Made by a program: the position numbers and the translations under genes. Shown here in pieces: positions 1 to 40,153 of a stretch of 40,153 bases of DNA (position 1 is its first letter; every line of letters begins with the position of its first letter). The notes beneath the pieces are model-generated. The model saw only the letters and a list, made by a program, of their open reading frames with translations, was not told the origin of the DNA and did no database searches. The stretch comes from a virus (taxonomy: Duplodnaviria; Caudoviricetes): positions 1 to 40,153 of the IMG/VR virus record IMGVR_UViG_3300037044_000263; one strand, 5' to 3'.

Positions 1-21
1 GGTTGATTACCCTCGTTGAAA

Positions 22-2181
22 CTACAAATCGAAATCATCCTTCTCAACAATCTGCGCCCGTTTGCCGTCGGTCTTGGCCTTCGGCACGAACTGCCCTGTC
101 CGCGAGAAAATCACCACGGGCACAAGCCGCTCCTCCAGCGTCGCCCCCCCGTGCAGTTCAAAGCCCTGTCCGCCGCCCTTCTTGGGCAGTCGGTCATAGC
201 CGCGAACCACCCAATGCTTGCCGTCCAACGTTTCCTCCAGTTCAGACGGGCATCCGCCTTGCGCCGCCCGCTCGCGGTACCGCCAGTCAGCCGCTTCAGC
301 GCCTTCCTCGCACGGGAGCGTCCGAGCCAGCCTTGGTTCGGACTGCCACGCCAGCGCCGCCAGCCGCGAGCTCCCGTGGTCTGCTGTTACAAGCACTCGC
401 TCAAATCGTGCCAGCCCCTCCGCCACGCGCGGCAATACCTCGCCGCCGATCACAGCCAACGCCGCAGCCAGATTCTCCTCCGCACGCCGTGTCTCGTGCG
501 TCTCTTTACCGTTGTGCGCAATATTGTCGAATCGTTTGATGTCCGGCAACCGCCGCTCCGGGTCTGGCCAATGGATGTTGTTGAACTTCGTCGATGTCGG
601 TAAATGCACCTCTACGACCGCTAGCGAATCCACGCCGAGATTCCGCTCCCGCGCCAGCGCCACCAACATCGGCAGCCACTCCGCGCCCATCGCGTCCACT
701 ACCAGCAATGTACACCTGTTGTCCGATGCATACTTTTGCAACATCGCATCACGCGATTGCACCGAACTCGGCGGCACACCCCGCTGCGCCTTCGCGTAAA
801 ACTCCTGCGTCACGCGGCCGGTCATTTTTAGGTGGCGGTATTCCTTGAAATACTCGTCCAGTGCCACGTCGCCGAAAACCAGATCTGCGTTCAGATACGC
901 TGCGGCTTCTGGATACTCGTCACTTACGGCTTTTGACACAACGCCGTCCTCCGCGCAACGCCGCAGGTGTTCAGCTCGTTCCGCGTCTGTCCCGCAATTT
1001 AGCCATGGCGCGACCCGCGACGTGGACGCGCCCGCGCAACGCGCGATGAACTGCCGGATGTCCGCGCCGGACATTACAACGCCCGCTTCCTGTATAGCTT
1101 CCCTGCGTTCCTCAGCATACACCTCCGCTTTATCCAGCCATTCCGCCGCGCCCGTGACGTATGCTGAGCGAAAGTTGCCGGTAACAACTCCCTCTTGCGC
1201 TGCGACACACTCTAGATAACTTCCCTTAGTTGCGACATGCCTTGCCAGCCATAACGCCGCCTCGCGTTCTGCACCCTTACATCCGTCAAACACACGCAAC
1301 ATACGCTTCGTGACTCCACCTTCAGGGAAGAGCAGCATCTTGAGTGTTTCCGCCAACGGTTTTCCCGCACCTTCTTTACCCCGCCCGCACATCCACCGCA
1401 AGGCATCTTCTGACAATCCCGCATCGTCGACGTCGTGAAACGCGCAAGCGAAATCGCGCAGACTCACGATCTGTCGTACATCTGCGCATAGTCCGGCCAA
1501 TTTTCGTCCTTCTGTGGCAACCACAATACGCCTGAAAGAACTGTCGTTTGGATGTTCCTCGGTGTATCGCAAATATTTCTGAAATGTGTCGCACACCTCC
1601 GGGATGAAGGAAGCCAAATCGTCCCCCACCAGCATCACCTCCGTATGCCCCGCGCTTCCTGCCGAATCTTCGGGGGCAACCGTCATACGTGCTGACCGGA
1701 TTGACGCAAACTGAGGCACTACCTTTTCGGCATCCATCTCAATCAGTTGCCTTCCCTGACGGTAACGCGGATTGGCGAACACATCCTTGAGTATTATTTC
1801 CGTGCCATCATCACTTCGCAAAAAGCAGACCGCATCCCGACCCGATTCGCCCTCCACCCATTCGCGTAGAGCGGCAATCGCGGCGCGTTTGTTCTCATCC
1901 GTTAACAGCGCTAGATAACCGGGAACCCCCAGCAACACCATTGTCTTGCCGTTCGCCGCCGGTGCCGTCATCGCATCGCGCACCCGCTCGAAGACTTCGT
2001 CAGGCATCGGTAGCCACGCGCTTTCCCTCACCAGATCGCTCAAACGCAACTCAACGTCGCCGCGCTCTTGGTAGAATCGGCGCAATGCCGTCCAGTTCTC
2101 ACCCGGAGGCATGGTCACCACCCGCGCCTTCGCCTCCGCGAGGGGGTTCTTAATGTATTCGCAATACTCGTTCAGTGTCAT
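22..2181 (-). CDS. pglZ: BREX-4 system phosphatase PglZ (alkaline phosphatase superfamily)
   Basis: C-terminal PglZ motifs VVDAMG, LPTST, VTADHG and HGGATLEE. Start moved to ATG 2181 (GGAG RBS overlapping the upstream stop at 2186). Lies downstream of the ATPase in the operon. Confidence 0.88.
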   Translation of the reverse strand: MTLNEYCEYIKNPLAEAKARVVTMPPGENWTALRRFYQERGDVELRLSDLVRESAWLPMPDEVFERVRDAMTAPAANGKTMVLLGVPGYLALLTDENKRAAIAALREWVEGESGRDAVCFLRSDDGTEIILKDVFANPRYRQGRQLIEMDAEKVVPQFASIRSARMTVAPEDSAGSAGHTEVMLVGDDLASFIPEVCDTFQKYLRYTEEHPNDSSFRRIVVATEGRKLAGLCADVRQIVSLRDFACAFHDVDDAGLSEDALRWMCGRGKEGAGKPLAETLKMLLFPEGGVTKRMLRVFDGCKGAEREAALWLARHVATKGSYLECVAAQEGVVTGNFRSAYVTGAAEWLDKAEVYAEERREAIQEAGVVMSGADIRQFIARCAGASTSRVAPWLNCGTDAERAEHLRRCAEDGVVSKAVSDEYPEAAAYLNADLVFGDVALDEYFKEYRHLKMTGRVTQEFYAKAQRGVPPSSVQSRDAMLQKYASDNRCTLLVVDAMGAEWLPMLVALARERNLGVDSLAVVEVHLPTSTKFNNIHWPDPERRLPDIKRFDNIAHNGKETHETRRAEENLAAALAVIGGEVLPRVAEGLARFERVLVTADHGSSRLAALAWQSEPRLARTLPCEEGAEAADWRYRERAAQGGCPSELEETLDGKHWVVRGYDRLPKKGGGQGFELHGGATLEERLVPVVIFSRTGQFVPKAKTDGKRAQIVEKDDFDL

Positions 2182-2185
2182 GGCA

Positions 2186-5100
2186 TCACTCCAGCACCGA
2201 AAGTCCGGCATCGGGGATTTGATCGATCAGCCTCAAGAGCAATTTTTTCGCCTCGGCATCGGTAAGTTTGTTCACTTTTTCCACCGCTCTTTTCCGCGTA
2301 TGAGTATCATACCCCTTTTTGACGAACGCCTCCACCGCTTCGTGAAGACCTCCGTCCGTCAACCATCGGTCTGGTGCGTCGCCCAGTTTATGGCACAACC
2401 AATCGCTCAGTTCGCCGACACTGAACCCGATCGTTTGATAACGCGCCGGCAGAACCCGTTTGAGGAATTTCCCGCCCGCTGCAGTCGCATCCACAAACGC
2501 ACCATCATTTTCAAGTTTGTCATGCACTGACTGCAAGCGTTCCGCCGACACCTCTTCCGGGTTTTCGACTGCATCGACAATGCTCTTGGCATCATCCACC
2601 GCCAAAACGCATTCGGCTGGAAGCGCGTGTTTACGGCTCCATTCGTCAGGCGATTCCGTGCCTGTGCGTTCGCGCCACAGTGTCGCCACCAGCTTTGAGA
2701 CCAACTTCTTGCTGTATTCCTCGATCTTAACGCGCCCTTGCGTCTTGAAACTTTGTTCATCGGCTCTCGCCGAATCGGGCGGGAAGGCATTGTAAAGCTC
2801 GCGGCTTTCCGCGACAGCCATAGGCCAGACCTCCCCGAAGATTTCCTGCATCGCACCCAGTTGTTGCGCTTGCGCCGCATCGAAGAACACCACGCGGATA
2901 ACTCCACCCTGCTGTTCCAAAAGCTCTTCAAAGGCTTTCGCGTCCTCGCCAGACAGCGACGGTCTGCTGAGCAGTTCAAAGAATCGCTGCAACGCCGGGT
3001 GTTTCTTCGTCCAGAACTCTGTCGGCACCTTGTTCTCGCCAAGTACCGCGGTTCGCAAGCGTGTCAACGCGTCTTCGAAGCTCACGTATCCCGATGAGCC
3101 AGTCAGCCCGCGGATATGTTCCGCGCACAGTGTCTGTCGGCATACCTCTTCCAGTACGGCCTCGGCGTCGCCGCGTTTCCACAGCCAGCCGCTCGCCGCC
3201 GCAAAACGGTTTTTGACAGCCCCGCAATAGGTGAGAGACAATCCGCCCATGCGCTCCGCCGCAGCTTTCAACTCCGGTTTGGCGCTATCGACATACCGCT
3301 GGAAGGCTGCCTCGAACACTACCGGTGTCATATATCTGGCCATCGCCTCCGAAAGCCCCGGCGTCGTCAGTAGAATCTCGCCGATCTCCTTCACTTTGTT
3401 GCCGCGAGTCTCGGTGTCGCCTTTGGAACTGATGCTGTTCGCCGCACACAGCGCGTCGATGATTTTGCCCATCGCTTCCGCACTCGGATCGGCTTGCAAG
3501 CGGATATACTCCGGCAGCACCCACAGTGGCACGCGCTGCGAAATCTGTTCCAGCCTTGTCCCGACTGCGGTCAACGCCGCCTCCACCGTTCCGTCCGCGA
3601 GCGGACTGCTCCCGAAAATCACATTGCTCTGTTCGATGAACGCCTTATCCTCTTTCGATAGGCGACAGATCTGTTTCTCGTTCCTGATGGCGTTGGCACC
3701 GTCGTCTTTAACCACCGCCTCGATGATTTCCGCCAGCGTCCCTGCATCCAGCGCTTTGCTTGTCACGCCGTCCGTCCACTGCAGTTTGCGCTGTCCCGTC
3801 AACCATGTTTTCAGCACGAACCCCAGCACGAACGCGGAATGCGGCACACCCAACAGCCCGAACGGCGGACGCTGTAGGTCGAGGTAGAGTTTACGTATAG
3901 AGCAGGTATTACCCGCGCCCACTGTGCTGTCCTGCCTTTTTTTACAGAAATCCCGCAACTGCGTCAGAGGATGGCTTGGATTCGCATCGAACCATGTATC
4001 CTCGCCGGCGATGCCACTCTTCTGCCACGTCGCCACCACGGTCTTCCACGCGCCGGACTTTGCGTACTTGTCAAACTCCATGCCGGCCAGCGCCCAGCTC
4101 TGCAAGGCGCTCGGCGCGGCAAATGCGCTGATGTTGTAGCCGCACAAATCATCGGTGTATGCCCCGAACGTCTGTTTTGCATAGGCGATGAGACAATCTT
4201 TTTTCAATTGCCCCCACGTCACTTCCTCGACAAACGGTTCCCCGTTTGCGTTGGGCTTGTACACCGTGAGTTTGGTAGCGCTCGTCACTTTAGAATACCA
4301 CGCCGCCTTAGCGCTGCTGACCTGCGTCTCAAAGACCCTCTTGCTCGCGCTGTCGCTTGCCATTGCGTTTCGGGCGCTGTTTTCCACGAACTCGTTCCAT
4401 GCCTCCGCATTGTCGTGGCAGAAGCTGACCTCCGGCAGGGTAACAAAGAGCATCCGATGGTCTTTGAACTGTTTTGCCAATTCTATTGCCTTGTTGGGAA
4501 TGCGCAACTGTTCTTGTTCGTCCCGCGCCAGGATGAACAGCACAAGCACACGGTTCCAAGTCTCACTAAAAGACTCGCGTTTTGCGATGCTTGATGCCGA
4601 AAGACCGCCGACACCCGCCGCGCGCACATCAAAACGGCCGCCATAGTTGACGCCTTTCAACTGTTTGCCCAGTTCCACTTCGGTGTCTTTCAGCACGAGA
4701 TCGCCAAACTTGCTCTCTAAGGCCGTCTTTTTCTCCTCGATCTCTTTCGTGTCCGATCGGTCGCGGAAACGTTCGCAACGACCGTTCACAATCGTGAAGC
4801 AGTGTTTCTGTTGCAGATTGCGCAAAATCATATCCACGCCCGTCAGGGCACCGTCGCCCTCGAAACTGCGTTTGATATTTTCCACCGTCGTGCTCAGGAG
4901 CGAATGCCCCGTCCCTAGCAACTGCTCGATCAATCCAAAAAGCAGCACCGTCTTGAATACGCGCCGTTCATCCGGCTGCAAATCCTTTTCGCGTCGAGCG
5001 TATTCTGCCCGCGCGTCTTGCACGACTTGCCCCGTCCCCAGGTCGTCCCGTTCCACAAAATACCGCCACAGCTGATCCACCGTCAGGAACTGATATCCGG

Positions 5101-6340
5101 AAACATCCAGCCCGCCTTTTTCAATAAACGTTTTGAACTCTGCGCCGTTCAGGAACTCGAACATGCTCCGCTGGTTTGCTCCGACCGCAACCGAAAGATG
5201 TTTCAGCATGAGTGCCGCCATCGGATGTATCGGCAGGATACCCTTGAAATCCGCCGAATCGATGCCCGCCTTGTTGATGACCATGTAATTTTCAGCCACG
5301 CCGCTCACATTGTGCCACAGCACATCGCGCTCTTGAGTCCACTCTGTTGCCTTCTCCGGTTTGACAACGAAAGCGTCGGCCGCCAGTTTCAAAGCGGTTT
5401 CATTCGGCAGATCGAGCCGCTTGAACGTGAACCGGTTGTTCGCCTTTTTTGCGCTTTCGGACCCCGCGGCCACATACGATGAAATATCCGTGTGCGTCAC
5501 AGGCACGAAATAGAACCGCCCCTGTTGTGCGGCCTCCGCCAACTGCTCCAGCGTTTTTAATTCCGCGCGATTACGTTCCATAAACGCAGAGAACTCGTCC
5601 CAGATATAGACCAGCTTGGAAAGACCGTTCGCTTTCAAAGATGCGTCCACCCACGCCAGAAAATCCTCCGCGCTTAAATCCAGATGAATGTGCCGCGCCA
5701 TCAATACCCGCATTGCGTCGCTGACCAGCCCTGCCTCCTGATTCGCATCCCTCAGTTTCTTTTCTAGAACATCCGCCGTTTTAATACCCGCGTTCAGGTG
5801 AGAGAGCCGCGCCTGCATCAAGTCTCGCGCTGCGAAGAAATGTGGCTCGTCCTGCCGGATGCGCTCAATGACTTCATCCAGTTTACCTTTCATCGGAATC
5901 GTGTGTTTTCCCGCCTCCAGTGCTTTCGTGATACCGCGCTGTAAGCGCATTAGAAACTGGTTCTTCGCGTCAACGCCGTCCGAGTTCACATCGTAAACGA
6001 CGAGTGTCTTCTCCCCGCGCCGTGCCAGCACTCCCTTTCGCACTGGGTCTGGCATCTGTGCCTTGCGCATATCCAGCCATTTTAGAACGCGGGCCTCATC
6101 GTCCGTGAACAATTTTTGCAGTACCAGCGATGCGTGGCTCTTGCCCGTGCCATACGCGCCCGTGATCCACAGCGTCTTGTTCCCGCCCTCTAAACTTTTG
6201 AGTAGTTCCCGCAAAATCTCCACGAACGAATCGTGCGGATAGAAACCCAGCCACGTCTCCAGCGTCTTGGTGATGGCCTCCTTCGTCATGCACGGCGCAT
6301 AATCCGGTCTGATTCCAAAATAGTCTTTATAGAATGCCAT
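2186..6340 (-). CDS. brxC: BREX-4 large P-loop ATPase (BrxC/PglY; SspC-like)
   Basis: ~1384 aa; Walker A WITGAYGTGKSH, Walker B YIWDEF, ILPIHP and NQRSMF motifs; located between brxP and pglZ. Confidence 0.82.
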   Translation of the reverse strand: MAFYKDYFGIRPDYAPCMTKEAITKTLETWLGFYPHDSFVEILRELLKSLEGGNKTLWITGAYGTGKSHASLVLQKLFTDDEARVLKWLDMRKAQMPDPVRKGVLARRGEKTLVVYDVNSDGVDAKNQFLMRLQRGITKALEAGKHTIPMKGKLDEVIERIRQDEPHFFAARDLMQARLSHLNAGIKTADVLEKKLRDANQEAGLVSDAMRVLMARHIHLDLSAEDFLAWVDASLKANGLSKLVYIWDEFSAFMERNRAELKTLEQLAEAAQQGRFYFVPVTHTDISSYVAAGSESAKKANNRFTFKRLDLPNETALKLAADAFVVKPEKATEWTQERDVLWHNVSGVAENYMVINKAGIDSADFKGILPIHPMAALMLKHLSVAVGANQRSMFEFLNGAEFKTFIEKGGLDVSGYQFLTVDQLWRYFVERDDLGTGQVVQDARAEYARREKDLQPDERRVFKTVLLFGLIEQLLGTGHSLLSTTVENIKRSFEGDGALTGVDMILRNLQQKHCFTIVNGRCERFRDRSDTKEIEEKKTALESKFGDLVLKDTEVELGKQLKGVNYGGRFDVRAAGVGGLSASSIAKRESFSETWNRVLVLFILARDEQEQLRIPNKAIELAKQFKDHRMLFVTLPEVSFCHDNAEAWNEFVENSARNAMASDSASKRVFETQVSSAKAAWYSKVTSATKLTVYKPNANGEPFVEEVTWGQLKKDCLIAYAKQTFGAYTDDLCGYNISAFAAPSALQSWALAGMEFDKYAKSGAWKTVVATWQKSGIAGEDTWFDANPSHPLTQLRDFCKKRQDSTVGAGNTCSIRKLYLDLQRPPFGLLGVPHSAFVLGFVLKTWLTGQRKLQWTDGVTSKALDAGTLAEIIEAVVKDDGANAIRNEKQICRLSKEDKAFIEQSNVIFGSSPLADGTVEAALTAVGTRLEQISQRVPLWVLPEYIRLQADPSAEAMGKIIDALCAANSISSKGDTETRGNKVKEIGEILLTTPGLSEAMARYMTPVVFEAAFQRYVDSAKPELKAAAERMGGLSLTYCGAVKNRFAAASGWLWKRGDAEAVLEEVCRQTLCAEHIRGLTGSSGYVSFEDALTRLRTAVLGENKVPTEFWTKKHPALQRFFELLSRPSLSGEDAKAFEELLEQQGGVIRVVFFDAAQAQQLGAMQEIFGEVWPMAVAESRELYNAFPPDSARADEQSFKTQGRVKIEEYSKKLVSKLVATLWRERTGTESPDEWSRKHALPAECVLAVDDAKSIVDAVENPEEVSAERLQSVHDKLENDGAFVDATAAGGKFLKRVLPARYQTIGFSVGELSDWLCHKLGDAPDRWLTDGGLHEAVEAFVKKGYDTHTRKRAVEKVNKLTDAEAKKLLLRLIDQIPDAGLSVLE

Positions 6341-6364
6341 GACTTTCAAACCCCCAGTTGTTGG

Positions 6365-8722
6365 CTACTTCTGCAAAATCAATCTGACCACATCGTCTCG
6401 ATTTTTCGTTTCCGGGAACACTCGCACCTCGTCCAGCCCCAGCGTAAAGCTGCACGATATGAGGTCTGGATGGACCGACGCCAGCCCCATGCACTGCTTT
6501 TTGAACTCGTCCGGCGAAATACCAAACACCGCCAGCGGTGACACAACCTCCCCATCGAACTCCTTTTCCATCATCTGCCGTACCGTGAACGCGGTACGCC
6601 CAGATTTCTCCGCCATCACATAAAGGCCGTAAAGAACTACCAGCGTATCCACCGGACGCGAACGGCGAGTGAGCTTTTCAACAGCTCTGCCCTTCATTTC
6701 GGCTTCAATCAACGCCCGGTCTCCTTCGCCAAGCGGAGAGGACTTAACCAGTTGGCAAAGCGACTGCAACGCACCTTTCCTCACCGATGCCGACCCAACG
6801 GATTGCGCGAGACTTTCATCAATACTTTTCATCGGATATCCGGTATCAAAATCCGTATTGCATACATACCATTTCACAAGCGGGGAAATATTTGCCAGAC
6901 GGAACCACAACAACTGCCAAAGCAGCAAGTCACTGAAACCACGTTTCTTGCCAACTTCCAATAGAAGCGTTGTGGTTATAGCTGCTGAATCTCCAATCAA
7001 ACCCGCCTCCCGGAACCACGTTACGGCTGCGGGAACCATCCGGGTGCCCAGCGAAGTTGTCTGACGGAAATTAGAGCCCTCATTCGCCAGAACTTCAATC
7101 CAATCGGGTTTCAGCCCAAAAGTCATGTACTTATTGACACCGCTGATGTTCATCGTCTTTCCTCCTGCATATCGTTTTGAGTAATACCGCAAACATCCAT
7201 CGTCAGGCGCATAGCACTTCATGCAATGGACACACATTGCTTCGTCAATAAAGACCTTCACCTTGCCGCTACGGGTGTCTTTATCCAACCGCAAAGCTCC
7301 TGTTGGACATTCCGCCTCGCACGCGTTACATCCTGAGCAGGCAATCGCCTTGTGGACCGCGTATGCTAGCCACTTAGAAATGGACTTGTCGGCTTTTCCG
7401 TTTGCCCAGACGCATTCGAGCAGTCCTCTGTTTCCGTCTTTGCGGAGGGACAACTCCGCGCCTTCAATTTCCCCAATTGCTTTGAGCCACTCCCTCAAGT
7501 CCGGTTCTGCTTCAATTGGGAATTCACAAATCACTCGGTCGCTTTTGCGTTCCACGCCAGGTTCCGCAATGACCTGTTTTAAGGATACTCCGCTTTTTCG
7601 CGCATACCATCCGCCTTCGTAAACAAACAGATCCGCGTCTTCCTCGGAAGAAAACTCGCGGTCAATCGTATCGCGCACTGCGGCAGCAAATGGCGCGACC
7701 GCCTCACGGTAATTCATCCTTATTATATCATTCTGACGGTCGGTCGACATCGGACACATCAGGCAGCCGACACGGGGTACCCCTTTGCGGTATGCCTCAT
7801 TCAGCACCAGATTGTGCTCAAAAATGTATAGCCACAGTTCATGTGCTGACCAAGCAAGAATCGGCATGGCATTAACCTGAGACTGGCTTTTCAAACCATC
7901 TCCAATATCGTCGTATTCCGAACGCCGTTGGCTCTCCTCACCACGCACCCCAACAAATGCCAGCGTTTTAATTGACCTTTTGCCGATCCTTTCTTTGAGT
8001 GCCAAAATCGCGGGAGTGCTCTTGTGGACTGAACAGCACCAACGAAGTGCTTGTGACGGCGGGCCAAAGAGTCGCCAGTTTTCCAACGCGGTGGTCTTGG
8101 CGGTGACCTTCAATAACGGGCGGCCTTTGTAGCAACTTTGGATTGCATCCCAGACGTGGAAGGTATCAGGCAGTTCCATGTCCGTATCACTAAATACGAC
8201 AGGCACGTCCAGCGGCAGTACCTTGTGGCAAAGGTCGAGAAGAACCACCGAGTCCTTACCGCAACTGAAGCCGATATAAACCGCGTCGCATTTTCCCGCA
8301 TAGGCGTCGTACATCTCTTTGATGCGCTTGAGCGTGTCCGCAACCAACGCGGACATGATGCCACGGTTTTTCGCCACCATCGCTGCGACATCAACTGGAA
8401 CCATCTTCACTTTTCTTCGTGTCTGCGCGCCTTCCGCCAAGCCGGATTCCCCACACAACTGACCTGTCCATTCGATATCTATAGGCTTGCCGTAGCGTGT
8501 CTTATTAATTCGAGCGATTTCTTCACCGCGATACAGATACACGTTCTGCTTCGCCCAGAGGAGCGGACGCCGCTCCGTTGGATCAAACGTTAACCGCGCC
8601 TCCAACCCCGTGAGCGCCAGCTCCTCTGCGTAGACAGGGCGGATTTCACTTGCCACAAACTTACCAGTCTGCGTTGTCAGCCGATAGCCCCCCGTTCGCT
8701 TATCCCATTCGAAACTATACAT
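6365..8722 (-). CDS. brxP: BrxP-like fusion: PAPS-reductase (DndC/SspD-like) + 4Fe-4S ferredoxin + DUF4007/SspB-like C-terminus
   Basis: PP-loop FSCGKDS, RWCCSVHK, GVRGEES, RVGCLMCP; ferredoxin CSGCNACEAECP and CVHCMKC. Start at ATG 8722 (MYSFEWD) overlaps the upstream stop by 8 nt. Confidence 0.82.
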   Translation of the reverse strand: MYSFEWDKRTGGYRLTTQTGKFVASEIRPVYAEELALTGLEARLTFDPTERRPLLWAKQNVYLYRGEEIARINKTRYGKPIDIEWTGQLCGESGLAEGAQTRRKVKMVPVDVAAMVAKNRGIMSALVADTLKRIKEMYDAYAGKCDAVYIGFSCGKDSVVLLDLCHKVLPLDVPVVFSDTDMELPDTFHVWDAIQSCYKGRPLLKVTAKTTALENWRLFGPPSQALRWCCSVHKSTPAILALKERIGKRSIKTLAFVGVRGEESQRRSEYDDIGDGLKSQSQVNAMPILAWSAHELWLYIFEHNLVLNEAYRKGVPRVGCLMCPMSTDRQNDIIRMNYREAVAPFAAAVRDTIDREFSSEEDADLFVYEGGWYARKSGVSLKQVIAEPGVERKSDRVICEFPIEAEPDLREWLKAIGEIEGAELSLRKDGNRGLLECVWANGKADKSISKWLAYAVHKAIACSGCNACEAECPTGALRLDKDTRSGKVKVFIDEAMCVHCMKCYAPDDGCLRYYSKRYAGGKTMNISGVNKYMTFGLKPDWIEVLANEGSNFRQTTSLGTRMVPAAVTWFREAGLIGDSAAITTTLLLEVGKKRGFSDLLLWQLLWFRLANISPLVKWYVCNTDFDTGYPMKSIDESLAQSVGSASVRKGALQSLCQLVKSSPLGEGDRALIEAEMKGRAVEKLTRRSRPVDTLVVLYGLYVMAEKSGRTAFTVRQMMEKEFDGEVVSPLAVFGISPDEFKKQCMGLASVHPDLISCSFTLGLDEVRVFPETKNRDDVVRLILQK

Positions 8723-10823
8723 CCACATCGCCCTCAGGCATAATCTTGTTAATTTCACAGACTTTGAAATACCGCCGGCGGTCACCAAGCTGCACTTTAA
8801 CGGTTGAAACTGAGTACCCAGACTCCAGAGCGATTTCCTCGGCACTATCCCCATTCTCAAAACATTGCGCCCACTCCGCCACTCGCGGATTAGTGCCGGC
8901 GCTTCTGAACGCTCGCCAAGTTGCTGGCAATAAAGGCTTTCCTTCCAAGCCGACGATTTGACCTTTCGCCTCTTGACCCTCTACTAGTGGCATTTCCGCT
9001 GCCTGATAGTCGTCCTGTTGGCCGTCCCGTTCCAGCCGCAAACGCCGACACCAAAGAGTCTCGCCCTCGTAATTGAAGTGTTCAAACCCATTTTCTGCAG
9101 ACGCATCCAGCAAGTGATTCGCCAAGGACGAAATCGCCCATACCTTTCCTTCGTATTCCACCTGATTGGAGTCATCACGCACGGTGCATGTGATATGACT
9201 GTCTTTTTTGAAAACCAGTTCTGCGCCTATCGGCACGCCAAGATTAGCAAAGCGTGTGTTCGGGCTACGTACACGTTTACCGGTCACGGATAAGTCGCCA
9301 GCATTATTCGCCACCCGCACCTCAGCGAGCGGCGGACTTTTCTCTGCCAGGCTCTCGTCTTTGTTGCCCTCACGCTCCAGCCGCAAACGCCGCCCCCAAA
9401 GAGTTTCGCCCTTGTAGCTGAAATGGCAAAAGCCATTTGCAGCAGATTCTTTCAATAAGTGGTTCGCCAAGGCCGAAATCGCCCATAGTTTGCCATCGTA
9501 TTCCACCTGATTGGAGTCATCACGCACAGTGCAAGTGATCTGACTGTCCCTTGTGAAAATCAGCTCTGCTCCTATCGGCACACCTAGATTAAAGAAGCGT
9601 GTGTTCGGACTACGCACGCGCTTCCCCGTCAGGGATAAGTCGCCAGCATTATTCGCCGCCCGCACCTCAGCGGGTGGCGAAATCTTCTCTGCCCGACTCT
9701 CGTCTTTGTCACTTTCTCTCTCTAGACGCAAACGCCGCTCCCAAAGAGTCTCGCCCTCGTAGCTGAAGTGGTCAAACCCATTTTCTGCAGACGCATCCAG
9801 CAAGTGATTCGCCAAGGACGAAATCGCCCATACCTTTCCTTCGTATTCCACCTGATTGGAGTCATCACGCACGGTGCATGTGATATGAGTGTCTTTTTTG
9901 AAAACCAGTTCTGCGCCTATCGGCACGCCAAGATTAGCAAAGCGTGTGTTCGGGCTACGTACACGCTTACCGGTCACGGATAAGTCGCCTGTCATTTCGC
10001 TAGATTTTCTCGTATTAGGAAAGACAGCATGCCTGCCTTGGTAGTACTTCGCGCAGACGTGCTTGAATGTGCCGTTATCCTGCAAGGCGTATTCCTCGCG
10101 GAAACGGCTGCAGTAGAACAAATTAAGCGCGAATTCAAGTTTTGCAACTGACACGTTCTCATCCAGCGCAACCAGCGTATCGACAGCGGTTGTCAATTTC
10201 TCCGCGAAATCTTCTGGCAGATGGATCGCATCCGCACTGCGCCAGCAGAGTACCCCGCCGACTTCCGCCGCATGGACTTCCGGCAGGAATAACTCACGGA
10301 TTCCTGCCAATGCCTCGGCAGTCAGGTGCGGCATTGCCTCTTCGATTTCACTTAAGGCCAACATGCCGTCAGCCTCTTTAATGAGTTCAACCATTGTCTT
10401 CGAGGTTGCTGCCAGGCACTCACCCAGATTCGACGGGGGCATGAAACAGACAAAGCCGCCCTTTCCCCACGCAGCTACCGTGAAATTCAGATGTCGCAGA
10501 AAGGTCGCGAAATACTGCGGCGTCACGATGTGGCGGAGCACGCCGCAGTAGATTTCAAACAGGCGTTCGACCGAGAAGCAGCCATATTCCATCAGCCACT
10601 TCGTTGCCTGTTCCCGAAAGGCGAGCCGGGGGGCATCATCCGAAATCATTTCGCGGGAGAACCACAGCCCATCCCCAAGCTGGAACATCTCGTCTTTCAG
10701 CTCGTCGATCTGACCATCCTCAAACGGAACTTTCTGCCGAAGCAACCGCACCGCCATCGGATCGAACGACACACCGTTGGGGCATTCTCGCGCCAGAGCC
10801 TTCAAAAGGTCATCAGTCGTCAT
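8715..10823 (-). CDS. Multidomain protein: N-terminal helical region, three tandem RAMA-like domains, C-terminal HTH
   Basis: Three ~115-aa repeats (F..LGVPIGAEL.F.....ITCTV.D..QVEY.G..WAIS.LA..LL.....NGF..F.Y.GETL) resembling the RAMA / T5orf172-associated domain. C-terminal SAEEIALESGYSVSTVK is HTH-like. Likely start ATG 10823. Confidence 0.7.
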   Translation of the reverse strand: MTTDDLLKALARECPNGVSFDPMAVRLLRQKVPFEDGQIDELKDEMFQLGDGLWFSREMISDDAPRLAFREQATKWLMEYGCFSVERLFEIYCGVLRHIVTPQYFATFLRHLNFTVAAWGKGGFVCFMPPSNLGECLAATSKTMVELIKEADGMLALSEIEEAMPHLTAEALAGIRELFLPEVHAAEVGGVLCWRSADAIHLPEDFAEKLTTAVDTLVALDENVSVAKLEFALNLFYCSRFREEYALQDNGTFKHVCAKYYQGRHAVFPNTRKSSEMTGDLSVTGKRVRSPNTRFANLGVPIGAELVFKKDTHITCTVRDDSNQVEYEGKVWAISSLANHLLDASAENGFDHFSYEGETLWERRLRLERESDKDESRAEKISPPAEVRAANNAGDLSLTGKRVRSPNTRFFNLGVPIGAELIFTRDSQITCTVRDDSNQVEYDGKLWAISALANHLLKESAANGFCHFSYKGETLWGRRLRLEREGNKDESLAEKSPPLAEVRVANNAGDLSVTGKRVRSPNTRFANLGVPIGAELVFKKDSHITCTVRDDSNQVEYEGKVWAISSLANHLLDASAENGFEHFNYEGETLWCRRLRLERDGQQDDYQAAEMPLVEGQEAKGQIVGLEGKPLLPATWRAFRSAGTNPRVAEWAQCFENGDSAEEIALESGYSVSTVKVQLGDRRRYFKVCEINKIMPEGDVDV
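9031..9990 (-). repeat. Intragenic tandem repeat, 3 units with 345-bp period
   Basis: ttttctgcagacgcatccag occurs at 9091 and 9781 (690 apart), with a more diverged copy in between at +345. Confidence 0.93.
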
Positions 10824-11053
10824 GCCGCCCCCCGTACACGGGTCAGCCACAATAACATCAGAACATACACATCACCTATGTTGTCGAGTCGATTCCTTGA
10901 CACAGAAAACCCTTGTAATCGCGAACGGCATCTCGTGAGAAAGATTTCTTCCATCGCCCTTTCCAATCTGGTCAAATGCCAAATAGTCAGCAAACGTTCT
11001 TCAGGAGAAACGTACGCATGTCTGCACACAGATGCTAACCGGTACAGTTTCAT
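10820..11053 (-). CDS. Possible small hypothetical protein (77 aa)
   Basis: GGAGG upstream of the ATG; the stop overlaps the next start (ATGA). No recognisable motif. Confidence 0.3.
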   Translation of the reverse strand: MKLYRLASVCRHAYVSPEERLLTIWHLTRLERAMEEIFLTRCRSRLQGFSVSRNRLDNIGDVYVLMLLWLTRVRGAA

Positions 11054-11268
11054 ACGCCACGGCCCTCCCGATGATCAAATCGACTATCATAATACCCTTG
11101 GAACGGATTAAGAACAAGGTTGGAAAGCGGAAAAATAGGGAAGTCAAAATATAGGAAACAACAAGAGATTGAGCGGCAAGAAACGAAAAGCAATTTTGGG
11201 TTATGAAGATAGCAAACACAAGCCACAATGGCGAACTCGAAAAGTCTGTTTATTTTCAGTGATCCCCG

Positions 11269-11297
11269 TTGCCTCTTGCCCGATTCGATTGTAAAAT
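11269..11297 (+). promoter_or_regulatory. Sigma70-type promoter
   Basis: TTGCCT-17 nt-TAAAAT in an AT-rich intergenic region, followed by AGGAG (11341) and ATG (11352). Confidence 0.55.
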
Positions 11298-11587
11298 GCG
11301 CCTATCTTTTTTGCCAAGGCAGAACGTTTTGTAGGCAGTCAGGAGCGGCCGATGAAAACAATTTTGATAAAAACCGTGTTATTCAATAATAATGAGCCGA
11401 ATATGGCTTCTGCCGTGTATACAGGCCATCGACGAACTGTACGTAATATGCCCGGAAACGGATTGCCGGTAGTCAATTAGGCGGCTGGCGAGGCAGGAAT
11501 ACTGGCGGGCATAAGAATCAGAAGACACTATTCGAAACCTTCGTTTCGAACCATACGACTATTTGGGCCTTTTCCCTCAATCCACTT

Positions 11588-12511
11588 GTGACGCCGTATC
11601 GCGCGTTTCGGAGTGCTTTCAAATTGGTTTTTGGACTTGCATCCAGTGGAGGTTCTATGTCGATTTCAGGTGTGCCGCCCCCCCTACCCGTGGCCGGAAT
11701 GAAACCCGAGTGGGCGTGTGACAAATTCTTTCAGTGTTCGCTGGTGAATAGCGATGTGCTGCTGAGCGCGCCGACAGAGGTGGAAAACGGCACGGAGGAG
11801 ATACTGGCCGCTTTTTTTTACGAGGTGCCCGCTGAGGCGGGCAGCACGAACCTTGGGCTTGTGCTGGCGTGCGCGGACCTGACGCTTTATGCGGTGTTGG
11901 ACGGGTTGCCGAAAACGTTTACGGCGCTGAAGCAAGTGTGTCTTCCTTACGGCGGTGTGGCGGATGTGCCCGCGAGCGGGAAGGGCGGTTCGGTGCTGTG
12001 GTCGGATAAGTCGATCCAGCGGATCTTGCAGTATGACCGGCTGGGACCGAATGATGTGGCACCGCACATGATGCGTTACGCGCGGTATGTGAGTTATCTC
12101 GCGACGCCCTCTTTCGCGGAGATGCCGGCAACTAAACAGGAAGAACGTAAACTCTTAACGCAGGGGCGCGCAGACGCGAAGGGGCGAGAGCCCGGAGGAC
12201 AGACGGGTGCGGAGAGAACGCCGAACGCTCAACGCCCAGCGCCGAACGCCCAAGTAGAGACGGGGAAGATCAAGGTGATCCGCGATGGCGCGGTCTTGGA
12301 ATACGGGGGCAAGACTTACAGTTTCGGCGGGTACAAGCGCTGGGAGTTTGTGCGGGCATTGATCGCCGCGAACGGCGATTATGTGAATTGCGAAAAGGGA
12401 CTGAAAGCCCTTTTCGCGAATACAGCGCAAGCCAAAGCCTTTTATGATGCGGCAGTCGAAGCCGAGGGGCTTGGCCGCAAGGGCACCGGACGTTACCGAT
12501 TAAAGATCTGA
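11588..12511 (+). CDS. Hypothetical protein with C-terminal winged-helix-like domain (putative regulator; true start possibly 11352 via frameshift)
   Basis: C-terminus LEYGGKTYSF...RWEFVRALIAANGDYV...GRKGTGRYRL resembles an OmpR-type wHTH. The reading frame is open from 11447. Confidence 0.6.
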   Translation: MTPYRAFRSAFKLVFGLASSGGSMSISGVPPPLPVAGMKPEWACDKFFQCSLVNSDVLLSAPTEVENGTEEILAAFFYEVPAEAGSTNLGLVLACADLTLYAVLDGLPKTFTALKQVCLPYGGVADVPASGKGGSVLWSDKSIQRILQYDRLGPNDVAPHMMRYARYVSYLATPSFAEMPATKQEERKLLTQGRADAKGREPGGQTGAERTPNAQRPAPNAQVETGKIKVIRDGAVLEYGGKTYSFGGYKRWEFVRALIAANGDYVNCEKGLKALFANTAQAKAFYDAAVEAEGLGRKGTGRYRLKI

Positions 12512-12548
12512 CGGCGGTACACGCCAGCAATCAAAAGCAATTCTTATT

Positions 12549-12622
12549 CGAAAAACCCCTGTGTTTACAGGGGTTTTTCGCTTGCGGCGAGCAATCGAAA
12601 GCAATCGATTGCTCGCTTTTCT
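12549..12622 (+). terminator. Two hairpins (terminator/operator region)
   Basis: Perfect 13-bp stem cgaaaaacccctg/caggggtttttcg (12549-12580), and an 11-bp stem gcgagcaatcg/cgattgctcgc (12587-12616) followed by a T-run. Confidence 0.55.
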
Positions 12623-12736
12623 TTATATTTCATATAAGGGGCCTTGCAAAGCGGATTGCACCGCTAAGCGGGTCACGGCGCGGCCGGGCGGCGGCGGGAC
12701 TGAAACAAATACAGCCCGTTTCAAGCGAGGTGCCAA

Positions 12737-13288
12737 ATGGCAGTGCTTCAAGAGACAAGCAGCAAAAGCAACAACCCGTATCTGGATCAAGTCAAGGATG
12801 ACGTGGCTCCGGCGGGTACGTGGGTGTCCACGATCATCGACATCAAAGATCAGTTCGGTGTCGTGCGGCCGTCGTTCGACAATCCGCAGGTTACGGAGGT
12901 GGTCGACCTGACCACGTTCCTGTTCGGGTTCCGCGACCAGGCGGGGCAGCCGCACCGGATCGCATCGAAAACGATGCGCATCAGCGGCAATGAGAAATCG
13001 AACCTGTTCGGCTTCCTCAAGTCGGCGCTGGGCAGCACTCCGAAATACGGCTGGGACTATTGCGAGATGAAGGGCAAGAAGTGCCTCATCACGATCGCGC
13101 ATGAGGCGAAACGCAACGGCCAGGGAATCTTTCCGACCATCGCGGCGTTGTGCCCGGTGCCTGCGGGGATGGCGGCTGGCGTTCCGGCGGCGGTGCCGCA
13201 GCAGGCTGCGCCGGCGGCCCCCGCCCCTGCCCCTGCCCCTGCGCCGGTGTCTGCGCCTGTTGTGGATGACGAGCCGCTGCCGTTCTAG
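12737..13288 (+). CDS. Phage single-stranded DNA-binding protein (NGO0469-like)
   Basis: APAGTW..IIDI N-terminus, Pro/Ala linker and acidic-aromatic tail DDEPLPF; GAGG RBS. Confidence 0.65.
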   Translation: MAVLQETSSKSNNPYLDQVKDDVAPAGTWVSTIIDIKDQFGVVRPSFDNPQVTEVVDLTTFLFGFRDQAGQPHRIASKTMRISGNEKSNLFGFLKSALGSTPKYGWDYCEMKGKKCLITIAHEAKRNGQGIFPTIAALCPVPAGMAAGVPAAVPQQAAPAAPAPAPAPAPVSAPVVDDEPLPF

Positions 13289-13360
13289 GGAACGGATGAA
13301 GGCTGAAGTATGAATCGCCGTGTCCGGCTTCGGCCGGCACGGCGGAAAGGAGAAAAGATC

Positions 13361-14158
13361 ATGGCTATTTTGACACGGAACGCGATGAAGAGCTCGCATT
13401 GGTATACGCGCGAAGGCGATCCGATGCACAGGATCATGAAGGCGGATGGCTCGGGCGACCGGGCGACCACGATCACTGACGCGAAGCGGCTGAAGCTGCT
13501 GCCGTCGGTGACGGGAATTCTGGGGATTCTGGCGAAGCCCGCGCTTGAAAGTTGGAAGATGAACCAAGTGGCGCTCGCCACTCTGCGCACACCGAAAACC
13601 GAAAACGAGGCAGAGGATTACTGGTGCAAGCGCGTGAAGGATGCGGCGTTTGAGCAGGTGGAAGACGCGGCGGATCTCGGCAGCGAGATCCACGCGGCGC
13701 TGGAGTGCGCCACGGCGGGCGAGCCGTGGGATGCTTTCCTTTACGGGGTCTTCGTGCAACCAGTTCTGGATTTCATCGCGCAGGAAGCGCTGATCATCAC
13801 GGGACGCGAGAAGCGGCTCGTGAACGGGGCTCACGGTTTCGCGGGCCAGACCGATTTGCTCTTCACCTGGGGTGACGGCAAGCCGGGGATTCTGGATTAC
13901 AAGACCAAGAAGACCAAACCCGGTGAGAAGGTGGGCGCGTACGATGAACACCGGCTCCAGCTCGCGGCGTACGCGGCGACGGAGTACGGCGAGGCCGCGC
14001 TGCCCGAGGTGAAGGCGTTCAACGTGTTCGTTTCGAGCACCGAGCCGGGGCGCGTGGATCACGTGCAGCATGGTGACCTGTCGCGGGACTGGCAGGCGTT
14101 CAAGATGCTGGCGAGCATCTGGCGGTATTCGAAGGGATACGATCCGCGCTTCGCGTAG
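13361..14158 (+). CDS. PD-(D/E)XK exonuclease (RecB/Cas4-like phage nuclease)
   Basis: LPSVTGIL, GSEIH, GFAGQTDL, ILDYKT and QLAAYA motifs; AAGGAG RBS before ATG 13361. Confidence 0.8.
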   Translation: MAILTRNAMKSSHWYTREGDPMHRIMKADGSGDRATTITDAKRLKLLPSVTGILGILAKPALESWKMNQVALATLRTPKTENEAEDYWCKRVKDAAFEQVEDAADLGSEIHAALECATAGEPWDAFLYGVFVQPVLDFIAQEALIITGREKRLVNGAHGFAGQTDLLFTWGDGKPGILDYKTKKTKPGEKVGAYDEHRLQLAAYAATEYGEAALPEVKAFNVFVSSTEPGRVDHVQHGDLSRDWQAFKMLASIWRYSKGYDPRFA

Positions 14159-14205
14159 GAACGCGATTTACCACAAAGAGCACAGAGAACACAAAGGATA
14201 ATCAA

Positions 14206-14532
14206 ATGAAGACAACGACATTGACGGCGATGAGGGCGATTTATGAGAGCGATCCGGCGCGGACGCGTGCGGATCGGGAGCTGTTGCTGAAAACGCTGGG
14301 GCTGACCGATTGCCAAGAGGCGGCGCGGCCTGCTGAAAAGCTGGTCGCGTTCGAAGAAGCGGCCAAGCGGTTGAACCGTACGACAAGGACGGTGCATCTG
14401 CTGGCGCGGCGCGGCGTTTTGCGCAAAGCGAAGATGCCGGGCTGCACGCGGTGCGCAGGCGTTCTGGCGTCGGATTTGGACGCGCTGCTGGCGAACATGG
14501 TTCAGGTAGTTGACGCTCCGGCATGCGGATGA
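14206..14532 (+). CDS. Excisionase-like HTH DNA-binding protein
   Basis: LVAFEEAAKRLNRTTRTVHLLARRGVL is a MerR/Xis-type HTH. Confidence 0.65.
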   Translation: MKTTTLTAMRAIYESDPARTRADRELLLKTLGLTDCQEAARPAEKLVAFEEAAKRLNRTTRTVHLLARRGVLRKAKMPGCTRCAGVLASDLDALLANMVQVVDAPACG

Positions 14533-14590
14533 TGCGCGGTAAACAGTTGGATGTTTCACGCGGAGGCGCGAAGAACGCGGAGGGTAAACG

Positions 14591-16441
14591 ATGAACGTGA
14601 AAGTTGTCGGGCCGGGGGAGTTCAGGCCGATGCCGGGCGCGGTGATCGGCGTTGATTTCGAGACGTTCTATGACGGCGCGTACTCGGTGAAGGAACTGGG
14701 CAACTGGTCGTATGTGCATCATCCGCGGTTCAAGGCGTGGGCGGTGGCGGTGACGGACGGCGCGACGGCTTGCGTGTGCGAGCCGTCGGCGTTCCCGTGG
14801 GACCGTATTGACGGGCGCGAGTGGGTGAGCCACAACCGGGAGTTTGACCGCGCGGTGTTCAACCGGCTGCAGGAGTCGTTCGCGATCCAGCCGTACATCG
14901 AACCGGCGGTGTGGTTCTGCTCGGCGGCGGCGTGCGCGTTCCTCCAGTTGCCGCGTGATCTGCAGGGTGCGTGCAAGGCGGTGTTGGACTTGGAGGTCGA
15001 CAAGAGCTTGCGCGACATGAGCAAAGGTGTGCGCGGGTGCGGCGTGCCCACCCTCTTCGACCTCGACCTGTGCTATGCCGAAAAGGAGTATGCGGCGAAT
15101 GATGCGGTGATGTGCCTGGCGCTGTGGCGCGAGGTCGGGCCACGGTGGCCGGCGCATGAGCGGCGGCTGTTCGAGCTGACGTGCGACATGGGGCGGCTCG
15201 GGCTGTGTTTGGACTGGGAAACGGTGGCCGAGAAGAAACGGGAGTTGAATAGCCGCGTGGATTCGCTGGTGCGCGGGCTGCCCTGGACGCCCGCGCTGTC
15301 CGCGAAGAAGTTCAAGGCCGCTTGCCGGGAAGCGGGGATTGAGCCGCCGCACAGTTCGGCGGCGGGTGATGAGGCCTATCAGATGTGGGCCGACGATCAC
15401 GCGGGTACTGTGCCCGCGCAATGGGCTGCGGACATGTCAGCGATCCGGCGCTGCGGCCGGTTGGCGAATGTTTTGGAGGCGATGGAGGCGCGGCACAAGC
15501 CCGACGGGCGCATGGTGTATGAACTGAAGTATTTCGGCGCGTCGCCGGGGCGCTGGGCGGGCGGCGGCGGCCTGAACGTTCAGAACTTCAACCGCAAGGA
15601 GACCGAAGGGCTCGACGTTCGCAAGTGCATCATGGCCGCGCCGGGCCATGTGCTGGCGGTGGCGGATTATTCGCAGATCGAGGCGCGGGTGTTGCTGTTC
15701 CTCGCGGGCGACACTGCGGCGCTTGCGTTGTTGGCGGAGCATCCGGAGTGGGACATGTATGAGTTGCACGCTCGCGCAACGATGAATTACCGCGAGACGG
15801 AAAGCCTCAAGGATTTCTGCGAGCGGACGGGGAGCAGTCTGCGGCAGCTTGCCAAGGTGCGTGTGCTGGGGCTCGGGTTCCGGTGCGGGGCTGAGACGTT
15901 CATCCGCGTGGCGCGAGTGTTGGCCGGCATGAAGATCGGATTTGATGAGGCCAAGCGGATCGTGCGCGAGTACCGCGAATCGAATCCGAAGATTGTTCAC
16001 CTCTGGAATGCGCTTCAGGCGGCGGCGGAAATGTGCATCGGCGAAGAGGTGAACCAGTACGTGCTGCCTTTCCCCTGCACGCAGTACGACCCGCGCTGCG
16101 GGCGGTACCTGATCTACCGGGATGTTGCTTGGCATCCGCACGGGAAGTCGCTGACTGCGGTTGTCGGCGGTGAGCGCGTGCCTCTGCACGGCGGCATCAT
16201 CGCCGAGAACTGGACGCAGGGCACGGCGCGGGACGTGCTGGCGTCGGCCTGGCTGCGGTGCCGGTCGGCGGGGTACTCCCCTATCCTGACCGTGCATGAC
16301 GAACTGGTGTTCGAGGTGCCGGAAGAAACCGCTCGCGAGGATTTGAAGCGGATCGTGTCGATCATGGAGAAGCCGCTCGCGTGGGCACCGGGCCTGCCGC
16401 TGAAGGCTGACGGGAAGCTGATGAGCCGATATGGAAAATGA
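14591..16441 (+). CDS. polA: Phage family A DNA polymerase with 3'-5' exonuclease domain
   Basis: Exo motifs VDFET and HNREFD; motif A VADYSQIEARV; motif B RQLAKVRVLGLGF; motif C TVHDELV. Confidence 0.92.
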   Translation: MNVKVVGPGEFRPMPGAVIGVDFETFYDGAYSVKELGNWSYVHHPRFKAWAVAVTDGATACVCEPSAFPWDRIDGREWVSHNREFDRAVFNRLQESFAIQPYIEPAVWFCSAAACAFLQLPRDLQGACKAVLDLEVDKSLRDMSKGVRGCGVPTLFDLDLCYAEKEYAANDAVMCLALWREVGPRWPAHERRLFELTCDMGRLGLCLDWETVAEKKRELNSRVDSLVRGLPWTPALSAKKFKAACREAGIEPPHSSAAGDEAYQMWADDHAGTVPAQWAADMSAIRRCGRLANVLEAMEARHKPDGRMVYELKYFGASPGRWAGGGGLNVQNFNRKETEGLDVRKCIMAAPGHVLAVADYSQIEARVLLFLAGDTAALALLAEHPEWDMYELHARATMNYRETESLKDFCERTGSSLRQLAKVRVLGLGFRCGAETFIRVARVLAGMKIGFDEAKRIVREYRESNPKIVHLWNALQAAAEMCIGEEVNQYVLPFPCTQYDPRCGRYLIYRDVAWHPHGKSLTAVVGGERVPLHGGIIAENWTQGTARDVLASAWLRCRSAGYSPILTVHDELVFEVPEETAREDLKRIVSIMEKPLAWAPGLPLKADGKLMSRYGK

Positions 16442-16549
16442 GGCTCGGCGGTTACGCCGAGCAGGCTGTTAGCGGATTAGGCTGTAGGCTGTTAGGTGAA
16501 GCGGAGAGAGTTTCGCTAAGAGGACGCGAAGAACGCAGAGGAGATTCAT

Positions 16550-17491
16550 ATGGCGTGCGTGTGGCCATTTTCACAACGGACGGTTGAGTTGCTGTCGAGA
16601 CCGCCGGCGGCGGGCGAGACGCATGTGTGGTTGGCGCGTGCGGCGTGCGGTCTGCGGAACGCGCTGGCGCGAGAGCGTTGCGAAGAGTTCCTTCGTGAGG
16701 TCTGCCGGCGTTGGGTGAGCCACCGGCCTGTGCCCGAACGGGAGATCCTGGCGGCGGTGGCGCTGGCGTATGACGCGGACGCCAAGCGGGGACCGAGGAC
16801 AACCGCCGATTGGCCGGAAGTCAACCGGGATGCGGTCGCCGCTTGTCTCGACCGGGCGGATGTGCCGCTGTTGTTCGACCCGGCGACAGACACGGGGGTC
16901 GATGCGCGGGACGCGCTCTACGGTCTTTTCCGGCCGGGCGAGCTGGTCTGCGGCGGGTGGATCTGCGAGCGGCCGGTGGTGCAGTCGGTCGAGCGTTGGG
17001 CGGCACGGGCGGGGTCGGCGCAGTTCGTGGTTTCGAACCCGATGCGGGGTCCGACGGCGCTGACCAAGGAGGGCAAGCCGTCGGCGCGGTGCCAGGCCAA
17101 CGTGGCGGTGCGGCGCTGGGTCGTGGCGGAGTTCGACGGGCCGGAGGTGGACAAGCGGGCGCAAGCGATGCTCGCGTCCGTGCTGGCGCGGGGCCTGCCG
17201 CTCAAGATGGTCGTGGATTCGGGCGGCAAGAGCCTGCACTGCTGGTATGCGTGCGAGGGGCTGGATGAGCGCGAAGCGGCGCGGTTCTTCTGGGCGGCGG
17301 TGGCGCTGGGCGCGGACGCGACGCGCTGGGACCCGTGCGGGTGGGTACGCATGCCGGGTGGCGTGAGGCGCAAGGACGGCGGGGCGGCCGTCAAGCAGAA
17401 GGTCGTTTACTGGCGAGAGGGTGAGGTAACGTTCAACGTCCAACGTTCAACGCTCAACGCCGAAGTGGATTCGGAGGTCGTAAATGGATAG
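16550..17491 (+). CDS. Archaeo-eukaryotic-type (RepB'-like) primase
   Basis: VAEFD, VDSGGKSLHCWY and RMPGG motifs; directly upstream of and overlapping the helicase. Confidence 0.7.
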   Translation: MACVWPFSQRTVELLSRPPAAGETHVWLARAACGLRNALARERCEEFLREVCRRWVSHRPVPEREILAAVALAYDADAKRGPRTTADWPEVNRDAVAACLDRADVPLLFDPATDTGVDARDALYGLFRPGELVCGGWICERPVVQSVERWAARAGSAQFVVSNPMRGPTALTKEGKPSARCQANVAVRRWVVAEFDGPEVDKRAQAMLASVLARGLPLKMVVDSGGKSLHCWYACEGLDEREAARFFWAAVALGADATRWDPCGWVRMPGGVRRKDGGAAVKQKVVYWREGEVTFNVQRSTLNAEVDSEVVNG

Positions 17492-18842
17492 CAACCCGTT
17501 GGCACTGATTAAGACTTTCTTGCCGGAACAGGCGGCGGGGGCAGCCGAGAAGGCGGTGGCTCACCTGCCTGCCAAACGGCGGCTATCGAGTCCGCTGGTG
17601 CCGCTCGGGCAGTTCCCGGACCCGAAGCCGGAGGAGGAGAACCCCGCTGCGCTGTTCAAGCGGGGCTGGCTGCGCAAAGGCGGCGGCGCGTTCATCGTTG
17701 CGCCGTCGGGCGTGGGCAAGAGCGTTTTCACGGTGCAGGCCGCGATCTGCTGGTCGCTCGGCAAAGCGGCCTTCGGCGTGGAACCGGTGCGTCCGCTCAA
17801 GATCGCGGTGATCCAGGCGGAGGATGACCGCGAGGAGGTCGGCTACTTCCGCAACTGCGTGACGCGCGGGTTGGTGGACGAGTTCGGCTTCAGCGAGGCG
17901 GACATCCGGCTCGCGCTGGGTTGGGATGATCCATCAACCGCGCGGGTGTTCTTCCACAAGGCGGTCGGCAAGTGCGGGCAGGTGTTTGTCGAGGAGGTCG
18001 GGGCGCTGCTCGATGAGCGGCCCGACATCGACCTCGTGATCGTGAATCCCTTCCAGAGTTACTTCGGAGGGGATGTGAACAAGAACAACGAGCTGTCGGC
18101 CTTCTTCCGGATGTGGCTGGATCCTGAAATCAAAGATCCCGGCGACGGCGGCAATGACCGCGCGGCGGTGATGTTCATGCATCACACCAACAAGCCGCCG
18201 AACGCCAAGGAGCGCGAGGGCTGGGGCGTGGACATGTTCGCGGCGTACATCGGCGCGGGCGGCGCGGAGATCGTCAACTGGGCGCGTGCGATCCTCTCGC
18301 TCATGCCGACCAAGATCCCCGGCATGTTCCGGCTGTGCGCAGGCAAGCGCGGCCAGCGGTTGGGATGGGAAGACGTGAGCGGCAAGGCGAGCTACTGCAA
18401 GGTGCTGAAGCACGCGGAGAACGGAAACGTCTACTGGCGCGAGGGCACGCCGGAGGATGAGCGGGAACTGGGGATGACTGGTAATGGTGGGGATGGGGAC
18501 AAGGAGAAGGCCGACGGGAAGGCGGACCGGGGGATGATCGAGATGCTGCATGCCGTGGTTTGGGACCCTGGGCATGGGCCATACCATTACGCGGATGTCT
18601 TGTGCGCTGACAAGGAGGAGGGCGGACTCGGCGGGTCGCGCCAGACGGCACGCAACTATCTGTTCCAAATCACTGAAGGCGACCGTCGCGCGAGGCACGC
18701 GTGGGTTCAGGAAAAGGTCACTGATTTTGGCAGCCGGTTTTACCCGACCGAAGAGGGCCTGCGGGCGGCCATGGTGTACGGGGCGCGTCTCGACATGCGT
18801 GCTCTGTTCGGCAAGCAGACGGAAAAGGAGCCGGGTTTTTGA
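17484..18842 (+). CDS. RepA-like (AAA_25/SF4) replicative helicase
   Basis: Walker A APSGVGKS, IQAED, HHTNKP and NWARA motifs. Confidence 0.8.
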   Translation: MDSNPLALIKTFLPEQAAGAAEKAVAHLPAKRRLSSPLVPLGQFPDPKPEEENPAALFKRGWLRKGGGAFIVAPSGVGKSVFTVQAAICWSLGKAAFGVEPVRPLKIAVIQAEDDREEVGYFRNCVTRGLVDEFGFSEADIRLALGWDDPSTARVFFHKAVGKCGQVFVEEVGALLDERPDIDLVIVNPFQSYFGGDVNKNNELSAFFRMWLDPEIKDPGDGGNDRAAVMFMHHTNKPPNAKEREGWGVDMFAAYIGAGGAEIVNWARAILSLMPTKIPGMFRLCAGKRGQRLGWEDVSGKASYCKVLKHAENGNVYWREGTPEDERELGMTGNGGDGDKEKADGKADRGMIEMLHAVVWDPGHGPYHYADVLCADKEEGGLGGSRQTARNYLFQITEGDRRARHAWVQEKVTDFGSRFYPTEEGLRAAMVYGARLDMRALFGKQTEKEPGF

Positions 18843-18846
18843 GAAC

Positions 18847-18986
18847 GTCAAAGCATCAAAGTCATCAAAGTTTTGATGGTGATTATGACGCATCAAACCA
18901 TCAAAGCATCAAAACTCTCCTTTAGGAGAGGAGAGTTTTTGATGTGATGCTTTGATTGGGGGTTCGATGCGTAGGACTTTTGATGG
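18847..18986. repeat. Putative replication origin: CATCAAA iterons in direct and inverted orientation
   Basis: Five CATCAAA (18854, 18863, 18891, 18899, 18907) and several inverted TTTGAT(G) (18872, 18938, 18951, 18979) around an aaaactctcc/ggagagtttt palindrome, immediately after the helicase. Confidence 0.7.
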
Positions 18987-19012
18987 GTAGCGGGCAGAAA
19001 GAGAGGTGGACG

Positions 19013-19522
19013 ATGGGCATGATGTCACGAAGGAAGGGCGCGGCCGGCGAACGCGAGGCCGCCGAAAAACTGAACGAGGTGCTGGGCACCAAGTTCCACC
19101 GGGGGCGGCAGTACCACGGCGGGCCGGAGTCGCCGGATCTGGCGGGCGATCTGCCGGGGCTCCACCTGGAGGTGAAGCGCGTCGAGGCGCTGCGGCTCTA
19201 CCCGAGTTTGGAACAGGCGAGGCGGGATGCGGCCACGGACGAGGTTCCGGCGGTGATGCACCGCATGAACAAGAAGCCGTGGGTGGTGATCGTGTATGCC
19301 GATGACCTGATCCGGCTGCTGGACGTAGTGGATGAGTGCCGCGCCCGAGTGGGCGACGGCGGGGGAAAGGGGTTGGAGGTGGCGCCTGCCGCCACACACA
19401 CTGTGTTTTTGTGCCCCCCTTCCCCCCGCCCCCTTCCCCCTGATGAAGCAGGCGGGGATCAGGATTTTGCGGCTGGGCGCGGGAGCGCTCCAGCGGGTGT
19501 TAATGACAGGAAAGAAACTTAA
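19013..19522 (+). CDS. Putative Holliday junction resolvase (Hjc-like PD-(D/E)XK)
   Basis: SRRKGAAGERE, SPDL and LHLEVKR motifs; GAGG RBS. Confidence 0.72.
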   Translation: MGMMSRRKGAAGEREAAEKLNEVLGTKFHRGRQYHGGPESPDLAGDLPGLHLEVKRVEALRLYPSLEQARRDAATDEVPAVMHRMNKKPWVVIVYADDLIRLLDVVDECRARVGDGGGKGLEVAPAATHTVFLCPPSPRPLPPDEAGGDQDFAAGRGSAPAGVNDRKET

Positions 19523-19536
19523 CGGAGGTGAAGAGT

Positions 19537-20004
19537 ATGAATTGCAGTACCTGTGAATTCGCGGCGAAAATAAAGGAAGCCGAGCATGGTAGCATCCGGT
19601 ATGAAGACACGCCCTGCGCGTCTTGCAAGTTGACGGATGACAGCTCGCGGACGCTTGAGTATGTCGAGGGGCAGGCGGCGGGGCCGATGCGGTGGCCGCC
19701 GCCGGCGGAAACCGCCGGGTCGGACGTGCTGCCGCTCTCGGTGCTGGCGGAAGCCATGCGGGAATTTCTTGAGTTGCCACCGCGTACGTTCAGGATCCTA
19801 CAGCGCCGGAGGAAGGGTGACTCGTATGCGCTTATTGCGCATGAGCTTGAGGTAACGCCGCAGGCGGTCGAGGTTCAGTTGCGGCGGGCGCTAGAGGCGC
19901 ACCCGCATCTGAAAAACCTGCTGCCGGAGAAGGCCCGGCGGCAGGCGGCGCGGAAGCGCAAGCGCCTCAGCATGGCGAGGCGCGGAAAGACGGGAAACCT
20001 GTAG
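19537..20004 (+). CDS. Zn-finger + sigma-70 region-4-like HTH regulator (putative late activator)
   Basis: CSTC and CASC pairs; LPPRTFRIL...GDSYALIAHELEVTPQAV; GGAGG RBS; last gene of the early operon. Confidence 0.65.
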   Translation: MNCSTCEFAAKIKEAEHGSIRYEDTPCASCKLTDDSSRTLEYVEGQAAGPMRWPPPAETAGSDVLPLSVLAEAMREFLELPPRTFRILQRRRKGDSYALIAHELEVTPQAVEVQLRRALEAHPHLKNLLPEKARRQAARKRKRLSMARRGKTGNL

Positions 20005-20114
20005 ACTGTAGGATGATCCCCTGCCCTATTGGAAACGGGACCCGCGGCGGCTGGGTAAGCAGTCGCGGGGAATTTAGGCCGCGCCCCCAACGGGCGCGGC
20101 GGATTTTTGGGCGC

Positions 20115-20141
20115 AAAAAGGGCGGCCGGTGAAGGCCGCCC
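20115..20141 (-). terminator. Intrinsic terminator of the leftward cassette
   Basis: gggcggcc/ggccgccc stem followed on the minus strand by TTTTT, just after the stop at 20151. Confidence 0.7.
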
Positions 20142-20150
20142 GCGCGGGGT

Positions 20151-20573
20151 TCAATCGAGGAGTTCGCCGAGCCTCTTGGGCGTGAAATATAGGTCCAGTT
20201 CGGCGCCGTTCTCGAGTAGTTCAGTGATTGAGATGTAACCCGCTTCCGGTCCCATGCCGAGGTCGGCAACTCCGAAGGCCTGCACCTGGCCCGCGTGGTC
20301 GGGGTCGGCGTCCTTCTCCACGATCCACCAGTCGCAACCGCTGGTGAAGTAGTGAAGCTGTGCGAGTGCGGCACAACCTTGGCCGTCGGTCTCGTAGGTC
20401 TTGGGCATGGCCTGCCACATGGCGTGAATGCGGTCGATGAGTTCGATGAAGTGGTCGCCTTCCTCGCCGAGCATGGCGTCGGTGATGACCTCGAATTGCT
20501 GGGGGGTGGTCAACAGTTTGAGCGTGTCGAGTTCGTGGGGCTTTTCGGGTGGCGTGTAGCGTTTGCGCTTCAT
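20151..20573 (-). CDS. DUF2958-like protein
   Basis: LHYFT..CDWWIVEKD, AFGVADLGMGPEAGYISITEL and ELDLYF pattern; GAAAGG RBS. Confidence 0.65.
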   Translation of the reverse strand: MKRKRYTPPEKPHELDTLKLLTTPQQFEVITDAMLGEEGDHFIELIDRIHAMWQAMPKTYETDGQGCAALAQLHYFTSGCDWWIVEKDADPDHAGQVQAFGVADLGMGPEAGYISITELLENGAELDLYFTPKRLGELLD

Positions 20574-20593
20574 GGTGTGATTTCCTTTCGGGT

Positions 20594-20833
20594 TTAGGCG
20601 GGTTGGGCTTCGATCTCAAGCGGCAGGTTGCGCTCGTCGGCCATGCGTCCGGCAAGGGCGGCGGCGAACGCGAACGATTTGCGGACGGTGTACACCTTGC
20701 CGGCGGGCTCGCTGTCAGCGTCGGCGGCGTATACGTACCATTGCGGGATCTCGTCGCCGCTGACGCGGTCAACGTCGGCGTCGGGGCCTTCAAAACGGAT
20801 CTGGGTTGCCTTGGGTTTCTGTGTGGTGCTCAT
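20594..20833 (-). CDS. Hypothetical protein (79 aa)
   Basis: AGAAAGG RBS before ATG 20833; part of a tightly packed operon. Confidence 0.6.
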   Translation of the reverse strand: MSTTQKPKATQIRFEGPDADVDRVSGDEIPQWYVYAADADSEPAGKVYTVRKSFAFAAALAGRMADERNLPLEIEAQPA

Positions 20834-21100
20834 GGTGGCCTTTCTACCCGCGAACGATGCCCACGGGCGGGCGCGGTGTTTAGTCGGCGAGGGCGTCAAG
20901 CTGGGTCAAGTGATGCTTGGCGATTGAAATCGCTTCGCGGTAGCGCGTGCGGTTGGGCTCGCGCTCGTGGGCGATTGACAGGACGGTCTCAAGCTGATGC
21001 ATGAGGGCCTGCCACTTCTGATTGAATTCGGGATGCTTCGCGGGTGTGTTCATGGCTGCCTTTCTGCCCGCGCACGATGCCCACGGGCGGGCGCGTGTGC
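20831..21100 (-). repeat. Two copies of a ~50-bp intergenic element (20831-20880, 21051-21100)
   Basis: 41 of the first 45 nt are identical. Each copy spans stop-to-start and includes a GC hairpin, the RBS and the ATG. Confidence 0.9.
20880..21053 (-). CDS. Hypothetical protein (57 aa)
   Basis: AGAAAGG RBS before ATG 21053; flanked by the two repeat copies. Confidence 0.55.
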   Translation of the reverse strand: MNTPAKHPEFNQKWQALMHQLETVLSIAHEREPNRTRYREAISIAKHHLTQLDALAD

Positions 21101-21601
21101 TCATTCAAAAGCGACGAGGTTCTTTTCGCGCAGGCTGACATAGCCGGGGGTTTGCTCGCTGGGCCTGCCGCATATCACATGGTCAACGATGCGGATGCCG
21201 AGAATCTTCGCGGCTTCGACCAGTCGGCGGGTGATGTCGCAATCCTCCTTGCTGGGGGTCGGGTCGCCGCTGGGGTGGTTGTGGGCCAAAATCACGCTGG
21301 CCGCGCTCTGCCTCACGGCTTCGCGCATGACCTCGCGGGGATGTACGGGGCACTGGTCAAGCAGGCCTCGGCAACATTCGACCGGCGAGCCTATGACCTT
21401 GTTTTTCGTGTCGAGCAGGAGCGTGAAAAAGGTCTCCTGAGAGTCGCCGGACGTGGCGGCGGTCATGACCGGCCGCAACAGGCGGTAAGCGGTCTCGGGG
21501 TCGCGTACGGCGGGGTTCTTGACTGCCACATAGGCGGCGCATGCCTCCATCGCGGCGGCGTAGTCCATGGCGAGTGCGAGCGTGTCGGGGTTGCGTTTCA
21601 T
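21101..21601 (-). CDS. radC: RadC-like JAB/MPN domain protein
   Basis: QETF..LLLD, VHPREV, HNHPSGDPTPSKED and IVDHVI motifs. Confidence 0.9.
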   Translation of the reverse strand: MKRNPDTLALAMDYAAAMEACAAYVAVKNPAVRDPETAYRLLRPVMTAATSGDSQETFFTLLLDTKNKVIGSPVECCRGLLDQCPVHPREVMREAVRQSAASVILAHNHPSGDPTPSKEDCDITRRLVEAAKILGIRIVDHVICGRPSEQTPGYVSLREKNLVAFE

Positions 21602-21619
21602 GGTGTGGGCTCCTTTCTG

Positions 21620-22153
21620 TCAGTCGTACGGGTGGAAAGAGGCGTCGCCGAAAACAAGGCCGGTGCCGAATCCGAGGGCCTCTGAACAGGCGCGGATGGT
21701 GTTTCCGCTGGTGATTACGTTGTCGATGATGAAGGTGCGGCGGCAGGGTATGGGCTTGCCTTCCTTGCGCGTGATGTTGTGCTCGGCCACGCTCACGGGC
21801 GCGCCCTTGGTGCGGTGGCGGTCGCAGGCGCTCGGGGCGGGTTCGGTGCGTGTGAGGATGTCCAGAACGTCGGCCCCGCCTTTGACGTGGGCGGCGATAG
21901 CCTTCGCAAGTCTGCGGTTGGCGGTGGTGTCGCCGGTGTGGTCGGGGGCGGGTATGAGGTGGCAAGGCCCCCACACCAGCGCGGCCATTTCGGCGGCGGC
22001 TACCTGCAAAGCGGCCTCGGGGCAAGCGGGGTCTTTGAGCATGTAGGACAGGCCCCGCGTCTCGCGCTCGAACTGGTTCAGCGGGCGTGTGCGGGGTGAC
22101 ACGTAGCGGCGTGCTGCGCGTGTGGTGCGATACGGGTTAAACGTGGCGCTCAT
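21620..22153 (-). CDS. ComF-like phosphoribosyltransferase-fold protein
   Basis: LIPAP and PRPP-loop IIDNVITSGNTI; AGAAAGGA RBS before ATG 22153. Confidence 0.7.
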   Translation of the reverse strand: MSATFNPYRTTRAARRYVSPRTRPLNQFERETRGLSYMLKDPACPEAALQVAAAEMAALVWGPCHLIPAPDHTGDTTANRRLAKAIAAHVKGGADVLDILTRTEPAPSACDRHRTKGAPVSVAEHNITRKEGKPIPCRRTFIIDNVITSGNTIRACSEALGFGTGLVFGDASFHPYD

Positions 22154-22327
22154 GGTGTGTGTGTCCTTTCTGCGTAGCCTTGCCGGTCTCTCACACCCAA
22201 CGAGGTGTGACAAAACGTCTGCTCGTTGCTGAGTTCTGAATCCTCACTAGCGGCACCCGCCGCCGTGATCGCCAAACTCAAACCGGCCCTGCTCTGCAAT
22301 CTGTAAAGTTTCTGATTCATAACGCTG

Positions 22328-22384
22328 CCCTGTTCCTTGAGCCTTCATCCTCACCTGTACTCGGATGAAGGTCAGGGAACAGGG
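22328..22384. repeat. Long imperfect inverted repeat
   Basis: ccctgttccttgagccttcatcc / ggatgaaggtcagggaacaggg. Confidence 0.8.
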
Positions 22385-22905
22385 GAAGTTGTGCAGCGTT
22401 CAGAAACGGCGGATTGCAGACAGGACGGTGATGGCGTGTCCGGCACGTGGGGATTGCGGAAGCGGACGGTCAGGAGGGACGGATGACCGGGAGCCTGCCA
22501 CGAGACGCGCCGTGTGCAACGGGCATGACAAAGGCGGTAGCCCGCCGCCGCGAGTATTCGAAGCGTTGGCGTGACCGAGTGCAATGGCGCGGCGTCGGTG
22601 ACGGACTTAGGCATGAGTGGCGATCAAAGGCGGGAACGGGTGCCGCCGGGAGGGTTTGGGGGGAACCTCCCAAGCCGAGCCCCGCAGGGCTGCCGCGCAG
22701 CGGAACCCCGCGTGCAGTGAACGCGGGTGAAGCTGTAGAGCCGCATAATTTTGCGGCGTTATCCTTTTCCGAGTGAGCGGCTTTCGCCCCCGTTAGCGAC
22801 ACTTGCGGGAGGGATGCGGACTAGCCCGCTCGTGGCGCGTCGGGGCGCGAATGCGCGAGCGAGGATCACCGCGCTTAACTGGCGCGGTAGCTTACATTGA
22901 TGCTG

Positions 22906-24558
22906 GCCGGGCGCGGTCTGGCGGCAGCCGATGCTGACGGCGGATGTGCGGGCTGGGGCGTGTATCCACGCGCAAAGACCGCGCTCCGGCGGCACGGCTG
23001 CCACCGTCCGCGCCCGGCGCTGTGGCAGGCGCTCTGACGCAGGCGGCGGCTGCCACACTGGGGAAGTGGAATATGGCGGCGGGCGCGGCGGAATCCGAAA
23101 CGGCTTGCCGCCACGGTCGCTTGCGACTTTCGGAGTTCCGACGCGCCTTCCGCCGTGATGCCGCTGCGGCAAACGCCGGCGGTGACCGTACGGTACGGCG
23201 ATGGCTGTCGCACGGGCGCTGGGTCTTATCTTCCCGAAACGCCCGTGCGGCAAGCCATTGCCGTACCGTATGGCTGCGAAGCAGCGCCGCGCGTGATAGC
23301 CCGTGTCCATGCCCAGTGGCGGGCGCTCGACGCGAAGCGACGGCGGCTGCCACACTGGGCACACGGAAAATGGCGGCGTGCGCACAGGCACGCAAGGAGC
23401 CTGCGACGCTGCGGGCCGGTGCGCTGGCCGACGAAACGCCACTGCGGTAAGCGAGCGGCGGCGACCGTACCGGTCCGGATGACGGTCGGCTGCAACCAAG
23501 CGTAGCGACTGGCACCGCCCGGCAAGGCCTGCACACGTGCGCTAGGGATTATCATCCGCGCAACGCCGTGTGGCAGGCCGGTTCCGGAGCCGGTATGGCG
23601 TGCGAAGCACGCGCCGCGAGTGTGAGCGCGTGTCCGTGTTCGTGGCAGCCGTTAGGGATGCCACACTGGGAATTGGAAAGCGGCGGCGGGCCTGCCACAG
23701 CGACACCGCAACAAGCTTGCGCAGTGAGGATGGCGTGTGGCAGGCCTTCCGCCATGATGCCAACGCGTAACGCCCGCCGGTGACCGTACCGAAGAGCAAC
23801 GACGGTGATGCCTGGAGGTAACGCAGGCGGTCCTGTAGTCAGGCCGACTGCGTGGACGTAAGGCGTTCACCGGAAGGTGCGATGCAGGTATGGCGTGCGA
23901 ATGCACGCGGCGGAAGCGTGGAGCCCGTGGCCATGCGGGGCGTCTGGTATCGGGGGGAGCCGGCGAGATCGCCCCGCCTGTAGCCGGGCGGGGAAGCTCG
24001 ACGCGGGGGGGTGTGTCACCCGCCCCCAGTGGTTGTTCATCAGCTGTTCGTTGTTCCGGATCTGTTCATTACTCTGCGGGTGTAGGATGGGTCGCGGGAA
24101 GGAGAGGGCGCGGCGTGGCGGCAGCCGGCACTGACGGCGGGCGTGCGGGCTGGGGCGTGTATCCACGCGCAAAGCCCGCGCCCCGGCGGCACGGCTGCCA
24201 CCGCCCGCGCCCGGTGGCGTGGTGGCAGGCGCTCGACGCGAAGCGGCGGCGGCTGCCACACTGGGGATGTGAAATGCGGCGGCGAGCGCATCCGGCACGC
24301 AAGGAGCTTGCGACGCGGCGGCCGGTGCGCTGGCCGACAAGATGCCGCTGCGGCAAACGAGCGGCGGGGACCGTACCGGTCCGGATGCGGGCGGCTGCCA
24401 CCAAGCGGCAGCGACTGGCAACGCACGCAAGGCCTGCCACACGTGCGCCGGGTGGTATCTCCGCTCAACGCCGTGTGGCAGGCCGGTGCCGGAGCCGGTA
24501 TGGCGTGCGCAAGCACGCGCCGCGAGTGAGAGCCCGTGGCCGTGTCGTGTGGCAGCCG
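22906..24558 (+). ncRNA. Array of repeated structured elements (B1 22906-23018, A1 23047-23325, A2 23344-23651, A3 23657-23951, B2 24106-24212, A4 24250-24558); putative structured ncRNA or ssDNA elements
   Basis: Conserved blocks GCCACACTGGG, GACCGTAC and GTATGGC(G)TGCG in all four A units; terminal stems covary; G-U pairs read on the + strand; no credible ORF. The repeats are certain, but RNA status is inferred. Confidence 0.55.
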
Positions 24559-25157
24559 GCGAAGCGCAGCGGCGCGGCTGCCACAGGTGGGTAAGCCCGC
24601 GAAAACCGAGCAGGAGGCAGGAAGACGGGCGTGCGAGTCGCGCGAGCCGCCCGGCTGACTGCCGGATGCGCGGTGCCCGGAACCTGGAGCCCGAACGCTG
24701 CCCGAAGGGTGCCGCCGGGCTTAGGCGGCACCCGCTCCCCCCAGAACAGCCGCCGTCTTCACAATAGGCGGCTGTCGAGCCCCCGGAAAGCCAGCCTTAT
24801 GAGGGGGGTTCGCGGGGGTTCGGGGGCGGCGGGGGGAGCGGGCTGCCGGGCGGGCGATCAGGGCATCCGGGCGCGGGCGCGAGGGGTTCGGGGAAACGTC
24901 CCCGAGCCACTGCGTAGCGGAGCGGAGCCGTGCATGGGAACGCACTGCCCGTAGCCGGGCATGTGCGGAAGAAAAGGCCCCGGTGCGCGAACGAGGGGAC
25001 GGCGCCGGCACCCTCGGAAGCTCGGCGGTACTCCGCCGAGATCGCCGAGAGGTGCCAGAGCCGCCGAGGAGACAGCGTATCCGCTGGCTCCGAGGTCGCC
25101 CCGAGGCTCGCGCTGGGGCCGCTGGAGTGAGGGCGTGCTGACGAGGCCGAAGCCGCA

Positions 25158-25875
25158 GGCAGCCCGCTATCCTGCGGGCTGCCCGCCGCTATCCGCGGCG
25201 AAGTGCGGCGAGGCAGAGGAAGCATGCCCGAGCGTGTCAAGGGGGTTTGGGGGGATGTGCCCCCCTAGCCTACAGTATTGCGACGAGGGGGAAGCCAAGC
25301 TGCCCGTCTCCGCCCGCTATCTGCGGGCGTGGGCAGCGCAGGCTAGCCGGGGGACCCGGCCATCTCCGCCGCTATCCTGCGGCGTGGCCCGCCGCTGGCA
25401 GCGCCGCGCCCTGCCGACCAGCGAAGCGGGAGGCAGGGCTGTCTCCGGCGGTGCAGGCGGGCCGGCTGGGGCGGCGGCCCCCGAGGAGCTCTTGCTGGCC
25501 GGGAAGTACGACGCGGGGACACAACGGTCGTGCGGGCAAAGAGGCCTGCTTGCCCCGCGCTATCCTGCGCGGGGTGCAGGCCGATGCAGGGGCGCAGTGT
25601 CCGCCGCTATCCTGCGGCGTGCGCCCCGGTCGGGACGGGTTGAGGGCGTCGCGGCCTCGGATCGCCAAAAGGTCGCCCTGGCGACCGCCGTCATAGAAAC
25701 CCGGAACGCAGCCGCGCCTCCCCGCCCGCTATCCTGCGGGCGTGCGCGGCGTCGGTGGGTTCTCCTTCGGGCGAAGCCCGATTAAGGTGCCGTGTCCCCC
25801 GCCGCTATCCTGCGGCGGCGGCACCGGTGCGAGTGAGCCGCCCCCCTTTCCCCGCCCGCTATCCTGCGGGCGTGG
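25158..25875. repeat. Nine GC-TATC(C)(T)-GC hairpin repeats upstream of terS
   Basis: GCTATC at 25166, 25188, 25316, 25371, 25559, 25606, 25728, 25804 and 25858. Seven are exact GCTATCCTGC, each with complementary GC flanks. Confidence 0.92.
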
Positions 25876-25954
25876 GGGGCGGCGAACGAGGTTTGGGGGT
25901 GTTAGTTTCGATCTCACTATGTTGATCGGGTGTCTTTTTTAGGAGGTGGTTGTC

Positions 25955-26260
25955 ATGGCTTTGTTTGAAAAAGGTGTTTCGGGTAATCCCGTCGGTCGAC
26001 CGAAAGGTCTTCTCACGGGCCGCGCCAAGGCTTTGTATGCGCTGGATCAGGTTGTCAGCAAGGAAGAGAACATCGAGTTGATCGAAGGTGCGCTGGAAAA
26101 GACGCTGCGTGAGAAACCCATGTGGTTCTTCATCAACGTGATCATGCCTCTTCTGCCGAAAGAGACCAAGGGTGTCCTTGAGACCGGCGACCGTGTGATT
26201 GAGTGGAAGAGCCTGGTGTCGGCTGCCACAGAGGCCGATGAGCAGCTTGAACGGACCTAA
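25955..26260 (+). CDS. Terminase small subunit-like protein (DUF5681-like)
   Basis: FEKGVSGNPVGRPKG motif, AGGAGG RBS, directly upstream of terL. Confidence 0.72.
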   Translation: MALFEKGVSGNPVGRPKGLLTGRAKALYALDQVVSKEENIELIEGALEKTLREKPMWFFINVIMPLLPKETKGVLETGDRVIEWKSLVSAATEADEQLERT

Positions 26261-26263
26261 CCA

Positions 26264-27532
26264 ATGCAGATCGACTACACACCACATGCCTCTCAACAGT
26301 TGATCCACAATGCCCGCGACGCCAGGTTCCGGACGATTTGTACGGGCCGCAGGTTCGGCAAGACTCTTTGTATGGCGGCGGAGTTGCTGGATCGGGGCGG
26401 CGGCGAGATCGGCGGCGACTACGGCTGGGTCGCGCCGACATACGGTGTGGCAGAGCGCGGTGTCGAGGCCTTTCGAACTATCGCGCCTGATTTTGTGAGA
26501 GTCGTCGGTCGCATGCCGACCAGAGTGGAGTTCGAGGGCGCAAAGGGACCGTGCCGGGTGTGGATGCTGAGTGCCGACAATCCTGATTCCATTCGCGGCT
26601 TCGGGTTCCGGGGTCTTGTGATCGATGAGGCGGCCGCCGTACCGGTGGATGTGTGGAACTACGCCCTGCGGCCGACACTCGCGCAGACGCTCGGCTGGGG
26701 TGTGTTCATCTCCACCCCCGCCGGCCGCAACTGGTTTTACGACATGTTCACGCGGGGTGTCGAGCGTCAGGATGGATTCCGGTCGTTCACCTTCCCATCA
26801 AATGTGTCGCCTTACTTTCCGGCGAAGGAGTGGGAAGAGGCCCGCCGCACGCTGCCTGAAGATGTGTTCCGGCAAGAGTACATGGCCGAGTTTCTGGAGG
26901 ATTCGGCGGGCGTGTTCAGGGGTGTGGATGGCTGTCTTGTGGCAGCCGGTGATGAGTCTCTCACAGAAACACAGCGGAGAACGGTGATTGTCGGGTGTGA
27001 CATCGCCAAGCATACCGACTGGACGGTGTGTATCTCGATAGATGCGAAGACAGGGCTGTGTCTCGAAATCGAGAGGTTCAATCAGTTGGACTGGCCTGTT
27101 CAACGGGAGAGGATCGCCGCGTTTGTGAAGCGGTGGCAGGCCCGGCTTGTGATGGACGCCACAGGTGTCGGTGACCCTGTCTTCGATGATCTGCGGCGAG
27201 TGCTGCCACACGTCGAGGGGTTCAAGATCACCGCACAGACCAAGCGCGAGCTTGTGCAGGGCCTCATGGTGGCAGTCGAGCAGCGCCGCGTGATGTGGCC
27301 TGCCACATGGGACGTGCTGACGGCGGAGATGAAGCGGTATGAGTACGAGATCGGCCCGACCGGGCAAGTCTCTTACGCAGCGCCGTCTGGGTATCATGAT
27401 GACTGCGTGATGGCATTGGCGCTCGGCGTGTGGGGCTGCCACACGTTCGGCGTGGAGCCGGGAAGGATGCTGAGGCTAAACGCGAGATTGAGGGCAGAGG
27501 TCAGCGGACGGAGGTCGGTGACGTTGGCGTAA
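26264..27532 (+). CDS. terL: Terminase large subunit
   Basis: GRRFGKT Walker A, VIDEAA Walker B, ISTP coupling motif, and nuclease motifs GCDIA, MDATG and HDDCVMALAL. Confidence 0.93.
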   Translation: MQIDYTPHASQQLIHNARDARFRTICTGRRFGKTLCMAAELLDRGGGEIGGDYGWVAPTYGVAERGVEAFRTIAPDFVRVVGRMPTRVEFEGAKGPCRVWMLSADNPDSIRGFGFRGLVIDEAAAVPVDVWNYALRPTLAQTLGWGVFISTPAGRNWFYDMFTRGVERQDGFRSFTFPSNVSPYFPAKEWEEARRTLPEDVFRQEYMAEFLEDSAGVFRGVDGCLVAAGDESLTETQRRTVIVGCDIAKHTDWTVCISIDAKTGLCLEIERFNQLDWPVQRERIAAFVKRWQARLVMDATGVGDPVFDDLRRVLPHVEGFKITAQTKRELVQGLMVAVEQRRVMWPATWDVLTAEMKRYEYEIGPTGQVSYAAPSGYHDDCVMALALGVWGCHTFGVEPGRMLRLNARLRAEVSGRRSVTLA

Positions 27533-27540
27533 CTCGGTTG

Positions 27541-29637
27541 TCATATGTCAGACTTGTACTCGATAGTCGAATTATCATCGACCGATATTTTGGCACCGCA
27601 ATCCAAATATGAATTGATGGACTCTTCTAGAGAGAACAGGTCGCACTTACCTTTGCTATAAGAGCCGAATTCGACTACCCATAGCTGTTGGGACCAATTA
27701 TCCCCACCGACGGCCTTTTCGTAAACATGTCCTGTCTTACTAATCTCAAATGTATGCTCGGATATGCTGAAGTCGATAATTGTTTTCTCATAAAACTCAT
27801 CGTTTCCATCGCCATAGACAGTGCCGAACTCAGTGCAAACACCGGGTGTAACGAGCGGTAATCTCTCAAGAGCGTAGAGAGCATTGCCGAGACCCACAAT
27901 CTGTTGAGGTGTTATCTGTGGTAACGCGAGAAAACGGCGCGCGACATTCTTCGCCAGCTCAATCGCCTGTTCATCCTCCTCGGTTAATTCAAATTCTTCT
28001 TCTACCTGTTCATCCACAGGGGTCTCCTCTGGATCGCTAACAACAAGATCATCCGACATGTCGTCGCTCGTATCCGCGAGCCAAACGCCATTCTCGTCAA
28101 GTGCTTCGGAGACCGTGTGACACGCTTCGTCACCAATATTGAGCAGGTACCTTTCAAAAGCCATGACCTTGAAGTAGATACTAGCATGAGATAGCCATGC
28201 TATGCGTTCTTCGATCACACGCCGTGCTTCGGCAGCGCGGCCAGCACGACGCAGTACGTCCACTTGAATCACCCTATCCAGCTCGTCGTCATCTGTGAGA
28301 TGTTCATCGCGACTGGTGTTTAGCGCGGAATCGATCCGGTCTGCCGCTTTAATCCGACACATGCGCGCATGTTCTGTTTGCGCTGCATCGTCGCACACCC
28401 ATGCCGCATGAATGAATGCCCAAGCTTCCTGGGCGTCGCCATCTGCTCTATTCGTGATCATTGCTTTGCACATGAATCTGTTAGCCAATTCCGGAAAAGT
28501 CGGATCCGAGAGTTGCTCGACGTATGCAGCTGCAGCTTGACGAACGATTTCTTTAGGAAAGGGGATGAAAACGTCGACGGCGGAAGCGCAATAACCACAG
28601 CTGGGACAACGATGTACCCAAGTGGATATAGCAGACCGTTCCGGTTCAGGAGGCCGGTTATCGAGATCGGGGGAACCGAACCGGATGGAACTGCCTTTGT
28701 GGGTGTGCTCTGTTTCAGTTGCACGTACAGCACTCCTGCACCACGGTTTAGAGGCTGACCGCATGTAGGTATACTTTGCTTCAGTTCCACATACAGCGCA
28801 TTTAGTAACTTCTTCGGTCGACTCAAGTTCATCCACAGGGGTCTCCTCTGGATCGCTAACGACAAGATCGTCTGGCATGTCGGCGCTAGTATGCGTTAGC
28901 AAATCGGCTTTCTCGCCAAGTGCCTCGCCGATCGTATGGCATGCCTCGTCACCGATGCTGAGTAAGTGCTCTTGAAAATCGAGTATCTTGCAAATGGTGG
29001 TATCCGTGATTGTAGTCCGTTTCGCCTTGATCAACTTCTGTGCTTCAGAGCCGCGGCCTGTACGGCGCAACAAGTCTACTAGAATTGCCGTACCCATCCT
29101 GTCAAATTGCAAAAATCTCCCCTCGCCTTCCTTCACGGGCACTGCATCGTGGTTCTCAACATCATTTCTGGCTTCATCCGTGAACTGTTGCCCGCTGTCA
29201 AAGATCTTGTTGATCATATCGATCGCCTCGTTGCGACATATCCTGGCCAGTTCTGCTTTCGCTTCATCGTCGCATACCCATGCCGCATGTATGAGATCCC
29301 AAGCTGCTGCCGCGTAATCTTCTATATCCTCGTCGATGAAAGCTTTGCACAAGAAATTATTCGCCAATTCCGGAAATATTTTCTCGTTGAGTTGCTCGAC
29401 ATATCCGGAGAATCCAAGCAGATCACCACACCATGGGGGCTCTTCGCTGACATCCTCGGCGCAGTAACCACAGCCGGGACAACGATGTACCCAGGTGAAC
29501 ATGGTTGACCTTTCCAATTCTGGCGGCCGGGTGTCAAGATCGGCGTAACCACATCCGCTGCTACTACCCATGTAGGTGTACTCAGCCTCGGTTCCGCACA
29601 CGGCACATTTGGTGATTTCCTCAAAGAACGTAGACAT
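27541..29637 (-). CDS. Moron: protein with two tandem DUF2225-like Zn-ribbon + helical domains
   Basis: Two copies of TKCAVCG...DLD.RPPE.ERS...WVHRCP.CGYCA...AAWVCDD, each followed by DDLVVSDPEETPVDE; AGGAG RBS before ATG 29637. Confidence 0.7.
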   Translation of the reverse strand: MSTFFEEITKCAVCGTEAEYTYMGSSSGCGYADLDTRPPELERSTMFTWVHRCPGCGYCAEDVSEEPPWCGDLLGFSGYVEQLNEKIFPELANNFLCKAFIDEDIEDYAAAAWDLIHAAWVCDDEAKAELARICRNEAIDMINKIFDSGQQFTDEARNDVENHDAVPVKEGEGRFLQFDRMGTAILVDLLRRTGRGSEAQKLIKAKRTTITDTTICKILDFQEHLLSIGDEACHTIGEALGEKADLLTHTSADMPDDLVVSDPEETPVDELESTEEVTKCAVCGTEAKYTYMRSASKPWCRSAVRATETEHTHKGSSIRFGSPDLDNRPPEPERSAISTWVHRCPSCGYCASAVDVFIPFPKEIVRQAAAAYVEQLSDPTFPELANRFMCKAMITNRADGDAQEAWAFIHAAWVCDDAAQTEHARMCRIKAADRIDSALNTSRDEHLTDDDELDRVIQVDVLRRAGRAAEARRVIEERIAWLSHASIYFKVMAFERYLLNIGDEACHTVSEALDENGVWLADTSDDMSDDLVVSDPEETPVDEQVEEEFELTEEDEQAIELAKNVARRFLALPQITPQQIVGLGNALYALERLPLVTPGVCTEFGTVYGDGNDEFYEKTIIDFSISEHTFEISKTGHVYEKAVGGDNWSQQLWVVEFGSYSKGKCDLFSLEESINSYLDCGAKISVDDNSTIEYKSDI

Positions 29638-29842
29638 TAATACTCCTTTGTGAGCGTTGACAGGCGTCGAAGTTCGAGGAGCCCTGGGTGCTAACTTCAA
29701 CGCGTAACCTCACGCTTACCGCTTTCCCACCTCGGTGATCTAGAGTGTAACTCTATTCTGTTGCCGGGCAAGCATGAAAATCTATGGGGTTGAATTCTCA
29801 CGCACGTGTGTTGAATCCGCACCTATATTAGGAGGCGCGGAT

Positions 29843-30895
29843 ATGGCATTGACGGTATACACGAGCAAAGATAACCAGTGGCGGGAGTATGTGAACCCGC
29901 TGCGGGGCATGACGCTGGACCGAATCGTCCAACTCATCGAGCAGGGCGAGCGCGGGGCTTTCGCGGATCTCCAGTGGTTCTATCAGGCCATGGAGCGTTC
30001 TGACGCGCTGATCGCCACCGTGCTGATGCGGCGGCGGGCTGCGCTGCTGTCCTGTGAGTGGCACGTAAGGCCGGAAGAGAAGCCGACCGACACGGTTCTC
30101 GCCATTGAACAGGCTGCGTATCTGCGTAATCAGTACGACCGGGTGGAGAACCTGCGCGAGGCGGTTGCCTTTCTGTCTTCGGCGTCTTTCCGGGGATTCG
30201 CCCATGTTGAGAAGCACTACTCCGATAACGGTGGGGGTGTTGTCCGGCTCGAACCGGTGGAGCAGTGGTTCTGGTGCCGCGAAGGGATGTTCGGAGAGTG
30301 GACTTACAACCGCGACGCTCGCTCGGGTGTTGAGAAGGGTGAGCAGATCGAGCGGAGCAACTTCGTGGTGGTCGAGTCCCCTATCGCCCTCGACCGAATC
30401 CTAGCCGTGCAGTACTTCCGACGCAATCTGGCTCTGCGTGACTGGAGTTCGTTTCTCGATGTGTACGGCATCCCGTCGATGTTCTTCATCGGGCCTCCGG
30501 GTGTGACGGACGAGAAAGAGAAGCAGTATCTGGCCATCGCTCAGGATCTCGTGAAGGACGGGCGCGGCTATCTGCCCAATGGCACGGATGTCAAATATGT
30601 GAACGGCGGCGGCACAGGCAAGCCGCCTTTTCGGGATAACCTGGACTATCTCGACAGGCAGATCACGCTGCTCGGCACCGGCGGTCTACTGACCATGCTG
30701 ACCGAGAGCGGCAGCGGCACGCTGGCCGGCAACGCGCACCAAGAGGCGTTCAATCAGGTGGCGAAGGCCGATGCGGTGATGGTATCCGAAGCGCTGCAAC
30801 GGGACTTCGACGCACCATTGCTGGCTGCGGCATTCCCCGGCTGGCCGGTGGAGGCGGGGTTTGAGTTGAAGATGGAGGAGGCTACTGTTTTGTAG
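29843..30895 (+). CDS. Portal protein (Mu gp29/DUF935-like)
   Basis: RRRAALL, GFAHVE, W..FLDVYGIP and GSGTLAGNAHQE motifs; AGGAGG RBS; follows terL. Confidence 0.82.
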   Translation: MALTVYTSKDNQWREYVNPLRGMTLDRIVQLIEQGERGAFADLQWFYQAMERSDALIATVLMRRRAALLSCEWHVRPEEKPTDTVLAIEQAAYLRNQYDRVENLREAVAFLSSASFRGFAHVEKHYSDNGGGVVRLEPVEQWFWCREGMFGEWTYNRDARSGVEKGEQIERSNFVVVESPIALDRILAVQYFRRNLALRDWSSFLDVYGIPSMFFIGPPGVTDEKEKQYLAIAQDLVKDGRGYLPNGTDVKYVNGGGTGKPPFRDNLDYLDRQITLLGTGGLLTMLTESGSGTLAGNAHQEAFNQVAKADAVMVSEALQRDFDAPLLAAAFPGWPVEAGFELKMEEATVL

Positions 30896-30996
30896 ACGAC
30901 ACCTCGAAATTGCTTAAATTGTAGAGGGCGTTAGGATGTCTAAACATATTCAGTGGAGGAGTTGAAACTTGACCTGACTGCGCTAACGCGCAGGCA

Positions 30997-31803
30997 TCAA
31001 TATGGTGCTTGAAAGTCAATCTCTAGACGGTCTTTCGTCAAAGATTCATTAAGAATGCGATAAAAGCCCGGATTTGCTTTTTGGCCTGCCGTTAGCAATA
31101 CATTCTTTGTTGAGCATATCTCGCCGATTCTTGTCAGGAGATAAGCCCTTGCTTCAAGCCCCTTGCCCACTATTGAAATCTTGCCTCGTCGGGTGTTGTC
31201 ATCGTAAATTAGACTTTCGCTTTGTTTGTTAGTGGCCTTGTCTAATAGGGTTTTTGAGGACACTTCTTTTTCAAATTTATGAACGGCATCTTCAACAAGA
31301 TAAACCAAATTGTCTAGCCCTTTTGGTCCTCTCACTGTTTTATCTTTGTCTAGTAGTAAATCATAAATGGTATATGTCAGGTCTCCGTTGTTGACCAGCA
31401 GGTATCTGAACCCGTGATCTCGGGAATATTTTAAATATGTTGAGGCTTGTTTTGAGGCCACGGAATCAAAAATGCCGGATGTCTCAAAGGCATGAGCTAC
31501 TCCAGCAAAGTCGTTTTTCAAGAACCGCAGTAGATAGTCTTGTTGCCACGGCTGCAGGAATGAACCCGTAACAAAAGGCGGCGACAAGAGCACTTCATCC
31601 AAAGGCACACTTATTAGCAGGGAACCTCCATAGTGACTGGATGGTTCAATGCGAGAAATCTGGTAGGCAAACATCTCTTTTTGGTAATTGAAGGCTGCGG
31701 TTGGTGAATAGAATGTTCTTCCACTCACACTGTATGAACGGCAACCTGACAGGTTTAATGCGCCTATAACGAGAGCGAAGCAAGCCCGATTGTTCAGTGT
31801 CAT
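30997..31803 (-). CDS. Moron: predicted lipoprotein
   Basis: Signal peptide with lipobox LSGC; visibly AT-richer than its neighbours; antisense to the head operon. Confidence 0.7.
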   Translation of the reverse strand: MTLNNRACFALVIGALNLSGCRSYSVSGRTFYSPTAAFNYQKEMFAYQISRIEPSSHYGGSLLISVPLDEVLLSPPFVTGSFLQPWQQDYLLRFLKNDFAGVAHAFETSGIFDSVASKQASTYLKYSRDHGFRYLLVNNGDLTYTIYDLLLDKDKTVRGPKGLDNLVYLVEDAVHKFEKEVSSKTLLDKATNKQSESLIYDDNTRRGKISIVGKGLEARAYLLTRIGEICSTKNVLLTAGQKANPGFYRILNESLTKDRLEIDFQAPY

Positions 31804-31924
31804 TTGTCAAACCTTACCCAGAATAATTCTGATTCAGATTCAAAATAGCAGACAAAGATGTGAACTTCAAGACTGGCAAAGCATGTAATAGTTGATTTCG
31901 AGCCTTCTTATGGAGGGTTCGATA

Positions 31925-32836
31925 ATGGGCGACAAAGATTTCATGTTGGCCGGAGACGGCTGGGTACAGGTGACGCCGTGCGGGGAATTCCCACATGTCG
32001 GGGCGGGTGTCACGCAGGTCATCGACCGCGAGGCGTGCGACAGGATCGCGGCGGATTTCAACGGCCGCAAGTCTGATCCCAATTTCCCCGGTGTTCTGGT
32101 GGACTTCGATCACTTCTCGCTGGATACGGAGAAGTCGAGCGAGGCCGCCGGCTGGATTTCCGATCTGGAGTCTCGCGATACGGGGCTTTGGGCTCGCGTG
32201 CGTTGGTCGGATGCCGGCCTGTCTGCTGTACGCGGCGGCCGGTTTCGTTTGATGAGCCCTGTCTTTCCCCCACCGTCCGCGTGCGAGGAGCTGGGCGGCG
32301 GCAAGATCCGGCCGGTCATGTTGGTGAGCGTGGCGCTGACCAATGAACCCAACATCCGGGGCGGTCGGCCACTGGCCAACCGCCAGTTAGGAGTTAGGAG
32401 TGAGGAGTTAGGAGTTGAGAATCGGGGCGGCGGGGCGAAGAAATACCGGTGGGTGTTGGGCAATCCCCCCAGCGGCGAGCATTGCGGCGAGTGTGTCTCG
32501 CGGGCGGGACAGGTGAAAACGGCTCAGGAATGGGCGGCGATGAAAGCGCCGCCGTGCAACTGCCACTGTTCGCTGGAAGAAGTGGACGATGAGACCGCGA
32601 ACCGCTGGACAAACGTTGCGCGGGCGGCGTCGCTTGCGGTGAGGCAGGCGAAGGCGGCTAGGAGAAAGGCTGAAGTCGGAAGCATGAAGGATGAAGGTGT
32701 GACTGGGGATGTGTCACGCGGAGACGCGGAGGCCCGGAGGAAACAGGCTGCTCGGGCGGCGGTGATGCGGGAGTTGGCTGAGAAACGCTCAACTTTCACC
32801 GCTCAAGCGAGGGAAGAGTTGAAAACGAAATGTTGA
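31925..32836 (+). CDS. Mu-like prohead protease (gpI) with C-terminal Cys/His-rich extension
   Basis: LVDFDH, AAGWI, GLWARVRWS, SPVF and SVALTNEP motifs; GGAGG RBS before ATG 31925. Confidence 0.85.
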   Translation: MGDKDFMLAGDGWVQVTPCGEFPHVGAGVTQVIDREACDRIAADFNGRKSDPNFPGVLVDFDHFSLDTEKSSEAAGWISDLESRDTGLWARVRWSDAGLSAVRGGRFRLMSPVFPPPSACEELGGGKIRPVMLVSVALTNEPNIRGGRPLANRQLGVRSEELGVENRGGGAKKYRWVLGNPPSGEHCGECVSRAGQVKTAQEWAAMKAPPCNCHCSLEEVDDETANRWTNVARAASLAVRQAKAARRKAEVGSMKDEGVTGDVSRGDAEARRKQAARAAVMRELAEKRSTFTAQAREELKTKC

Positions 32837-32885
32837 TACTTGGCGTTAGATGTAGGGCGGTTGAATCATTCTACAGGAGGGTCTT

Positions 32886-33398
32886 ATGGGCGAAGAGGTC
32901 AAGAAGGTTGAAAGCGGCGCGGTTCCGGATGATCGCGTGAAGTCGCTGGAGGAGGCTTTGGCGACTGAGAAGGCCAAGAACGAGGTCCTGATGGAGCAAA
33001 TCCTCAAGTCGGAGAACAGTCTCGCCGAGAAGGATGTCGAGGGTTTTGCGGATGTGATCCCGAATGAGGATCGCGGGTTCTGGCGTGGGCAGTTTCTTGA
33101 GAACCGCGAGGCGGCGGTCGGCATCCTGAACCGGATGCGCGAACTTGTAAAGCCTGCCGCGAAGACCGAGGCTGCCCCAGCCGCAGTGGCAGTGCCCCCC
33201 GTGGCGGTGCCGCCGGTCGCTGTGACAAAGCCGCTGCACAACCGCGAGACGGCGAAGCCTGCCGTGGCCGAGAAGGGTGCGGCGGGCGGCGGAGACCGGG
33301 CTGCGAAGTTGCGTAACCGCGCGCAGGAGATTTCGCGGCGCGACGGGTGCTCGTTCACGGTGGCGTTCCGCGCGGCGGAGCAGGAGATTGCGGGATAG
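32886..33398 (+). CDS. Putative capsid scaffold protein
   Basis: Coiled-coil, Ala/Pro-rich protein between the protease and capsid genes; AGGAGG RBS. Confidence 0.6.
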   Translation: MGEEVKKVESGAVPDDRVKSLEEALATEKAKNEVLMEQILKSENSLAEKDVEGFADVIPNEDRGFWRGQFLENREAAVGILNRMRELVKPAAKTEAAPAAVAVPPVAVPPVAVTKPLHNRETAKPAVAEKGAAGGGDRAAKLRNRAQEISRRDGCSFTVAFRAAEQEIAG

Positions 33399-33455
33399 GG
33401 AGTACGCTCAACGTTGAACGTTCACCTTTCAACGCTCAAGTGATGGAGGAAAATA

Positions 33456-33881
33456 ATGAGCCAGAGTGATACCAGAAGCGGAACGTTCCGCGTGCTCGCG
33501 GGCGAGGATCTGACGGACAAGAAGGGTTACCTTGCCGTGTTGACGCATGATACGGGCGTTCCGGAAGTGAAACTGCCGGCTTCGGTCGACGCGTACGCGT
33601 TCTACCTGGTCGATGACGGCGGGGCTGACGCGGCGTATGTGGACGTGGAGCCGCTTGAGGCCGGGCGCAACGTGCGCGCGGTCCTGAAGGGGACGTGCAA
33701 CCCCGGCGACGTGCTGGTGTTGGCGGATACGGGCACGGCGGCGGACAAGGGCAAGGTGCGGGCGCTTCCGTCTGCGGCGGGGACGTACCGCGGCCTCGCC
33801 GTTGCGGAAGAGAAAGGCGCGGACGGTCAGCTGGTGCTGTGCCGCCCGGCGATGATCGGTAACGTGACGGTGTCGGAATAG
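33456..33881 (+). CDS. Capsid decoration/cement protein (DUF2190-like)
   Basis: AGEDL...GTCNPGDVL...G.A.E.GADGQLV pattern; located just before the major capsid gene. Confidence 0.62.
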   Translation: MSQSDTRSGTFRVLAGEDLTDKKGYLAVLTHDTGVPEVKLPASVDAYAFYLVDDGGADAAYVDVEPLEAGRNVRAVLKGTCNPGDVLVLADTGTAADKGKVRALPSAAGTYRGLAVAEEKGADGQLVLCRPAMIGNVTVSE

Positions 33882-33908
33882 ACCGGGGTTGATACGGAGG
33901 GTGATGGA

Positions 33909-34811
33909 ATGTTGAACATGAAACAGAGCGACTGCCGTTTCGGCGGTGTGGGGTTCGCGGCGGGAGAGGACCTGTCGCTGAAGGCGGGGCACCTCGTGAA
34001 GCTGAACAGCGGCGGCGACCTGGTGCTGCCGGCTTCGGCGGCCGACATCACGCCGTATGTCGTGATCTGCGGCGCGGATACGGGTTACCTGTGCGGGGCG
34101 GTGCCGCTCACGAGCGCGGGCAACTGCCGGGTCAAACTGGCGGGGACGTGCGAGGCGGGCGACCTTCTGGTGGCGAAGGGCGACGGCCGCGTGGAGGCCG
34201 GAGTGATCGGCGGCGAGGCGCTGCCGGTCGGCATGGCCGAAGAGAAGGGCGTGGAAGGGCAGCATGTGCTGCTGCGTCCGCTGTGCGTCGGCGCACGCGG
34301 CGCCGCTGGGGCGGCAGGCGCGGCGGGTGCTCCCGGTGCGAACGGTGCGACGGGTGCGACGGGTGCCGAGGGACCCCAGGGCGAAACCGGGATGGACGGC
34401 GGCGCTTTCCATGTGCCGGTGAGCCTGATCGCGAACGCCCCTGCCGGTAATGACTTGATCGGGCTGATCCTCGCGGTTTTTGCCGGCCCCGCGTTTGACG
34501 CGTATCCCAACGTAGGCACCCCTGTCGCGTGGGTTGTCGTGTCCGGGCTGACGGTGATCGACGGAACCGCTTACGCGGTCTGCTGGAAACTGTGGCAGGC
34601 CAGTCCGCCGGACAATACGGAGGTGATCATGCCTGTTTCCGTGATCGCGCCGGGCGCTCTCACGACCGAGGTCAGGGCCGTGCAGATCCCGGAGACGGGT
34701 TATTGCCGCCTGTCGAGGGATGATTCCGCCATCATGATGGGGTCCGTCGTGCTGAAGGTGGCGAGTGTGTCCGGAACCAAACTGCTTGGTTTTACCTTTT
34801 ACAGTGTTTAA
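33909..34811 (+). CDS. Decoration-protein paralogue with collagen-like stalk and C-terminal domain (head fibre)
   Basis: The N-terminal ~130 aa align with the upstream gene (QSD.R.G.....AGEDL); 12 consecutive G-X-Y triplets follow. Confidence 0.65.
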   Translation: MLNMKQSDCRFGGVGFAAGEDLSLKAGHLVKLNSGGDLVLPASAADITPYVVICGADTGYLCGAVPLTSAGNCRVKLAGTCEAGDLLVAKGDGRVEAGVIGGEALPVGMAEEKGVEGQHVLLRPLCVGARGAAGAAGAAGAPGANGATGATGAEGPQGETGMDGGAFHVPVSLIANAPAGNDLIGLILAVFAGPAFDAYPNVGTPVAWVVVSGLTVIDGTAYAVCWKLWQASPPDNTEVIMPVSVIAPGALTTEVRAVQIPETGYCRLSRDDSAIMMGSVVLKVASVSGTKLLGFTFYSV

Positions 34812-34837
34812 CCGGGTCTAACAGGAGGATGAGATAA

Positions 34838-35776
34838 ATGAGCCGTTTGAGTGACATCAGTGCAAGCCCGGTTCTGCGCGAGTTCGCGCAGGGCGCGGCG
34901 CAGTCCGCCATCATGCCGGTGGCGGACTTTCTGGCCCCGACCATCGAGGTCCCGACCTCGGTCGGCCGGTACAAGAAGTACACCGAGAAGGACCGCTTCC
35001 GGATTCCGAACACGTTGCGGAGCATCGGCGGGCGGGCGACGGAGCTGCGCTTCGAGGTGAGTGACGAGACCTACAACTGCGAGCCCCACGCTCTCGATTA
35101 TCCGGTCGACAACCTGGAACGGCTGGAGAGCGAGGATCTCGAGAACGCGCTGCGCGAGGGCGCGGTCGCGGTGGCCGAGGTCGCCGCGCTGGCCCACGAG
35201 AAGAGCGTGATCGACGCGGCCATGACGGCTGCGGGCGCGGGCACGGGCAAGGTGTGGGGTTCTTCGGCCGATCCGGTTGCGGACATCGACGCCTCGATCA
35301 TGGACGTGATCAAGGCGGCCAAGTACGGCAGCCTCATGGGCGTGGGCGTGCTGTTCGGCGCGTCGGCGTGGTGCCTGTTCAAGAATCAGGACAAGGTCCG
35401 CGGCCGGTTCGTCGTGGGCAACGGGCCCAAGGGCGGCAACCTCGCGGTGCCGACCGAGGCCACGGCAGGAAGCCTGTTCGTCGGGTCCCCCGACGTGCGG
35501 ACCTCCTACATGGTGTTCGACAACGCCGCTCCCGGCATCGCGGAGGATGTGAAGTTCCTCCTCGACAGCACGGTGCTGGTCTTCGCCCGCCGGCCGAACC
35601 CGACGCGGCGCGACCCGAGCTTCATGAAGACCTTCCGGCTCATGGGCAAGTACATGGTCCCGTCCAGCTACATGCGCGACGACGGCCGTGTCGAGGTGGC
35701 GAAGTTCGACTGGAGCGAGGACGTGCGCGTCACGAACTCGGCTGCGGTGAAGCGTCTCAACGTCAGCGCGACGTAA
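34838..35776 (+). CDS. Major capsid protein
   Basis: 312 aa; L.EFAQG....IMPVADFLAP.IEV N-terminus, YNCEPHALD; typical position in the head module. Confidence 0.75.
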   Translation: MSRLSDISASPVLREFAQGAAQSAIMPVADFLAPTIEVPTSVGRYKKYTEKDRFRIPNTLRSIGGRATELRFEVSDETYNCEPHALDYPVDNLERLESEDLENALREGAVAVAEVAALAHEKSVIDAAMTAAGAGTGKVWGSSADPVADIDASIMDVIKAAKYGSLMGVGVLFGASAWCLFKNQDKVRGRFVVGNGPKGGNLAVPTEATAGSLFVGSPDVRTSYMVFDNAAPGIAEDVKFLLDSTVLVFARRPNPTRRDPSFMKTFRLMGKYMVPSSYMRDDGRVEVAKFDWSEDVRVTNSAAVKRLNVSAT

Positions 35777-35791
35777 GGGCGGGGTGCGGAA

Positions 35792-36277
35792 ATGGCCGAC
35801 TGGGTCGTTTACGATACGGGGGCGGCGGCGGCGACGCTGCCGCCCCCTCTTGCCACGGCGTACGCGGCTTGGCTGACGGCCGAGGTCCGTGCGCAGCGGC
35901 TGGGCCTGATCGTGTCCGGCGTGGTCGCGGACTTCCGAAAGGCGGTGGCGGCCGACGCCGACCCGGTGGGCAAGGAGAACGCGGCCAGCGTCCCCGTGAG
36001 TTGTCTGCGGCAGGTCTCGGCGGTCGTGTGGTACACGCTGGCCCTGGAGATGGGCGAAGACGCCACGGTCTACAGATCCGCGTGGCTGGACTCGGAAATC
36101 TACCTGCGGCGTCTGTATCAGGATTTGGAGGCCGGCGGGGCGGCCAGCGGCGCGACGGGCACGCCGCGCTATGTGCCCGGCAACCTGTCGGCTTCCGGCG
36201 GCGGAAGCGCGGCAACGGGGGCGTTGCTGCACGTGCCAGCCTACTCGCCGATCAACTACGCGCCGCCGCCGGGATGA
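35792..36277 (+). CDS. Putative head-tail adaptor / head completion protein
   Basis: Helical 161-aa protein directly after the capsid gene; assignment is mainly positional. Confidence 0.45.
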   Translation: MADWVVYDTGAAAATLPPPLATAYAAWLTAEVRAQRLGLIVSGVVADFRKAVAADADPVGKENAASVPVSCLRQVSAVVWYTLALEMGEDATVYRSAWLDSEIYLRRLYQDLEAGGAASGATGTPRYVPGNLSASGGGSAATGALLHVPAYSPINYAPPPG

Positions 36278-36285
36278 GGTGTTGA

Positions 36286-36537
36286 ATGAGCGACTATGTG
36301 ACCAAAGACCACTGCGCGGCGCAGAGCGCGGCCGTGCTTGAAAAACTCGAGAGCATCGAGCGGCGGCTGTTCGTCGACAACGGAACGCCGTCGATCCAGA
36401 CGCGGCTGGCCCGCCACGAGATGGTGATCCACGCGCTGTTGTGGGTCGTCTCCGTCGCTGCGGGCACGGCCATAGCGGGAATCGTAACCGCCGGTTTCAT
36501 GCTGGCAAAGTTGCTGGCGAAGACGGGCGGCTCGTAA
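36286..36537 (+). CDS. Small membrane protein (holin-like)
   Basis: 83 aa with a C-terminal hydrophobic segment ALLWVVSVAAGTAIAGIVTAGFMLA; GAGG RBS. Confidence 0.55.
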   Translation: MSDYVTKDHCAAQSAAVLEKLESIERRLFVDNGTPSIQTRLARHEMVIHALLWVVSVAAGTAIAGIVTAGFMLAKLLAKTGGS

Positions 36538-36553
36538 GGAGAGGGAAAAGACA

Positions 36554-36922
36554 ATGAACATGCTGACAAGCGTGATGATCAAGTTGGGGCTGGCCGTCTT
36601 CTCGGCCCTGCCCATCGAGCGCATCGTCGCCATGCTGCTGAACAAGTGGCTGGACAAGATCGACTCGACCAACATGGGCAAGGCGCTGAAGACCTGCAAC
36701 CACCTCAACGAGCTGGTCGCGCTCTTCGCGGACATCCTGGCCGACAAACAGCTCACGGCAAGCGAGGTCTCCGGGGCGCGCGACGCCGTGATCCGCTCGC
36801 GGGCGCTGCTGCTTGAGCTTTGGGCCAAGGGCGACGCCTCCAAGGCCGTGCAGACCGATTTGAGTAAGGCTGGCGTCGCGACTGCGTACGTCGAGCCGCT
36901 CTTAACCCAGACCCAGAACTAG
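36554..36922 (+). CDS. Hypothetical protein
   Basis: AAGGAG RBS, GC3-rich codon usage, hydrophobic N-terminus. Confidence 0.6.
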   Translation: MNMLTSVMIKLGLAVFSALPIERIVAMLLNKWLDKIDSTNMGKALKTCNHLNELVALFADILADKQLTASEVSGARDAVIRSRALLLELWAKGDASKAVQTDLSKAGVATAYVEPLLTQTQN

Positions 36923-36936
36923 GAAGGAGAAAGACC

Positions 36937-37533
36937 ATGAACAAGGCCAAGACCAAGAACGTCATCCGGACCGAAGTCCGGCAGAAACGCGCCGAGGTCC
37001 GCAAGGACGCCGACGCCAAGCGCCGCGCCGTGCGCGGCAAGGTGCGGCAGGCGGTCACTTGCATCCTCGTGGCGCTCACGCTCGGGATCGCGGCCGGCTG
37101 TAACACGGCCACGCCTGCGAGCAAGAGCGCCTCGTCCAAGGCGTGCGACAACGTCACGACGGTCAACAACTACATCGGGCTGCTCCCCTGCCCCGCCACC
37201 AACGGCGCGGCGTACGCGTCCGGTGTGGTCGCGCTGGGTTCGGGCGGCCTGACGATCAGCGTGTCCGATCTCAACGGCACGATCGCGCAGAGCGCGGACA
37301 CCGAGGGCGGCGACCGTACCGACCTGACGGCCAACCCGTCGTTGGCCGCAGGTGTCACGGGCGACGCGCCGATCAAGGCCATTGCCGAAGCCGTGTCCGC
37401 ATTCGCCTCGCCGCAGGACGCGCTGGGCGCGACGTTGTCCGCCATGGTGCAAAAATACGGATGGGCCGCTGCGACAAACACGCTGGTGTCGGCGGCGTCC
37501 AGTTGCGCCGACGGCTCCTGCAGCGTGAAATAG
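36937..37533 (+). CDS. Putative lipoprotein/membrane protein with highly basic N-terminus
   Basis: Lys/Arg-rich first ~38 aa, then a hydrophobic stretch ending in IAAGC; AAGGAG RBS. Confidence 0.6.
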   Translation: MNKAKTKNVIRTEVRQKRAEVRKDADAKRRAVRGKVRQAVTCILVALTLGIAAGCNTATPASKSASSKACDNVTTVNNYIGLLPCPATNGAAYASGVVALGSGGLTISVSDLNGTIAQSADTEGGDRTDLTANPSLAAGVTGDAPIKAIAEAVSAFASPQDALGATLSAMVQKYGWAAATNTLVSAASSCADGSCSVK

Positions 37534-37537
37534 TCGT

Positions 37538-37568
37538 TGTGGGTACCTGAGTCAATCAGGTACCCACA
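37538..37568. terminator. Hairpin between convergent genes
   Basis: 13-bp perfect stem tgtgggtacctga/tcaggtacccaca; no U-tract. Confidence 0.55.
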
Positions 37569-37569
37569 C

Positions 37570-38829
37570 TCATTTTTGCTGCTCCGTTTTACCTGGCACC
37601 GCCGACTCCAGAAGTTTCATTGGCCTGATCTTCCAGTACGCCTCACCCTCTTCCCTTGTGACGAGCTTGCGGTAGTTCGTGTAAACGAGGTCGGTATCTG
37701 AACGATGCCCCATTGCAAACGCAGTTTTGGCCGCATTCTCGTAGGCGGCAAGATGGTATGTCCCAAACGAGTGCCGGAAGCCGTCTTTGATTAACGCGCA
37801 TCCAGTCGATTCCATGATTTCCGTCCGTGCCCGCCGATAAGTCATCAAAGGCGGGGCGACAAGGCCGCGCTCCCGTGCGTAGGGCGTCAGCCATTCAACG
37901 AGATTGTCCGACATATCCACATAGCGGGCGCGGCGTTTCTTAGCCGTCTCGGGGCTGACCCGAATACGCTTCGCCTCAAGCGACACGTCCGCCCAATCCA
38001 GTCCCTGCACTTCTGACGGGCGCAATCCTGCGAAAAACCCAATCGCCATAGCAGGCACAACGCGGGCGGCATGAGGTGATGCGTTGGCGGCCGTCATGAT
38101 TTTGCGCACTTCGTCAACGGAGTACGCCTGCACCTCGATCTGATCGGCGTTGCTGCCTGCCAGTTTCACGTCCTTGGCCGGGTTCTTGGGAAGTCCGTAC
38201 CGTTTAGCCGAATCAGTGAAGAAGGCGGATATGACCGTAAGGTATTGGCGTTTCGTCCCGACAGTGGCAGATCCGAGCGTATCAGTCAACCACTGCGAAA
38301 TGAGATCGGTGGTAATGTCCGATATGGACGTGGCTGGAAAAGCCTTTATGAACCGCCCAATCTTATGGCTGATTTCGTACAGGGTTGCCGCACGCCGTTT
38401 CTCCAGCCGCTTATCCGCAAGGTACGATGCAAGAGCCTCATTCAGCGTCGGAAGCGTACCACCTTGGGGGTGGTGCGATAGCCAGAACCGCACGGCCTCT
38501 GCCAGCAACGGCTTGTTTGGGGCATAGTTCTTGACCTGCGATGTCAACAGCCGGGCAGCCGAAACAGCGTCGTCTTGGGCCTTCTTGGTGGGGAACACCT
38601 CTAACAGACAGAGCGCGTCTAGGCGCTGACTCCCTTTAATCGCAAGGGCCATGTCCCCTTCGGCCTTGATCTCGGACTTAACTTGCTTGGCGTAATTTTC
38701 TGCCGCCTCCACCGTCTTGAACGTCTGCCTGGTGCGTTTTCCGTTATGGTGCGTTTCGACTTGATACGAGCATCCGCGTTGTCGTATTATCGCCCCGTTA
38801 ACTTTCCAGACTTTTTGGTAAGTGGGCAT
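37570..38829 (-). CDS. int: Tyrosine recombinase / phage integrase
   Basis: GLRPSE, AKKRRAR, FRHSFGTY, MGH and catalytic Y (YTNY); N-terminal arm-binding-like domain; adjacent to a tRNA. Confidence 0.93.
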   Translation of the reverse strand: MPTYQKVWKVNGAIIRQRGCSYQVETHHNGKRTRQTFKTVEAAENYAKQVKSEIKAEGDMALAIKGSQRLDALCLLEVFPTKKAQDDAVSAARLLTSQVKNYAPNKPLLAEAVRFWLSHHPQGGTLPTLNEALASYLADKRLEKRRAATLYEISHKIGRFIKAFPATSISDITTDLISQWLTDTLGSATVGTKRQYLTVISAFFTDSAKRYGLPKNPAKDVKLAGSNADQIEVQAYSVDEVRKIMTAANASPHAARVVPAMAIGFFAGLRPSEVQGLDWADVSLEAKRIRVSPETAKKRRARYVDMSDNLVEWLTPYARERGLVAPPLMTYRRARTEIMESTGCALIKDGFRHSFGTYHLAAYENAAKTAFAMGHRSDTDLVYTNYRKLVTREEGEAYWKIRPMKLLESAVPGKTEQQK

Positions 38830-38968
38830 GTGCTTTTCCTTTCGCTAAGGTGCGTGGAAGTTCCTCTTGCGACAAGAACAGTGTCCCAAAAACGTCCCAA
38901 AATGTCAAGAGGCATCTGGAAAGCGACACGGTTATAGAGTCTTAAACACTTTATAACAAGCAATTTAA

Positions 38969-39044
38969 GCCAGCATAGCTCAGTTGGTAGAGCACTTGAT
39001 TTGTAATCATGAGGTCATCGGTTCGACCCCGATTGCTGGCTCCA
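38969..39044 (+). tRNA. trnT: tRNA-Thr (TGT)
   Basis: 76 nt cloverleaf: acceptor GCCAGCA/TGCTGGC, D arm GCTC/GAGC, anticodon loop TTTGTAA, T loop TTCGACC, encoded CCA. One U-U mismatch in the anticodon stem. Confidence 0.95.
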
Positions 39045-39499
39045 TCAAAATCCGCGCAAAAGCCCCTATAAATAAAGGGTTTTTACATATATCGCCTATT
39101 CTCGCCTGTTTTGTCTTGTTTACCAGCTTCCCCCTGTTTCAGCCCTTGGCAACCCGCAATTTGGTTACAATTTGGTCCCACCCCCTGTAACCACCTGTGA
39201 CCACCCCACCCCCACCCGTCACCCCCCGACCATTTCCGCGCCATGTTCCACCGACGGGTATTTATCTCACTACCCTTTCACACTCGAGCCGACCCCTATT
39301 CTTTGACCAAGGGTGCCCTACCCCGCCCCCGGTGGCATGACCATTCTAGCAGGGAGACCCCGGCACCCTGTCACATGACTGTGGATATTCCCACTTTTTG
39401 ACGGTCAAAGACTTATGGCCCTTTTGTCCCTATCCTCTACCACGTTGACGGTTGGACTTGCTGTCCTGTAGAATGGAACCAGAACGCGAGAGGTGCAAT

Positions 39500-40153
39500 A
39501 TGAACCCGATGCCTTTAAAGTGTCCACGCTGCGGTGTTGAACGTGAGACATTGGATACGCGTTGTCTTATCTGCTACTACAAACCTGAGCCGCAAGCCAA
39601 AGAGTCACAATCCGCAGCCGCTCAAATGGAAGGTTGCATGAAAGACGCCACTCCCTCGCCTTCCCCCAAGCCTATTGACGGCTATCGTACTGTAAAAAGG
39701 GGTTCCCCAGCCGATACTCACGGAAACCTTTCCACAATCAACAACGTGAAGGATTGGATTGGCAGAAACCGTATACCATGCACCGTGACCGTAGCGGTGA
39801 TTGTTGTTGCTTCGATGGCGTTCGCCTTCAAACCAAAAGATCAAGTATCTACACGCACGAATTTATTCGCCCACAAGCAACCCGCTAGGCTAGCATTCAA
39901 AGAAGATCGCCAACTAGAAGAGCAACTAGAATCGCAACTAGAATCCGTCAAAAATGAATTTCAAGAAGTAAAGGACGCGCTCGACGATGTTCAATACTCG
40001 CTTTCTAGTCTCAAGATGGAAGTTGACGACTTCTTTTACGACAGCGAGAACTGGCGAAATAATGTACGTGACGTAGAAGATGCGACACGCCGTCTTGAAA
40101 TGGCTATAGATGATTTAGAATCCGCAATCAGTGACGTTGACTCGGAACTATAG
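39500..40153 (+). CDS. Hypothetical membrane protein (N-terminal Zn ribbon, TM helix, coiled coil)
   Basis: CPRC..CLIC, TM segment VTVAVIVVASMAFAF, heptad-rich C-terminus; GAGG RBS before ATG 39500. Confidence 0.65.
   Translation: MNPMPLKCPRCGVERETLDTRCLICYYKPEPQAKESQSAAAQMEGCMKDATPSPSPKPIDGYRTVKRGSPADTHGNLSTINNVKDWIGRNRIPCTVTVAVIVVASMAFAFKPKDQVSTRTNLFAHKQPARLAFKEDRQLEEQLESQLESVKNEFQEVKDALDDVQYSLSSLKMEVDDFFYDSENWRNNVRDVEDATRRLEMAIDDLESAISDVDSEL

What the first reader, a model, noticed from the sequence alone, without database searches (positions are those of the whole stretch)
23047..24558. Four ~300-nt covarying structured repeats with a constant scaffold and two variable arms: candidate new ncRNA array
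Seen: A1-A4 (279, 308, 295, 309 nt) each run GCCACACTGGG..GAA..GGCGGCG-[variable arm 1]-GCC..GACCGTAC-[variable arm 2]-GTATGGC(G)TGCG.AGCA(C)GCG..GTG..AGC.CGTG.CC.TG. The closing stem covaries (cggctgccac/gtggcagccg in A2 and A4; gatgcca/tggtatc in A3). CCGTAC pairs with GTATGG through a conserved G-U. A flanking helix flips in A3 (ccgccg/cggcgg vs gcggcg/cgccgc). Arm 2 of A1 is a ~30-bp hairpin with G-U pairs. This points to selection on + strand secondary structure, and I recognise no known family. Inference: a phage-encoded multi-copy structured RNA (decoy/anti-defence RNA, packaging or scaffold RNA upstream of terminase, or scaffold-plus-variable-guide RNA), or ssDNA promoter/priming elements for the adjacent cassette.
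Basis: partly seen in the sequence, partly recalled or inferred. Interest (0 to 1): 0.86.

Follow-up and report, generated by a model that had tools for sequence, protein, structure and literature searches.

The report
Single-strand DNA hairpin array in prophages
Four 300-base repeats, part of a gene-free 3.7-kb hairpin tract beside the packaging genes of a prophage-like element with head genes but no recognisable tail genes, carry hairpin loops typical of folded DNA rather than RNA, so they likely act as signals on one DNA strand while it is single-stranded, a state not expected for an element that would package double-stranded DNA.

Summary
The four repeats are real. They belong to an undescribed family: 33 distinct full units aligned, no Rfam, plasmid or phage match. 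The inner three-way junction and arm-1 base covary; the closing stem covaries only weakly. The arms are shuffled self-pairing alleles, not guides. The units are part of a 3.7-kb non-coding hairpin tract between a leftward RadC/PRTase-like cassette and terS, in an integrated element with head genes and an adaptor but no tail gene found. The loops favour DNA over RNA: one conserved hairpin has DNA-only stable loop types in 41 of 55 contexts, GNRA in 3, UNCG in 0; an rRNA control shows the reverse bias. One host genome carries the tract in three element architectures, always on the template strand of the cassette. A non-homologous tract with the same bias sits at the same place in distant relatives. 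Best reading (0.5): single-stranded-DNA priming/early-expression signals (sso/ssi/Frpo-like). A long structured RNA stays possible (0.3); RNA contigs cover the tract without a unit-specific peak. No relaxase was found, so how the strand becomes single is open. Entry through ComEC fits all polarities but is untested.

The parts
23044..23322 (+). Unit A1 (short arm 2; GAA triloop hairpin at 23278)
23341..23652 (+). Unit A2 (TATC loop at 23550, GAA triloop at 23604)
23652..23952 (+). Unit A3 (flipped junction helix; GAAT loop at 23899)
24247..24560 (+). Unit A4 (GCAA loop at 24509)
24361..24523 (+). Conserved three-way junction shown on A4: helix 24361-66/24518-23, helix CCGTAC 24371-76 / GTATGG 24498-503 at the base of arm 2, short hairpin 24504-17
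22905..23030 (+). B1 long hairpin with TATC loop (22963), ahead of A1
24102..24230 (+). B2 long hairpin with TATC loop (24160), ahead of A4; 89% like B1
25165..25869 (+). Seven C hairpins (stem-TATCCT-stem) ahead of terS; 0.01 expected by chance
25767..25781 (+). 6-bp hairpin with c(GAA)g triloop, also seen in L013 and L082
22214..25945 (+). Whole GC-rich hairpin tract (64-73% GC); I treat it as non-coding, the ORFs listed over it being GC-rich shadow frames (inference; a frame test was lost with the script machine)
20151..22150 (-). Leftward cassette templated by the structured strand: PRTase-like ORF (21620-22150; a lead only), RadC/JAB (21101-21601), two small ORFs, DUF2958-like ORF (20151-20573; below Pfam cut-off)
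25946..27532 (+). Probable terS (DUF5681) and terL
29774..36277 (+). Head module with cargo genes interspersed: Mu-like portal, protease, major head protein, and a 161-aa adaptor-like protein (35792-36277); no tail gene found up to the integrase
14591..18842 (+). Replication module: family A polymerase, AEP-fold primase (16550-17491), AAA_25 helicase
37570..39044 (.). Tyrosine integrase (- strand) next to tRNA-Thr (+ strand); att repeat not found in the window

Best explanation
The repeats are modules of a 3.7-kb hairpin tract on the + strand that likely folds as single-stranded DNA and likely serves as a bank of priming and early-expression signals (sso/ssi/Frpo-like) when that strand is exposed. 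Shown: the repeats, the covarying junction, the strand-specific loop bias, the fixed polarity (structured strand = template of the leftward RadC cassette = sense strand of terS), and the sharing of the tract among unlike elements in one host. Inferred: the folded junction and TATC-loop hairpins resist SSB and are bound by a host enzyme (primase or RNA polymerase) or by the AEP primase of a co-resident element; synthesis then runs leftward along the + template, making the second strand and transcribing the cassette first. Copy number changes by recombination between modules. How the strand becomes single (entry into a new cell, or strand-displacement/rolling-circle replication) is not shown.
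For: (1) Junction hairpin: 41 of 55 distinct contexts carry cGNAg, cGNABg or cGNYAg loops, 3 cGNRAg, 0 UNCG, 11 other; 13 of 23 distinct loop sequences are in DNA-stable classes, switching between triloop and tetraloop. (2) Over 17 tracts (56,522 nt; 383 distinct hairpins with 5 or more Watson-Crick pairs): DNA-only loops 32 on +, 5 on -, 7.0 in shuffles; RNA-only loops 2 against 3.3; TATC loops 26 against 0.7. (3) E. coli rRNA control gives 18 GNRA/UNCG against 4 DNA-type. (4) GCGNAGC 13 on +, 0 on -; TATC 17 on +, 1 on -, 13 of the 17 in hairpin loops. (5) Units are opposite to the cassette in 17 of 17 elements where both were seen (window plus 16 read by eye; related, not independent). (6) Same tract with Mu-type heads, SU10-type heads, and an element with no head gene seen, within G001, which points to a host or trans-acting reader. 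(7) A non-homologous tract at the same position in L033 and L113 has GCGNAGC 17+/1- and 12+/0-. (8) Such mini-hairpins are far more stable in DNA than RNA and occur at G4, ssiA and N4 initiation sites (PMC13037366, passages).
Against: No ssDNA phase is shown. No MOBP, MOBQ, MOBF or Rep_trans protein in 5 of 5 hosts tested each (incomplete genomes). A VirD4-type coupling protein is in 5 of 121 family genomes, none among the six array carriers visible in the listing. Only 1 sigma-70-like site in the region, on the - strand, against 0.4 expected. CS-6 is not conserved. With G.T pairs allowed, GNRA loops are also enriched on + (34 against 8). The F leading region was not a clean positive control and the mismatch spectrum did not discriminate. 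RNA-library contigs cover the tract. Several relatives (L014, L045, L097, L129, L136) have the cassette next to terS with no tract, so it is not obligatory. Loop counts come from related copies.
Confidence: 0.5

Rival explanations
1. The tract is transcribed rightward as a long structured RNA (or processed 300-nt units) acting as a protein sponge or anti-defence decoy through UAUC loops.
For: Invariant G.U pair and many G.U-tolerant pairs on +. GNRA enriched on + when G.U is allowed. 8 of 24 listed runs are on record as RNA. In biofilm run X2 summed contig depth is mostly 230-1550 over 22.25-26.0 kb and 10-103 beyond 26.0 kb, while probably-DNA run X7 is flat at 3-37.
Against: Loops at the conserved hairpin are DNA-type, with no UNCG. 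No unit-specific peak; X6 and X19 show no excess of the tract over the cassette. Contig depth cannot rank genes and the tract is multi-copy per genome. No + strand promoter match. No Rfam hit.
Confidence: 0.3
2. The modules are mainly recombination or selfish repeats (PeSL/CUP-like shuffling cassettes, names recalled) that expand, contract and exchange cargo, with folding as a by-product or a minor regulatory role.
For: Copy number ranges from one to at least four full units, arms are swapped and units truncated; cargo genes lie between modules in L065 and G001:C62; many relatives lack the tract.
Against: Both-sided flips are never mismatched at pair 146/328 (33/33); loops are confined to stable classes; polarity is fixed; a second family converges on the same features. 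No terminal repeat or linked transposase was seen in the annotated flanks.
Confidence: 0.12
3. The tract is a cis site for DNA processing: C hairpins as terminase (pac) boxes or as nick sites for mobilisation by a relaxase in trans (their core resembles a MOBP nick site; resemblance recalled), with A units as the accompanying sso.
For: Seven C hairpins directly ahead of terS, also present in L033; sso upstream of a nick site is the rolling-circle layout (PMC10378824, passages).
Against: Same hairpins precede unrelated terminases and occur in the element with no head gene seen; loop variants keep TATC but not the longer core; no relaxase found.
Confidence: 0.08

Closest known systems
Frpo / ssi single-stranded promoters and priming signals of plasmid leading regions (PMC11541004, passages)
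   Same: Structure on one strand, upstream of small anti-defence-type genes, several copies per element
   Different: No -35/-10 consensus in the stems, no sequence match in 72,556 plasmids, no relaxase or oriT shown; branched 300-nt junction; sits in capsid-encoding elements
Single-strand origins (sso) of rolling-circle plasmids and ICEs (PMC10378824, passages)
   Same: Long imperfect hairpins, strand-specific, plausibly read by host enzymes and so portable among replicons
   Different: No Rep/dso found, CS-6 not conserved, tandem multi-module tract of 3.7 kb
DNA mini-hairpins at phage G4 origin, RSF1010 ssiA and N4 early promoters (PMC13037366, passages)
   Same: GCGNAGC-type loops; the window encodes an AEP-fold primase with RepB' among its structural neighbours
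   Different: Those are one to three short hairpins read by a known enzyme; here dozens, shared by elements with other replication modules; no N4-type RNA polymerase seen
Capsid-forming PICIs (bioRxiv 10.1101/2025.02.11.637232, search listing only)
   Same: Integrated element with terminase, portal, protease, capsid and adaptor but no tail gene found
   Different: About 27 kb, own polymerase/primase/helicase, PVC host, ssDNA-type tract; tail hijacking untested
Large prophage ncRNAs such as GOLLD, ROOL, HEARO (names recalled)
   Same: Structured, covarying, in prophage intergenic DNA
   Different: No Rfam match, GC-rich, DNA-type loops, shuffled arms, narrow host range

Membership tests
Frpo/ssi | Strand-specific stem-loop on the strand exposed as ssDNA | tested here: met
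   (structure only; exposure itself not shown)
Frpo/ssi | -35/-10 hexamers within the stem | tested here: not met
   one site, on the - strand, 0.4 expected
Frpo/ssi | Located in the leading region of a conjugative or mobilisable element (relaxase, oriT) | tested here: inconclusive
   No hit for four relaxase/Rep families in 5 incomplete hosts each; coupling protein in 5 of 121
Frpo/ssi | Priming or transcription on ssDNA | not testable with these tools
   needs bench assay
sso of rolling-circle plasmids | CS-6 in a terminal loop | tested here: not met
   Present in A2 (one search list, 23500) but varied across 33 units
sso of rolling-circle plasmids | Linked Rep and dso | tested here: inconclusive
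   None among the ORFs scanned; several ORFs stay unassigned
Rfam ncRNA family | Match at gathering score | tested here: not met
Structured ncRNA (any) | Discrete transcript from the structured strand | tested here: inconclusive
   contigs only, no strand, ends or level
Scaffold-plus-guide arrays (CRISPR, bridge RNA, TIGR) | Unique variable segments matching targets, and an adjacent effector | tested here: not met
   Arms recur as alleles; 78 of 545 arm hits fall outside the masked arrays, 13-19 nt except one 27-nt hit in a locus fetched with this very sequence; no effector among ORFs scanned
MITE | Dispersed copies in either orientation with terminal repeats | tested here: not met
   Fixed position and polarity; target duplications were not searched for
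cf-PICI (the carrier element) | Integrase plus head genes and adaptor, no tail genes | tested here: met
cf-PICI (the carrier element) | Uses tails of helper phages; PICI gene order and size | not tested
   no helper identified

The most novel reading that the evidence does not exclude
These tail-less elements deliver their DNA to the periplasm and enter through the host ComEC channel as one strand, as RcGTA DNA needs ComEC/ComF (PMC12378983, passages). [quoted passage not shown] The tract would then be a purpose-built landing pad that primes second-strand synthesis and drives the RadC cassette as the strand emerges: a self-propagating capsid element with a plasmid-like ssDNA leading region. 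All three polarities fit. ComEC is in 4 of 5 hosts but also 10 of 14 controls, and relatives without the tract argue against a strict need.
Probability: 0.12. Interest if true: 0.9.

Novelty: new variant of a known kind. Interest (0 to 1): 0.66.

Why it matters
It would add a large, modular, covarying ssDNA structure family to a short list, and place it where none is expected: in terminase-packaged elements. It implies an unrecognised single-stranded phase in the life cycle of a diverse group of head-only elements of PVC bacteria found in wastewater, biofilm and lake samples. It also gives a practical warning: covarying repeats in prophages can be DNA motifs, and loop class is a cheap test. 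If it is RNA instead, it is still an undescribed multi-copy structured RNA.

Tried and rejected
Rfam at gathering score (window; L033, L113, L083, L165) and by E-value: only a tRNA and generic hairpin hits far below cut-off. blastn of the tract against 72,556 plasmids and 50,697 phages: no match. Pattern scans of viral contigs: 10 of 11 loci were chance; some searches returned only contigs already known plus two single matches (L141, L142) without an HMM hit. Wider host search: strong matches in 11 of 201 family genomes (8 more weak), 2 of 401 class genomes, 3 of 150 order genomes; only a few candidates per genome were scored, so these are lower bounds. The C-hairpin 14-mer in 15 other genomes of the phylum was single; the 14 I viewed lay outside any hairpin tract, mostly in ORFs. 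A MOBQ-like oriT reading of a hairpin in relatives was dropped: it is one arm of a long stem and absent from the window. Group II intron domain 5, ribozyme and tmRNA resemblances were considered from memory and dropped (no Rfam or ARAGORN hit). Mismatch spectrum and the F leading-region control did not separate DNA from RNA. Read laying depth cannot show expression. Sequence searches of the primase against PDB found nothing; Foldseek gave no significant hit for the 161-aa protein. L013's third unit holds a poly-C stretch, likely an assembly fault, and was left out of the 33-unit alignment, as were four units with divergent ends (L112, L160, L171, L172) and one arm-deleted unit (L189, second). 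A scripted table of arm combinations and a frame test were not obtained. Paper searches found no description of this family or of ComEC-dependent entry by a self-propagating element; the library lacks most subscription papers and I read no supplements, so motif catalogues there may bear on novelty. Three look-ups of earlier findings returned nothing.

Full report
Observation. The four units are present at the stated place and fold better than shuffles on both strands. Related loci came from viral contigs, genomes and metagenomes. From 87 extracted units, 38 were distinct at 97.5% and 33 were aligned; five divergent or deleted ones were left out. On a structure I drew from that alignment, 87.7% of cells pair, against 28-53% when partners are slid (relatedness inflates such counts). 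The core is a three-way junction. One helix is 99% paired and flips on both sides in 12 of 33 units. The CCGTAC/GTATGG helix is almost invariant, with a G.T pair in 33 of 33. A short hairpin completes it. The arm-1 base is 90.7% paired with six two-sided pairs. The closing stem is 72.5% paired, and the A3 'covariation' is a module junction.

Context. The window is a 40-kb virus record. From about 12.5 to 39 kb it holds an integrated element: polymerase, AEP-fold primase (Foldseek best hit S-2L PrimPol, E 9.7e-4; RepB' E 0.023), helicase, a leftward cassette with RadC, then the tract, terS/terL, Mu-like portal, protease, capsid, an adaptor-like protein (Mu neck subunit, Z 8.1, rmsd 3.8, 106 aligned, with neck proteins filling the top rows), and an integrase beside tRNA-Thr. 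No tail gene was found. Relatives lie in genomes labelled mostly Verrucomicrobia, Lentisphaeraceae, Kiritimatiellales and Pontiella; I infer a Kiritimatiellia host. The family is narrow: strong matches in 11 of 201 family genomes.

The units are part of something larger. Between 22214 and 25945 the + strand carries B hairpins, seven C hairpins and other modules. TATC occurs 17 times on + and once on -, 13 times in hairpin loops. GCGNAGC occurs 13 times on + and never on -. In genome G001 units lie on seven contigs: with Mu-type heads (C25, C78), with SU10-type portal and DnaB (C45, C46), and with integrase, excisionase-like and polymerase-like genes but no head gene among those scanned (C29). 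Wherever both were seen (17 of 17 related elements), units are on the strand opposite the cassette genes; they share the strand of terS. Copy number and arm alleles vary, and a minimal unit with both arms cut short exists. Several relatives have no tract. Lake relatives L033 and L113 have a different tract, matching the window's only at the C hairpin, with the same strand bias and, in L033, six g(TAGT)c loops.

DNA or RNA. d(GNA) triloops with a C:G closing pair are very stable in DNA (PMC3201870, passages). The DNA tetraloop classes cGNNAg and cGNABg I take from the title of Nakano et al. 2002 in that paper's reference list; I did not read that paper. Mini-hairpins are much less stable as RNA, where GNRA and UNCG prevail (PMC13037366, passages). 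At the junction hairpin, 41 of 55 contexts are DNA-only types, 3 cGNRAg, 0 UNCG. Across 17 tracts DNA-only loops are 32 on + against 5 on - and 7.0 in shuffles; RNA-only loops are 2 against 3.3. E. coli rRNA shows the opposite bias, 18 against 4. Against this: GNRA loops are enriched on + too when G.T pairs are allowed (34 against 8, beside 64 DNA-type), the F leading region was not a clean positive control, and copies are related. RNA-library contigs cover 20-26 kb with no unit-specific peak; one of the two biofilm runs laid (X2) shows the tract far above terL while a probably-DNA run is flat, but contig depth cannot rank genes and the tract is multi-copy.

Mechanism. I commit to single-stranded-DNA signals (0.5). 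The structured strand is the one that would template both second-strand synthesis and the cassette, with the tract upstream of it, as for Frpo/ssi ahead of leading-region genes (PMC11541004, passages; that paper words the orientation as genes 'encoded on the T-strand', so I do not lean on it for polarity). Sharing among unlike replication and packaging modules argues for a host or trans-acting reader rather than a cognate origin or pac site. The units fail Frpo and sso membership tests (no hexamers, CS-6 not conserved, no relaxase or Rep found), so they work like, but are not, those elements. The source of the single strand is the open step. Replication by the element's primase and helicase is one route. 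Entry through ComEC is the boldest: GTA DNA needs ComEC/ComF (PMC12378983, passages) and the 3'-leading strand is passed (PMC12455585, passages), which would be the + strand if the tract is the last-packaged end (packaging direction assumed from lambda/P22-type phages, recalled). It is untested.

Verdict. Real, structured, undescribed in the libraries and papers searched. More likely a DNA structure than the ncRNA array proposed; guide and packaging-RNA ideas are disfavoured. New variant of a known kind, interest 0.66. Papers seen only as listings or not used: PMC8632094 (two passages), PMC11784430 (one reference passage), the cf-PICI preprint (listing).

Noticed in passing
window 22-10850 (-): BREX-type defence genes (PglZ, BrxC, BrxP with PAPS reductase domain) and a RAMA-domain protein next to the element
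   Followed up: partly
L033 981-4180; L113 558-1938; also L108-L111, L114, L117, L120: Second, non-homologous hairpin-tract family between cassette and terS, with g(TAGT)c loops and repeated GTGGCAGGTG; no Rfam hit in L033 or L113; deserves its own alignment
   Followed up: partly
G001 contigs C1, C25, C29, C45, C46, C62, C78 (C hairpins also on C24, C28): One genome carries at least seven tract-bearing elements of three architectures, some with restriction-modification cargo: a dense community of head-only and capsid-less elements
   Followed up: partly
window 27541-29700 and 30997-31803; same slots in relatives: Reverse-strand, lower-GC cargo genes at fixed slots after terL and after the portal; spacing differs among relatives
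   Followed up: no
window 16550-17491: Unannotated 313-aa family (170 homologues) with AEP primase fold and an N-terminal helical domain
   Followed up: yes
window about 20845-20880 and 21055-21100 (-): Two near-identical repeats of about 40 nt ahead of the two small cassette ORFs, possibly shared regulatory or recombination sites
   Followed up: no
L083 7840-8840; L112; L178: Repeated purine-rich block (GGGGTGTAGGAGAGAG...GGTGTGGAACAC) beside a variant A unit
   Followed up: no
L045, L097, L129, L136, about 100 nt ahead of terS: Tract-less relatives keep a single long hairpin between the cassette and terS, perhaps the minimal form of the signal or an operator
   Followed up: no
L013 8020-8120: Poly-C stretch inside the third unit, probably an assembly fault
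   Followed up: no
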